Made by a program: the position numbers and the translations under genes | In this document: positions 1 through 55,718 of the stretch, piece after piece | Numbering within the stretch: position 1 is the first letter of the stretch | Layout of the letters: every line of letters begins with the position of its first letter | Source of the DNA: a virus | Taxonomy: Duplodnaviria; Caudoviricetes | IMG/VR virus record: IMGVR_UViG_3300047157_000003 | Location: 1-55,718 of that record | DNA: 55,718 nucleotides | Strand: one strand, 5' to 3' | The notes under the pieces: model-generated | Told to the model about the DNA's origin: nothing | Databases searched by the model: none | What the model saw: only the letters and a program-made list of their open reading frames with translations

Positions 1-16
1 CGGAGCGCAACCTGCG

Positions 17-538
17 CTATACAGCTTCTTCGTTATCGTATGTTATGTCGATTTGTTCGGTTTTTGTGGGATTTGCTTCAGGTGTTACATCAATCATGCG
101 ATCTTTAGCGCGAGTCATAAAGTCCTGCAACTGCTTAACGATTTGATCCCGTGTCATATTATCAACGTTTTCGTGTGTCACATGGCTACGGGCTACCATA
201 AGACCCGTTACCTTGAGTCTGAGTTCTTCTGCTTTAATAGCCGCCCCGAAGTTCCCTGCTTCCCATGCTTCATCTCTGAGTCGTTGCATATCCCGAACAG
301 ATTTGGTTACAGAAACCCCGTACTTGCTTTCGAGTTCCTGTCTCATTTCTTCCATTCGCTCTTTAACAACTGGATTGTTAAGAAGCTGAACGGCTCTCAC
401 ATTCGGCGACTTATACCCTGCCGCACGAGCCGCACCCGTCTGGGTCATATCTTTGTGAATATAATTATCTAAAAACTTTTGCTGTTGCGGTTGCAACCTA
501 CGTCCGCCCTTTTCTATTTGTTCTCCGACCTTTGGCAT
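17..538 (-). CDS. terS: Terminase small subunit
   Basis: N-terminal HTH 'QQQKFLDNYI...TQTGAARAAGYK...QLLNNPVV' typical of Terminase_2-family TerS, followed by a helical oligomerisation region. Confidence 0.8.
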   Translation of the reverse strand: MPKVGEQIEKGGRRLQPQQQKFLDNYIHKDMTQTGAARAAGYKSPNVRAVQLLNNPVVKERMEEMRQELESKYGVSVTKSVRDMQRLRDEAWEAGNFGAAIKAEELRLKVTGLMVARSHVTHENVDNMTRDQIVKQLQDFMTRAKDRMIDVTPEANPTKTEQIDITYDNEEAV

Positions 539-660
539 TTACAAACCTTTTAACTTACAGCACCTCTTAAATATAACCCAACAATAAAAAAAGAACAAGC
601 CCATAATAAACCAATAGTTCCCACACTGGAACAACTTTCCCAAGATCACAAATCACATCA

Positions 661-880
661 GGGGGGTTGGTTATATAACCCCCCCTATAAGGGGGGTGAC
701 GCGGTTGACGTAAAATAACCCATTGATTTTAAACAATATTCTGCGTCAAAACGCAAAACTGACGCAACTGACGTAAACTACCTAAACCATTGAAAACAAA
801 CAAAACTCTGCGTCAACATCAACTGCGTCAGGTTTTGACGTAAAAAAAGTTGACGTAGAAAATCGTTTAAAATCAATGCA
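661..880. repeat. Iteron-like locus: 9 TGACG/CGTCA copies, IHF-like sites and a C6-TATAA-G6 hairpin (candidate origin or packaging site)
   Basis: TGACG at 697, 706, 760, 769, 836, 851; CGTCA at 744, 811, 826; AATCAA-TGGG-TTA on minus strand at 716-728 matches WATCAANNNNTTR; lies in the divergent intergenic region between terS and the early genes. Confidence 0.55.
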
Positions 881-901
881 TAACTTTTCTTATGTTTTTG
901 C

Positions 902-952
902 TTGACCACGGCGCATATAGTGGGTATATATGGGATATTCTAGCAAACGGAG
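902..952 (+). promoter_or_regulatory. Sigma70-like early promoter with TGGGAT and ATTCTAGCAAA leader motifs
   Basis: TTGACC...TATATA with ~17 bp spacing, followed by GGAG RBS before ATG at 961. Confidence 0.55.
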
Positions 953-960
953 TATATAAA

Positions 961-1281
961 ATGCAGACGATTACAACAAAATATATTGGACCAACTGAAA
1001 AAAGATGTTCAAGAATTAAGGTTACACATTCTGGCAATTATGCAAGTATTATCATGAGTTATGATCACGCGTTAAATGCTGAGGAAAATTATGTTGTAGC
1101 GGCGAAGTTGCTTGCTGAACGTCTTAATTGGGATGGTCAATTTATTGGCGGTCACACAAAAGATGGCATGGTATTTGTAGACGCAAAGCCTGTTTATGAT
1201 TTCACAGTAACAAGCAAAGCGCCCAAATTAACTACAACCAAATCAATTGATGAAATTGCAGAAGCACTAGGAGCCGCGTAA
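961..1281 (+). CDS. Hypothetical early phage protein
   Basis: ORF with GGAG RBS; overlaps next gene via TAATG. Confidence 0.7.
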   Translation: MQTITTKYIGPTEKRCSRIKVTHSGNYASIIMSYDHALNAEENYVVAAKLLAERLNWDGQFIGGHTKDGMVFVDAKPVYDFTVTSKAPKLTTTKSIDEIAEALGAA

Positions 1282-1796
1282 TGTTACTTAAACTTAAAAA
1301 TATTAAGCGCACTGAGTGGGCGAGCCAAGAAACGCATTGTTATCAGGCGTCTTTATATGTAGATGGCAAGCCTGTTGCTGTTGTGAGCAATGATGGTCAC
1401 GGCGGTTGTGATAGAGACTATCCACACCCGAAGTTCAAGGGTGATTATCGTACTAAGATGAATGAGATTAACGATCATTTTAAATCTTTACCGCCTTCAC
1501 CTTTTAGTTACGAGGGCGCAAATGGCGTTATGATCCATGATAGCTTGGATCAATCTTTGGAGTCTTGGTGCAGTGATCAGGTCAACAATTGGCTTTCTGA
1601 GAAGGAATTAAAGCGTAATTTAAAGTCTTATGTTTTAATGCAAATCAAAGGCAAGGAAGGAATTTATCAAACTAAATTTCACCCAACTGTAACCAAGGGT
1701 GAATGGGTAACTAATAAGCATTCTGGGCAAACTAGGCGTATCTTAAATGATATGGATTTTTCCGATGCTTTAACTTTATGGAAGGAAAGTGCATAA
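1281..1796 (+). CDS. Hypothetical early phage protein (SQET...NDGHGG motif)
   Basis: ORF with AGGAG RBS and translational coupling. Confidence 0.7.
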   Translation: MLLKLKNIKRTEWASQETHCYQASLYVDGKPVAVVSNDGHGGCDRDYPHPKFKGDYRTKMNEINDHFKSLPPSPFSYEGANGVMIHDSLDQSLESWCSDQVNNWLSEKELKRNLKSYVLMQIKGKEGIYQTKFHPTVTKGEWVTNKHSGQTRRILNDMDFSDALTLWKESA

Positions 1797-2197
1797 TGTT
1801 TTATATGGCATACGGAATGAATACCAACCGCGAATCTATGGCGGTTCGGTGTCCACAAGCAAAACCAATGGGCGCATTTTACTTGCCAGATCATCGGCTA
1901 GTATTTCGCGGCGTTGCTGACTTTGTTCCAGACGTTGAAAGCGTTTTACCTGTTGTACTGTGGGAAATTACGCCCGATTGCTTACGTTCTTTAGATAGAC
2001 TTGAGGGCTACCCGCATTTTTACAATAGGCGCAAACTAAACGGCGCATGGATTATTTACGAAATGGTTGATCAATCGCGCACCAGTTTACCTAGTGAGCA
2101 TTATTATCGTATGATTGAGGAAGGTTACAAAGATTTTGGCCTTGACGATTGGCATTTACGCCGAGCGAGAGCAGACGCAAAGGAGCAAGCCGCATGA
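1796..2197 (+). CDS. Gamma-glutamylcyclotransferase (AIG2/GGCT-like) family protein
   Basis: 'YMAYGMN...RCP' N-terminal motif and 'LDRLEGYP..Y.R' catalytic Glu motif. Confidence 0.85.
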   Translation: MFYMAYGMNTNRESMAVRCPQAKPMGAFYLPDHRLVFRGVADFVPDVESVLPVVLWEITPDCLRSLDRLEGYPHFYNRRKLNGAWIIYEMVDQSRTSLPSEHYYRMIEEGYKDFGLDDWHLRRARADAKEQAA

Positions 2198-2272
2198 GCG
2201 AATTAGAAAACCCAATTACAGCAAACCGACACTAGCGGGAAAGTTCATTTAATTCCCGCTATTAAGGTTTCT

Positions 2273-2755
2273 ATGACCGCTATGGAAATTTCATGGCTGA
2301 TCGAGGGCTTAGATGCCCTTGTTTTGCCTAGTAGATCAAAACGCGTTAAACGTAGTTTGAAGCGCGCACTTACTGAAATTGAAAAGGAAGCATACAAAAT
2401 GACTAAAACAAAGAAAAATAATAAACCTTGGACTGCCGCAGATGATGCAGAGCTAGTTCTTATGCGTGAGGCTAAGACGCCAACGAAAGAAATTGCTAGA
2501 GCGTTAGACCGCACGCCTTCTGGGGTTATGAATAGAATTCAAAACAAGCAAATCCCTTACGGCAAAGAGCCAACATTTCGCGAAGTTGTAGATACAGCGT
2601 TTGCCAAGGGTGAAATTGAATTCGGTGAGCCAGACGAAAAGGGAAGCTTTGAACAACTAACAGATTTGTTAGGCCAGATGGAAGAGGACATTAAACCGAG
2701 CAAATGGTTTCCAAGGCTGCGGAAGTTCTTAAAGAAATTATTCGGGTTAAAATAA
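2273..2755 (+). CDS. HTH DNA-binding protein (GcrA/Myb-like helix-turn-helix)
   Basis: 'PWTAADDAEL...TKEIARALDRTPSGVMNRI'; true start may be ATG at ~2399. Confidence 0.55.
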   Translation: MTAMEISWLIEGLDALVLPSRSKRVKRSLKRALTEIEKEAYKMTKTKKNNKPWTAADDAELVLMREAKTPTKEIARALDRTPSGVMNRIQNKQIPYGKEPTFREVVDTAFAKGEIEFGEPDEKGSFEQLTDLLGQMEEDIKPSKWFPRLRKFLKKLFGLK

Positions 2756-2764
2756 CAAAAAATC

Positions 2765-2788
2765 AGGCGGATCTCCCGCCTTTTTTTA
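2765..2788 (+). terminator. Rho-independent terminator
   Basis: AGGCGG-ATCTC-CCGCCT followed by T-run. Confidence 0.7.
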
Positions 2789-2982
2789 TATACATAAGCC
2801 GAACAAATCATCGGGTTATAAAACCTACTGCTGTGTTATGCGCGCCAGTTGTTACAGGCAATGTGATGATTGAAACACCTTGCCCCAATTGCTGTGTTAT
2901 TGACACCCGTGGTTTTTACATCTATCCTAAAATTATTGTAATCAGTTTAACCTTACCTGTATTGATTACACTGCTCTTACTG

Positions 2983-3026
2983 ACCCCGACTGGCTAGGTT
3001 TCGCACTGCAAAGTCGGGGTTTTTTT
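2983..3026 (+). terminator. Terminator-like hairpin
   Basis: ACCCCGAC...GTCGGGGT followed by T-run; long 22-nt loop. Confidence 0.5.
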
Positions 3027-3113
3027 ATCCCGAACATAAATTTTCTTATATATGCCCTTGACCCCGAACATAAGAAATGTTATGTATTAGGTCTAGCAAA
3101 GAAAGGTAATAAG

Positions 3114-3446
3114 ATGACACAATCATTTCAATGGCTTATCACTTCATCAGGTCACTTCATGCACGGCACGGAAAAGAAGTTTTACAACAACTTAGCCCAT
3201 GCTGAGGAGCTGCCCGAAAATTTTAAAGATGCTTGCCACATGGCGTATGATCATTGCAAGGACTGCACGTCTATTCGTGTTTTACGTCTTGATCGCGATA
3301 CAGGCACTTTTGAAGATCAAACGGCTAAAGCTGTATATTTTATCGCGCAAAGCGTTTTAGACCTTCATGACGAGGAGAACGGCGTTCCCGAATGGGCGCA
3401 GGAGCAATTTGATGCCTTGGAACCAGTATTAGAGGGAGATTACTAA
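3114..3446 (+). CDS. Hypothetical protein
   Basis: ORF preceded by CTAGCAAAGAAAGG leader. Confidence 0.7.
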   Translation: MTQSFQWLITSSGHFMHGTEKKFYNNLAHAEELPENFKDACHMAYDHCKDCTSIRVLRLDRDTGTFEDQTAKAVYFIAQSVLDLHDEENGVPEWAQEQFDALEPVLEGDY

Positions 3447-3592
3447 TGAGTAATGCGCAAGTAGAAAATTTAGAGGAGTTTTTAACTTGGTTAAAGACTT
3501 GCCCAAATCATTACACAATTAGCTCGATGCAGGGCGGTTTTGTTCATGTAAAGTTTTTAATTTCAGTTGAAAAGAAAAAGGAAGACCAATGA
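3446..3592 (+). CDS. Small hypothetical protein (48 aa)
   Basis: TAATG overlap with GAGGGAG RBS; translated by hand as MSNAQVENLEEFLTWLK... Confidence 0.55.
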   Translation: MSNAQVENLEEFLTWLKTCPNHYTISSMQGGFVHVKFLISVEKKKEDQ

Positions 3593-3659
3593 AAAAAGAC
3601 ATAGAGCTTGAACGTATGCTTAATGAAGTTTTCGCAAAAGTATTTGGGAAGGACTGGTA

Positions 3660-3806
3660 ATGGCAAAATGGAATTTAAAAGGGGAGCGCATGGACATTAA
3701 AGATGTCCTTGTGCGTCTTAACGATATTATTCACGCGAAAGACCCGAAGGCTGAGGCTGTAAGGTTTAAGCGTGATCTTGTTGTTAAGTTGGAAGAGGAC
3801 AAGTAA
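3660..3806 (+). CDS. Small hypothetical protein (48 aa)
   Basis: TAATG-coupled ORF, MAKWNLKGERMDIKDV... Confidence 0.5.
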   Translation: MAKWNLKGERMDIKDVLVRLNDIIHAKDPKAEAVRFKRDLVVKLEEDK

Positions 3807-3807
3807 T

Positions 3808-4089
3808 ATGGAAAGACCAACTTTCAGATACATTCTTGACCGCTTAAATGGTATTAAAACGCAATCTGACTTAGAGGCATTGAAGTCCGATGTTGAGGGT
3901 TACTTGCCTTTAGATAAGTTCGAAGAGGACTTTGATGTTACCGCAGCGGTTGATAATTTGAAGCGTGACTATGTTAATAGAGCTTTAAATAAAGTCCCGA
4001 CATTACACGAAGCCGCAGACTTGCTCGGGTTAAAGAGCTATCAGGTTTTAGTAAATTGGATGAAACGACTGGATATTAAAAATGACTAA
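3808..4089 (+). CDS. Fis-type (HTH_8-like) DNA-binding protein
   Basis: C-terminal 'KRDYVNRAL...LHEAADLLGLKSYQVLVNWMKRL'; GAGGA RBS before ATG at 3808. Confidence 0.6.
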   Translation: MERPTFRYILDRLNGIKTQSDLEALKSDVEGYLPLDKFEEDFDVTAAVDNLKRDYVNRALNKVPTLHEAADLLGLKSYQVLVNWMKRLDIKND

Positions 4090-4414
4090 CAGAGCAGAAA
4101 TTCTTGAAACAGCAAAACAATATGTGACCAAAGACAGAGCGTCTGATCATGGCGACATGGAAGATAACTTTGAAATGATCGCAGACTTTTGGTCGGTTTA
4201 TTTAGACATTAGAATTAAACCGCATGAAGTTGGAGTTATGATGACGCTATTAAAAGTAGCGCGGATTAGGTCAAATCCCGAACACCCCGACAATTGGGTC
4301 GATGGCGCAGGATATATGGCTTGTGGCGGTGAGATTGCGGGAAAGAGAAAGCGTACTACAATCCCGAAAATTGATGCCAACGGCAAGTTTGAAAAACATG
4401 AGGAAGCGTTATGA
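4082..4414 (+). CDS. DUF6378-like phage protein
   Basis: 'DR..HG....F..IA..W...L....V..MM.LLK.AR......D.W.D.AGY' pattern. Confidence 0.7.
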   Translation: MTNRAEILETAKQYVTKDRASDHGDMEDNFEMIADFWSVYLDIRIKPHEVGVMMTLLKVARIRSNPEHPDNWVDGAGYMACGGEIAGKRKRTTIPKIDANGKFEKHEEAL

Positions 4415-4629
4415 CTTTTTACACAATGCTTGTGCTGACATATGTAATAGAAGGCACGGAAGTTCAAAAGAAAACTTTGTATAGAAACGCATATGAGTGT
4501 GGAAATGCACTGCCAGAAGCGTACAAACCATATGAGGATATGGATAGTATGGGTCAATGTATTGAGACAGACAGGGTATCGTCTAGCACTCTTATGCCAA
4601 AACTAAGACCTATTAATTTAGGAAAATAG
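4411..4629 (+). CDS. Hypothetical protein
   Basis: ATGA overlap with the upstream gene. Confidence 0.6.
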   Translation: MTFYTMLVLTYVIEGTEVQKKTLYRNAYECGNALPEAYKPYEDMDSMGQCIETDRVSSSTLMPKLRPINLGK

Positions 4630-4630
4630 T

Positions 4631-4752
4631 CGCGCAAGGCGGCGATGAATTCGTTTAAATGTTAGCGCATTTGGTAGCGAATTTATCTAAGTTCTGATCT
4701 GATATTAACTTTGCCCGTTTAAATCTGATTAAATTTAACCGCCTTGCCGTGC
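4631..4752 (+). ncRNA. Candidate multi-stem structured RNA
   Basis: Closing stem GCAAGGCGG/CCGCCTTGC with internal GATGAATTCG/CGAATTTATC and TTAAATG/CATTTGG stems; intergenic. Confidence 0.35.
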
Positions 4753-4844
4753 TTTTATAAACAACACAAATTCACAGTCAATCAATTATTGATCGAAAAC
4801 TAAATAAATGGTATAACCCGAACAAGTTCACTCGGAGATTATAC

Positions 4845-6380
4845 ATGGTAGCCTCACCTTACGCAAAATCAATTAGGTCAATGCCGTTTAGACAGCCTAG
4901 TTTTTCGTCTGGAATTATGCAACCTAGACCTAATTCTATATTTAATGATCCAAGAGGCCCACAACAGACTTTTAAAGACTATACTAGCGTTTTAGAACCA
5001 CTAAAGGGTATGTATTCAGATCGACTAGATGAAATTGTTTCTGCTCCTATTGAAAGTAAGTTAAAATACGATCCTACAACAATATACACTGACTCTAGTG
5101 GGGGGGAAATGGCTTATGCCGTAGATATAAACGGCAACGTTGATAAAACAAATTCTCTTAACGTAGGTGCGGCAGATAAAAGAAGGCAAGACAATTATCA
5201 AAAACGATTAGATGCCTATAATGCTCAGAAAGAATCATTAGGTGAAAATTTTACTTATGGTCAGCTAGAAAATTATAAATCTGATCAAAATCTTCAAGGA
5301 ATGAAGGATAAGTATTCAAACATAGACCAAGGATTTTTTGACTCTCCTGAATTTGAACATTTTAAAAGAGCAGGTGGTGGCGCAGGTACAAGGGATGTAC
5401 GTTTTAGTCCCTATTTTGGAAAGCAAGGATCAGGAAGCATTGGTGGACGACAAGATGAAATATATGAATCTTATTTAAATCGTGTAGGAAATACAGGTTA
5501 TCTTGAAGGTGGGCAAAATTTTGTTGCAAATGAAGGTTATGGTGTTAAACCTGATATGAGTGTTTCACTTACTAACAGACCTCAACCTAGTTTTACAAGA
5601 CCTCTTGGAAGCCCTTCTTTTGCAGATGCTTCTGGCGGTCAAGGAATTATGGGTAGACCGATGAGGCCACCACACAGTGGTTCGCATCTTCCAAACAATC
5701 CAATGAACCCTAATTATACTGGACCCAAGTTTGATCAATCTGCTTTTGATGAGTTTATGGGCGGATTAACTCAAGCTCAAAAAAATCTAGTAGGAAGTTA
5801 TGGTGCAAATCAAACGTACCAAGCGACTCAGCAGTATAGTAACCCGAACATGGGTATGGGTATTGGTGGTCAAAGACCTACAGGCATGGGAATGTTTGGT
5901 GGATTTCCTCAAAGACCTCCGCAAAGACCTCAAGGTATTATGGGTGGATTCGGAATGTTCAGGCCCCAGCAGCCAATGAATTATTCGGGTTATGGTGGAA
6001 TGCAGCGGCCCATGAATTATTCAGGATATGGAGGTATGCAGCGCCCGCAGCCAATGATGAATTATTCGGGTTATGGTATGCAGCGCCCGCAGCAGAATTA
6101 TGGAATGCAGCAGCCTATGAATTATTCGGGTTACGGACAGCAGCCAATGCAATCACCTTACCAGCAATACGGAATGATGGGTGGCGGATACCAGCAAAGT
6201 CCTTATCAACAGCCTTATCCCCAGCCGCAACAATACGGCGGATACGGAATGAGTCAGAGTTATGGTGGTCAGAGTAGTTTTGCCCCGATGTCGAACCCGT
6301 ACCAGCCGCAGCAGTATGGTAACTCGAACAATTTCTCAGGTTATGGAATGCAGCAAGGCCCGTTTGGCGTAGCGCGTTAA
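4845..6380 (+). CDS. 511-aa protein with Q/G/Y/M/P-rich prion-like C-terminal domain
   Basis: Long ORF with GGAGA RBS; repeated MNYSGYG(G)MQRP. Confidence 0.75.
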   Translation: MVASPYAKSIRSMPFRQPSFSSGIMQPRPNSIFNDPRGPQQTFKDYTSVLEPLKGMYSDRLDEIVSAPIESKLKYDPTTIYTDSSGGEMAYAVDINGNVDKTNSLNVGAADKRRQDNYQKRLDAYNAQKESLGENFTYGQLENYKSDQNLQGMKDKYSNIDQGFFDSPEFEHFKRAGGGAGTRDVRFSPYFGKQGSGSIGGRQDEIYESYLNRVGNTGYLEGGQNFVANEGYGVKPDMSVSLTNRPQPSFTRPLGSPSFADASGGQGIMGRPMRPPHSGSHLPNNPMNPNYTGPKFDQSAFDEFMGGLTQAQKNLVGSYGANQTYQATQQYSNPNMGMGIGGQRPTGMGMFGGFPQRPPQRPQGIMGGFGMFRPQQPMNYSGYGGMQRPMNYSGYGGMQRPQPMMNYSGYGMQRPQQNYGMQQPMNYSGYGQQPMQSPYQQYGMMGGGYQQSPYQQPYPQPQQYGGYGMSQSYGGQSSFAPMSNPYQPQQYGNSNNFSGYGMQQGPFGVAR

Positions 6381-6700
6381 TTTTCTCTAGGCAGCTCGTA
6401 TTTATCTTTAATCTTTACGATTGCTTTTTCAGAAGTATGTATAACTGCTGATATTTCTTTAATCCCGAAGCCCCGAAGCAACAGCATATTTATTGTAGTT
6501 GCTTGCTTTGTAAGGGCTTTCGGCTCTTTTTCACTGATTTCATCTTTAACGATGTGAAACGATGCTCTTCTTTTTTTATAGTTAGGCGATATTGAATCAA
6601 GCTTTGGGTTAGCTTTGCGATCTTTCTTCATTTGAATTTCCCAAAGCTGCTTATAGACATCTTGATACTTATCAACAACTTTTTGTGGAATTTTATCCAT
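6377..6700 (-). CDS. Hypothetical protein with possible C-terminal HTH
   Basis: 'LLLRGFGIKEISAVIHTSEKAI'. Confidence 0.55.
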   Translation of the reverse strand: MDKIPQKVVDKYQDVYKQLWEIQMKKDRKANPKLDSISPNYKKRRASFHIVKDEISEKEPKALTKQATTINMLLLRGFGIKEISAVIHTSEKAIVKIKDKYELPREN

Positions 6701-6927
6701 TAGTCCCACCTAGCATCGCCTTTAAGAACAACTGCATTGCCTACAATGCCCGTTCCATAAGTTTCAGATGCTTCCTTATTATAGTCTAGTCCTTTCAATA
6801 ACCCTTCTTCATTAACGAGGATTTGAATATCTTCATGAATAGGTGAACGAACCATTTCAACATACCCATCTACAAGAGACTGCGCCTCTTCCAATGTGGG
6901 TTTCTTATCTTTAAAAATGTGAATCAT
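6700..6927 (-). CDS. DUF3846-like protein
   Basis: 'PTLEEAQSLVDGYVE...VNEEGLL..L..N..AS......IVG.AV'. Confidence 0.7.
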   Translation of the reverse strand: MIHIFKDKKPTLEEAQSLVDGYVEMVRSPIHEDIQILVNEEGLLKGLDYNKEASETYGTGIVGNAVVLKGDARWD

Positions 6928-6975
6928 TTTATTTCTCCTTAAAGATGGGATTATTGCCATAATTTCCCACGATTG

Positions 6976-9189
6976 TCAAATGTTATCTCGACCTGTTTGA
7001 CGCTCATACTCACCTCTAGCGAGTGATCCATCCATAGCACCAAGCCACTTTTCTTCCCCACCTGTTGATAGTGCATACTTTCGTATCATTCCCATAGCGA
7101 GAGCTTCAGTAACGGCTTTTTTGATAGTTGTTTGACCGCCTGCGCCTTGCAAATAGACAACGCAAGGCTCAATAGCTTCCGACTCACGAATAGCATGGAA
7201 TATACCACTATTGACACCACCATGTGTAACAGCACGACCATCTAATTCTCTAATTCTAACAAACTCAACAATATGCGATAGTCTATCCCGAACAGATTGT
7301 GACATCGTTATAGATCGGACATCTTGTGACCTATCTTCGAGTAGGCCAGTGTTAGGATTACGGATAAAATGCCTAATATCTCTATTTGCAGGACCATTTG
7401 ACTTAACGACAGCTCCATCAAACACACCATTACGCGTATATTCTACATTAAGATCACGACAGCGTTGTTTTCCTGTACCTTCATCTACAGACCAGACCGC
7501 AAATGCAGACCGAACGCCATCAACAATAGCAGAAGTACCCCGAATAAGACTACGCGCTTGTTCTGGTGTTGTAACTGGATCGTTGTCTTTGATCTTTGCC
7601 ATATGGTGATTAACCATAACAGTAGCACCAGTTTCAGTAGCCATCTGTGCAAGTAAACTCATGAATGCAGCTCCTGCCGCCGGATCGGCGTTTACATCTG
7701 CGTGAACAAACGAGGCCATAGGGTCAATTACGATTAGCTTTAATGTTTCCATCTCTAGCATCTGATCATAAATCCGCGAGAACTCTTCGCCCATCAAATA
7801 TGTATTGTCGAACTTCTGCATGATAGGAAACACACCACCAAGGTTTGGCAATGGAAGCACACGCAACTTATGGCTGTAGACTTCTCTATGCCTTTGAGGG
7901 TCAAGGCGCGAAATACGTCTGTGCATTTCGTCTTTGTCATCTTCTGCTGTAATTAATATGACATCGCCGTGTTCTGCTACGAGGCCACCAAAAGCAGACT
8001 GCATAGATGTACCTGACGCAACCTTCATAGCCAAATCAAGTGTCATCATGCCCTTACCGCTATCTCCTGCCGCCGCAAATACACACGGAACTCCAAGAGG
8101 TATTGTATCACCAATAAGAAACTTTTGCTCAGGCACTGACCCGACAAAGTATTGGTCAACTAACAGGCTTTCATCAAGTAAGTTAATTGGTTTCTTTACA
8201 CTTCTCTCGTTCTTCTTGAGCATCTTCTCAATGTTAAAGTTTTCTTCCACGGCATCAGCGGCATCCCACTTTTCAGACTTAGTGGTAGGTATTTTAAGAA
8301 TTATTGTAGACTTTACGCCTGCTTCTTTAGCTTGAGCTTCAACAATAGAAGCAAGCTTCTTGCCTGCGGCGTCATTATCAGGCCACAATATCAGCTCTTT
8401 TCCTTTTAGCGGCGTGAAATCAAACTTATATGCTGTGTTTTCTGACAACATGCCAGCACCGCCAATTGTGCAAGTTGCTACATACCCAAGAGACGTAAGT
8501 GCATCAGCGCATTTCTCGCCTTCAACCCAAATAACTTTGTCTGAATCCAAAATGTTCGGGATATTGTATAAAGGTCTAGGTTCTGGAATGCCTTGGCGAC
8601 CTTCCATAAACTGACGAAACTGCTTTTTAGGCTTACCAGATGCGTCGAGTATCAGTTCACCTTGTGCGTTTTTCTCAAAATACTTACGAACTGATACAAT
8701 AACTATGCCATTTTCGTCGGTATAGTTGTATTCATCTTCAAAATCTGTGCTTGAGTTGATGCTCATGCTCTTTTGTTGCTGTGGAAATCCCTGCTGCGCA
8801 GTTGTAACTGCAAAGTTTGACGGATTGTTCGGCTTAACAATGTTTTCTGGCGGGGCAACATAGTCTGGGCTTATGTATTCCTTAAAGTATTCAACGCATT
8901 CAGCCAATGTATAGCCGCGACCTTCTTTGAATATCTTGCATATGCCCCCGACACCTTCACCTGATTCGAAATCTTTTCCGTTTAAGAACCAAGGACTTTG
9001 CATATCTATGTTGATAACCATAGACTTTCCTGCCTCACCACGAAGCGATCCAATATAAAACTCTTTGCCCCTTTGAACGCCTTCTGGGTATGTATCTATC
9101 AATGTTTGTAGCTGTACGCTACGAGGCACTTCTCTCGAAATACGCTCGGCTACATCTTTAGGTGACTTGCCAACGCTCAGTATATTCAT
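6976..9189 (-). CDS. DNA primase-helicase (TOPRIM plus AAA_25/RepA-like ATPase)
   Basis: TOPRIM 'WVEGEKCAD' and 'WPDNDAAG'; Walker A 'AAGDSGKG'; Walker B 'IVIDP'; 'RGTSA'. Confidence 0.85.
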   Translation of the reverse strand: MNILSVGKSPKDVAERISREVPRSVQLQTLIDTYPEGVQRGKEFYIGSLRGEAGKSMVINIDMQSPWFLNGKDFESGEGVGGICKIFKEGRGYTLAECVEYFKEYISPDYVAPPENIVKPNNPSNFAVTTAQQGFPQQQKSMSINSSTDFEDEYNYTDENGIVIVSVRKYFEKNAQGELILDASGKPKKQFRQFMEGRQGIPEPRPLYNIPNILDSDKVIWVEGEKCADALTSLGYVATCTIGGAGMLSENTAYKFDFTPLKGKELILWPDNDAAGKKLASIVEAQAKEAGVKSTIILKIPTTKSEKWDAADAVEENFNIEKMLKKNERSVKKPINLLDESLLVDQYFVGSVPEQKFLIGDTIPLGVPCVFAAAGDSGKGMMTLDLAMKVASGTSMQSAFGGLVAEHGDVILITAEDDKDEMHRRISRLDPQRHREVYSHKLRVLPLPNLGGVFPIMQKFDNTYLMGEEFSRIYDQMLEMETLKLIVIDPMASFVHADVNADPAAGAAFMSLLAQMATETGATVMVNHHMAKIKDNDPVTTPEQARSLIRGTSAIVDGVRSAFAVWSVDEGTGKQRCRDLNVEYTRNGVFDGAVVKSNGPANRDIRHFIRNPNTGLLEDRSQDVRSITMSQSVRDRLSHIVEFVRIRELDGRAVTHGGVNSGIFHAIRESEAIEPCVVYLQGAGGQTTIKKAVTEALAMGMIRKYALSTGGEEKWLGAMDGSLARGEYERQTGRDNI

Positions 9190-9974
9190 TGATCTGCTCC
9201 CCAACAAGTTTCCCTAAACTCACAAAACTTACAAAGAAAGAAATCTTTGGTGTGAGCAATACGAGGTAGAATGTCACCTGCTTTTGCCGCAGTCAAGATA
9301 TTCACTGCCTTGTCGCTTGCCTCTTGAGCCAACTTCTTATTGTAAGGTACAAGCTCATAGTATATTTCAGACGTGTTTTTATTAATAACAGTAAACAAAG
9401 CAGGATGCTCATAAAGCTCCATATAAGTCTGGTATAGTGCAAGTTGAGTAGCATACACTGGATTTGCCTTAGCTACACCATGACGAACAAACGCCTTAAA
9501 TTTATTATCATTTGCTGACTTACATTCCCAAAGAGCAGGGTAGCCCATTTCAACAGGACCATCACAAATTACGCCATCTATATGACCGCGAATCTCTCCA
9601 TCCGCTATAGAAAACCCAAACTGCTTTCCATCTTTGTGTTCTGTACGCAAATCAAATCCTGCATCTCGCAACCATTTTGACGCATATTCTTCTATCTCAT
9701 GACCGAACTGAAAGATACGCAAAGTTCTTGCGCTAAATGCTTTGTCCGCATCAATCGTGTAGTTTAAATAACGATATTGTATTTTACGCTGACATTCATC
9801 ACCAATGCTTGACGCACCGATATACTTGCGTCTCTCCCTTTTTTCTTCATTCGCAACAATCGCATCATCTACGACCTTAGTAATACTATCTGCTACAGGA
9901 TTTTCATTAGAATGGGATTGAAGTAGAAGGCCAAGCGCCTGTTGACTTATAGTAGATTTCTTCGAGTTTCCCAA
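9186..9974 (-). CDS. Cas4-like PD-(D/E)XK exonuclease
   Basis: 'YIGASSIGDECQRK', 'GHIDG', 'ECKS', 'QLALY', C-terminal C..C.F...C; start uncertain. Confidence 0.8.
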   Translation of the reverse strand: MGNSKKSTISQQALGLLLQSHSNENPVADSITKVVDDAIVANEEKRERRKYIGASSIGDECQRKIQYRYLNYTIDADKAFSARTLRIFQFGHEIEEYASKWLRDAGFDLRTEHKDGKQFGFSIADGEIRGHIDGVICDGPVEMGYPALWECKSANDNKFKAFVRHGVAKANPVYATQLALYQTYMELYEHPALFTVINKNTSEIYYELVPYNKKLAQEASDKAVNILTAAKAGDILPRIAHTKDFFLCKFCEFRETCWGADQ

Positions 9975-10143
9975 TGTTTATCTCCTTAGTTAGCGGTGTT
10001 GATTCCTGTATTGCAAATATTAGTGTTTGTACTTCTTCTTCTGTGAGGTCACAAAACCTCTTATCCCAACCATACTTACCTAATACGAACGCCAACTCTT
10101 TCATTGGCGGTAGTGCTGTTGGTGCATTACTTGCTGCTGTCAA
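9907..10143 (-). CDS. Hypothetical protein (DUF6511-like)
   Basis: 'GWDKRFCDLTEEEV..LI' motif; position between helicase and nuclease. Confidence 0.5.
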   Translation of the reverse strand: MTAASNAPTALPPMKELAFVLGKYGWDKRFCDLTEEEVQTLIFAIQESTPLTKEINIGKLEEIYYKSTGAWPSTSIPF

Positions 10144-10445
10144 TGTACTGTCTCCTCATTTAAGTCGAACAAATCTATGACATCATCAATGTCATCAGGA
10201 TTTATTTCGCTGTTTCTAAACCCAATGTTTATAACTTCTTCACCTTTAACTCTGATACTTGCGGTACCAAACAGGACAATACTCTTGGCCTCTTCAATGT
10301 GATCGTTGATTTTTTCATTCGCAGAAGCTTTTATTTCTTCAATATTGCTTGAGTCTTTAACCCAACAAATCATTTCGTATTCACAAGTTTCAACTTTATC
10401 GTCTTCTTTTTCAGCAAGCATAAGATACATTTCAAATCTCGGCAT
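10140..10445 (-). CDS. Acidic hypothetical protein
   Basis: ORF coupled to neighbours. Confidence 0.6.
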   Translation of the reverse strand: MPRFEMYLMLAEKEDDKVETCEYEMICWVKDSSNIEEIKASANEKINDHIEEAKSIVLFGTASIRVKGEEVINIGFRNSEINPDDIDDVIDLFDLNEETVH

Positions 10446-12129
10446 CTATTCAGTCCCTGTTAATTTTTTAACTTGTTCTGAAATTATCTTATCAATCTTT
10501 TGCTTGTTCCAATAGTACCCTAAGCAACAACCTGCCTTATACTTTGTCCAAGAGAAATCAATCGCACTGATTTGTACGCCATTTTTGCGTAAATGTTCTT
10601 TCTGTTTGTCAGTAGCTGCTTGGTTTAACCAACGCTTAGTTTTATTAGCCGCGTTGCTGTCTTCGATCTCACGAAGGAAATCGTCGCCTGCCGCCATCGC
10701 TTGTACCTTCTCACCGATAGAAACCACTCTAGGACGCCCATTCTGCGCCTTCACGATAGCTATCCAGTATTCTCCGATATTACCCACCAAAGTAAACCCA
10801 CTGAAGCCCATAGCCATCATAGCGTTTCCGTTACCAAATGGATCAATCCACATAAACGGAGACAACTTCATCAAGTCATACTCAGTCATAACAAAGCTAT
10901 CTAATGCTTCTTTAACTTTTTTCTGGAACTCATGCTCACAGATAGGACATATGCGCGTATTTGCAGATACTTCACTTCCGCAATCAGGACATATCTTGGT
11001 AGGTGCTTCACCGCCCTCAGTCTTGTGCGCGCCATCTAAGTTAGCTGTTTCGTCCAACCCACCATGCGTAATGATAGATGTTCCAAAATCCATAACAATA
11101 CAGTCTGTTTTAACAATATTTGGATATAGCTCTGGATCAAGTATTCTTAGACCCCTGCCTATCATCTGAACCATTGTGCCTTTTTGCGAGCATGGCCTAG
11201 TTAAGATAACGCAAGATACTGGTGGGGCATCAAACCCTTCTGTCAGCACGGCAACGTTTACGATTACTTGTAAGTCGCCAAACTCCAAATCATGTAGCAT
11301 CTGTGCGCGTTCGTCTTTGTCTGTCTCTCCAGTAACAAAGTTTGCCTTTATTCCAGAGTTTACAAAAGAATCGCAAACATGTTCGGCATGTGAAACTGTA
11401 GAGCAAAACACAACAGTTTTTCTTCCAGATGCTTTTGCTTTCCACTCAGATACAATCCTATCATTAATCACCTGTCGATCCATGATAGCCGCAACTTCTT
11501 CCATATCGTATTCTTTGCCGCGCTTAGTTACGTTATCAAGTTGCTCACCAACGCCAAGATCAATCACGAATGATTTAGGACGCACTAAAAATCCTTCACG
11601 AATTAAAGTTGCTAATTCAATCTGATGTGCGCAATTATTGAATACAGACCGCAAACCTTTGCCATCGCCACGGTTTGGCGTAGCTGTAAAGCCCACGATC
11701 TCTGCGCTGTCATTGTCTTCAAGAACAGCGTTAATAACTTTCATGTAAGTTGGTGCGGCTGCATGGTGGCCTTCATCAACTACAACCATATCAAACATTG
11801 GGCGATCTCGTAAGGTTTCTGTCCCTCGACATTGTTTGAACCATTGAGAACACGGCTTCGCCATCCCAATGTTTAACGGTGCCATTAACAATGCTTGTTG
11901 TAATATACGGATTGACCTTCTCAAATTTCGCTTTGTTTTGCGAAACGAGTTCGTCACGATGCTGTATTACTAAAATTCTTCTGCCTTTTTCATGTCTCTT
12001 ACCAACCAAAGCAGAAAGCATAATTGTTTTGCCTGCTCCTGTAGGAGCGACGATTAGGGTATTACCGTGTTTGTCTAATGCGTTACACGCGTCAGAAACG
12101 GCTACCTCTTGGTAAGGACGTAATATCAT
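10446..12129 (-). CDS. SF2 DEAD/DEAH-box helicase with Zn ribbon (one apparent frameshift near 11812)
   Basis: 'LRPYQ' and 'APTGAGKT' in 11791..12129; 'DEGHH', 'TATP', 'QMIGRGLR', CPDC/CPIC in 10446..11957. Confidence 0.85.
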
Positions 12130-12154
12130 AATAAACCTATTTGCTAGAATAGTT

Positions 12155-12220
12155 GGGGGGATTGTGGCGCACGGCCCCCCTGTCCGTGTTCTAGCGGGTG
12201 CAGATAGACCCTGCCACTAG
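12155..12220 (-). promoter_or_regulatory. Hairpin plus H-type pseudoknot in the helicase leader
   Basis: RNA CACGG-ACA-GGGGGG-CCGUG-(9 nt)-CCCCCC; upstream CUAGUGG/CCGCUAG hairpin. Confidence 0.45.
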
Positions 12221-12221
12221 A

Positions 12222-12836
12222 TTAACTTTGCGCCCAAGAAGGTACTGCACCAGTTGGTTGCGGACTTGCCGCTTGTGGTGCTGTGTTGGCAACAGGCGCT
12301 GAACCCTGCTGTGCCACTCCTTGAGTAAAGAACTCTCTGTTATCGGGTGTTAGTGCCGCCATAAGCTGATTGCTATCGGCGTAACCATTAGTACCCTTCT
12401 TGATACCGATTTTCGCACAAATTTCCAATGTATTCAAGTCTGCCATACCTGTAATGTTTCGGTTTTGCTGTGCTTGTGGTGTCATATCAGATGGTAAGAT
12501 ACCTCTCGCGCTCTCAACAATACTCTTTAATGTGCGCAAACCAATTTCTTTTGCCAATGGCATACCACTTTGACCTAGCTTATCGCCATCAACGAATACG
12601 CTGTGCCAAAACTTTCTGCGGTCATACTCGCCACCGATAATAGTAAATTCAAGGTTCATCCACTTTGCAGATGTACTTGCAGACTTTTTAAACCAAGCCC
12701 CTTGTCCAAACTCAGGGATTTCAATGTCGCCCGGCTGTACTAATACAATCGCACGAACCACTGCTCCTTTTGGGATAAGTGTGAATTCTTGGTTTTGTGG
12801 GTTTTCGTCTTGTGGAACGTTATTTAAATTAAGCAT
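12222..12836 (-). CDS. Putative single-stranded DNA-binding protein (DUF669-like)
   Basis: 'LIPKG...LEFTIIGGEY..RKFW', flexible C-terminal tail ending PSW; downstream of AAA_24 ATPase. Confidence 0.65.
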   Translation of the reverse strand: MLNLNNVPQDENPQNQEFTLIPKGAVVRAIVLVQPGDIEIPEFGQGAWFKKSASTSAKWMNLEFTIIGGEYDRRKFWHSVFVDGDKLGQSGMPLAKEIGLRTLKSIVESARGILPSDMTPQAQQNRNITGMADLNTLEICAKIGIKKGTNGYADSNQLMAALTPDNREFFTQGVAQQGSAPVANTAPQAASPQPTGAVPSWAQS

Positions 12837-13699
12837 TATGCTTCTCCTTCGCTAGAGTTTTGTGTTGTTGGATCAACAAAGATTAATTCTTTGTCAGTTT
12901 TGTGACCACCGCTACTCATTTTATCCATGAGTTTTCCTAAGTGTGGCTCTTCAATTACATCAAGCCTACCAGAGCGATCCTTTGCAGGATAGCCCCATTC
13001 ATTTAAAGGCTGACATACAAATGCACGATACTGTCCATGATCACCTGTCAAGATAGACATAGTGATAACTTCGTCAACAATTCCGGGCAATTCTCTTCCA
13101 GTTTTACTACCTTCAATTTGAAGATGGTACTGTTTTCTTCCGTAATCATCTGTGACTTCATCAAGAATACCTACAAACACAACGTTCTTAGAGCGAATGT
13201 GCTGTATGTGAGTAAGCCAAGACATCATTTCACGACCATGTAAACCATACGCGGCTCGTGTATCTAATTTACCAGAACGTTCTGATCTGACTTCTGGTTG
13301 TTGCAAACACCATTGAAAACAAAGACGACCTGCAACAGTAATCGAATCTACAAATAGAGTGTCATACTTCTGCCAAACGTCAGCGCCATCGCCATACATC
13401 TGCTCAACATAGTTATAATGTGATTCGCTGTAAGGCTGATCTTCTGCCAATGATGGGTTAGGACCACCTAAGAAACACGCTAAATCACGACATTCTGCCC
13501 AAGTTCGCGGACGAACAACATCAATAGCGCAACCTTCAATAGCTGCATCCCCTGCTTCTAAATCCATAAACAATGTTGTGTTAGGATTAAGTGTACGAGC
13601 AAGTGTAGTTTTACCTACACCGCTTGCACCACATACTACGATCTTGTGACCCTTCTTTTCGGCAAGTCTCTGATCGGCTGTAATAATTTGTAAAGCCAT
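12836..13699 (-). CDS. AAA_24 / Sak4-like ATPase (ssDNA annealing)
   Basis: Walker A 'GASGVGKT', 'DLEAG', 'VDSIT', 'AKDRSG'. Confidence 0.8.
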   Translation of the reverse strand: MALQIITADQRLAEKKGHKIVVCGASGVGKTTLARTLNPNTTLFMDLEAGDAAIEGCAIDVVRPRTWAECRDLACFLGGPNPSLAEDQPYSESHYNYVEQMYGDGADVWQKYDTLFVDSITVAGRLCFQWCLQQPEVRSERSGKLDTRAAYGLHGREMMSWLTHIQHIRSKNVVFVGILDEVTDDYGRKQYHLQIEGSKTGRELPGIVDEVITMSILTGDHGQYRAFVCQPLNEWGYPAKDRSGRLDVIEEPHLGKLMDKMSSGGHKTDKELIFVDPTTQNSSEGEA

Positions 13700-13700
13700 A

Positions 13701-14099
13701 TTATGTATCCAATTCTACTGTGAAGCGACCAACTTCTGTTGTGCGGCATTCTTCAAGAACGCTTCTGATTGCAGGTGGAGCGTTTGTAAATTTACGCTCT
13801 TCTACGGCAAAGGTCAGCTTACCATAGTGCCTTGCGTCTTCATCAGACAAAGTGCCTAATGCCTCACGCAACGAATCTTGATCCCAAGATACTTTTTTAG
13901 TGACAACTGCTTTTATCTTACGATTGCCATCTACTATACTTGTAGTGCCAAAATCTTTGCCTTCAGCGTTTAATGCGGCTGTAGCGCGAGATAAGTAAGT
14001 GTCTTTTAAATCTTGCTCAACGTCCTTCAAATCACCACGCAACTTATCTATAGCTGCCTTTAGTTCATCTCGGAGTTCGAATAATTCACGACTTTGCAT
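13701..14099 (-). CDS. Hypothetical coiled-coil protein of the recombination module
   Basis: AAAGGA RBS before ATG at 14099. Confidence 0.65.
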   Translation of the reverse strand: MQSRELFELRDELKAAIDKLRGDLKDVEQDLKDTYLSRATAALNAEGKDFGTTSIVDGNRKIKAVVTKKVSWDQDSLREALGTLSDEDARHYGKLTFAVEERKFTNAPPAIRSVLEECRTTEVGRFTVELDT

Positions 14100-14119
14100 G
14101 TCGAATCCTTTCTGCTTGT

Positions 14120-14240
14120 TACTAGAGTCCCAACTATAAGCATATAGCATGGGTTCGTGTCAAGAACTTTTTTAAACATAATTTTTTTTATGTTGAGTAT
14201 TGACATCCCATACTATATGGTATATAGTGGGATTATCAAA
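14120..14240. promoter_or_regulatory. Divergent sigma70-like promoters
   Basis: Minus: TTGACA (14163-14158)...TATAGT; plus: TTGACA (14200)...TATATA followed by GTGGGATTAT. Confidence 0.55.
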
Positions 14241-14254
14241 TACAGGACATTAAA

Positions 14255-14563
14255 ATGAAAACAATAAATAAACTTAAAGAAATTTGCGATCCTCACGGCG
14301 TAATAATTGAAGCTTATAATGCTTACACTTATCCAGATGTCAGAATTGGCAATCATTGGAGCGTCGTGTTTTACGCTCCAAAAGGTAAAGGATTTATGTC
14401 TTCTGGATTATCTTGTGTAGGCTATGGGGATAAATCAATTGTTTCGGCTGTTAAGTATATAAAAGAAGAAATTGCAGGGGGCTTTTTCGACCTAGAGTCA
14501 GACGATGATTTTTATGATGGAATTGGCATACCTGTATCGCACGATTTTACTATAATGAAATAA
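14255..14563 (+). CDS. Hypothetical protein
   Basis: Isolated plus-strand ORF with own promoter and CAGGA RBS. Confidence 0.6.
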   Translation: MKTINKLKEICDPHGVIIEAYNAYTYPDVRIGNHWSVVFYAPKGKGFMSSGLSCVGYGDKSIVSAVKYIKEEIAGGFFDLESDDDFYDGIGIPVSHDFTIMK

Positions 14564-14565
14564 TA

Positions 14566-14958
14566 TTAAACAGGAGGGGGTTTAGCGCCCCCTTTTTTCG
14601 ACAATAGAATATCTATACCTAAACAGGCTTTCATAAGCTTTTTTTTCAGCTTAAATTCTGGCGTCTCAACGCCTTTAGCGTCATCAACAATGTAATGCCA
14701 TACACCGTCTTTGTCTTCTCGCTCGTAGCAGAAATCAGCAATGTAGGCACATATCTTTTGGTCATTAACCATCAAGTTAAATCGAACCTGCAACTCTAAA
14801 TCTCTTATAGTTCCTGCGCGTTCTAATGACTTTAAGTAAAGGTATCGCTCACCTTCCCATTTGGAATCAAACTTAATACCTTGTATGGTAACTTTTTTAT
14901 TTCCATATTTGGGTCTTGACCCACGCCGCTTGGGATTATATACATTAGGGAAAGTCAT
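14566..14958 (-). CDS. DUF1064 family putative endonuclease
   Basis: 'KYGNKK....GIKFDSKWE', 'YIADF.Y', 'DAKG..T.EF.LKKKL'. Confidence 0.85.
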   Translation of the reverse strand: MTFPNVYNPKRRGSRPKYGNKKVTIQGIKFDSKWEGERYLYLKSLERAGTIRDLELQVRFNLMVNDQKICAYIADFCYEREDKDGVWHYIVDDAKGVETPEFKLKKKLMKACLGIDILLSKKGGAKPPPV

Positions 14959-14976
14959 TTATGGGAAGGAACCTCC

Positions 14977-15207
14977 ATGCCAAACCCCGGAAAATATAAG
15001 TCCGTAGGTGTTTCTATTGAAGCATACGATAAACTGGTTATCATTGCTGAAAGCGAAGATCGCGCTATTGGGCGACAACTTGCGCGTATGATAGATGAAA
15101 CATTCGAACAAATTAATGCTCGTGTCAATACCAAGCGACAAGTGCCAAATAGTTTTGGAACAGTTGGTCTAGGTGGTCTGTCTTCAGTCTCCGTTATAGA
15201 AGACTAA
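14977..15207 (+). CDS. Ribbon-helix-helix (Arc-like) regulator
   Basis: 'KYKSVGVSIEAYDKL...AESEDRAIGRQL'. Confidence 0.6.
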   Translation: MPNPGKYKSVGVSIEAYDKLVIIAESEDRAIGRQLARMIDETFEQINARVNTKRQVPNSFGTVGLGGLSSVSVIED

Positions 15208-18200
15208 AGAAGATCAGCATTACCTAAGCCACCTAACAGAGTAGCTGCCGCCGCAGGGCTTTGTCTTGCGCGATCTCTAAGTTCTTGATTAACATTAGAA
15301 CGAAGAACATCAATTATTCCAGCAGGTCTTGAAGGCATTCTTCTTGGTGCAGCCTCTGGTATTGAAACTCTAGGCATATTAGGCTGACTTACTTCTGGAA
15401 TAGAAGTTAATCCTGTGCTTGGAGAAGCATCAGTTTCTTGCCTAAACAATGCGCGAGGTAATACATTTTTACTTGCTCTACCAAGTTGACCAGTTAAGGC
15501 AGCAGTTCCACGAGCCGCACCTCCTAATTTACCAGCCATAGAATTTACATTTATACCTTCGTCTAGCATTGCTTTATTTAAAATACTTGCCATTCCTTGG
15601 GCGCGTGCTTGAGGGTTATTAAGTGTAGCTCTTCTCATATCTATATAAAGTTTAACTGTTTCTGGCCTGCTAAATATTCCAGCAAATACTTTAAATTTAC
15701 CTAGTCTCCCCAATACATTAACTGGATGAGAAAATATTTGCGCCCACATACCACCTGCGGCTATGGAGCCTTCTTTGCTTACATCTCCAACAGTAGCTAA
15801 GTCATCTCCAAAATTCTTCATAGCTGTAAAAGTATCATCACCTAAAATTTGCTTTAAAGAACCAGCTTTGTATTTTTCTAAAGTTTGTTTTAAAGATTTT
15901 GCGTTTGCAGCGCTTTCAAATACATTGCTGTCAACAGAGCTTAAAACATCTTCTATAACTACGTTTTTCATATTTTGTTGCATTTGAGGGTTATTATCAA
16001 AAAACTTCATTATTTGACGAGTTTCACTTTCGGTCAATGAAGGTTTTGTTAAAGCCCTAACCACATCGTCATAACTTGCAGATTTGTTCGGGTTATTTAA
16101 ATCTTTAATTACGCTAGTTGTAAGAGCTTCAGCTTGTTCTTTATTTGCCTTAACAACATTTTCTAAAGAAATAATAAGGTCTTTTGAACCACCTGCGCTC
16201 ATCACTCTTTGAACATCATCAAGACTTAGCGTGTCTTTCATGCTAGTTTGAGACATAACTTTTGCAAGTTTTTTAACTTCGCCCCATTTTCCGCCAAACA
16301 ATTTAGGTCCAGTTGTTCCTAATTTCATAATGTTATTTGAAAATACTTTTCCATTAAAGGATTGAGGGTTTATTGAATCAAATTTAGAATCTGACAAAGC
16401 TCTATTTATATAGCTGCTTGATAATTCTTCCATAAGTTCTTTTGGATTATCTACAGCATTTAAGACAGCTTGCAATCTCTCAGGAGAATCTGGCCTTACA
16501 ACTTTAGTAAAAAATTGATCAGAAATTGCACGAGGGCTAGTGTCTCCAAAAGCTTTTAGGTCTTGTATAGATCGAATAACTCCAAGATTAGACAAGTCTT
16601 CAAAACGACTAATACCTTTTCTGTAGTCATCATTGGCTAATTTTCGTAATTTTGCAGCTTGACCTAATATATTTAAATCGTCTTCGCTTAAACGCCCAGT
16701 AAGATTGCTTAAAATGTCATCTTTATCTAGCATATTATCAAGAAGACCCTTTAGGCTATTTAATTGCCTTGTGCCTTGCGTACCAGCTCCAAACATTAAA
16801 CTGTCATTAACGTGCTTTCTAAGGGATACAAGGTTTCTAAAACTTGCCTTACCTCCTTGATCAGTTAATTCTTTTAATGAGTTGTATGCAAGACCTACAG
16901 AGCCTTCTAAAAGAGAAGTCCCGTGATCTTCAATCATATCATCAAATTTATTCATAAGGCCGCGAGTGTCAAAAAGCTTTAACTTACCGCCTTCTTTCAT
17001 TACTTGTTTTCCATTTATTTCTACTGGAACTTTAATTTGAGCTAAAGCATCATCAATAGCCCCATAACTTGATCTTGATACATCATCAAAAACATTAAAT
17101 GATTTAACTATACTGCCAAGAGTTTTAGCATTTAAATCAATACGATCATTAGAAGATTTAGCCAAAAGTTTAAAACCAGTGTCTATAGCTTTAAACGCTT
17201 CGTCGTTAGCTGATTTTACATTAGATTTTAATTTTGAAAATTGTTTTGGAGAGTACCATTTGACTGCTTTACCTAATTCTTCAGTAGGATCACCATTTAT
17301 CATTGACATAAAAGACTTTTTTTCTTCCAAAGCTACTGATAAATTTTTGTCCATTCTTGCAGTATTTTTAGTTGCATTTTCAGCAAATTTTTGTCCATAC
17401 GCTATAGGTCTTGGAGCGCCTAATGACTCCATAGATTGAACATAACCCTTACCATATAATCTTTCAGCTTGATTTAAAGTTGCTTCTGTAACTTCATCCA
17501 TTGCAGTTGCCGAACCGCCAACACGACCAGCTATATTTTTTCCTGCATTAATAGTGCCACGACCTATAGACGCAAGAACTGCTCCTGCAACTTCACCACC
17601 AGCACCAATAACACCTTCTATTGCTACATCTGTAGCCACTTCACCAAGACTTTGAGTTTGCACGCCAAGCAAAGCCTCAATAGCTTCTTCTACAGCTTGA
17701 CCCGCAGCCGCCCCTGCTCCAGCTCCAGCAATTGAACCAATGCCAAAAGTTAATCCACCTCCAGCAATAGCACCACCAATAGAGCCTATAGTTTCTGGAA
17801 GAATACCTGTTAAATCGGCAAGATCACGAAAGCTAAATCCTTCATCTTCAATAATAAGGTTTTTGCCAATTGGGTCTATACCACGAGCTTTTTGTCCTGC
17901 TTCAGTTAAAGCTAAACGACCAGATTGATCTCTTACATATCCATCTTCACCAACAATATTTTTTAATATTGCTTCACGATCACCATCAGTCTCTCCAAAT
18001 GACATTAATGCACGAAGCTTGCCATCAGCACCAGATGTATAGTCAAAAGACTCACGATCACGCCCAAGACTATCATCAACCATTTGACTTAAATCTTTAC
18101 CTGTATTTAAACTTGAAAAAGCTAACGAACCTATTAAGTCAGCTACTTTTTCATTAGGATCATTGTTTTTTATAGACTGTAAGGCATTGTACGCCTGTCT

Positions 18201-18260
18201 TTCTGAAAATGATCCAGATTTTATACCTTGAAGCAATGTAAATCTTGAACGCTCATCCAT
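15204..18260 (-). CDS. Large internal virion/DNA ejection protein
   Basis: 1018 aa, helical, Gly/Ala-rich hydrophobic segment; last gene of late block. Confidence 0.6.
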   Translation of the reverse strand: MDERSRFTLLQGIKSGSFSERQAYNALQSIKNNDPNEKVADLIGSLAFSSLNTGKDLSQMVDDSLGRDRESFDYTSGADGKLRALMSFGETDGDREAILKNIVGEDGYVRDQSGRLALTEAGQKARGIDPIGKNLIIEDEGFSFRDLADLTGILPETIGSIGGAIAGGGLTFGIGSIAGAGAGAAAGQAVEEAIEALLGVQTQSLGEVATDVAIEGVIGAGGEVAGAVLASIGRGTINAGKNIAGRVGGSATAMDEVTEATLNQAERLYGKGYVQSMESLGAPRPIAYGQKFAENATKNTARMDKNLSVALEEKKSFMSMINGDPTEELGKAVKWYSPKQFSKLKSNVKSANDEAFKAIDTGFKLLAKSSNDRIDLNAKTLGSIVKSFNVFDDVSRSSYGAIDDALAQIKVPVEINGKQVMKEGGKLKLFDTRGLMNKFDDMIEDHGTSLLEGSVGLAYNSLKELTDQGGKASFRNLVSLRKHVNDSLMFGAGTQGTRQLNSLKGLLDNMLDKDDILSNLTGRLSEDDLNILGQAAKLRKLANDDYRKGISRFEDLSNLGVIRSIQDLKAFGDTSPRAISDQFFTKVVRPDSPERLQAVLNAVDNPKELMEELSSSYINRALSDSKFDSINPQSFNGKVFSNNIMKLGTTGPKLFGGKWGEVKKLAKVMSQTSMKDTLSLDDVQRVMSAGGSKDLIISLENVVKANKEQAEALTTSVIKDLNNPNKSASYDDVVRALTKPSLTESETRQIMKFFDNNPQMQQNMKNVVIEDVLSSVDSNVFESAANAKSLKQTLEKYKAGSLKQILGDDTFTAMKNFGDDLATVGDVSKEGSIAAGGMWAQIFSHPVNVLGRLGKFKVFAGIFSRPETVKLYIDMRRATLNNPQARAQGMASILNKAMLDEGINVNSMAGKLGGAARGTAALTGQLGRASKNVLPRALFRQETDASPSTGLTSIPEVSQPNMPRVSIPEAAPRRMPSRPAGIIDVLRSNVNQELRDRARQSPAAAATLLGGLGNADLL

Positions 18261-18274
18261 TTTTGTAACCTTTA

Positions 18275-20164
18275 TTAAAGTTTTACACCAAGAGAAATCA
18301 AGTCAGCTTCATACTCTTTTCTCTCATTTTCGTCTAATTCACCATCATTTAAAGCTGAACCTATTTTTCTTCCAGTATATCTATCTAAGGTAGCCAATCC
18401 TTGCCTAATATCTGCTTCAGCGCTTAAAACAATGTCATTAAACAGTTCTTCTACTTTTTTGCGAACAACTCTTATATCTCCAAAAGAATCAAGTGTTCCA
18501 ACAATTCTTTCTACGCGTTCACGATCACCATCAGAAATTGTTTTTCCAGATTCTCCAAGAATACTAGGAGCATTTTTCATAGCTAACTTTTCTAAAACCA
18601 TTTTTATTCTTGCTGTTTCTGGCATATTTTCACCAAATTTTATTCCAAAAGCCGCACCAAGAGAATTAAGTGAGTCCACTCCATAAGTAAAAACATTTCG
18701 ATTTTTGTCAGTTAAAATACCAAGTTCAATAAACTGTTCTTTAGCTTTTTGATTATCACGGGCCATTCTAGCTAAAGCTTCATAATGATTTTTACCATCG
18801 CCATCTAATATTGCCATGCCTCCCGGATTTTTGTTCGGGTCTGCGCTAAATGTTCTTATTGATAGTGTATCTCCAGCTCCTTCAAAAAGTGGAATTGTGT
18901 TAGGATTTTTAGTTAAATAAAGCTCAGATGCTTCAGGTGTTTTCATGGCTTCCGTTACAACAGAACTCCAAGTAGCACCGGGAAGAACATCAAATTTTTC
19001 AGAAAACTCTGGGTCTTTTCTAAGTTTATCTAACTCGTATTTGCTTAAAGATTCTAACTTACCTTTACCTTGAGATAAGTCTGCTAAAAATCCTTTTACA
19101 TCATTAGATTTAGGAACTACAAAATAATTTGCACGCTCCATCGCTTTTTCCTTAGCGGCAAGAGCTTTGGTTTCATCAGCGGCTTGAGCTTCAAGAGCGT
19201 ATTTGCCGCCCGCTATAGCATCTAAACGAGAACGTTCTCTAGCCTTTTCAAGAGCAGGCATCGCTGATTCACCGGCTTTACCAACTGATGTAAGCATTTT
19301 ACCTACATTAAACCCTTTGCCAGCTTTGTTTTGCATTAAGGCTAAACCAAAAGTCATAAGAGCGTGGCTTTTATCTACTTTTCCACTTATGTCTACACCA
19401 GTAGCTTCTGCAAACTTTTTCTTATAATCATCAATATCTTGAACTGGAGAAATTTCTGGTCCAGAGCCTCTAACTGCATTTATGTAATCATTCATAGCAG
19501 CCATAGAAGCTTCTTCAATTTGACTTTGACCAACTTCAATTTGATTACCTCTAAGACCATCATCTGGACCTGTTGATGTAAAGTCATCTGGAGATGAAAT
19601 AATATCTCTATAAAAAGGATTTTTCTTATCTTTTACTTCATTAGAAGTTTTTGGACTTTCAGCTTCAGCTAATGTTGCAGCTATTTGATCAAGTGCAGAT
19701 TCTTCAAAAGCCGTAGAATTGTTCGGCATTTCTTCTATACGATTAGCATCTTCTGTAAGTTCTTCTTGAGATTTTGAAGTTGCGTTTGGTTGAATTGCAG
19801 ACATTAAGTCTGAGTATGAGTTAGAAAATTCACTAAAGTCAGCAACATCAGGCTGTAAGCTTTGTATCTCTGAAGTAAATATTTCTTCAGGTCTTTTGTT
19901 TGCTCTGTCAACAAGTTGCTCAAAAGCACCTGATGGATTTTTAGTATTAATTCCTAAAGACTCAATGTAATCAATCGCTTCTTCACGATTTAAGCCAGAC
20001 AAAGGATCATCTGAAAATTCTTGTTCTACAGATTTAATTCCAGTAGAAGATGGACCTTCTTCAGCAAAAGGACTTCTTTGCTTTCCTATCATTGAGCGAA
20101 TTCCGCCCAATCCAAGTCCATAAGCTTTTAGAGGGTCTTGATATATTTGCCTTGGATCAGCCAT
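18275..20164 (-). CDS. Putative internal virion/ejection protein
   Basis: Position and helical composition. Confidence 0.55.
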   Translation of the reverse strand: MADPRQIYQDPLKAYGLGLGGIRSMIGKQRSPFAEEGPSSTGIKSVEQEFSDDPLSGLNREEAIDYIESLGINTKNPSGAFEQLVDRANKRPEEIFTSEIQSLQPDVADFSEFSNSYSDLMSAIQPNATSKSQEELTEDANRIEEMPNNSTAFEESALDQIAATLAEAESPKTSNEVKDKKNPFYRDIISSPDDFTSTGPDDGLRGNQIEVGQSQIEEASMAAMNDYINAVRGSGPEISPVQDIDDYKKKFAEATGVDISGKVDKSHALMTFGLALMQNKAGKGFNVGKMLTSVGKAGESAMPALEKARERSRLDAIAGGKYALEAQAADETKALAAKEKAMERANYFVVPKSNDVKGFLADLSQGKGKLESLSKYELDKLRKDPEFSEKFDVLPGATWSSVVTEAMKTPEASELYLTKNPNTIPLFEGAGDTLSIRTFSADPNKNPGGMAILDGDGKNHYEALARMARDNQKAKEQFIELGILTDKNRNVFTYGVDSLNSLGAAFGIKFGENMPETARIKMVLEKLAMKNAPSILGESGKTISDGDRERVERIVGTLDSFGDIRVVRKKVEELFNDIVLSAEADIRQGLATLDRYTGRKIGSALNDGELDENERKEYEADLISLGVKL

Positions 20165-20177
20165 ATTATTTACCTTT

Positions 20178-21569
20178 TTATCTATTCGCACCTTGGTAGG
20201 TTGCATACATACCAACACCTTGTAGGAAAGGATTAGGAGCAGTCGAAGGACCTTGTGAGTATTGACTATACATTGACGCAGATGGAGCGCCAGTTAAATA
20301 GTTTTGAGCGTAACTATAAGGAGCTAAAGCCTGCTGTGTAGTCGCCAACTGATTTTGACGATAGAAGTCTTGAGCTTGCTGATCGTATTGTTGTTCTTTT
20401 CCGCCTACTTCGTACATAAACCCTAAGTCTTTAGGTGCCATTCCAGCATACACTTGACCAATATCAGCAGATGCTCCAGCTAATTGACCGTATGCTTTAC
20501 CTATGTCAGCTTGCGCACCGCCTAGTTGACCTGTAGATGCACCAAGGCCACCCATCAATCTACCAGTTTCTAAGTTGCGCTTGCGTTCATCTTCTGCTGC
20601 ACGAGCTTGCGCTTCTGCGCTAGATAAACCCATACTACGATACATATCAGCGGCTTTTAGCATTCTGCCTTCAGCGCCTTCGAATGATTTAGCTTCTGCT
20701 CCAAGCTGACTTGTAGATAAAGAACCAAGTTGTTGACCGCCAGCTATACCACGTTTTGCAGCATTTTCATAAGCGGCTTGCGCTCCAGCTAAAGACTTAT
20801 CATATCCTTGAGACATTACGTTAGCTATAGTTCCTTGCCTTGCTTCTTCAATGGCTCTTTCTGTCTCTGCGGCTTGAACACCAGATCGTGAACCACCAAA
20901 CGCGCCCTTACTTATAGCGTTCGCTGCATCAGCTTGACGCCTTTGTGCAGCTTGACGGTCTATTTTAGCTAAAGTTGTATCAAGAACTTGCTCTTTGTAT
21001 GGGTTCATAAATTTATCAACAGATGACGGATCAAACTGACCTAAACCACCTTTGATTGCACTGCGGGAATCTGCTAAAAGATCATTTGCACGCTGTTGAG
21101 CATCAAATAATTGTGTAGATTGATCAGCTCTTGCTTTTGCCTCTGCTGTCTCTGTGTCGTAAATTCCCTTTGCACCTATACCACCAGCGCCTTGACGTAA
21201 GTATGCTTGAGCTTCTGGAAAGTAATTAGCAAGTGAATCAGCTATAGTAGACGCGCCAGTTCCCAAGCCTTGGCTTGCTTGAGGTAAGTATCTTGCTATG
21301 CCACTTTCGTCAGTAAAGTAAGGCTGATAGCGATCCATAAATGCTTGACGTTGTTCTTCAGTTCCAAATGAATTAACTACGGATTCTTGTAGTGGGTTTC
21401 TTCCTGCTTGAACATAATCAGGAATATTAAACAGCTCAGGATCATCTATAATCCCACCTGTCAAAACGCCTTCATCATCAGGAGCGCCAAAAATACGCTG
21501 AAGCAACGCCTCATCGTATTCCTGCATATAAGCTGGCAATTGCCGTATGGTTGTTACACTATCAGCCAT
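20178..21569 (-). CDS. Putative DNA ejection (pilot) protein
   Basis: 'FMNPY..QV' and 'GAFGGSR' motifs typical of podovirus DNA-transfer proteins. Confidence 0.65.
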   Translation of the reverse strand: MADSVTTIRQLPAYMQEYDEALLQRIFGAPDDEGVLTGGIIDDPELFNIPDYVQAGRNPLQESVVNSFGTEEQRQAFMDRYQPYFTDESGIARYLPQASQGLGTGASTIADSLANYFPEAQAYLRQGAGGIGAKGIYDTETAEAKARADQSTQLFDAQQRANDLLADSRSAIKGGLGQFDPSSVDKFMNPYKEQVLDTTLAKIDRQAAQRRQADAANAISKGAFGGSRSGVQAAETERAIEEARQGTIANVMSQGYDKSLAGAQAAYENAAKRGIAGGQQLGSLSTSQLGAEAKSFEGAEGRMLKAADMYRSMGLSSAEAQARAAEDERKRNLETGRLMGGLGASTGQLGGAQADIGKAYGQLAGASADIGQVYAGMAPKDLGFMYEVGGKEQQYDQQAQDFYRQNQLATTQQALAPYSYAQNYLTGAPSASMYSQYSQGPSTAPNPFLQGVGMYATYQGANR

Positions 21570-22567
21570 TACGCTTTCCTTTCCAAGTTATCCATCATGC
21601 CGTACATTTTATTTATACCGCTTTGTAAGTTTCCGTTTCCTGCTCCTTTAACTGCATCACGGGTCATAACAAACTCGCCAGCAGTTAGCATTGCAGGTAC
21701 GTCATCTTTAGTTCCAGAGCCTTCGCTTGGCATTATACCACCATTTCTACGAGGGTAGTGAGCTACACCGCCCTTATTGGCGTATAAAAGGTCTGTCTGT
21801 TGACGCGGAGCGCGTCTTCTTAAAGTTACAGGTGCTTGACCTGCGCCTCTATTAAACCTAGCCATATTTCCATATGGATCAGGGTCTTCTTCTTCACTAA
21901 ATAGACTATCCATTAACTGAGCTGCAATACCAGAAGCTATGCTTTCACCTGCTTTTGTATTAAGAAATCTTCCAATTCCCTTAGTAGGGTCTGTTCCAAA
22001 CATTTCACCTATACCTAAAAGACCTTCTGTTCTTGCTACAGGGCTTTCAGAAACTACAGCTTTAGAAGCTAAATTCTTAATAGCATCATCTGGACCAGAA
22101 GCTCCACCGCCGGTTAATAAGTTCATTATTCCACCGCCCTTATCAGCATCGCCTCCAGACATCATGCTGTCCAAAAATGATATTCCTGTACCACCTCCTG
22201 ATAAAGCTCCAAGACCAGCACCTGCGGCACCACCTATTAAAGCGTCACGAAGGGATACATCTTTTCCTTGTATCTTTCTTAATGCTAAATTACCAAGCGC
22301 GCCTGATATTGCAGGGTTTCCTACGATAGCGCCAATTAAATTACCTAAGAAGAATTCAGATTTACCAGTTACGGGGTTTATGCTGTTTTGACCTGATCCA
22401 ACAACGTATCTCCGAGGGTCAGCACCTACATCTTTGAACGCACGACCAAGGCCACGAGCTAATTGTGGGTTACTTTGGAGTACCTGTTGAGGGACAATTG
22501 TTTCACCCGGAGTTAGGTGTCCCATAGTAGTATCGCCGTTTCTACCGTATCTAGCCATGTTCTGCAT
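21569..22567 (-). CDS. Putative ejection/internal protein
   Basis: 'GRNGDT..GHLTPGE', 'NPVTG..EF', 'G.GT.DDVPAML..GEFVMT'. Confidence 0.6.
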   Translation of the reverse strand: MQNMARYGRNGDTTMGHLTPGETIVPQQVLQSNPQLARGLGRAFKDVGADPRRYVVGSGQNSINPVTGKSEFFLGNLIGAIVGNPAISGALGNLALRKIQGKDVSLRDALIGGAAGAGLGALSGGGTGISFLDSMMSGGDADKGGGIMNLLTGGGASGPDDAIKNLASKAVVSESPVARTEGLLGIGEMFGTDPTKGIGRFLNTKAGESIASGIAAQLMDSLFSEEEDPDPYGNMARFNRGAGQAPVTLRRRAPRQQTDLLYANKGGVAHYPRRNGGIMPSEGSGTKDDVPAMLTAGEFVMTRDAVKGAGNGNLQSGINKMYGMMDNLERKA

Positions 22568-22620
22568 TATACTAACCTCATACTTAATATATATAAGTTA
22601 CCAAATATTTATTTAAAATA

Positions 22621-22851
22621 CTAGAGCGTTGACCCAGAAATTCCTTCAGGGGCCGTAACTTTAATATTTGTGCTTCTTTCTTCTGTTCCAGTCCAGCTTT
22701 CACCGCAATCTGGACAGTTACCGTCTGGATAAGACGCAATCTCTTCAGGTGTGTCTACCTTATTTTCGCAATTTGCGCAAGAAACTACGTCTACGCTAGT
22801 TGCCGGCTTCCATGTTGAACCGTCATCCATTGTAATAATTGTATCGCTCAT
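22621..22851 (-). CDS. Zn-ribbon small protein
   Basis: CANC...CPDC. Confidence 0.6.
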   Translation of the reverse strand: MSDTIITMDDGSTWKPATSVDVVSCANCENKVDTPEEIASYPDGNCPDCGESWTGTEERSTNIKVTAPEGISGSTL

Positions 22852-23144
22852 GATATAGTCACCGCTACCTCTCCTACTTGTCCTGTTGCAGAAGAACCTC
22901 TAACATAAGGTATATTTCCTACAGGAACACGTAATTGCCCATTATGTTCAAAGACACTTCCAACTTCTAATCCTGAATCGTCTGTTTGCAAATTTGTAAA
23001 TACTGTAAAGGTATTACGCCCTTCACCCGGATTTTGCATGTTTTGCATGTATGTAGAGTATGAACGTAAAACTTCTGCAAAATATCTTTGGTCATACTCA
23101 TCTGGTGGTATGGGAAAAAATGGTAAGTTTAAATTACGAGACAT
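22848..23144 (-). CDS. Putative tail-associated protein
   Basis: 'PIPPDEYDQ' N-terminus; directly follows tail protein. Confidence 0.55.
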   Translation of the reverse strand: MSRNLNLPFFPIPPDEYDQRYFAEVLRSYSTYMQNMQNPGEGRNTFTVFTNLQTDDSGLEVGSVFEHNGQLRVPVGNIPYVRGSSATGQVGEVAVTIS

Positions 23145-25267
23145 TACCGTCTCCCATCAGGTCTAATGTCTACTCTTGGAGAGCCTAATCTCCAAGCTAC
23201 ACCAGTATCTTCGCTTTCAATTCTAAAAGCAAACGATCTGCCCCTAAGCCGAACAAATACCTGTTCTGTAAATTGCTCTACGGGAACACTGGCTGTTTTT
23301 GTAATTGTATTTGCATTAGAGTCTAAATAGTTTCCGCCGGGAAAATTCCTAACTTTAAGCGTCATAGTGGCACTTGGTACTGGTGCTGTAGAGTTTCTAA
23401 AGGTCATATCTGGTATTAATCTACGCATAAACGCAAACTGCTCACCATCACCTAAGTCCATTTGACTGCTTTCAATGTATGATGAAATCGCTGTAGCTGG
23501 GCTTGTGCTTCCATCATCAAAGCCAATTTCGTGTAAATATAGATAATGATCTGCACCAGCAGCTATAGGTTCTGCGTTTACACCGCGATCTAACCACACA
23601 GTTCTTGATAGAGTTCCATAATACCATATTTTTTGATCGTAATTATATGTTACATAGCTGTCATTTTCAGAGCTAGAAGCAGAAGGATAATACCAAGTTA
23701 CTTCAGAAAATGCAGAGTTAAGGGAAGCGGTAACTTTTTCTATCTGATCGTTATTAATGTTTGAAAACACATAATCTCTTACTGAGCATGGAAGTCTTTG
23801 AACGGCACCGCCGTACACATAGAACTCTTCTGCACCCATCCAGAATACATTATCTTCAACAGCAATAGCTGCAAGTGGGCTTGCAATTGTAATATTTTCA
23901 GAAATAGCGTTAATTCCAAATGTAAATGGCGGCCCTAAGTATTGCATTGCGTGTAAAGAAACGTCAGTAAATACTAGAACTTGTTGTCTTGTCTCTACAG
24001 CAGTAACAATTTTTGAACCTGAGCCAATACGCAAATCACCAGCAGTATTTGTTACAAGTGATTGCCATTCAAGAATATTTTCTTGATCAGAAAACCTAAT
24101 TAGTAGAGGGTCTTGTACTCCGGGGTTTGTTTCGGAATCGCAACCAAATGCAATTACATGCCTGTCTCTGTCGGATACGAGAACTTGCTTTGCTATTATA
24201 GGCGCTTTATTTGATCCAGCTAAACTAGCAAGCTCAACAGCTCTTGAAAATGGAGTTCCAGAGCTTGTAGAGCTATCCCAATAGAATATATCTCCATCTC
24301 GAACGTTAATGATTAAGTCTTCACCAAAGTTATCATGTGACCATATTCGAAGAGTTTGACCAGAAGCAGATAAGTTTGCGCCTGAACCCCAAGTCCCACG
24401 GCTGTAAGTACCTGCACTCCAACCATTTCCAGCAATAGTTGTATCTAGGCCAGTATTAATTTGATAAGTGCCAACAACAGAACCACCGCCATTGCCAGTA
24501 TCTGAAGAATTGGAAAATACATAAGTTGGGTTTAGTCCAGTTGTAGTAGTAATACTTTGAATATCAGAAACTTCACGAACATCAATTTGATAGCTATCAT
24601 CATTTATAACGCCTGTAATTTGATACTCTTGGTTAAGAACGTTGGCTGTTATAAGTCCTCCAAGACTTGCTGCACCAGAAATTGTAACAAAATCATTAAC
24701 TAAAGCGCCATGATTTGTATCTGTTACTATTATAGTAGACATAGTAACAGCGGCACCTGACGAATGAGTGGTTGCTGTAGTACCATCTGCACCTCTAACA
24801 CAACCTATAAGGTTGTTTCCATTAAGACCCGCAAAAGTAATATGTTCAGAATCTATTTTTATAATGCCAAAAGATGGAAATCCTGAAGCTGAAGCTACAG
24901 TTATTGTTGTGTCTATAGCTGATAAAGTTTCGTTGAGTGTTGTTGCATTAGCTGAAAATGTCACATCGCCAGCAGCAGTTGTTGCTCTAATAGGCGTAAT
25001 ATCGTTGTAGGCTCCACCTTGATTTATATAATACTTTAGGTGAGTTCCAACTCCAAGATAGTTTGTACCACCTACAGTAAGCCAAGGATGAAGAGCGCGA
25101 CACGTTCCAAGAAAAGCATTACTAGATTGCTTTATCCAACCTCCAATTTTTTCTGGAAAACCAAACCTAAAACGAACCTTGTCCATGTCGAACCAACCGC
25201 CTTCGTTACTATAAGACGTAGTTTCGCGGTTTGCACCGGGGCGAAATTGAAGTTTTTGTAACGTCAT
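23144..25267 (-). CDS. Tail tubular/head-closure stabilisation protein (P22 gp10-like)
   Basis: 'RFRFGFPEKIGGW', 'WSHDNFGEDL', 'RFSDQE', 'RGR...RIES...WRLG'. Confidence 0.7.
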   Translation of the reverse strand: MTLQKLQFRPGANRETTSYSNEGGWFDMDKVRFRFGFPEKIGGWIKQSSNAFLGTCRALHPWLTVGGTNYLGVGTHLKYYINQGGAYNDITPIRATTAAGDVTFSANATTLNETLSAIDTTITVASASGFPSFGIIKIDSEHITFAGLNGNNLIGCVRGADGTTATTHSSGAAVTMSTIIVTDTNHGALVNDFVTISGAASLGGLITANVLNQEYQITGVINDDSYQIDVREVSDIQSITTTTGLNPTYVFSNSSDTGNGGGSVVGTYQINTGLDTTIAGNGWSAGTYSRGTWGSGANLSASGQTLRIWSHDNFGEDLIINVRDGDIFYWDSSTSSGTPFSRAVELASLAGSNKAPIIAKQVLVSDRDRHVIAFGCDSETNPGVQDPLLIRFSDQENILEWQSLVTNTAGDLRIGSGSKIVTAVETRQQVLVFTDVSLHAMQYLGPPFTFGINAISENITIASPLAAIAVEDNVFWMGAEEFYVYGGAVQRLPCSVRDYVFSNINNDQIEKVTASLNSAFSEVTWYYPSASSSENDSYVTYNYDQKIWYYGTLSRTVWLDRGVNAEPIAAGADHYLYLHEIGFDDGSTSPATAISSYIESSQMDLGDGEQFAFMRRLIPDMTFRNSTAPVPSATMTLKVRNFPGGNYLDSNANTITKTASVPVEQFTEQVFVRLRGRSFAFRIESEDTGVAWRLGSPRVDIRPDGRR

Positions 25268-25377
25268 CGGCAGCTCCTGTTAGGTGGATTATACACAAAA
25301 GTTCGGCTTATGCTAGAGTAAGCTTTAAACCGAACAATTGTTTTTTTAATTAATTTTTTAAAAATAATCCGAACAAA

Positions 25378-25887
25378 TTACAACATCTCTAAAGCTTGAT
25401 GCAAAGTCTCTTTATTTCTACGAGTCCATCCACGTCCAAACGTTTCAAATGTTTTTAAACTTTTATAGAAATCTTGCCTTACATCATGAACATACTCAAT
25501 AATAAATTTAGGGTCTTTTTCCATAATAAGCCCTAGCGTAGCTGGCCCTATAGCCCCATCTGCCGTAGCTCCAACTGCACGTTGCACAGCTTTTGCAGGT
25601 CTACCCGATCCGGAATTCACGGCCCAATCGAAACAGGCCCAGTCCAAACCAGATGGAAGTGAATCTCCTTTGACTCGATCCCAGTAGTTCTTTTTATATA
25701 TAGGAGCCACATCTTCGGGTGTTAAGTCACGCATTTCTTGCTCTGTAGACTCACGACCAGTCCACTCATCGTACACTTTTTTGGTAACTCCCAAATTTGT
25801 GATACCTCCGGGATCTTTGGGATGATTTACGAATCCTCCTTCGTGAGCAAGAAGCATTTTTAAGCATTTATCAAAGTTCTCTTTCAT
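25378..25887 (-). CDS. Endolysin, glycoside hydrolase family 108
   Basis: 'HEGGFVNHPKDPGGITNLGVT' plus C-terminal PG-binding 'FGRGWTRR'. Confidence 0.92.
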   Translation of the reverse strand: MKENFDKCLKMLLAHEGGFVNHPKDPGGITNLGVTKKVYDEWTGRESTEQEMRDLTPEDVAPIYKKNYWDRVKGDSLPSGLDWACFDWAVNSGSGRPAKAVQRAVGATADGAIGPATLGLIMEKDPKFIIEYVHDVRQDFYKSLKTFETFGRGWTRRNKETLHQALEML

Positions 25888-26288
25888 TTCGTAATTCCTT
25901 GTTTTTTCTCGTAGCTGCGGAGTCCGCCCAAACCGAGCATTCCCATCATCACAGTCATCAAACTGCCCATATCAAACTCTGGCAAAGCAGGTATATCAAC
26001 ACCAGCGGCAGTTACACCAAAAACAATTAGTGGCTGCAATACAAAATGATAAGCAAAAGCAACACCGCACACCCAACCTATAAATGGTCGCCATCCGCCT
26101 TTAAATAAAGAACCTGATGCAGCTTCAGCTTTGTTTATTTCTAATTGCCCCATTAGCGCCTGCTGGGCATGATTATCGGACATCGTAGCAATCTCATGGG
26201 CTAACTTAGCCTTTTGATCTTTGTCCTCAATAACTTTGTCTAATAGCCCAGTAACAGGTCCTACTAGATTGCTTACAAGACTCATCAT
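25884..26288 (-). CDS. Holin (3TM, GTA-type)
   Basis: 'GWRPFIGWVCG' and 'GLGGLRSYEK'. Confidence 0.85.
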   Translation of the reverse strand: MMSLVSNLVGPVTGLLDKVIEDKDQKAKLAHEIATMSDNHAQQALMGQLEINKAEAASGSLFKGGWRPFIGWVCGVAFAYHFVLQPLIVFGVTAAGVDIPALPEFDMGSLMTVMMGMLGLGGLRSYEKKQGITK

Positions 26289-26608
26289 TCGTTATTCGCC
26301 TTTCCTTTTGTGTAGGCTTCCTTACCATAGAAGGCGGCAACGATAGCAGCTACAGAAACAAAATACACACCAGCAATAGAAGCTAGTGAGTTCATGGCTT
26401 CATCAAGATTAGCCAAGTTACAAATAATTATAGACAGTGGGTATAGTAGCATACCAAACAAAGCGAACCATGCCATCTTGCGTTGAGCGTCTCTTTGCGC
26501 ATCGTCATCTAGCATTTTTAAACGTTTATCTTCGAACGCCATGCGATCCCATTCGGCTTGATCTATCGAACCGTTACCGTCTACATCAGCTTTTTCAAAC
26601 TCAGTCAT
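26285..26608 (-). CDS. EF-hand plus two-TM membrane protein (possible holin/antiholin)
   Basis: 'DVDGNGSIDQAE' loop and two hydrophobic segments. Confidence 0.6.
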   Translation of the reverse strand: MTEFEKADVDGNGSIDQAEWDRMAFEDKRLKMLDDDAQRDAQRKMAWFALFGMLLYPLSIIICNLANLDEAMNSLASIAGVYFVSVAAIVAAFYGKEAYTKGKANNE

Positions 26609-26617
26609 ATTAGTCTC

Positions 26618-27127
26618 CTAATCAGCAAGGGGGTTGTCTAACGCCCTTTGTAGTTTATCCATTAACTTATCTTCAAGTTCTTTCATATCGCCACTTTGCG
26701 AAACTCTAACACGTTCTCGTTGATTTTCAAAGCGAACTTCTGCGTTGTCTATCATCTTACGCACTTTGTCTTCAGATTCACGTACCATGTCCTCCACACG
26801 ATCCGTCTGCTTCTCAATGCTCAATATGTCCGAACGTAATCCGTTCTTAATGTCACGACTATATTCTACGGATTCTTCTACCTTTTCCGCAATACCCGTG
26901 ACTTTTGCATCCATAACATCCATCGCTTGTTGGTAAGCACCTAGGTCTAGCCCCGCGACCTCTTCTATCTTTTGGTACATAACAAACCCACCATATAGCC
27001 CACCTACAACTGTAGATAAGAACGCAAATATAGCTACGATAGAGCCAAACGACAACTTCATGCCACCTGTCTTAAACTCACGATCTGCAAGCCCATCTAT
27101 ATTATCTGCTATCTTGGTAGTATCCAT
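26618..27127 (-). CDS. Single-TM coiled-coil protein
   Basis: N-terminal TM followed by heptad-rich region. Confidence 0.65.
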   Translation of the reverse strand: MDTTKIADNIDGLADREFKTGGMKLSFGSIVAIFAFLSTVVGGLYGGFVMYQKIEEVAGLDLGAYQQAMDVMDAKVTGIAEKVEESVEYSRDIKNGLRSDILSIEKQTDRVEDMVRESEDKVRKMIDNAEVRFENQRERVRVSQSGDMKELEDKLMDKLQRALDNPLAD

Positions 27128-27525
27128 TAGTTTTCAAACTCCATCTCGCCGCCAGCATTTTGTAAGTTCTTCAGTGCTTCTAGCTCGTCTCGTAACTTTT
27201 GTATCTCTAAACGACGCTGTGTTAACTCTATCTGGTAAAGATCATCACAGTTAATACGAGCCTTTGGTTTATCAAGCGGTATAACAATACGAGCATACAC
27301 ACCTATATCCTTACCTTTATTCATTGTATTCAATCCAGAAAGAACACCCGTTACGCCATACTCTAGGTTTACACCTCCACCCACAGCGTTACTGCAACGC
27401 GTATTACCTGTAGAAAACGAATCCGACTGATAGTTCATGGGCGGGTTGGGCAAAGCAAGAGAAAGTGAGCTGTTGTCGGCTACAACAGAACTAGATAACA
27501 AACAAAGAGCTACTACTAATCTCAT
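27127..27525 (-). CDS. Secreted protein with C-terminal coiled coil
   Basis: Signal peptide MRLVVALCLLSSSVVA. Confidence 0.65.
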   Translation of the reverse strand: MRLVVALCLLSSSVVADNSSLSLALPNPPMNYQSDSFSTGNTRCSNAVGGGVNLEYGVTGVLSGLNTMNKGKDIGVYARIVIPLDKPKARINCDDLYQIELTQRRLEIQKLRDELEALKNLQNAGGEMEFEN

Positions 27526-27908
27526 GCAGGTTCTCCATCTAGCCTTGAGCATATCGTAGAAGAAACAAGTGTCCTAGATACATTAGTCTTTCTTACTTTT
27601 GAGGTTGTGCATAGAAAGACTGCTTCGGGTAAATCTCTCTTTCTTATGTAGACATCAAAAGATTTATGTTCTTTATAGTCAACTTTCATAATTTTATATG
27701 GCGTAGAAAAAGGTATAGGCATCCAGTTTAAATCAAACAAATCAACCTGATAATACTGTATCTCTTCTCTTGAATTAAAAAGAGACATCTCTACCTTAAC
27801 TACGTTTTTAACGTGGGACATCTTTACTTCTGGATAGGCTGGGGTCATCTCGTGCGCAGACGCACCAAAAGTAACTAACGTACCTATCGTGATTATCCTA
27901 CTTAGCAA
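27522..27908 (-). CDS. Secreted beta-rich protein, possibly fimbrial chaperone-like
   Basis: Signal peptide ending ASA-HEMTP; predicted beta strands; TTG start inferred. Confidence 0.5.
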   Translation of the reverse strand: MLSRIITIGTLVTFGASAHEMTPAYPEVKMSHVKNVVKVEMSLFNSREEIQYYQVDLFDLNWMPIPFSTPYKIMKVDYKEHKSFDVYIRKRDLPEAVFLCTTSKVRKTNVSRTLVSSTICSRLDGEPA

Positions 27909-28386
27909 TACAGGTAGCCTGTACAACTGCGGTGTAAGTGCCACCGGGAAACGGTTTTGCTGAACCGTAAACTGCGCTGGATGCAGTAGAGAACCATGCC
28001 GACCCTGCAAGGGTAAGATTAAATTTAGATGTGCTGCCTACCACTGCTTTAGCACCATTATATGCAGACATACCTGACGCAGACATCTTTGTTACAGTAG
28101 TGCTACCTGTCCATACCAATGTATCTGTTAAGGTAGGTGAAGAACTAAACGATGTTGGGTGCGTTATGTTAGCTGTGTAGGCATCTGCAATAGATACATC
28201 AATTCTAATTACAGGTAATATACCACCATCCGCAGGTGTTGTGCTTAACTTACTGGCAATAGGGTTTCCATACACACCAGATTTATCCGTTTGTATCACG
28301 CACTTGGCTTCTACACTCCCTGTAATATTTACAGTTGCGAAAGCTGGCAGTGCAACGAGAGAAAGTGTTGCTATTAAATACTTCAT
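27898..28386 (-). CDS. Secreted pilin/fimbrial-subunit-like protein
   Basis: Signal peptide ending AFA; 'VNITGSVEAKC' N-terminus and 'GTYTAVVQATC' C-terminus. Confidence 0.5.
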   Translation of the reverse strand: MKYLIATLSLVALPAFATVNITGSVEAKCVIQTDKSGVYGNPIASKLSTTPADGGILPVIRIDVSIADAYTANITHPTSFSSSPTLTDTLVWTGSTTVTKMSASGMSAYNGAKAVVGSTSKFNLTLAGSAWFSTASSAVYGSAKPFPGGTYTAVVQATCIAK

Positions 28387-28394
28387 ATTAAACC

Positions 28395-29267
28395 TCATTT
28401 GTTGTACTGCATATCGACCATTTTCTCATGCAGAATCTGTTGTGCTAGATTGTTACGCAAGGCTTTCTTGTTGTCAGCTATCTCTGAATCAGCAAGACCG
28501 GGGGCGTCAGCATACACACCGCCATTAATAGATGCGTTATAGTACATAGCTAAGTTTGTTTGTTGGTTAATAGCCATGATAATATCATCTTGTCCTTGTG
28601 TCTTAAACAGGGTCAGTGCATTGGCAGACGCTGTTAGACCCATCTCAATTCTATTTTCTTCCTCTTCCTCTTCTTCAGAAAGTATCAGATTGCCATCTTC
28701 ATCATACTGAAAGTCTGTATCCGCGTCTATAGCAGCCATAGCGTCATCATCTTCTAGTACGTCATACAGTTCAACTACAGGTATTACAGGTATAGGTTTG
28801 ACATATCCCGGACATGCAGGGTTAGATTGCTCATCATAACATTCGTCTAATCTATAACTATATATAACCATAGCATCTTTGACCGAACCTTCCCCTTCAA
28901 CATCAATCGAACCCGCACCCCATTGCGGAGCTGGAATGTTCGAAAGGGGAAACGATCTAACAATAGTGTTTCCGGGAACTCCTGACCAATCGTCTGTTTT
29001 TCGAAAGATATAGCCATCTGCGTCAACATTCTTATTGCCAATATGCACTTTCATATCAGCGTCAGGGTCTTTTACTGTTGTGTATTTGTATAGTAAGCCG
29101 TTAATATCAATACCCGGAATATCAGGCAAAACAGAACTCATGCTCCAGCTTAGTGCTGTAGACGCGGCATTCCCTGTTGTCCCATAACTATAAGGGTCAC
29201 AAGAAGAGTAAGAAGGCCAAAGTGCTAATAATAACACTAAGACCCGTTTTTGTTTCAACGTTTTCAT
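28395..29267 (-). CDS. Secreted hypothetical protein
   Basis: Basic/hydrophobic N-terminus, 'C......ACPGY', acidic linker. Confidence 0.6.
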   Translation of the reverse strand: MKTLKQKRVLVLLLALWPSYSSCDPYSYGTTGNAASTALSWSMSSVLPDIPGIDINGLLYKYTTVKDPDADMKVHIGNKNVDADGYIFRKTDDWSGVPGNTIVRSFPLSNIPAPQWGAGSIDVEGEGSVKDAMVIYSYRLDECYDEQSNPACPGYVKPIPVIPVVELYDVLEDDDAMAAIDADTDFQYDEDGNLILSEEEEEEENRIEMGLTASANALTLFKTQGQDDIIMAINQQTNLAMYYNASINGGVYADAPGLADSEIADNKKALRNNLAQQILHEKMVDMQYNK

Positions 29268-29763
29268 TGAACATCTTTCTCATAGGATTGTTCTGATCTC
29301 TTTGTATTTCTTCTTTTACGGCTTCCATTTCCCATGCCAGTCTAGCTTTGTCGCCCACCAACCCATCCTTGGGACAGGGCGTCCCCGCGTTGAGCATGGC
29401 TTCAAACACTCTTTCGTCCTGACACATTACAGATACGGCAGCTACCTTCATGCCCATATCGTACATGGTTTTAGCATTTTTGAGCTTTTCACAGTTCATA
29501 TCTCTAACAGTACGACCAGCAGAGATACCAAGTATTTGTGTTTGTACTGCACCAGCAACCCCGACAGTACATAAGTCAGAGTTACTTGCGCTGATCTGTG
29601 GGGAAATTGCAGAGGGCGGTGGACTGTTGATAGTAGTGTCCATTGTACCATCCGACCTTACTGTGCTTTCAGACTTAATCGTATCGTCATCATCAGCAAA
29701 AACAGTATTACCAATAGTAAGACCTGCAATAAAGAAGAACAATATTACAAGTGAGCGTATCAT
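29197..29763 (-). CDS. Secreted Cys-containing protein with C-terminal hydrophobic anchor
   Basis: Signal peptide ending VFA, 4 Cys, hydrophobic C-terminus. Confidence 0.65.
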   Translation of the reverse strand: MIRSLVILFFFIAGLTIGNTVFADDDDTIKSESTVRSDGTMDTTINSPPPSAISPQISASNSDLCTVGVAGAVQTQILGISAGRTVRDMNCEKLKNAKTMYDMGMKVAAVSVMCQDERVFEAMLNAGTPCPKDGLVGDKARLAWEMEAVKEEIQRDQNNPMRKMFNENVETKTGLSVIISTLAFLLFL

Positions 29764-29996
29764 TTTCTTTCTACCAGCCTGTCTAGCTTTTCTTCAATAC
29801 GATCAAATTTACTCATTATTTGACCTAATACTTGAGATGAGTCAGCCTTAGTGACGTACTCTTTAGCCAACTCTTCTCTAGTTCTGTTAAGCAAAATGGT
29901 GACGCGCTTTAGTTCTTCATGGTGGGCTTTAATCCACCATATTAAAAAACCAAATCCTGCGGTTAAAGCGAAGTTCCAAAGCGCGTCCATTTGCAT
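29760..29996 (-). CDS. Small TM/coiled-coil protein
   Basis: N-terminal TM and 'RIEEKLDRL'. Confidence 0.65.
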   Translation of the reverse strand: MQMDALWNFALTAGFGFLIWWIKAHHEELKRVTILLNRTREELAKEYVTKADSSQVLGQIMSKFDRIEEKLDRLVERK

Positions 29997-30235
29997 TAGT
30001 TTACAACTTCCGCTTCTTCTGCTTCAGCTTCTTCTGGGTTCTCCAGAGAGTCAGCCAAACGTGCAACAAAAGCGTCACGACCCACGGAAAGTTGATCTAA
30101 GTTAAATCGAGCATTGTCCATTTTACGCCCTAGATCATTAACGTGATTAAGCAAAGCTTTTTGCCCGTCTGTCATGTCTTCAATAATGTATTCTTTATCG
30201 TTGACTGTAATTGGGGTCTTTTCATTTTTTCCCAT
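29996..30235 (-). CDS. Hypothetical protein (tail-fibre associated)
   Basis: ORF with AGGAG RBS. Confidence 0.65.
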   Translation of the reverse strand: MGKNEKTPITVNDKEYIIEDMTDGQKALLNHVNDLGRKMDNARFNLDQLSVGRDAFVARLADSLENPEEAEAEEAEVVN

Positions 30236-30260
30236 TGTAGTCTCCTATGGTTAAGTTAAT

Positions 30261-30512
30261 TTATGCGTCTATAAAATTAGTAGCCGCAGTTATTGCGCTA
30301 TCAACAGAAGTCATATCTTCACTTCCCCAATCGCTCAATGTTTTCATGTGAACCAAGTAGCCCATGCTACGTCCCACACGTTCTTTTTTCTCATCGGTAG
30401 TCATGTCGCTACCAAAATCATTATCGTCATCTAAGACGTTAGTGATTACGCTTACACTACCAAGCATTGCTGAGTAGTCCTGTGCGATTTGTTCATCTGT
30501 TCGATCTGTCAT
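30261..30512 (-). CDS. Hypothetical protein (tail-fibre associated)
   Basis: ORF directly after tail fibre. Confidence 0.65.
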   Translation of the reverse strand: MTDRTDEQIAQDYSAMLGSVSVITNVLDDDNDFGSDMTTDEKKERVGRSMGYLVHMKTLSDWGSEDMTSVDSAITAATNFIDA

Positions 30513-30516
30513 TGTT

Positions 30517-33500
30517 TTATCCTTCTAGTGTTGCGATACGTGCTTCTAGTGCATCGTTCTTTGCTGATAATTCTTGTACTGCTTTAATAAGTGGGTAGAC
30601 AAACATAGACTGTGCTACACCTTGTATTCCACTATTTTCTTCTTCAGAGTGACCACCAAAATCTGTAATGTTATGTGTATCTAAAGCCGCTTTAACTTCT
30701 TGGGCAATTAAACCGTACAACTTATTCGTATGCTCTGCGGTTGTTTTTTCTGCGTCATAGTCAGGTAAGGTATTAGGTATTTCAGATTTTGCTCTAAACT
30801 TAAATGTTACAGTGCGTAAATCGTTAATAAAATCTAAACCACAATCAGTGTTGGTCTGAATCTCTTTTTTATATCGTTCATCCGACACCCTAGTAAAAGT
30901 GGCATTAGAGGTAAACTGATTATAAACACGATCAGAGCCATTATCTTTACCAAAAGTAAATGTACTATTTCCAACACCTATTGTAGCTTTACCCAAAACA
31001 ATTTGGCTAGTACCACCGACAGCACTTGTCTCAGTCCCATTCCCAACAAGGGTGTTGTTTGATCCTGTCGTGATTGCATCACCTGCTTGCATACCAATTA
31101 AGGTATTTCTGTCACCTGTGGTTACTGCGTACCCTGCACCAGTACCTACGGCGGTATTGAAGCTATCTACACTTGAAGTAAAGTTTTGTGTAAATAGTGC
31201 TTTTTCACCTATTGCAACTGAGTTCTCGCCTAGAGTATCTGAACCAAGAGCATCTTTGCCAACGGCTGTATTACTGTTTGATGATGTAAGTCCATCCCCC
31301 GCATTTGCACCAATTAAAGTATTAAATCTACCTGTGGTTGCATTATAACCAGCACTTGCGCCAATAGCTACGTTGAAACTATCTGTAGCGGATGTGAAGT
31401 TTTGTGTAGCTAAAGCACCATCACCTATAGCTGTAGATTTAGAACCTAAAGTATCGCCAGATAGTGCGGCATACCCTACAACTACGTTTTTATCAGCATC
31501 AGTAAGAGAATCACCTGCCGAACTACCAATTATTGTATTCCGTATGCCTGTTGTGATTGCTTTAGCAGAGTCAGACCCAATGGCTGTGTTGTAACTACTT
31601 GTAGATGTAGTAAAGTTTTGAGCTTCAAGAGCCGAATGACCGACTGCTGTATTTTTACTTCCTTTAGTATCAGTCGTTAAAGCACTCTGACCAATTGCAA
31701 CATTGTGGTCAGCGTCAGTGAGTGCATCACCTGCAAGTCCGCCGATAATGGTGTTGTTTATACCTGTGGTTACATCATTACCTGCCTGAAAACCTATAGC
31801 TACGTTATAATTATTAGTAGCAGACGTAAAGTTTTGTGCGCCTAAAGCACCATGTCCAATAGCTATTGCTCTACTACCTTTTGTATCAGCACCTAAAGCT
31901 GAAACACCAATAGCCACGTTATAATCAGCGTCCGTTAATGAGTCACCAGCCTCACCACCAATGAGGGTGTTCTCTCTGCCTGTGGTTACTGATAGACCTG
32001 CATCAAAACCAACTGCTGTGTTGTAAGCATCTGTAGTTGATGTAAAGTTTTGTAGACCTAATGCACCTGCGCCAATCGCTACAGACTTTTTACCTAAAGT
32101 ATCACTACTAAGTGCAAAATAACCAAGTGCAGTGTTCTCTTGACCTGTAGTAAGAGCATCACCAGCAAGACCGCCAATGAGGGTATTTCTTATGCTTGTG
32201 GTTACTTGATTACCTGCGGCGTGTCCTACTGCCGTGTTGTAACTATCTGTTGCTGATGTAAAGTTTTGCTTTTCAAGTGCCTTATAACCAATCGCAATAG
32301 ACCGACTACCTAATGTATCTGTACTTAAAGAGGCTGTACCTACTACTATATTATAGTCTGCATCTGTTAGTGCATCACCAGCTAATGCACCTATGAGTGT
32401 GTTTTCTGTGCCTGAGGTTACATTTATTCCTGCCTGCGAACCAACAGCGGTATTTTTAGATGCAGTCGCACTAGATAAAGCGCCTTGCCCCACTGCTGTG
32501 TTTTCCGAACCTGTGATGTTCTGAGTTAAAGAGGCATCTCCTACTGCTACATTGGAGTTACCCTCTGTCGTTGCGCCCAATGAAGTATAACCAACCGCTA
32601 CGTTATAACTTCCAGTAGTAAGAGCATCACCAGCTAAACCACCAATGAGGGTATCTCTTGTGCCTGTGGTTACTTGATTACCTGCACTCTTACCAACTGC
32701 TGTGTTGAATGAATCAGCACTAGATGTAAAGTTCTGTGATTCTAAGGCGGCATGACCAATAGCAACACTGCTTTGCCCCCTAGTGTCTGAGCTTAAAGCG
32801 CCGTACCCGATAGCCACGTTAGCACTACCATCTGTAAGAGCATCTCCTGCTAATCCACCGATGAGGTTATTAAATCGACCTGTGGTTACTGAGCCACCTG
32901 CAAACATACCAACAGCGGTATTATAGGTTTCAGTGGCTGAAGTAAAGTTTTGTGCAACTAAGGCTTGATAGCCAATAGCTACGCTTCTACTTCCTAAAGT
33001 GTCACTGCCTAAAGCACCAGAACCAATCGCCACATTATAATCAGCATCAGAAAGGGCATCACCAGCTAGTCCACCAATGAGGGTGTTGTTTACGCCTGTT
33101 GTGACTTGACCACCTGCACCATAACCTACTGCTGTGTTGTAAGTGTCTGTAGCAGATGTAAAGTTTTGACTGCTTAAAACTGATCGTCCTATTGCAACAG
33201 TTTTACTTCCTAAAGTATCAGAAGTTAGTGCGTTGTATCCTAGTACAGTATTATCACCACCAGTTGTCAAAGCATCACCTGCAATGCCACCGATAAGGGT
33301 ATTTCGAGTGCCTGTGGTGACTGCGGCTCCTGCGTTGTGTCCTACAGCTACGTTATACATACTTGTAGCTGAAGCAGGATTTTGAGCATTTAAAGCAAAT
33401 GTACCAATCGCTACACTTTCAGCACCTACAGTATTTGTTTGTAAAGCATCAACACCTATAGCCACATTATTTGAAGCTGTAGTGTTTGAATCTAAAGCGT

Positions 33501-35499
33501 CTTTACCTATAGCTACGTTATTAGAACCTGTGGTATTTGAGACTAATGCTTCGTAGCCAACAGCCACGTTATTACTTCCTGACCCTGCGGCACGAAGAGA
33601 AGTGTAACCAACTGCTGTATTATTAGCACCTGTTGAGTTTTGCATTGATAACGTGCCGATAGCAGTATTATTATCATTCGTTGTCACAGAAGACAAAGCC
33701 CCGTAACCAAAGGCGGCACTTGAATTACCTGTAGTAACACTATCACCTGCACCGCTACCCATAAGTGTAATATTAACGCCTGTCGTTACTGACTCACCTG
33801 CGGCATATCCAATTGCAGTATTATGAGATTGCGTAGCAGAGGTAAAGTTTTGACTATATAAAGCGTTTCTGCCTATAGCAGTAGAATAACTACCTAACGT
33901 ATCTGATGTTAAAGCGTTATAACCAACAGCCACATTATAATCAGCATCGGTTAAAGAATCTCCTGCTAATGCACCTATGAGGGTGTTTTGAACGCCTGTG
34001 GTGATATTTTCACCCGTATTGTAACCAACAGCTACATTGTAGTTTGTTGTCGCAGAAGTGAAGTTTTGTCTTTCAAGTGCTTGGTATCCAATAGCAACAG
34101 AACCACTACCAAGCGTATCTGTCCCCAAAGCGTCAAACCCAATAGCTACGTTGTAATTAGCATTAGTTAAAGCATCTCCTGCAATTCCACCGATAATAGT
34201 GTTTCTTACGCCTGTGCCTATTTGCGACCCTGCTAATGCACCAACAGCGGTGTTATAATTGCTCGCATTATTATTTTGTGTAAGTAGCGCACGATAACCA
34301 ATAGCAGTAGAAAAGTTACCTGTATCTTCTGTTTTTAATGCTTCCCAACCAAGAGCTACATTAGCTTCACCATTTGTAATCGCAGTACCTGCACTTGAAC
34401 CTATAGCTACATTATAGTTACCACCAGATTGCACACTATCTAATGCAGTATCACCCAACGCCACATTGGCTGTACCAACAGGATAATTCCCGTCTAGCTT
34501 GATTGTGCCGCCGTCTACTGAAACATTACCAGCAACTGTAAGGCCGTCTGTTACGGCTGTGCCTGTTACGTCAATGCCTGTTGATGTTGTGGCTAGTTTT
34601 TCAGAGCCGTAGTTGTACATCAAAGCTGCACCAGTGTTTCCGTTTGCTCTAAAATAGTCAGCCATTCCACCAGAACCGTTATCTGATTTTATAATTACAT
34701 TGTAATCATCAAGGGTGTTTTGAATAATTATACTACCAGTTTGACCCTCAATGTAGTTATTCGCCCCATCATGATAAATCTGTAGGTCAGACCCAGCACC
34801 GAATATGGCTTTTGAGTTGTCCGCAAATGTAATGTCGTCGCCTGTAGATACCGCAAGATCAGTACCGCCAGTCGTGTTTCCGTTAGCAAGTATCTCTGCA
34901 AGCGTATCAACCGTGCCAACCTGACTATCCACATACGCTTTAATAGACTGTTGTGTAGAAAGAGCTGTAGCACTATTAGATGCCATGTTATCTTCATCAA
35001 GAATTGCTGTAACAGAAACGCTACCTAATCTTAAACCATCAAAGTAAGCATTGTTAAATACGTTTGCGGCTACAGCACCTGTGCCGCCACCATTAAAGTA
35101 AACAACTGCTGTTGTACCCGCTGGAATTTCATAGTCATTAGATGCGTTATATGTACCTTGAAAGACAATAATACTGCGTGAGCCAGATAAGGCGTTTCGA
35201 ATGTAAATAATTTTTTCAGCATCATTTGGTGTTAATTGAACATAAGCTGTTGCCCCAAGATCACCACTATCTACATAAGAAATTAAACGATTTCTGCCAT
35301 TAGATGATGCTCCATCTGAAACTGGAAGCGCGTTTGGCGATCCAGAAGAGCCTGCTGATGATAATGTTAAGCTAATTTGACCGTCTAGCGCGGTATCAAT
35401 TAGTTCTAAATTTGTATTTGTTGTATCGCCCCATGTACCTGACTGTTCGCCAGTTCCTATGAGTTCGATCCCATTATTTAACGTATATGTACTAGCCAT
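30517..35499 (-). CDS. Long tail fibre with YadA-like beta-roll repeats and C-terminal peptidase S74 chaperone
   Basis: N(V/T)A(I/V)G repeats; 'SDERYKKEI...GL.FIN.L...GLIAQEV...PLIKAVQELS'. Confidence 0.85.
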   Translation of the reverse strand: MASTYTLNNGIELIGTGEQSGTWGDTTNTNLELIDTALDGQISLTLSSAGSSGSPNALPVSDGASSNGRNRLISYVDSGDLGATAYVQLTPNDAEKIIYIRNALSGSRSIIVFQGTYNASNDYEIPAGTTAVVYFNGGGTGAVAANVFNNAYFDGLRLGSVSVTAILDEDNMASNSATALSTQQSIKAYVDSQVGTVDTLAEILANGNTTGGTDLAVSTGDDITFADNSKAIFGAGSDLQIYHDGANNYIEGQTGSIIIQNTLDDYNVIIKSDNGSGGMADYFRANGNTGAALMYNYGSEKLATTSTGIDVTGTAVTDGLTVAGNVSVDGGTIKLDGNYPVGTANVALGDTALDSVQSGGNYNVAIGSSAGTAITNGEANVALGWEALKTEDTGNFSTAIGYRALLTQNNNASNYNTAVGALAGSQIGTGVRNTIIGGIAGDALTNANYNVAIGFDALGTDTLGSGSVAIGYQALERQNFTSATTNYNVAVGYNTGENITTGVQNTLIGALAGDSLTDADYNVAVGYNALTSDTLGSYSTAIGRNALYSQNFTSATQSHNTAIGYAAGESVTTGVNITLMGSGAGDSVTTGNSSAAFGYGALSSVTTNDNNTAIGTLSMQNSTGANNTAVGYTSLRAAGSGSNNVAVGYEALVSNTTGSNNVAIGKDALDSNTTASNNVAIGVDALQTNTVGAESVAIGTFALNAQNPASATSMYNVAVGHNAGAAVTTGTRNTLIGGIAGDALTTGGDNTVLGYNALTSDTLGSKTVAIGRSVLSSQNFTSATDTYNTAVGYGAGGQVTTGVNNTLIGGLAGDALSDADYNVAIGSGALGSDTLGSRSVAIGYQALVAQNFTSATETYNTAVGMFAGGSVTTGRFNNLIGGLAGDALTDGSANVAIGYGALSSDTRGQSSVAIGHAALESQNFTSSADSFNTAVGKSAGNQVTTGTRDTLIGGLAGDALTTGSYNVAVGYTSLGATTEGNSNVAVGDASLTQNITGSENTAVGQGALSSATASKNTAVGSQAGINVTSGTENTLIGALAGDALTDADYNIVVGTASLSTDTLGSRSIAIGYKALEKQNFTSATDSYNTAVGHAAGNQVTTSIRNTLIGGLAGDALTTGQENTALGYFALSSDTLGKKSVAIGAGALGLQNFTSTTDAYNTAVGFDAGLSVTTGRENTLIGGEAGDSLTDADYNVAIGVSALGADTKGSRAIAIGHGALGAQNFTSATNNYNVAIGFQAGNDVTTGINNTIIGGLAGDALTDADHNVAIGQSALTTDTKGSKNTAVGHSALEAQNFTTSTSSYNTAIGSDSAKAITTGIRNTIIGSSAGDSLTDADKNVVVGYAALSGDTLGSKSTAIGDGALATQNFTSATDSFNVAIGASAGYNATTGRFNTLIGANAGDGLTSSNSNTAVGKDALGSDTLGENSVAIGEKALFTQNFTSSVDSFNTAVGTGAGYAVTTGDRNTLIGMQAGDAITTGSNNTLVGNGTETSAVGGTSQIVLGKATIGVGNSTFTFGKDNGSDRVYNQFTSNATFTRVSDERYKKEIQTNTDCGLDFINDLRTVTFKFRAKSEIPNTLPDYDAEKTTAEHTNKLYGLIAQEVKAALDTHNITDFGGHSEEENSGIQGVAQSMFVYPLIKAVQELSAKNDALEARIATLEG

Positions 35500-35508
35500 T
35501 TTGCGTTC

Positions 35509-36279
35509 CTATGCTGCTATATCGTCCCATCCGGGGCTTTGAGACGGAGATTCGTCAGTCCACGATGGGGTAGAAGATGGATTAATTGGATTATAGCTTG
35601 GATTTTGATTTGGCACAATACCTCCCCAAACTAAAACTTGAGCAGTGTCTGCTGTAGCAGAAACTCCTGTAATATTAACAATTGCGTCTGATTCTGTATC
35701 AACAGTGCCTACTTGGCCTGTTCCTTGTGAACCTGTTACGTTTACTGTAACAAAAATACCTACATCAACAGAACCAACAGAACCTGTAGCTGCAATGCCA
35801 GTTGGATTAACAACTGCTTCAGCAATAACAGAAACCGCACCTACAGATGCAGTTGATTCAAGGCCAGTAACAGAAGTTATTGCGTCAGCAGTAACAACGA
35901 CAGAGCCTACAGAGCCTGTGCCAGCTACTCCAGTAGGATTAACAACAGCTTCTGCAATTACAGTTAGTGATCCGGGTGATCCTGTAGCGGCAACGCCAGT
36001 GACGTTTACATTGACACCAACACCCTCAACTACAGTAACGGAACCTACTACGCCTGTTGATGATACACCTGTTACATTAACATTTGCATCTGCATTTACC
36101 AATACAGATGTAACTGAAGCATTTGCTTGCAGTCCAGTTGTTGGAACATTGGCTTCACCAATAATACTTACTGAGCCAATAGAGCCTGTGCCTGCAACAC
36201 CCGAAACAGTAACAGGAATGGCGGTATTCCAAGCCGCTTCAGACCAAGAACCTCGACCCCATCCCGTTATTGTCGCCAT
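35509..36279 (-). CDS. V/T/G-rich structural (tail) protein
   Basis: 'GWGRGSW' N-terminus and repeated V.VTG..ATG.VGSV. Confidence 0.65.
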   Translation of the reverse strand: MATITGWGRGSWSEAAWNTAIPVTVSGVAGTGSIGSVSIIGEANVPTTGLQANASVTSVLVNADANVNVTGVSSTGVVGSVTVVEGVGVNVNVTGVAATGSPGSLTVIAEAVVNPTGVAGTGSVGSVVVTADAITSVTGLESTASVGAVSVIAEAVVNPTGIAATGSVGSVDVGIFVTVNVTGSQGTGQVGTVDTESDAIVNITGVSATADTAQVLVWGGIVPNQNPSYNPINPSSTPSWTDESPSQSPGWDDIAA

Positions 36280-36292
36280 CGGATGTTACTCC

Positions 36293-36727
36293 TTATGCGA
36301 TGCGAATAATCGCGTTACTTGCGTCTGCTGTTGGGAATACAACTGTAAAATCACCATTTGTAGATGTTTTATCTGAACCAAAGTCCAAGATCACAACTGC
36401 TGGATTTCCTGCTGCTGTATCATTGTATATCATAGCACCACGAGCAGTTATAGTCGATGAAGACCAAGTTGTATCTGCAAAATCAGTAAAGGCTGTAGTT
36501 CCTGAGCTTGTCGGATCAACACGAGTTAGTGTATTTCCACCTGCCGTATAATTGGTGCCTGTAACTTCATTAGAAGTAGTGTAAGCTGTAGTTGCAGCGT
36601 TAAAAGAAGCACTATTTGTATATAGAGCTATCTTAAAGGTGTCTCCACCTGAGTTTTTAAAGTTATGCACGGCCTCAAGAAGCTCTTTCTTAAAGCTCGT
36701 ACACATAAAATTACCTGAAAAGGCCAT
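36293..36727 (-). CDS. Structural protein
   Basis: 'SFKKELL', 'FKIALY', 'ITARGA.IYN', 'LDFG.DK'. Confidence 0.65.
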   Translation of the reverse strand: MAFSGNFMCTSFKKELLEAVHNFKNSGGDTFKIALYTNSASFNAATTAYTTSNEVTGTNYTAGGNTLTRVDPTSSGTTAFTDFADTTWSSSTITARGAMIYNDTAAGNPAVVILDFGSDKTSTNGDFTVVFPTADASNAIIRIA

Positions 36728-36783
36728 GTCATAATCTCCTTATGAATCTAATGTTAGTATATTATAATTATTTATGCCGATTG

Positions 36784-37449
36784 TCATGTTTTTTCTCTCA
36801 TAATTAAACCAGTGCGATAAGCATCGGTAACTTCTTGAGATTCCCCAAAGTTTTTGACCCTAGACATGGCTTCAGTAAACCGCTGAGTATAGTTTGCAAC
36901 TAAGTCAGCTTCACCCTTCATAAATGTATAAGCCTCAATAAGAGTTCCATACAATAAAGCCACAGAAGCATTTGTACTTAACCATGTAGTATTGTTATCG
37001 CCTACAGACGTTAGACTTGGAGGTCTATAGAAGTAATGTAGCTCTACTTCATATGCCTGATCTGGACTGGGAGCTAATATAAAGTTATTTATGTCGAATT
37101 GAGCATAATAACGAGGCCCACCAGTTGTAGATTTATTGGGATTAAAAGACTGAACAAAGTTTACGTCCTTAAACATAACAAATTCTTTTGAATTGTTGGT
37201 TGTATAAGAAAGGCTAAATGGAGCCAAATAATCAGTCGGTAAGGCAAGATATTGAGCATTATTTGCATCTGTAGCGTATGCTGTTAGATTTCCTGTCTTA
37301 TTCTTCCTAAAAACCTCTAATTGAGCTATTTTTAAGATACGTTCTTCTGCATTCTTGATAAATACATTGATATTATTCACAAAAGTTGTTTCTGTGTTCT
37401 CAGTGTAGTCTTGAATTGCTGTTTTCATTTCTGCGTATGTAAAACTCAT
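36784..37449 (-). CDS. Head-tail adaptor/tail tubular protein
   Basis: 'P.YYA', 'AP.PD..Y.VEL.Y', 'LLYG.L.EA'. Confidence 0.65.
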   Translation of the reverse strand: MSFTYAEMKTAIQDYTENTETTFVNNINVFIKNAEERILKIAQLEVFRKNKTGNLTAYATDANNAQYLALPTDYLAPFSLSYTTNNSKEFVMFKDVNFVQSFNPNKSTTGGPRYYAQFDINNFILAPSPDQAYEVELHYFYRPPSLTSVGDNNTTWLSTNASVALLYGTLIEAYTFMKGEADLVANYTQRFTEAMSRVKNFGESQEVTDAYRTGLIMREKT

Positions 37450-37778
37450 GATATTGTCACCGTAACTCCACCTACTGCACCAGTAGCAACTAAATTATTA
37501 GGGGTTAAGCCCCCATCGTATGCCATTCCTACTGGATTCCATCCCCATTGTATATTGTCTTGTTGCGCAACGTTCTGTTCAGGACGTGGATTTCGCAACG
37601 CTTGTGGGTCTGGAGTAGCTCGTAATGGCTCTAATTGAGGTTGTTTTGCTTCCCATTCATCCTTTCCAACCAATAAACCATTCCACTCTTTTCGCATGTC
37701 TCTCAAGCGATAACGGAAGCCAGAACGGTCAGATATACCATATGCCCATTTTCCAGTGGCATATTTAGACATAGCCAT
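37446..37778 (-). CDS. Conserved hypothetical structural-region protein
   Basis: 'SDRSGFRY...EWNGLLV...EWE.KQPQL...DPQAL.NPRP'. Confidence 0.65.
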   Translation of the reverse strand: MAMSKYATGKWAYGISDRSGFRYRLRDMRKEWNGLLVGKDEWEAKQPQLEPLRATPDPQALRNPRPEQNVAQQDNIQWGWNPVGMAYDGGLTPNNLVATGAVGGVTVTIS

Positions 37779-38433
37779 AGCTCCTTAAATCTGGAGCCAC
37801 ACGGAAAGATGCTCTATCTCTATCTTCATCCATTGCGCGGTTTATTTCTTCTTCATACACCGCTTTTAGCATCTGTGAGCGATCTGGAGCGCGTTTCATA
37901 GAGATATAATAGGCTAATCCAGCCGCTAAAGCAGGGTAAAAACGGAAGGGAACTTGCGCTGTATTAGTGTAAGTATCAGCGTCATCCATGCGTATTAAAG
38001 CGTCATAATACACCACATCAGTGCTATTATCAGGCAAAGGCCACATTTGAAGAACTGGATTTATTTGCCTATCAACAAAAAACTGTGTTGGCCTTGCAAC
38101 TGTAGATTTTGTTGGAATATTGAGGTATTCGTCTCTACTTATGCGATTTAAAGCATAATCTGTTCCATCTCGACGTATAACTAAAGATAATATGTCAATT
38201 ACATCAGTTCCAAGAGGCTGATCACCGTCTCCTTGAGTAACTGTGAAGTTTCTTTGTGCTATAGTCCATTGATTTAAGCCTCTATTCGCCCAATCAGCAA
38301 ACATTAGGTTCATAGAGCGCTTTGCAGTCTTTAAATCATATCCAGTACGAACCTCTAAGCCACATCGCTCAAAAGCTTCCTCAATATAGTCTGCTACGTC
38401 TAATTCAAAGTCCTTAGAGCCTGATACAGTCAT
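37765..38433 (-). CDS. Head-tail adaptor/tail tubular protein A-like
   Basis: 'IEEAFERCG', 'WANRGLN.W', 'IP.K....RP.QF'. Confidence 0.65.
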   Translation of the reverse strand: MTVSGSKDFELDVADYIEEAFERCGLEVRTGYDLKTAKRSMNLMFADWANRGLNQWTIAQRNFTVTQGDGDQPLGTDVIDILSLVIRRDGTDYALNRISRDEYLNIPTKSTVARPTQFFVDRQINPVLQMWPLPDNSTDVVYYDALIRMDDADTYTNTAQVPFRFYPALAAGLAYYISMKRAPDRSQMLKAVYEEEINRAMDEDRDRASFRVAPDLRSYGYV

Positions 38434-38708
38434 TTCTTTTTCCTTTTTAAAGCCTTTACTCTACGAGGCTTGCCCGCAGGTTGACCAATACGCTTCTTTT
38501 GGGCTACTCTACTACGCTTTTCGCTCGCTGTCATCTCTGATCTTGTTTTTGGTGTCTTAGAGCTTACGCGCTTAGTGGGGCGACAATAAGGAGTTGAGCG
38601 TTTTTCGCCCTTTTTACGTCCACAAGGCTTACCTGTTTTAACATCTTTCCAGTCTTCTTTAAACCAACGCTTTAAAGCAGCACCTTTTTTTGTTTTTCTT
38701 ACAGCCAT
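38430..38708 (-). CDS. Basic protein (DUF5872-like)
   Basis: 'LKRWFKEDW', 'PYCRP'; strongly K/R-rich. Confidence 0.6.
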   Translation of the reverse strand: MAVRKTKKGAALKRWFKEDWKDVKTGKPCGRKKGEKRSTPYCRPTKRVSSKTPKTRSEMTASEKRSRVAQKKRIGQPAGKPRRVKALKRKKK

Positions 38709-38984
38709 TATGAATACTTTGTAACTTTTCTTCTATTTGACAAAACTTTACCGCAACCGTTTGCTACAGCTCCACCGCTAATCATTCGACGTACTGGACG
38801 CTTGCGAAACTCATTAGATGGCTCAATAACGCCACCCATAGCCTTCTTAACAGGCTTTTTTTTTGCTGTTTCCCCAGTTTTTAGCGCCTTTTTTTCTACA
38901 CTTAGCGATTGCTCCGCTTGCGTATGCGCTTGGAAACACCTTGTACCTTGCTTTTACCTTTTTGTAGCACGCGTCTTTTGGCAT
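38708..38984 (-). CDS. Basic protein (apparent homopolymer frameshift near 38860)
   Basis: Hand translation MPKDACYKKVKARYKVFPSAYASGAIAKC...; T9 run breaks the frame. Confidence 0.5.
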
Positions 38985-39048
38985 TCTTCTTCCTTTTCAT
39001 GGGCGATTTAGTAACTTGTTGCCCCATCTGTGAACGGCTCATAGCCAT

Positions 39049-39343
39049 TTAGCACTTCCACCTTTTTCTAGCTTGTCGCAATCGACTATTCGGATCTTTT
39101 GCAGCTTTCGGAAATTGTTTCATTTGTCCTGCTGAACGTGCGCAATAAGATTTACGGCGTTTAGCTGCGGCACTACCTTTTTTTAACCTTGCCAGTAACG
39201 GCAGTTTTGAGCTTAGAGCCGGGGTTTTTCTTACGATAAGCGGCAACACCCTTTTTGGTCATACCCGCACCGGCCTTAGTCTTTCGGTAGTTACCACCTT
39301 TGCCGGTGGTTTTGCGTATTGGATTTTCTTTTTTACGAGGCAT
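39049..39343 (-). CDS. Basic protein (DUF6321-like; one apparent frameshift)
   Basis: 'GMTKKGVAAYR..NPGSKL' joined to 'RRKSYCARSAGQM...RW.C'. Confidence 0.55.
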
Positions 39344-39396
39344 TAATCACCTATTAAAATTTTAGATGGGAGAATAAGGCACTCTCCCACCATATT

Positions 39397-39678
39397 TTAA
39401 GACAAAAACACTGTCAGTTCGTTGCTTGATCCTGTGAAAGCACTAACATACGCACCGCTTTTAGCTAGAATACCATCATCAGGAATGTTTAAATGGTGAA
39501 TCCCTGCTGGAAAAGTTTGCGTAATCAGTGTATCGCCCGAACCGCTACCATCTTTAATTGTAAAAGCACCCGCTGCGGCTGCATAAATTACAATTTGACG
39601 AATACGAGAACGAGCAGGACCGACAACAGCCGCAGATGTACCCTGCGCCCAATTATATGCCTTTACTGGACCTGCCAT
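39397..39678 (-). CDS. Small structural protein
   Basis: Beta-rich ORF with AGGAG RBS. Confidence 0.65.
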   Translation of the reverse strand: MAGPVKAYNWAQGTSAAVVGPARSRIRQIVIYAAAAGAFTIKDGSGSGDTLITQTFPAGIHHLNIPDDGILAKSGAYVSAFTGSSNELTVFLS

Positions 39679-39690
39679 GTTAAGCTCCTA

Positions 39691-40086
39691 TCACGCTAAG
39701 TTGTTGTTTTGAGCGTATAGGATAGTAAAACGAACTAAACCCGCATTTGTTGCAGCCGAAGCAGTAACAGTCAAACGAATGTCTGCTGTTCCTGTGTCTT
39801 GCCATGCCAGCGCAGCACCCGCTTCTGTAGTTGGATATTTACGTCCAGCAGTTGTTCCGCTTGCGAATGTGTTTAAAATAGTAGCTGCACCACCTACGGT
39901 ATCACCAACACTCAAGTTGGTTGTAGCATTCGCCGCAGTAATTACATCAATTACACAGTCAATAATCTGAGAATTTGCAGGAATAACAACGTTAGTAACA
40001 GATTTAATATCAGAGCCTACGGTTGTGCCAGTAGTATCTTTGATTGTTCCTGCCAGAATTGGCCCGGAAAAAGTAGTTGTACCCAT
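39691..40086 (-). CDS. Putative capsid decoration protein
   Basis: 'MGTTTFSGP' N-terminus; first gene after MCP. Confidence 0.6.
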   Translation of the reverse strand: MGTTTFSGPILAGTIKDTTGTTVGSDIKSVTNVVIPANSQIIDCVIDVITAANATTNLSVGDTVGGAATILNTFASGTTAGRKYPTTEAGAALAWQDTGTADIRLTVTASAATNAGLVRFTILYAQNNNLA

Positions 40087-40160
40087 GTCTATCTCCTGTC
40101 GTGGGTTAAGTCAGACGCTATTTGCGCCTGTCAGGGATAAGCAAATAATACACAACAATC

Positions 40161-40192
40161 CAAAAAAAGAAAGGGGGCAGATGAACTCCCCC
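40161..40192 (-). terminator. Terminator after the major capsid gene
   Basis: GGGGGAG...CTGCCCCC followed by T-run on the minus strand. Confidence 0.6.
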
Positions 40193-40217
40193 AATCAAAA
40201 CCAAACATTTGTTCGGG

Positions 40218-41133
40218 TTACGCTCCGGGTGAACCAAATACGCAACGTGGGTCCGAGAAAGCCAAATGAATAACGCTCACGCGCTTTAAAGCGCATGTTG
40301 CCTGTATCAAAATCTGCTTCCATGTTTGTACGCATGGGAGAACGCTCAAAGTGCTTGAAGCCATTTGGCGCGTCAGTTTTGATAAAGAACGCATCAGTAT
40401 CGGTGAGGAAGTGGTTAATTGTATAACCCTCTGGCACCATACCCATGTTCTTTGTCGCGTTAATATCATTGTCAGCAGTGCCGGGACGCAAAGTCGATTC
40501 CAGCAGACGATCTGCAATGAACTGAAGCTGTGGTGGAATAATCAGCTTAGTGCCACGAAGGGCAATAATCATATTCCGCTCATCAACAAAGCCTGAAATG
40601 TCAATCAAAGCATTTTCAAGCGAAGTTTCATTCAAGGTCAGCAGCAGTAGCTGGTTCGTTACGGAATGTACCGCCCTTGAGCCAACGGGTGAACCGCAGA
40701 ACAAAGCTCAACACCGTCACCGCCTGTGAACGCCGCGTTGAAAGCGTTGTTAAGAACAGCAGCAGCTTTAACTTGCTTAGAATGCGCCATTGAACGGGCA
40801 AGTGCCTTGGTGTAACGAGCGCCAAGCGGTCATACAGAGTTGTCTTCGATTGCCTCTTCAGTCAATTGCGAATGCAAGCGCAACCGTTTCGTGTGTAACG
40901 AGCAGTGTACGCTTCGTTAGCATCATCAAACGATCGACCCCTGATCCTTCGGACTTTTAGTAGGAGCATTTCCAAATCCTGACAAGCATAACTTCTTCTT
41001 CAAACGCACGGTCTGAAGATTCAGTGTCGAAGATTTCTGCATGTTCATTGTCGTAGCGATTGTACTCCATGCCGAACAAAGCGTTGAGGCCCGGTTCTAG
41101 CTCTTTGACAAGTTGTGAACGTGAAATAGCCAT
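40218..41133 (-). CDS. Major capsid protein (multiple apparent frameshifts)
   Basis: Reconstructed MAISRSQLVKELEPGLNALFGMEY...EEVMLSGFG...KARERYSFG..DPRC.FGSPGA; HMO-2011-like MCP. Confidence 0.85.
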
Positions 41134-41148
41134 AACTTATCTCCTTTC

Positions 41149-41723
41149 TTATGCCAGACCTGCAGTGCCAGCACTGAACAGGTGGTTGTTGATTTTGACT
41201 ATTACATTTGTATTAGCCGACGATACATCGTCATTCTCAGGGTCTTGAGAAATGTCGATAGCTTTAGAGCCAAGACCTGCAGTGGTCGCGCCTGTTGATA
41301 CTGCAAGTTCCATGCTGGAAACACCGCTTGCGGTTCGTCCAACAGGGCTGTTGTCTACAATATCAAAGTTGCCAAACAAGTCGGCTACAGGCATTGCTGC
41401 ATTCGCTTGAATTTCAAAGGTCGCACTTGGATCATCAATGACATTCGCAAAAATGTTTGTTCCAGTTGCGCTTGCAGGCCAATGGTTTGAGAATTTCACA
41501 TCACCATTAGAATCTACATATTCACAGCCATTAAATACGCCCAAGCATCAGATTAGTAGCACCTGCTGCAACGCGAGTAATTGTTCCATTTGTGTTGACT
41601 GTAACTAAGTCACCTTGGAAAATGTTCGTGTTGTAGCCAGAAGCAATACGATAACGGTTTTGTCTTTGTGAAGACAAAAGTTTTAAGTGGGCGAAGGCCG
41701 AAAGGGGCGTCTTGATTCGCCAT
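41149..41723 (-). CDS. Capsid-associated protein (apparent frameshifts)
   Basis: 'MANQDAPFGLRP...IFQGDLV...GVFNGCEY...VIDDP...V.INNH'. Confidence 0.65.
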
Positions 41724-41728
41724 CTTAC

Positions 41729-42199
41729 TTATCCTTCAGATTTATTCCGTGAGCCGAAGCTAACAGAAGATTTACGTTGTGGTGCCAGTTTTGGCATAAG
41801 GGCGTTGTTTTCCCGCATCCAATCGCGGTCAACAGCGTCCATTTGATTACTAGCCACTTGTGCAAAGTGTTGATTCCGCTGGTTTACCAATTCGGTAGGG
41901 ATTCGGGCCAAAACCAATCCACCGACACCAATGGTGCCTGCGTTTCTTCCTTCGTCAATGACGGGGCCAACATAATCAGGGTACTCTTCAGCGCGAACAA
42001 GTTCCCATCCCTCTTGCCGTTTCTTATGAACGTTAGTCTTATCATCATATTCCATGACAGATTCACGAATCCATCTATGCTTATATCCTAGAGGTGGCTC
42101 TGGGGCGTCTAAAGCAGAACCCGGACGCCATTCTTGAACACGTTCTGAGTGTTCCCGCGTATTTGCATCGCGTGACTTCCTGTTTTGATCATTTCCCAT
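41729..42199 (-). CDS. Conserved head-module hypothetical protein
   Basis: 'LDAP.PP.GY.HRWIR', 'EGWELVR', 'VGGL.LARIP'. Confidence 0.7.
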   Translation of the reverse strand: MGNDQNRKSRDANTREHSERVQEWRPGSALDAPEPPLGYKHRWIRESVMEYDDKTNVHKKRQEGWELVRAEEYPDYVGPVIDEGRNAGTIGVGGLVLARIPTELVNQRNQHFAQVASNQMDAVDRDWMRENNALMPKLAPQRKSSVSFGSRNKSEG

Positions 42200-42201
42200 G
42201 A

Positions 42202-43134
42202 TTATTCACTCCGTTTGTTTAATTTTGCTACTTCTTGCGCATATTTTTCGAGTGGTATTCTCATTTTTTTCGCAAAAGCAACTTGACCCGGTGATAACTC
42301 AACCGATTTTTTCCGCCCTGATTTTATAGACCGTCCATTGGACGTGGGAGCAACAGTCTGGGCGTTGGACCGTGTTTCCTTAAACCTTTGAGGCATTTCT
42401 CTACGCATACGAGAATCAATTTCTTTATAATAATCGCTTGACGTAGGATCGAAATCCTCTTCTAAAACTAACTGTTCATGAATAGCTTGAGCAGCACGAG
42501 TCATAACTCGATCAGTTCCAAACCAACTATTCTTATCTAACCAACTTTCTAACTTCGGATCACGTTGAGCCGGAGCTTGTCTTTGTGGAGGAGCTTGTTG
42601 TTGCTGAACCTGATCAGGTTGTTGCTCTTGCGCTCTTTGCCTATCGACATTAGCTTTTCTAGCCTGAACTTTATCTTTAGCTACAGCTATTTGTGCTAAT
42701 GCTTGTTGAGCTTTAGCCGCACGATCATAGTCGCCAGCCTCACTTGCTTCTGCGTAAGCGCGAGTAGCTTGAGCTTCTTGAGCTTTCAAGCGACCTTCAG
42801 CTTCTGTGTTATACCCTGCACTCATTTGCTGTAAACGCTGTTTCATTTGAGCGTTTTCTTGCTGAATTGTTTGAGCATACTGAACAGCGGCTTGAGCTTC
42901 TTCAGAAGCTTGCTTACGTTTTGCTGTTAATTGATTAATTCGACGTTGTACGGATTCGCTATAATTTTCTAGCTCATCATCTCCAGAAGATTTTTTACGA
43001 ACTTTTGTTCGGGTTTCTTCTTCATCATCAGAACTTACTTCAACACCTTCTTCTTGGTCTTGATCCTGATCGTCTTCAACATCTATAGATGCACCATTTT
43101 CAAAGTCATCGTCTTCACGAATATCTTCAGACAT
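42202..43134 (-). CDS. Putative scaffolding protein
   Basis: Acidic N-terminus, long coiled coil, upstream of MCP. Confidence 0.65.
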   Translation of the reverse strand: MSEDIREDDDFENGASIDVEDDQDQDQEEGVEVSSDDEEETRTKVRKKSSGDDELENYSESVQRRINQLTAKRKQASEEAQAAVQYAQTIQQENAQMKQRLQQMSAGYNTEAEGRLKAQEAQATRAYAEASEAGDYDRAAKAQQALAQIAVAKDKVQARKANVDRQRAQEQQPDQVQQQQAPPQRQAPAQRDPKLESWLDKNSWFGTDRVMTRAAQAIHEQLVLEEDFDPTSSDYYKEIDSRMRREMPQRFKETRSNAQTVAPTSNGRSIKSGRKKSVELSPGQVAFAKKMRIPLEKYAQEVAKLNKRSE

Positions 43135-43160
43135 AGTAATTTTCCTTGTTCTCTACTAAG

Positions 43161-43649
43161 TTATACATATGAAATGTCCTTCGGGTCAAGGATTGTTGAG
43201 ATAATATTATCGTCATTTATGATTCTAACCTCAAGTCCTTCCACTTTGAACCTATTTCCACTATATCTTCCTATAAGTACCCAATCTTTCTCACGACACC
43301 ACGCACCACTTGGGAACTTTTGGGAGTCTGTGTAAGCATCAGGACCCAGTTTAACGACATAAGCCGCAACTGTTGCAAAAGATTCACGGTCACGAACCTG
43401 ATCAGGTACGATTAAACCGCCTTTTGTTTTTTCGCTAGGATAGTAGGGAATTATGAGTACGCGGTAGCCTGTTGGCTGCGGCAATCTCTCCAGAGAAGAC
43501 TGCTTCATTTCAGAAGGATCGTCTTCATTTTTATTTTTACCGCCTTTGCCAAAGGCGTTTTCAATTGGCTTAGGAACTGTTGGATTTTCCTTTATGGCCT
43601 TTTGCGCTGCTTTAGCAACGTGTTCAGGCACAAACAACTTTTTAGTCAT
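43161..43649 (-). CDS. groES: Co-chaperonin GroES-like protein
   Basis: 'P.PTGYRVLI.P....KTKGGLIVP', 'V.LGPDAY', 'RIINDD.I'. Confidence 0.8.
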   Translation of the reverse strand: MTKKLFVPEHVAKAAQKAIKENPTVPKPIENAFGKGGKNKNEDDPSEMKQSSLERLPQPTGYRVLIIPYYPSEKTKGGLIVPDQVRDRESFATVAAYVVKLGPDAYTDSQKFPSGAWCREKDWVLIGRYSGNRFKVEGLEVRIINDDNIISTILDPKDISYV

Positions 43650-43839
43650 CTGAGTATTCTATACCTTTCATCGCGGCTTTAATTTCATCTTCAACATAGG
43701 ACATGCCACGTATTTGACCTACAATATACCGATACTCCTCAAGAGTTTGTATCGAACCGTCCGCGAGCTTATCTTTAAGACGAGCATCGCGTTCACGAAC
43801 GCTTTTCAATAAGTATTGTGCTAAGTTTAATGCATCCAT
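43642..43839 (-). CDS. Hypothetical protein
   Basis: 'EEYRYIVGQIRG' motif upstream of groES. Confidence 0.65.
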   Translation of the reverse strand: MDALNLAQYLLKSVRERDARLKDKLADGSIQTLEEYRYIVGQIRGMSYVEDEIKAAMKGIEYSDD

Positions 43840-43937
43840 ACCACATATAGTATAAAATTATACGGGAAATACAAGTATAAATACCAAAAAGTCAGAAAAT
43901 TCCTCGGAATATCTGGGGTCTTGATATTTTACTAAAC

Positions 43938-44162
43938 CTACTTAGACTTTTTTGCTGTGGTTTTTTTCTTTGCAACAGCTTTCTTTTTGACTTTTGACTT
44001 TTCAATCCAAGATTCATTTTCTTCTGTTTTTGGGTCGTCTTTGATGAAGTGTCCATTTTCATTCCTAGCTCTTACCATTTCAACAGGAGTTTCAGATAGC
44101 CGTTGGGCTACCTTCTTTTCTTTTTCTTGTTCAGCCATTTTTTGTCTAACAGATGATGTCAT
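43938..44162 (-). CDS. Small basic protein
   Basis: 'RARNENGHFIKDDP.T..NE.W'. Confidence 0.6.
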   Translation of the reverse strand: MTSSVRQKMAEQEKEKKVAQRLSETPVEMVRARNENGHFIKDDPKTEENESWIEKSKVKKKAVAKKKTTAKKSK

Positions 44163-44163
44163 G

Positions 44164-46638
44164 TTATTGCCTTTTCGTTTGTGCGTTTAAATTTGCAATA
44201 TCTCGTTGCGTTTGTATGCGATCTTCCGCAATCCTAGTTTTGTCTGCCAAAGCAGCTTCTGATACATCAATTCTTTGTTGTGCTGTAAGAACATCATTAC
44301 GCTCTTGCTCACGCTGAAACTCTTGCTTTGTTTCAAACTCAGCTTGCTTACGTTGCATATCAGCGGCTTTAAGTTGTAGCTCTTGGTTTCTAATATCAAC
44401 AAGTGGATCAGAAGTTTCCGGTGCCGCAACAGCTTGCGCAAGTTCTTCAGTTAAGTCAGCTATAATTTGAGCTGCTAAAGAATCTATTTGAGGTTTAAAC
44501 TGCGCCATAGGATCAGGAGCTTGTGCTTGTGGACCTGCCATCTGAGCTTGTTGTTGCATCATTTCCATTTGTTCTGGTGGAATCTGACTCATAACTTCTT
44601 GTTGTGCCTGTGCTTCTGCAAGTAGCCCTATATGCTCCTGTATGTGGCCTTGTAGAGCCATAATAGCATTTGGGTTAAGTTGCATAGCTGGAGTGGCCAT
44701 AACCGCCATGTGAGCTTCTATGTGCGCCTCATGATCTTGATCTGGAAATGCTTGCAAAGGAGCGCCCTGTAAAGCGTTTTGATTTTCCTTAGAAGGATTA
44801 ACAGGAGGTGGTGGTGGAGGTGGAGGTGGCAATATGCCATCAATGTTAGTCACGCCAAGAGCTTCGTACATTTTTCTGTACGCAGTATATAGGCCTTGAG
44901 GTCCACCGTGTATTTGTGGGTTTGATTGAACCAACTGCAACTCTGTTTGTGCCAACGCAATACGTTGAGACATAGAGAAAATGTTTGGATCAGATACGGG
45001 CAATACGTCAACTCTAGCATCAAAGTCTTGAGCAAATATTTCTGGACCCATTTGCATATCTGCTTGATATGGGTACGCAGGAATAGTTTCTGCAAAAATC
45101 TTAGATAAAAGCTTAAACTCAATCTTTTGAGAATAATGTAAACGCTTATGGATAGCTGACATAACTTTTGTGCCACGCTCCATAATTGCCATAGTAGTTC
45201 CTACAGGCGTATCACCACTCATTTCACCGACTTTCATGTCAGCCATTGAAGCAAACCTACGTCCAGCGTCTACAAGCGTTCCAAGAAGGCTATACAGCGT
45301 TCCTGAAGGCTCTTTAAAGGGGAGAGGCATCAAAGAGCCTTGCAGGGTGCCTCCAACCACATCAATGTCGCGGAATTCGCCCGGTTGAAGAGGAGAATCT
45401 TCGTCACGAATTCTTGCGCCACGGGCTTTAAAGCCTGCTGGTAAGTTGGAAAGGGTACCTGCGTCTATAAGTTGACGAAGGATAGATGTAGACGCTTGTG
45501 CTAAACCGCCTATCATATGCGTTAAGCCTAGACCGTAAAAACCTAGTCCCGGAAGAAACTTGTAATGTACGAAATATTGCTTGGCTCGTTTCATTGCATC
45601 GTCTTCAGCATAGTTTCTACGAACAGAAAGAACGTCACCAGAATCTTCAAGTATAGTTACTATATATGGTAACTTTAATCCTGTTGGCTCACCATCTGCT
45701 CCAAGGTCTTCAAAACCTTCAATATCAAGAGATGTATGAACTTCATATATTGTAAGTTCTTCTGATGGACCTGATGGGTGAACGCCTTGGATGTCATCAA
45801 TTGACTCCTCAACTTCACTCATAGATGAATCCTCAGCGTCAGAAGGCAAATCAATATCTCGGTAAAAACCTGCAAGCTGAAGCTTTCTAATTTCGTTGGA
45901 ATCCATAGTTAATCTATGTGTGATACGCGGAGAAGACGTAAGATCAGTTGCGCCGTATGGTACAATCATATCTTCTGCGTGAACAAAACTACTAACAGCG
46001 CGTTGCTTTAAAGGATCGTTGTAAACTTTTTTAAATGTCGAACCAATAACAGGAAGATAGAATAACATTTGATCTAACTCAGGATCATATTCTTCCATTT
46101 CGTAAGTTATCATATAGTTCATGTAGTCCTTTACACGCTCTGCTTGCTGAACAAGCATTTGGTTTTGAGCGCCGACAACTTGTGATCTAACAGGACCAGT
46201 GGCTGGCAAAAGCTCACGATAAGCTTGAGCTTGAAACTGTGTAACACTTTCAGCAAGTAAAGGATGAATAACGCCAGAAGAGCCAGCAAAAGGCTCAGAA
46301 CGTTCTTCTGTCTTCATGCCAAGAAACTCAAGACCTTTTTTATACGTGTCTTCCCAGTCTTCACGAGCAGATAAATCGTCTTCAATTGAACCAACAAGAT
46401 CAGATGAAATTAGGTTTAAATCACCCTCATCCATAATATCTGCTAGGTTTCCACCAAATTCAATTTCTTCTACAGCTTCTTTTTCTTCTTCGTATTCACC
46501 AATAACAGCACTGCCATCATCAAACTCTGTAATACCCGGATCAGCAGGTAATTCAGGAACTTCCATCATACGAGTGTTGTCTTCAACTACAGGTTGATCA
46601 GGAACTCCACCTGCACCTATTCCTTGCTCAATAGCCAT
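44164..46638 (-). CDS. Portal protein
   Basis: 824 aa; 'HPLLAESV.QFQAQAY.EL.P..GPV', 'GFYG.GL', 'DAGTL.NLP.GFK'. Confidence 0.85.
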   Translation of the reverse strand: MAIEQGIGAGGVPDQPVVEDNTRMMEVPELPADPGITEFDDGSAVIGEYEEEKEAVEEIEFGGNLADIMDEGDLNLISSDLVGSIEDDLSAREDWEDTYKKGLEFLGMKTEERSEPFAGSSGVIHPLLAESVTQFQAQAYRELLPATGPVRSQVVGAQNQMLVQQAERVKDYMNYMITYEMEEYDPELDQMLFYLPVIGSTFKKVYNDPLKQRAVSSFVHAEDMIVPYGATDLTSSPRITHRLTMDSNEIRKLQLAGFYRDIDLPSDAEDSSMSEVEESIDDIQGVHPSGPSEELTIYEVHTSLDIEGFEDLGADGEPTGLKLPYIVTILEDSGDVLSVRRNYAEDDAMKRAKQYFVHYKFLPGLGFYGLGLTHMIGGLAQASTSILRQLIDAGTLSNLPAGFKARGARIRDEDSPLQPGEFRDIDVVGGTLQGSLMPLPFKEPSGTLYSLLGTLVDAGRRFASMADMKVGEMSGDTPVGTTMAIMERGTKVMSAIHKRLHYSQKIEFKLLSKIFAETIPAYPYQADMQMGPEIFAQDFDARVDVLPVSDPNIFSMSQRIALAQTELQLVQSNPQIHGGPQGLYTAYRKMYEALGVTNIDGILPPPPPPPPPVNPSKENQNALQGAPLQAFPDQDHEAHIEAHMAVMATPAMQLNPNAIMALQGHIQEHIGLLAEAQAQQEVMSQIPPEQMEMMQQQAQMAGPQAQAPDPMAQFKPQIDSLAAQIIADLTEELAQAVAAPETSDPLVDIRNQELQLKAADMQRKQAEFETKQEFQREQERNDVLTAQQRIDVSEAALADKTRIAEDRIQTQRDIANLNAQTKRQ

Positions 46639-47072
46639 TAGAAAATGTCCTTTTCGTTCCCTTCAAGCGGTTCGTGTATGTCTATGTCGCTAAAGTCGGT
46701 AACTGGACCGCCTTTCCCCCATTCACTACAAACGTTTTCCGCTGCACAGGTAAAATCTAGTTTATTGCAGTATCCTACTTGAGAACCTTCGTCCATGCCA
46801 ATACCATTTTCTATACAGTCTAGCATAGAAGCTCGAATGTCATAATATTTACAAGTTCCACAAATTTGTTTTTTTCTTTCTGAATCATTTTCAGAATGAC
46901 CATATTCGTATTCCTGTATGGCATTCTCACGATTTTCAGAATTTATTTTAGAATCTTGAGTTGAAAGAGGGCAAGAAAGCTCCTCTTCCTCATCATACAT
47001 ACCATCATCAACAACTTGGTTGACCCCAGATGTAAGCTCATCCATATCAATGTTAATGATGATTTTAGTCAT
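46638..47072 (-). CDS. Cys-rich putative metal-binding protein
   Basis: CGTC...C...GYC.....C.....C. Confidence 0.6.
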   Translation of the reverse strand: MTKIIINIDMDELTSGVNQVVDDGMYDEEEELSCPLSTQDSKINSENRENAIQEYEYGHSENDSERKKQICGTCKYYDIRASMLDCIENGIGMDEGSQVGYCNKLDFTCAAENVCSEWGKGGPVTDFSDIDIHEPLEGNEKDIF

Positions 47073-47272
47073 TATTTTACTCCACTAAACTTTTTACCAG
47101 TAATAGCTGCACCACATCCACGAGACATACCATTACTTTCTTTTTCAACACTGCCACCGTGACCATACTTTTTAACAGCACCACCGTGCATGTATTTTTC
47201 AGCTAGATTAGGGTCCATTTTCTTTTGAACAGCTTCTGGTAATTTAGAAAAACCTTTATACTTTTTATTCAT
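47072..47272 (-). CDS. Small basic protein with GG motifs
   Basis: 'YMHGGAV', 'YGHGGSV'. Confidence 0.6.
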   Translation of the reverse strand: MNKKYKGFSKLPEAVQKKMDPNLAEKYMHGGAVKKYGHGGSVEKESNGMSRGCGAAITGKKFSGVK

Positions 47273-47532
47273 TAGCGCATCCCCTTATACTTTCCGCCAC
47301 GTCCAGCCATAACGCAACCCATTTTAGATTTTTTCTTTTTGGCTTTTTTCTTTTTAACTGCGCCACCTTTTTTGTATTCCATAACCTTACCACCATTTTT
47401 AAATGGACGAGGCTTAGGCTTTGCAGATGTTGTACCTAACATTTTAAGTAACCTTTGAATTTCAGCTTCAGAAAGCGTTTTTCCAGACTCAGTTCCAGCT
47501 TCGGCTAGTTCAGATGGACTAAGGCCACTCAT
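47272..47532 (-). CDS. Small basic protein with GG motifs
   Basis: GGAGGG RBS before ATG at 47532; 'FKNGGKV', 'YKKGGAV'. Confidence 0.6.
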   Translation of the reverse strand: MSGLSPSELAEAGTESGKTLSEAEIQRLLKMLGTTSAKPKPRPFKNGGKVMEYKKGGAVKKKKAKKKKSKMGCVMAGRGGKYKGMR

Positions 47533-47539
47533 ATCCCTC

Positions 47540-49023
47540 CTAGTAATATTCACGTTTTTGTTTCTTAAAAGCGATCTCATCTTCATCATCATAGTCACTT
47601 GGAGTCGTAATAAAACCACCCTGTCTAAATCGCAGTATAGCCTGAGTCATCGAATCCGCCAAGTCATCATGTTCACCATTTGGAAATGCAGCACATTCTT
47701 CCATAACTTCATCAGCAAAATTAGTCTCTGGACACCACACCATACCGCTTTCAAACACAGGCGCGCAAGCGTGCATTCGCGTAAACTTATCAGCACCACG
47801 CCCGGTGTAAATGGAGTTACAGGTATACCCATACGTCGTAGTTCTTGCGTCAACGGCATACCAGAACCTTTTTGCTCTATCAAAACCATATCAGGATCAT
47901 ACTCTTGGTATGATCATGCGCCTGCTCTTTTAACTCAGGAAACTCCCAGCGCCCCTCACAGCGTCAAGTAAAATAATATGTTCCTCACGCTGTTTCCTCG
48001 TGAGTGAAAAATACCCCAAGTTGTAATAGCACTAGTAGTCAGCCCTATCGCTTTTACTAAACGCAGTATCGTAACTTTGAATAATATAGCTGCATGGAGG
48101 AGGGTCTTCTTTTTCCCACAACCTTCCACCACTCACGCTTAATAATCGCACCCTCTTCAGCAGTCGGGTTCTGCATATACTGCGCGTTCCATTTGCTACA
48201 GGAATAGAGGCTTTTACGCCTTCTAGTTCATCTAAAGCCCAATACTCAGGCCATAATGGTTCGCCAGAGGGCATAATTGCAGGAAACTCTACAATCTCCC
48301 ACTTATCAGCACCCTTTTCACTTCTGTTTTGCAAAACCTTCGCAGTTAAATCACGAATAGACCATCGCGTCATAACAATAATTATCGCGCCACCGGGCTG
48401 TAAACGCTGTCTAGGACCAGAAGTGTACCACTCGTAGATATTATCTAACGCAGTAACGCTTAACGCATCCTGTTCAGAAACAGGATCGTCAATAATTGCC
48501 AAATCAGCGCCACGACCAGCAGAGCGCCGCCCACACCAACAGCGTAATATTCACCACCACCGTTCGTACTCCAACGACCACTCGCTTTCGCATCTGCCAG
48601 CAAGACTGACACTTAGGAAAACATCTCTAAAATCATCGCTATCAATTAGGTTTTTAACCTTACGACCAAAACCAACAGCAACTCCGCCGTGTGCGTTGCT
48701 TGAATAATCTTTCAAATCAGGGCGTCTGCCCCATAAGCCACGTTGGAAACAAATAACTCGCAAACTCAGACTTCGTATGTCGCGGCGGCATGTTAATAAT
48801 TAAACGCTTTAACTTACCATCAGCCACAGCCTGTAGCTTTTCAGCGTAAATCTTGTGGTGCCTGCCCTCAATAAACTGAGGCCAAACATGCTTCACAAAA
48901 TTCATATAGTTGTCGTGCTTTTCAGAACGTTTATCTAACGTCGATAAGCCGCTCCAACATGGGAGCGACCTTCGCTAACTCTTCGTCAGTTAGATACTCT
49001 GAAAAGTTATCAAGGCCTTCCAT
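47540..49023 (-). CDS. terL: Terminase large subunit (fragmented by many apparent frameshifts)
   Basis: 'NMPPRHTKSE', 'IIDDP', 'VMTRW', 'QSYDTA', 'IEQKGSG', 'FPNGEHDDLAD' spread across consecutive ORF fragments. Confidence 0.85.
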
Positions 49024-49027
49024 TTAA

Positions 49028-51760
49028 CTACCTCAAGCCACTTAAAAAGCTATCTATGTTAGGGGTTACACTTCCACCATCTTGAAAGAATTTAGGCTTA
49101 CGGAAGTTTACTCCAGCAGCACCTGTCCCACCTGATGGTGGTCTTACAACTGGAGGTCTATCAGGTTGTGTAGATGGAGGTCTTCTAGGTCTTTCACCAA
49201 GTTTTAAATTAGATGAACCTGAACCACCGCCTGCACCATCATCAATTATAGGAACACACATCTGTTCAGCAACGTCATATACATATCCATCAGGGCATCT
49301 ATCATTATCTCTGTCAGATGATTCAGTTGTTAAATCGTTGAATGATACAGCCCCTGCTTTAGTATTTTTAAAGTCGTTAAATCCTTTTACAGTATTTCCT
49401 TCTGCGTCTAAAACACCTTTTAAGACATTAGAATCGTCATAAGAATAAGTGCCAGTTTCTTGCAATGCTTCCATGTATTTCTCTGCTTGATCTTTGCTCA
49501 TCTTAGCAGGATCAATTAGACCGTAAGTTAAAGACTTAACACCAAAATTAAGAAGACTTCTTATTGCAGAACCAGCTTTTTCTGCAAAACCTTCAGCTTC
49601 ACCAAAGGTATCATAGAAAGGATTAATGTCTTCGCCTATAGGACTAGACTTTCGATACTTGGCTATGTCAGCTTCAGAAGCACCATCTGATCTCATTTGA
49701 TCTGCTATTTCGTCTTGAAACTCTTTAGTCATAGGAGTTTCACCTAAACGGTTCATAACTTGTGTCATCTGAGCATATTCAGCAGCATTAGGCTGTTGAC
49801 CAAACTGACCATAAAGCTTCATATCATCCATGCTTTGTTGGCTAGGCGTAATGCCAGCATCAACAAAATCTGGTAAAATTTCTCCCGTTACACCAGCTTT
49901 ATCAGCAAGTTCTAAAGTATTCTGCAAAGACGATTTATTAGATGAAGATATTTCACTATCGCCATATGTTAGCGTTGGTTCATAATTATCAAAGCCATAT
50001 TGATTAGCAAATGATTTACTTGCATCAAAATCACCTGTTGTTAAGAACTTTAAGAAATCTCCATCATTTGCAGAACCTTGAGTAGATGCAAACTCACTGC
50101 CTTCATCCATAGATATTTGGCCTATTCTTTTGAATTTTTCTCTATCTTGTTGATTCCCATGACCGATTTCAGTTGCGCTAATAGGTTCTGTACCAAGGCC
50201 GTTGCCTTCGCCTTTACCAGTATATCTTCTGCTTAATACAGGATCGCCATTTGGATTTGTTACACTTTCGTTTTCATACCATTCAAAGCCATCACCAGCA
50301 TATACACCAAACCTATTAACCTGACCGAAAGATTCAAATTGCTTTTCTTTACCATCTTTCGTGTATGTAGATACATTGCCAGTTGTTGGAGCTATCTCTT
50401 CAGCAGTTGGTATTGCTGTACCAGTACCAGTATCAGTGTCATCACCGAGAGCTAATTTTTTAATATCAGATGGAGCTGTGTCGTAACCAGCAATTAATGG
50501 ATCACCTCCTGTAGTTTCTGTAGAAATGCTAGTAGGTGTTACTGTAGTTGGTACATCAAATGATATTTCTGGATCACTAGCAGAACCTGATAACGGTGGA
50601 ACTGCACCATAACCATCATCTGCTGTTTGAACAGGGATACTTGCAGGCACATTAGCCGCGCTAGTTGTAAACTCTTCACCAGCTAATATATCATCTATTG
50701 GGTCACGCTGAAAAGCTATCTCATCATAGAAATTAGCATCCGGTGCGCTTAAATCCATTTCCATTCCTGAATCATTTCCGGGTGTTAAGAAGTTAGAGAA
50801 ATCATTTGGAATTTCGTCATAGAAATTAGAATCTATAGAATTTGTATTAGAAAAAGTGCCTGAATCGACATCACCATCAAAAAATCCGGGCATAGGAGAT
50901 GGACCTTGCCTTGGGACAAAATCCATCTCATCTCCGGGAGGAGCAATAGGAGCAGCTTGGACAGGTCCTTGCGTTTGAACGAAATCCATTTCATCTGCGG
51001 GCTGATCATAAACTGACGTAGCAAGCTCATCATTTGCATAAATATTAGCAACATCAAAGGCGTTTGTAGGGTTTCTATCTACAAAATCATTATCAAGTGG
51101 ATCATAAGTATCTACTACAGGCTCTGAATAAATATCAGCAGTATCAAAAGCATTTGTAGGATTTCTTGATGTAAAAGCATTAGAGTCATCAAGAGGATCA
51201 TATACAGGATTAACTGGTGGCATAATAGCGTTGCCAGTGCCAAGCTGATAAGCATCTGTTTGCAAAATATTTATAGGATCATAAACACCGCCACCAATAT
51301 CAGTTGCTTGACCAATTAAAGCCTCACTCTGTGTATTCTGACCAATAGGTGCCATGTAACCACCGCGATCAGAATCCGCCATAGCCGCAGGAATAAACGG
51401 ATTGCCACTCGCAGTCGTGCTATAATCAACTATCGAATAATCATCCGTCATATTAGCCGCGCCTAAATCATCAAGCTGCGCATTTAATTCAGCAGACGTA
51501 GGCGTATAATCATCATCATCAAAAATAACAGGGGCGGGTGGCGTATAAACAGGAGCAGGAACAACAGGAGCAGGTCTGTTATTATTATCATTATGAGTAA
51601 TAACCGGTGTTGGAGGTGTATATACTGGAGAAAGAACTGCCGCAGCGCCTTTTCTGTCAGCGCGAGAACCACCGCCTCCGCCGCCTCCTCCACCGCCGCC
51701 ACCGGAATCACCGCCAAAAGCTATCTGAGGTTTTAAAAATGAAAGTAATATATTATACAT
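49028..51760 (-). CDS. 910-aa acidic low-complexity protein with poly-Gly N-terminus (candidate acylation substrate or virion protein)
   Basis: Intact long ORF 3 nt after the acyltransferase; internal duplications; C-terminal FQDGGSV. Confidence 0.7.
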   Translation of the reverse strand: MYNILLSFLKPQIAFGGDSGGGGGGGGGGGGSRADRKGAAAVLSPVYTPPTPVITHNDNNNRPAPVVPAPVYTPPAPVIFDDDDYTPTSAELNAQLDDLGAANMTDDYSIVDYSTTASGNPFIPAAMADSDRGGYMAPIGQNTQSEALIGQATDIGGGVYDPINILQTDAYQLGTGNAIMPPVNPVYDPLDDSNAFTSRNPTNAFDTADIYSEPVVDTYDPLDNDFVDRNPTNAFDVANIYANDELATSVYDQPADEMDFVQTQGPVQAAPIAPPGDEMDFVPRQGPSPMPGFFDGDVDSGTFSNTNSIDSNFYDEIPNDFSNFLTPGNDSGMEMDLSAPDANFYDEIAFQRDPIDDILAGEEFTTSAANVPASIPVQTADDGYGAVPPLSGSASDPEISFDVPTTVTPTSISTETTGGDPLIAGYDTAPSDIKKLALGDDTDTGTGTAIPTAEEIAPTTGNVSTYTKDGKEKQFESFGQVNRFGVYAGDGFEWYENESVTNPNGDPVLSRRYTGKGEGNGLGTEPISATEIGHGNQQDREKFKRIGQISMDEGSEFASTQGSANDGDFLKFLTTGDFDASKSFANQYGFDNYEPTLTYGDSEISSSNKSSLQNTLELADKAGVTGEILPDFVDAGITPSQQSMDDMKLYGQFGQQPNAAEYAQMTQVMNRLGETPMTKEFQDEIADQMRSDGASEADIAKYRKSSPIGEDINPFYDTFGEAEGFAEKAGSAIRSLLNFGVKSLTYGLIDPAKMSKDQAEKYMEALQETGTYSYDDSNVLKGVLDAEGNTVKGFNDFKNTKAGAVSFNDLTTESSDRDNDRCPDGYVYDVAEQMCVPIIDDGAGGGSGSSNLKLGERPRRPPSTQPDRPPVVRPPSGGTGAAGVNFRKPKFFQDGGSVTPNIDSFLSGLR

Positions 51761-51763
51761 GCT

Positions 51764-52171
51764 CTAGCCACCTTTGTTCGGATAAACTCCGCGCCGTTGG
51801 CCTCTATGCGACCAAACTTTTTTAACCTCTGGAAACTCCAACTTAAACATTTGCCGAAGATCCCTACAAAAACTCAACACTCCAGAAGAGCCGTTGGGGG
51901 CAATCATATCAACAAAAACTAATTTGTCACCTGTTTCTCGACGAAAAATTTCTGGACCCCAATAATCTCTTGTCTCAAACTCCTCATCCGTCATCCAAGC
52001 CCACGTCACAAAGCCTGCACACGATCCACCCTCGTTATGCCAAATCTTATACTGACCACTCTCAATCGCAGGCGATAACCGCCACGCAATAGTGCTACTA
52101 GGAAAAGTCGAATACGGTAAACACGTTGTCCATAGATCAACGCAATCTATGAAATCTGCCTGCTTAGACAT
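51764..52171 (-). CDS. Toxin-activating lysine acyltransferase (HlyC/CyaC/RtxC family)
   Basis: 'L.PAI..GQY', 'GFVTWAW', 'GDKL.FVDMIAP.G', distal 'HR' match the TAAT family pattern. Confidence 0.75.
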   Translation of the reverse strand: MSKQADFIDCVDLWTTCLPYSTFPSSTIAWRLSPAIESGQYKIWHNEGGSCAGFVTWAWMTDEEFETRDYWGPEIFRRETGDKLVFVDMIAPNGSSGVLSFCRDLRQMFKLEFPEVKKVWSHRGQRRGVYPNKGG

Positions 52172-52632
52172 TAGTAACGGCCTAAACCGCCAAATAACGG
52201 AACAACACCACCACCCATTAACTGAACAGGCGCACTTCCAACATTCGCGCTATTACCTAATGCACGACCAATCGGCGCAATTTGTGGCTGTGGCTGCATT
52301 TGCATCTGTGGACGCATCTGCATCTGCTGACTCTGCAAAAATTTATTTTTTCTAGTGCCTAAAGCCCTTTTGAAATTTGCACGACCAGATGCACTGCCGC
52401 CATACCCATTAATCTGTGTAGACAAATTAGGATTAGGTGCAGGACTAACTGCGGATTGTCCGCCCATCTGAGGTGGAGGTCCACCCATAGGCGCACCCAT
52501 CATTGGATTTTGCATTGGATTTGGCATCGGATTCGTCGGCATCATCGGATTCGGAGCAGAACCACCCATCGGATTCGGCATCTGAGGCTGTCCCATCGGT
52601 TGACCCATCGGCATAGACGTTACAGCTACCAT
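52171..52632 (-). CDS. M/P/Q/G-rich low-complexity protein
   Basis: NPM repeats; C-terminal 'LMGGGVV'; TAATG-coupled to the acyltransferase. Confidence 0.65.
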   Translation of the reverse strand: MVAVTSMPMGQPMGQPQMPNPMGGSAPNPMMPTNPMPNPMQNPMMGAPMGGPPPQMGGQSAVSPAPNPNLSTQINGYGGSASGRANFKRALGTRKNKFLQSQQMQMRPQMQMQPQPQIAPIGRALGNSANVGSAPVQLMGGGVVPLFGGLGRY

Positions 52633-52686
52633 AGAATTATCTCCAAATAAATTTTATCTGTTCGCAGTGTAGCAATAAAATAAAAT

Positions 52687-52935
52687 TTAATCAATCACCT
52701 CAAGTAATCCATTTTTAATCATGCTACCAGCTAAAGCATCCCTGTCATGAAAATAATAATCTTTCCCATTCCATTCACACATCTCCATCGCAGAACGACG
52801 CATAAACAAACGCTCAGACTCAATCCCAAAAGATAAAGGACCATATCTGCGTACCTGCATCACAGGAACAACCTCAGCAGGAGTTTGCGCAAAAAATTCA
52901 AACTGATCACCGTAATTTAACCTATATTTAGGCAC
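52687..52935 (-). CDS. Hypothetical protein
   Basis: GTG start with GGAG RBS. Confidence 0.55.
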   Translation of the reverse strand: MPKYRLNYGDQFEFFAQTPAEVVPVMQVRRYGPLSFGIESERLFMRRSAMEMCEWNGKDYYFHDRDALAGSMIKNGLLEVID

Positions 52936-53244
52936 TGTTAAGCTCCATTTCCATCTTATAAGATACGGTATGGGAAGATAAGGGAGGCGTCAATGGATTT
53001 TTTTGAAAAAAATTTTTGAGGGGGTCTATGGGACCCATACATACAGACAAACATAGACATCCCCCTTTAGGGGGTGTCCTATTGTCCATGTATCGACCTG
53101 AATGGCGAAAAGTTTTTTTGGGGTAATTGTTTGAGTAAAACACTGTGTAGTAGTATAGATAAAACCTCTGACCGATAAAGGGGGGGCAAGCCCAAATTAA
53201 CCCCGATACCGAACATTTGTTCGGGTTGCGTAGGGTACCTTGGA

Positions 53245-53277
53245 AAAAGAAAAAGCCCGCACTAGGCGGGCTTCTTT
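53245..53277 (-). terminator. Rho-independent (possibly bidirectional) terminator after amidoligase
   Basis: AAGCCCGC-ACTAG-GCGGGCTT flanked by A- and T-runs. Confidence 0.7.
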
Positions 53278-53302
53278 GAGCTTCTAAGATGGTACGCTAG
53301 GC

Positions 53303-54404
53303 TTAACCTAGCGCGCCTATTCTGTTTCTATCTGATAGCGTTGTTATTCTATTCTGCCACCATTCGAACAAATCGTCATCAACATTTGCCCATATGCTTT
53401 CAACGCCGCGGCGGTTTTCTGGAAGCAATTGCGCGCCGCTTCCTTCAGTCTCAAAACTGAATAAAACCGTGTAACTGGTGTGGTGAGTTCCATCACCATA
53501 ACGCGCACCATTCGCTTGTTGCGTGCTAGTGACAACCGCCGCATCGCCAACGCGCGTTCTTATTTCAGAGACGCGGCGTCTCACATCGCCTTCAGTACAT
53601 CCCGTTGCGTCCATAATTTCCAATGTGGACGCGCCGCCATCGGTGCGCATTAGATCATAAGTAATTCCAATTCGCGCGCCGCGTCTAAATGGTTGCTCTG
53701 GCGTATCAGTAACAATTGTTCGGTTGCCGCTTTCAATTCTGTTTTCAACAGTATGCAAAACAAGATTGTTTAAAAACTTAACCCAGTTAATAATCTTGGC
53801 CGCTTCAATTGTACCGCTTGCCTGTCTGAATTCAATTGTACCGCGTGACCATGTTTGTAAGTTGATTGATGTAAACTTGCCAAACGTTAATTCGCTAATA
53901 GTCGAAGCTTGTTCAATGCGGCGCGTACTTAATGGTGAGCAATAACGATTATCAGTACGTGAACGAGGGAACATAGAATTGACCGCGTCTTGTTGTCTTG
54001 TATAGCGTTTCATAATATCTTGAACCGCTATAAAATCCATTGGTTCTGAATGGTTTGCAAAAAAGCGGCCAGTTCGTTCTTTAACATCAATACTTTCACC
54101 ACAAAATTGAGTTGCGGTTGTATCGCTATTAAGCGGCGCGTTGCCAATGTGAACGTGCAAACCGCATGATGAATTTACACTTGCGCCAACTTCGTCCAAT
54201 ACACGGCAAATCTTTCTTAATATAATCCCATGCAAAATCACATGGTGCCAATGGTGGCAAAACTATTTCTGCGTCAACTCTTGGTGTTCCATCTGGCTTT
54301 ATTTCGCAACCGCGAATTCCTTCACGGATAAATGCTTGCTTAATACGGCCTATACTTGCGCCGCATGTTTCTATTTCTATTCCATCTGTTGGTATGTAAG
54401 TCAT
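53303..54404 (-). CDS. Putative amidoligase (COOH-NH2 ligase type) with C-terminal winged-helix-like extension; one apparent frameshift near 54215
   Basis: 'GIEIE', 'DGT', 'EIV.PPL', 'SCGLHVH', 'TIEFRQ..GT'. Confidence 0.75.
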
Positions 54405-54602
54405 TGTTTTTGTTACCTTTTTTACTAGAATGTGACGGGAAAACCCCCCCACTAAAAATAGATTATACCATATAATCCCATATAACAAGGGATAAAACGA
54501 ACAATTGTGAAGTTTATTTTAAAACCGCTGGAACGCATAACATTGCTATAGGTTAAATAAGTCGAACAAGTTTAGATTTTTTTTACAATTATAATGTAAT
54601 AA

Positions 54603-54720
54603 CATATATGTGTATGTGTATATGTGTATGTATATATATCTATATTTATATAGTATATATAACCCCGACCCCGAACCCCGAACCCGAAAGCCCGATCCCC
54701 GAAGCCCGACCCGATCCCGA
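54603..54720. repeat. Alternating RY AT-rich tract followed by 9 CCCGA repeats
   Basis: TATGTG/TATA run at 54603-54660, then CCCGA x9 at 54663-54720. Confidence 0.75.
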
Positions 54721-54736
54721 AGGATCAGGTTAGTTA

Positions 54737-54955
54737 TTAGCAAATTAATTCTTTTGTACTAATAAAACGCTGGCCGTTTTTACTACAGTATTGTGAAACG
54801 TAAGTGCCAGACTTTTTAAAAGGATATTCTGTTACACTCCATTTATTATCACATTGTTTATTTAAAAAAACATGCATAGCGTTTGAACTGTTAAAGCATT
54901 TAACAGTATATCTATTAATTAAAGTTTGCGGGCTTGAGATTATTGAATATTTCAT
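54737..54955 (-). CDS. Hypothetical protein
   Basis: AAAGGA RBS. Confidence 0.55.
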   Translation of the reverse strand: MKYSIISSPQTLINRYTVKCFNSSNAMHVFLNKQCDNKWSVTEYPFKKSGTYVSQYCSKNGQRFISTKELIC

Positions 54956-54960
54956 GATCT

Positions 54961-55089
54961 TTATCCTTTGCTAAAATAATCTACAAATTCGCGAGCAACT
55001 CTGCGACTCCAAAACTCGTGAATACAACCTCCATCTACTACATGGTAAACAGTCACCCCGTTTGAATTCTTTACTTCAGTGATTTCCAT
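54961..55089 (-). CDS. Small hypothetical protein (42 aa)
   Basis: Hand translation MEITEVKNSNGVTVYHVVDG...; AAGGAG RBS and upstream promoter. Confidence 0.5.
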   Translation of the reverse strand: MEITEVKNSNGVTVYHVVDGGCIHEFWSRRVAREFVDYFSKG

Positions 55090-55100
55090 CTTTCATCTCC

Positions 55101-55146
55101 TTTACTAGAATAATCCCACATTATCCCACACTATATATAATGTCAA
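55101..55146 (-). promoter_or_regulatory. Sigma70-like promoter with tandem TGTGGGAT motifs
   Basis: TTGACA...GGGATAATGTGGGATTATTCTAGTAAAGGAG. Confidence 0.6.
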
Positions 55147-55164
55147 TAGGCAAAGTGAAAAAAA

Positions 55165-55718
55165 GATTCAGCGCTGCTGACTCGCAGCAGGACGCAGCAC
55201 CCCGGCAGCTTTCGGACAATTGTTCGGGTTATGATTCCGGGCAGCGCTGCGACCCGGCGGATCTCACCCGGCAGCTTTACGATCCGGGGATGAAAGTTGC
55301 AGCAGGACCTTTCCCGGTCCGATAACCCGAACAATTCTTCGGCTTGTCATCCCCGGCTGCAAAGATTCAGGTTAGCCCGGTAGCTGCGGCCCGGTGATTC
55401 CCGTGCAGCCTGAATCACGAGTCCCGATCCCGAACAATTCCTCGGGTTGTCATCGCTGGCTGCGAACCCCGATCCCGAATCTTTAGCTGCCCGGCAGAAA
55501 ATCTGGCTGCAAAGATCCAGCAGCGCTATCCCGAACAATTTGTCGGGTTATGACCCCGCCAAAGCGCTGGCAGCCCGAATCTTTAATTTTTGCTAGAGGG
55601 ATTTTAAAGCTGCTGGAGGTATCCCGAACATATTTCGCAACCCCGAACCCGAACAAGTTTGCTTCAGGCGCTGGGCGGTGCGTTTCTGGGCGTCTAAGAC
55701 CCCGCCAGCCGACCCGCA
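55165..55718. repeat. GC-rich non-coding array of CCGAAC-N4-GTTCGG-like palindromes
   Basis: Copies at 55212, 55327, 55430, 55531, 55624/55649; dense GCWGC, CCSGG and GANTC between them. Confidence 0.7.

Follow-up and report, generated by a model that had tools for sequence, protein, structure and literature searches.

The closest described counterparts of the locus treated here are found among pilus chaperones and their subunits, phage spanins, small exclusion proteins, and phage-encoded curli. With the chaperone-usher complexes (PapD-PapK/G, FimC-FimA, Caf1M-Caf1, SafB-SafA, and CfaA-CfaB/E, and the archaic Csu/SCPU type), the likeness lies in two proteins, C and D, that are both predicted to be Sec-exported, C being Ig-like and D having the fold of PapD domain 1, and in a predicted docking of the last strand of D between the first and last strands of C. 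However, D is a single 110-aa domain without PapD_C, no usher accompanies the pair, the PapD_N, Usher, Fimbrial, and SCPU families of Pfam give no match, and both proteins are encoded by lytic-type phages beside lysis genes. With the Rz/Rz1 spanins of lambda, the locus shares a type II inner-membrane protein with a periplasmic coiled coil (F), which is encoded beside the holin and endolysin and whose neighbours are translationally coupled periplasmic proteins, whereas the genome holds no lipoprotein partner, F falls outside the annotated spanin families of PHROGs, and the Vibrio phages that carry C-D-E retain ordinary spanins too. T5 Llp and phi80/T1 Cor are small exclusion proteins of the envelope, single lipoproteins each matched to one receptor. 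They are likewise exported, envelope-acting phage proteins encoded near receptor-binding or lysis genes, but the present cassette comprises six to eight genes and does not vary with the tail fibre. Complete curli (type VIII secretion) operons are reported in HTVC023P-type podoviruses and pelagimyophages, and roles in aggregation and superinfection have been proposed for them (Wittmers et al., 2022; PMC9599517). These operons belong to the same phage lineage and resemble the cassette as multigene exported fibre-type modules common to podoviruses and myoviruses, but the curli module has its own outer-membrane pore, whereas the cassette has none and no CsgG, CsgF, CsgA, or FecR match among its proteins in Pfam. 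Among the papers that literature searches listed, none treats a phage-encoded chaperone-usher-like pair.

The window analysed, the whole stretch of 55,718 nucleotides, had been given a sequence-only reading in which a six-gene cassette was placed at 26618..29763, and all of its ORFs were located there on the minus strand (Table 1). Together with g78 upstream and G downstream, A to F form one overlapping operon. From g78 through F, each gene overlaps the next at its start or stop, by ATGA, TAATG, or 8 and 71 nt, in six places: g78 and A are joined by ATGA, the signal peptide of B is coded within the 71-nt overlap with A, and E is coupled to D by ATGA and to F by TAATG. In most database relatives, C starts at MKYL, which corresponds to 28386. 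Only a start at TTG 27908, or at a TTG or GTG farther upstream, gives D a signal peptide; its first ATG is located past the hydrophobic segment, and homologues retain that N-terminal segment. The cassette adjoins the tail-fibre gene and lies within the structural region, with the tail fibre to one side and a 707-aa virion structural protein to the other. Values of dN/dS of about 0.04-0.12 across all genes, with dS saturated, point to purifying selection (A, 0.08; E, 0.08 over 53 pairs; F, 0.04, the lowest in the cassette).

Table 1. Genes of the coupled block and the adjoining lysis genes.
Feature	Position	Strand	Description
g78	29760..29996	(-)	78 aa; N-terminal TM segment and coiled coil; first gene of coupled block
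A	29197..29763	(-)	188 aa; signal peptide VFA↓DD; 4-Cys domain; C-terminal membrane anchor
B	28395..29267	(-)	290 aa; signal peptide; beta-rich N-terminal part; acidic run; C-terminal end VDMQY
C	27898..28398	(-)	162-166 aa; pilin-like secreted protein; signal AFA↓T
D	27522..27908	(-)	128 aa from TTG start; signal ASA↓H; single Ig-like domain
E	27127..27525	(-)	132 aa; signal VVA↓D; Cys pair; C-terminal coiled coil
F	26618..27127	(-)	169 aa; one TM segment; long periplasmic coiled coil
G	26285..26608	(-)	107 aa; weak EF-hand-like N-terminus and two TM segments; between F and holin
Lysis genes	25378..26288	(-)	Directly downstream; holin and endolysin
Holin	25884-26288	(-)	3-TM; PF11351 at 1.2e-23; phrog_3427 holin
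GH108 endolysin with PG_binding_3 domain	25378-25887	(-)	PF05838 at 2.2e-31; phrog_315 endolysin

Signal peptides were called with a crude, self-written script for N-terminal hydrophobic or signal-like segments. It flagged 7/7 consecutive genes between 26285 and 29763 and, outside that interval, just one false hit of Walker type plus some short, probably non-genic ORFs; no large ORF of the genome had a signal-like N-terminus by the same script. The five consecutive ORFs that had been read as carrying Sec-type signal peptides are A to E, which have signal-peptide-like N-terminal segments by this heuristic and, for A, C, D, and E, by their conservation pattern. Homologues of these four differ in the hydrophobic core but conserve the small residues at -3/-1 and the mature N-termini, giving the cleavage contexts VFA↓DD, AFA↓T, ASA↓HE(M/Q)TPAYP, and VVA↓D. 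The sixth ORF, F, has the membrane anchor and coiled coil ascribed to it, and the paired Cys seen in several products recur as conserved Cys in A (four), C (two), D (two), and E (two). The C-terminal membrane anchor of A was absent from the original description. A canonical lipoprotein o-spanin had not been obvious, and none was located: two regex scans of all six frames gave no credible lipobox ORF in the genome, and the lone loose match, at 41725-41865, is out of frame within a head-region gene. B was also considered as a lipoprotein, but the Cys that ends its signal is Ser in many homologues and thus does not mark a lipobox.

The conserved elements of C are an N-terminal V-x-I-x-G-x-V segment ahead of the first strand, in which I21, G23, and V25 are conserved at 90% or more, Cys29 and Cys159, both invariant in the alignment, and a C-terminal G-x-Y-T-A-x-V-x-A-x-C strand. 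The product of 27898-28386 had been likened to chaperone-usher subunits. That likeness is tentative at the level of fold, where C is modelled as an Ig-like sandwich (pLDDT 89.3) and its best Foldseek matches are pilins, and failed in every Pfam test, with no Fimbrial or SCPU match at E<=0.1. The Foldseek signal is weak (best match CfaB, E 3.1e-3, TM 0.45-0.51; chaperone-usher pilins 8/42 among the matches listed), and the best VIA-align score (Z 7.7) is a generic Ig-like match to staphylococcal adhesin Ig domains. The sole trace of SCPU is an Atlas feature lead from C to an SCPU cluster (0.91, rank 25). C is related to phrog_25895 (5.8e-5) and to Vibrio phage pVp-1_0077 (hhalign prob 97, E 8e-11) and has 881 database relatives at 90% clustering; a representative search outlined a narrow family of 83 clusters, mostly fragments. 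Word-index protein searches with C and D returned, among the matches listed, close unnamed relatives only, and tblastn gave no match to C in the phage collection.

The neighbour of C had been suspected of a PapD-like Ig fold, and D is indeed modelled as PapD-like domain 1. Its mature form, 110 aa long, is a single Ig-like domain that begins with an invariant HE.TPAYP motif, contains two Cys, and is modelled with seven strands (pLDDT 78.9), and neither the model nor the mature length holds a second PapD_C domain. Foldseek gave 13 matches at E<=1e-3, with PapD at 3.2e-4 and pilus chaperones making up 23/32 of the matches listed. VIA-align placed FimC (Z 8.9), SafB (8.5), CfaA (8.0), and PapD (7.9) on a par with GH2 Ig (10.2) and FixG-related (9.2) domains. 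No PapD_N match to D was found at E<=0.1, and a viral Foldseek search (BFVD) returned one unnamed 133-aa protein (E 3.1e-4) and nothing informative. On its model, D resembles half of a PapD-like chaperone.

Fold and multimer modelling gave Ig-like domains for C and D and predicted that they dock by strand insertion. The predicted C:D complex has an ipSAE of 0.77, against 0.01 for the best control, on a test whose mark for complexes is reached by 116/157 solved complexes and 2/215 mismatched pairs. Contacts agreed between runs by at least 98%, with partner pLDDT of at least 87. In this model, the last strand of D (residues 96-102) contacts residues 29-31 and 154-161 of C, its first and last strands, and the interface includes the invariant R29 and near-invariant K89 of D. 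The pass may reflect the model's memory of, or likeness to, solved chaperone:subunit complexes, and the structural readings of C and D draw on models and weak fold scores and not on family membership. A copper-binding role for the N-terminal His of D, as a "copper brace", was discarded, since the predicted contact surface with C takes in HE.TPAYP and the scores of copper proteins did not exceed those of other Ig domains.

For none of A to E was a named function obtained from Pfam, NCBIfam, or PHROG, and PDB-sequence profile searches with the C, E, A, and B alignments returned chance-level rows only. Besides its conserved Cys pair, E has a coiled coil at the C-terminus and a pair of amphipathic beta segments. 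It is related to phrog_37374 (3e-8) and matches 180 T5-like Vibrio phage records by tblastn at 30-35% identity. No PDB or Atlas lead was obtained for E, an Atlas search restricted to named clusters yielding nothing usable, and a genome-contig scan found two MAG contigs only, both bearing the same phage cassette, and neither a bacterial operon nor a host. The conserved four-Cys domain of A spans about residues 60-145, is related to phrog_20531 (2.3e-14), and occurs by tblastn in 13 phage records, among them six pelagiphages including the myovirus Mosig, Ralstonia RSP15, and the roseophages CRP-810 and CRP-207; HTVC027P gave no match to A. For B, there was no Pfam, PHROG, NCBIfam, or phage tblastn match; its C-terminal part is conserved, and hhalign matches the last 60 residues to HTVC115P gp53 (prob 70, E 4e-5).

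F has a short cytoplasmic N-terminus, a conserved C-terminal ALDNPL motif, and weak coiled-coil-type Pfam matches. Judged by an N-terminal TM segment, a periplasmic coiled coil, and a position by the lysis genes, F appears i-spanin-like, although it matches no annotated spanin family in PHROGs. Its homologues include HTVC115P gp49 (25% identity, 5e-9) and CRP-810 gp51 (hhalign prob 85); with HTVC023P gp48 and Mosig_00200 (hhalign prob 11 and 7) it has in common only architecture and the NPL end. The sequence of g78 has no lipobox, although it matches phrog_462, labelled 'lipoprotein', at E 6e-9; tblastn found it at 32 loci, and by eye CRP-810 gp54 is a look-alike, upstream of the A-like gp53 with a 217-nt gap. 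G, which is syntenic in 61 loci, matches EF-hand_5 at 2.7e-4, under the curated cut-off.

The lack of an usher was borne out, as the Usher, PapD_N, SCPU, and CsgG families of Pfam had zero matches at E<=10 across the complete 55.7-kb genome, which also disposes of B as a CsgG candidate. In phage 023Pt_psg01, no curli module is annotated at the same slot in the 42 kb examined.

Close relatives retain all six genes in order at 44/44 loci with room for them. A holin or GH108 homologue lies within 2.5 kb at 41/52 loci with at least 2 kb beyond F; the remaining 11/52 include eight with a GH19-type protein (two above and six below the Pfam cut-off) and one with a PG_binding_1 protein, so that a lysis-gene candidate follows the cassette at 50/52. 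Since the endolysin type varies while a lysis-gene candidate persists, the linkage survives replacement of the endolysin type, within a sample of 80 loci that represents a single close lineage and not independent cases. The neighbouring tail fibre matches at only 6/80 loci (28-48% identity), having been swapped while the cassette was conserved. The portal shares 47-48% identity with its counterparts in HTVC023P and HTVC027P, which places the phage in the lineage of the HTVC023P-type curli-bearing podoviruses. Metatranscriptome contigs from four runs of three studies cover most of 23000-31000 (depth in 30, 29, 17, and 29 of 30 bins), which shows only that close relatives occur in RNA libraries, as these contigs are blind to strand and level and DNA carry-over is possible.

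The cassette can be split into two units, C-D-E and A-B-F, and each of them occurs alone beside lysis genes in unrelated phages. The C-D-E triple occurs in T5-like Vibrio phages immediately upstream of the holin and endolysin. An A-B-F-type trio lies beside an M15 peptidase in HTVC023P, a podovirus pelagiphage, where the F-like member is called by architecture only, and another by a holin-like gene in the myovirus pelagiphage Mosig, where the same holds for the F-like member and the protein in the position of B has no detectable match to it. In MW202481, a holin-like gene and a lysozyme are found downstream of genes resembling A and B. Two phages count against the linkage: in roseophage CRP-810, the g78, A, and F genes stand by the tail fibre, with the holin and GH108 about 25 kb away, and in HTVC115P no lysis gene can be recognised near A, B, and F. 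Among cultured phages, pVp-1 and Bennett, both of Vibrio, carry C-D-E, and A-type genes are carried by HTVC023P, Mosig, and CRP-810. Since each unit occurs alone by lysis genes, a role in the envelope or at the time of lysis is favoured over that of a classical surface pilus. A canonical Rz1-type lipoprotein is present in 3/3 Vibrio phage records with C-D-E, and VF16 also has an adjacent Rz-type gene; C-D-E is thus no spanin substitute there.

The sequence-only reading of a phage-encoded periplasmic or surface structure holds for the exported-protein anatomy and, as modelled, for the pilin- and chaperone-like folds, and it leaves exclusion, adhesion, grazing modification, and outer-membrane disruption as candidate functions. 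The reading preferred here, at somewhat less than an even chance, is a periplasmic role around lysis rather than a surface fibre or exclusion, and the block is tentatively viewed as a composite operon of Sec-exported envelope proteins in the phage's lysis-side gene set. The block is probably late-expressed, a timing that we infer, and its position in the late operon may mirror timing alone. In the first unit, D, a one-domain PapD-like protein, would hold the secreted Ig-like subunit C in the periplasm by placing its last beta strand between the first and last strands of C, a donor-strand complementation as in chaperone-usher pili, and E, disulfide-bonded and with a coiled-coil tail, would accompany them. 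As no usher is encoded, the C:D complex probably stays in or acts from the periplasm and does not form a classical surface pilus. In the second unit, in which g78 and G join A, B, and F, the inner membrane would anchor A and F, and B would be soluble, with F having the look of the inner-membrane half of a spanin. Late in infection both units would build up in the periplasm, and once the holin and endolysin fire they would act on the envelope, most likely aiding outer-membrane breakage or remodelling in a phage without a lipoprotein o-spanin. In a bolder version, which is quite unlikely, C-D-E would be a self-sufficient, usher-less fibre machine and a third route of breaching or re-shaping the outer membrane beside spanins and disruptin peptides: D would store C primed, C would polymerise by strand exchange after the endolysin had removed the cell wall, E would oligomerise at the outer membrane as an anchor or pore through its paired amphipathic beta segments and coiled-coil stalk, and F would link these parts to the inner membrane.

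A surface or extracellular fibre is the rival with most to be said for it, though it is doubtful. Here D would pass C on, either to an usher of the host or to a pore made of E, and the fibres would aggregate cells, mask receptors, or exclude phages. The V-x-I-x-G-x-V segment of C lies outside the predicted interface with D and has low monomer pLDDT, as fits a donor strand for polymerisation, and its motif is one that we take to be like pilin N-terminal extensions. The cassette also adjoins the tail-fibre gene, and complete curli operons with proposed aggregation and superinfection roles are reported in HTVC023P-type podoviruses and pelagimyophages (PMC9599517). However, the genome is without an usher, secretin, or CsgG, pore formation by E is a proposal only, and the constancy of the cassette while the tail fibre was swapped (matched at 6/80 loci) argues against a blocker tuned to a particular receptor. 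Moreover, the T5-like carriers are, as far as is known, strictly lytic, so that a lasting surface change would have little time to pay off.

It is very unlikely that C passes for a pilus subunit of the host and, with D presenting it, caps or jams host chaperone-usher pili so as to remove a receptor or adhesin during infection. A subunit with a chaperone-like partner and no usher is what would be expected of a protein exploiting a host machine, but C has no fimbrial or SCPU Pfam match, E, A, B, and F are left unexplained, and the Pelagibacter-type hosts of related phages are not known to have such pili. It is highly improbable that these are virion accessory proteins, folded and disulfide-bonded in the periplasm and gathered by particles at lysis. 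The place of the cassette in the structural region, between the tail fibre and the 707-aa protein, would suit this, as would the Ig-like fold common among virion decoration proteins, but we know of no precedent for such acquisition, and the membrane anchors of A and F and the chaperone-like partner better suit an envelope complex.

The cassette is carried by an abundant marine phage and is widespread and strongly conserved, and because cultured relatives carry each unit, genetic tests are feasible. If true, borrowing the pilus chaperone:subunit principle without its pore would extend that mechanism to a new purpose. This may also explain how lysis is completed in many marine phages without recognisable spanins, or how they alter the surface of infected cells.

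The window is a complete virus record of 55.7 kb, and its portal protein shares 47-48% identity with the portals of pelagiphages HTVC023P and HTVC027P, with further portal relatives in roseophages CRP-901 and CRP-902 and in one phage labelled as infecting Gammaproteobacteria. Through these relationships the phage is placed in the HTVC023P-type podovirus lineage. The holin and endolysin genes sit inside the structural region, and the tail fibre contains many similar repeats, with 13 matched stretches to phrog_4636. Among the four large ORFs past the structural protein, three have no PHROG match, and the 332-aa ORF matches phrog_35029 (unknown function) only weakly (1.7e-7). The position of the small membrane protein G, between F and the holin, makes it a possible holin partner or antiholin.

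Features of the window in and around the six-gene cassette (A to F), in gene order
Feature	Coordinates	Strand	Description
Head and tail genes		-	First in order, ahead of tail fibre
Tail fibre	30517-35499	-	1660 aa, repeat-rich; then three small genes, then cassette
g78	29760-29996	-	Upstream of cassette
A	29197-29763	-	Cys-rich domain
B	28395-29267	-	
C	27898-28398	-	Pilin-like
D	27522-27908	-	PapD-like, one domain
E	27127-27525	-	Cys pair and coiled coil
F	26618-27127	-	TM and coiled coil, i-spanin-like
G	26285-26608	-	107 aa; between F and holin; two TM segments, weak EF-hand-like N-terminus (below Pfam's cut-off)
Holin		-	Three TM; PF11351; after cassette and G in gene order
Endolysin		-	GH108; after holin
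Virion structural protein	23144-25267	-	707 aa; phrog_3287; after endolysin
Four large ORFs	15204-22567	-	332, 463, 647 and 1018 aa; past structural protein

The cassette ORFs lie where the sequence-only reading had placed them. From g78 through F, consecutive genes overlap at every start/stop junction (ATGA, TAATG, or 8 and 71 nt), thus g78 to F is a single translationally coupled block. For E, the ATG at 27525, which overlaps the D stop, is the most likely start. A signal peptide in D requires a start at TTG 27908 or at a TTG or GTG further upstream, and D homologues retain the N-terminal segment preceding the first ATG. Export signals were scored with a crude purpose-written script. All seven consecutive genes between 26285 and 29763 scored as having a signal-like or membrane N-terminus; in the rest of the genome the script picked out only a Walker-motif false match and short ORFs unlikely to be genes. 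The homologues of A, C, D, and E differ in their hydrophobic cores and share the small residues at -3/-1 and the mature N-termini, the pattern by which real signal peptides evolve. In addition, four conserved cysteines in A and two each in C, D, and E fit periplasmic disulfides. The signal peptides and paired cysteines described from sequence are borne out, the former as signal-like N-termini by the script and the latter as cysteines conserved among homologues of A, C, D, and E. A also possesses a C-terminal membrane anchor. B was considered as a lipoprotein and rejected, since the Cys at the end of its signal is replaced by Ser in many homologues. All genes are under purifying selection (dN/dS 0.04-0.12, with dS saturated; 0.08 for E).

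Mature D (110 aa) is modelled as one seven-strand domain (pLDDT 78.9). Foldseek returned 13 matches for D at E<=1e-3, and pilus chaperones account for 23 of the 32 matches listed (PapD, Caf1M, DraB, FaeE, FimC, and SafB), with MSP domains of the same superfamily in four more. VIA-align recovered FimC (Z 8.9), SafB (8.5), CfaA (8.0), and PapD (7.9), though GH2 Ig domains (10.2) and a FixG-related domain (9.2) equal or exceed these. The predicted fold is thus PapD-like, as the sequence-only reading had proposed, but not uniquely that of a chaperone, and the second domain of pilus chaperones is missing in D. Models for PapD_N, Usher, and CsgG found no match in the genome at E<=10, in line with the earlier remark that no usher is evident.

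C has no match in Pfam, NCBIfam, or PDB sequences, and the SCPU model matches nothing in the genome at E<=10. A protein-language-model search with C reached one SCPU cluster (rank 25, score 0.91), which serves as a lead only. The C model, built from a 15-row alignment, is a beta sandwich (pLDDT 89.3) in which the first 10 mature residues are poorly placed. Its top Foldseek matches are weak (E 3e-3, TM 0.45-0.5); pilins make up 8 of the 42 matches listed, including CfaB, the PapG pilin domain, FimG, AggA, and PapK, alongside archaeal donor-strand fibres and adaptin mu domains. VIA-align recovered generic Ig-like adhesin domains only, with Z at most 7.7. The pilin likeness first suggested for C thus survives as a predicted Ig-like sandwich with pilins among its best structural matches, but these scores are weak and the sequence families do not support it.

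Three runs of the predicted complex of mature C with D gave ipSAE values of 0.77, 0.79, and 0.76, and three controls gave 0.00-0.01; contact agreement between the runs was at least 98% and partner pLDDT at least 87. Of 157 solved complexes, 116 pass the same mark, as do 2 of 215 mismatched pairs; because similar complexes are already solved, the pass indicates likeness to these and not binding. D residues 96-102 contact both C 29-31 and C 154-161 in the prediction, which places the last strand of D between the first and last strands of C, and the modelled docking geometry is that of donor-strand complementation. The predicted interface holds the invariant N-terminal HE.TPAYP of D, its invariant R29, and its near-invariant K89.

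C relatives are encoded on 138 viral contigs, and the best 80 of these were analysed. At 73-98% identity in C, the 80 loci represent one lineage. All six genes are present, in order, in each of the 44 loci with room for them. The upstream tail fibre is mostly swapped, with matches in 6 of the 80 loci (28-48% identity), and the adjoining cassette is kept. Among the 52 loci that extend at least 2 kb past F, 41 have a homologue of the window holin or GH108 endolysin within 2.5 kb downstream. The remaining 11 include eight with a GH19-type protein (two above Pfam's cut-off and six below) and one with a PG_binding_1 protein, so linkage to lysis genes outlasts replacement of the endolysin family. 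In the other two of the 11, L007 and L014, there is no recognisable lysis gene downstream; L007 instead carries, directly past the cassette, an HlyC-like acyltransferase (L007:3285-3719, PF02794, 9.4e-20) and a 692-aa protein. An HlyC-type lysine acyltransferase gene is also found in HTVC115P (gp46, L082:12399-12848), ~2 kb downstream of its F homologue, and in both genomes it adjoins a ~690-aa protein where other relatives have lysis genes. The g78-to-holin block is also present on two contigs binned into bacterial MAGs, L089 and L090 (a Rhodobacteraceae bin and a Candidatus Endobugula MAG); these look like phage contigs, and the binning is no reliable host indicator.

More distant phages divide the cassette into two units, A-B-F and C-D-E. 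The Cys-rich domain of A is present in 13 phage records. In HTVC115P, A is followed by a protein of 466 aa, which aligns with B at its C-terminus (prob 70), and by an F homologue; C, D, and E are absent. In HTVC023P, an A-like gene is followed by one for an acidic exported protein of 461 aa, by a small gene, and by an F-like gene (TM segment and coiled coil, C-terminus NPLAQ), with an M15 peptidase next. The myovirus Mosig has a holin-like gene ahead of its A-like gene, then genes for an acidic exported protein of 611 aa and for an F-like protein whose C-terminus reads NPLAG. Both F-like calls are based on architecture and the C-terminal motif only. MW202481 encodes an A-like and a 368-aa exported protein, then a holin-like gene and lysozyme. 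Roseophage CRP-810 is the exception, with g78-like, A-like, and F-like genes (the last matching F at hhalign prob 85) by the tail fibre and holin and GH108 elsewhere. Its gp51 (L087:5162-5584) is labelled 'lysozyme' in GenBank, probably wrongly, as it reads as a TM segment and coiled coil, ends in NKNPLGR, and aligns with F.

The second unit is represented in T5-like Vibrio phages, on whose proteins the families matched by C (phrog_25895) and E (phrog_37374) are built. pVp-1 and Bennett carry a run of three adjacent genes ~600 nt upstream of holin and endolysin, with two small genes between. The first is homologous to C (hhalign prob 97, E 8e-11), the second, in the D position, encodes a small signal-peptide protein with two cysteines (prob only 14 to D), and the third is an E homologue (30-35% identity), to which an ATG upstream of the annotated TTG start would add a signal peptide. 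In VF16, a dNMP kinase gene takes the place of the C-like and D-like genes, and an in-frame fusion joins the E-like domain to DUF7265 (L085:3731-4291), with the junction at the would-be signal peptide; this arrangement looks like a recombination scar. Bennett and VF16 also carry a 67-aa lipoprotein gene (L084:4239-4442 and L085:4239-4442; lipobox ..ISGC, phrog_16916) that overlaps the 3' end of the E-like gene in a different frame. The overlap resembles that of overlapped spanin genes, yet ordinary spanins sit elsewhere in these phages: an Rz1-type lipoprotein is encoded in all three Vibrio records, and in VF16 its gene adjoins an Rz-type partner.

The gene set is conserved, exported, coupled, and persistently beside lysis genes. 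As anticipated from sequence, no lipoprotein partner of a canonical spanin pair was found in the genome. The evidence counts against C-D-E as a simple spanin substitute, because the Vibrio carriers keep ordinary spanins. D, a PapD-like one-domain protein, is predicted to clasp the Ig-like C via strand insertion. Under the favoured reading, the cassette products would be active in the periplasm at about the time of lysis, anchored to the inner membrane by F. The main rival has the cassette build a fibre that would aggregate cells, exclude other phages, or mask receptors; such roles have been proposed for the curli operons of some phages in the HTVC023P-type lineage (PMC9599517). The phage curli module has its own pore, and no gene is detectably common to it and the cassette (Pfam, CsgG model). 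No report of a phage-encoded chaperone-usher-like pair was found in a limited literature search (phage chaperone-usher, pelagiphage spanins). The cassette shares the chaperone:subunit principle with chaperone-usher pili, in a phage-borne form cut down to a half-chaperone with no usher.
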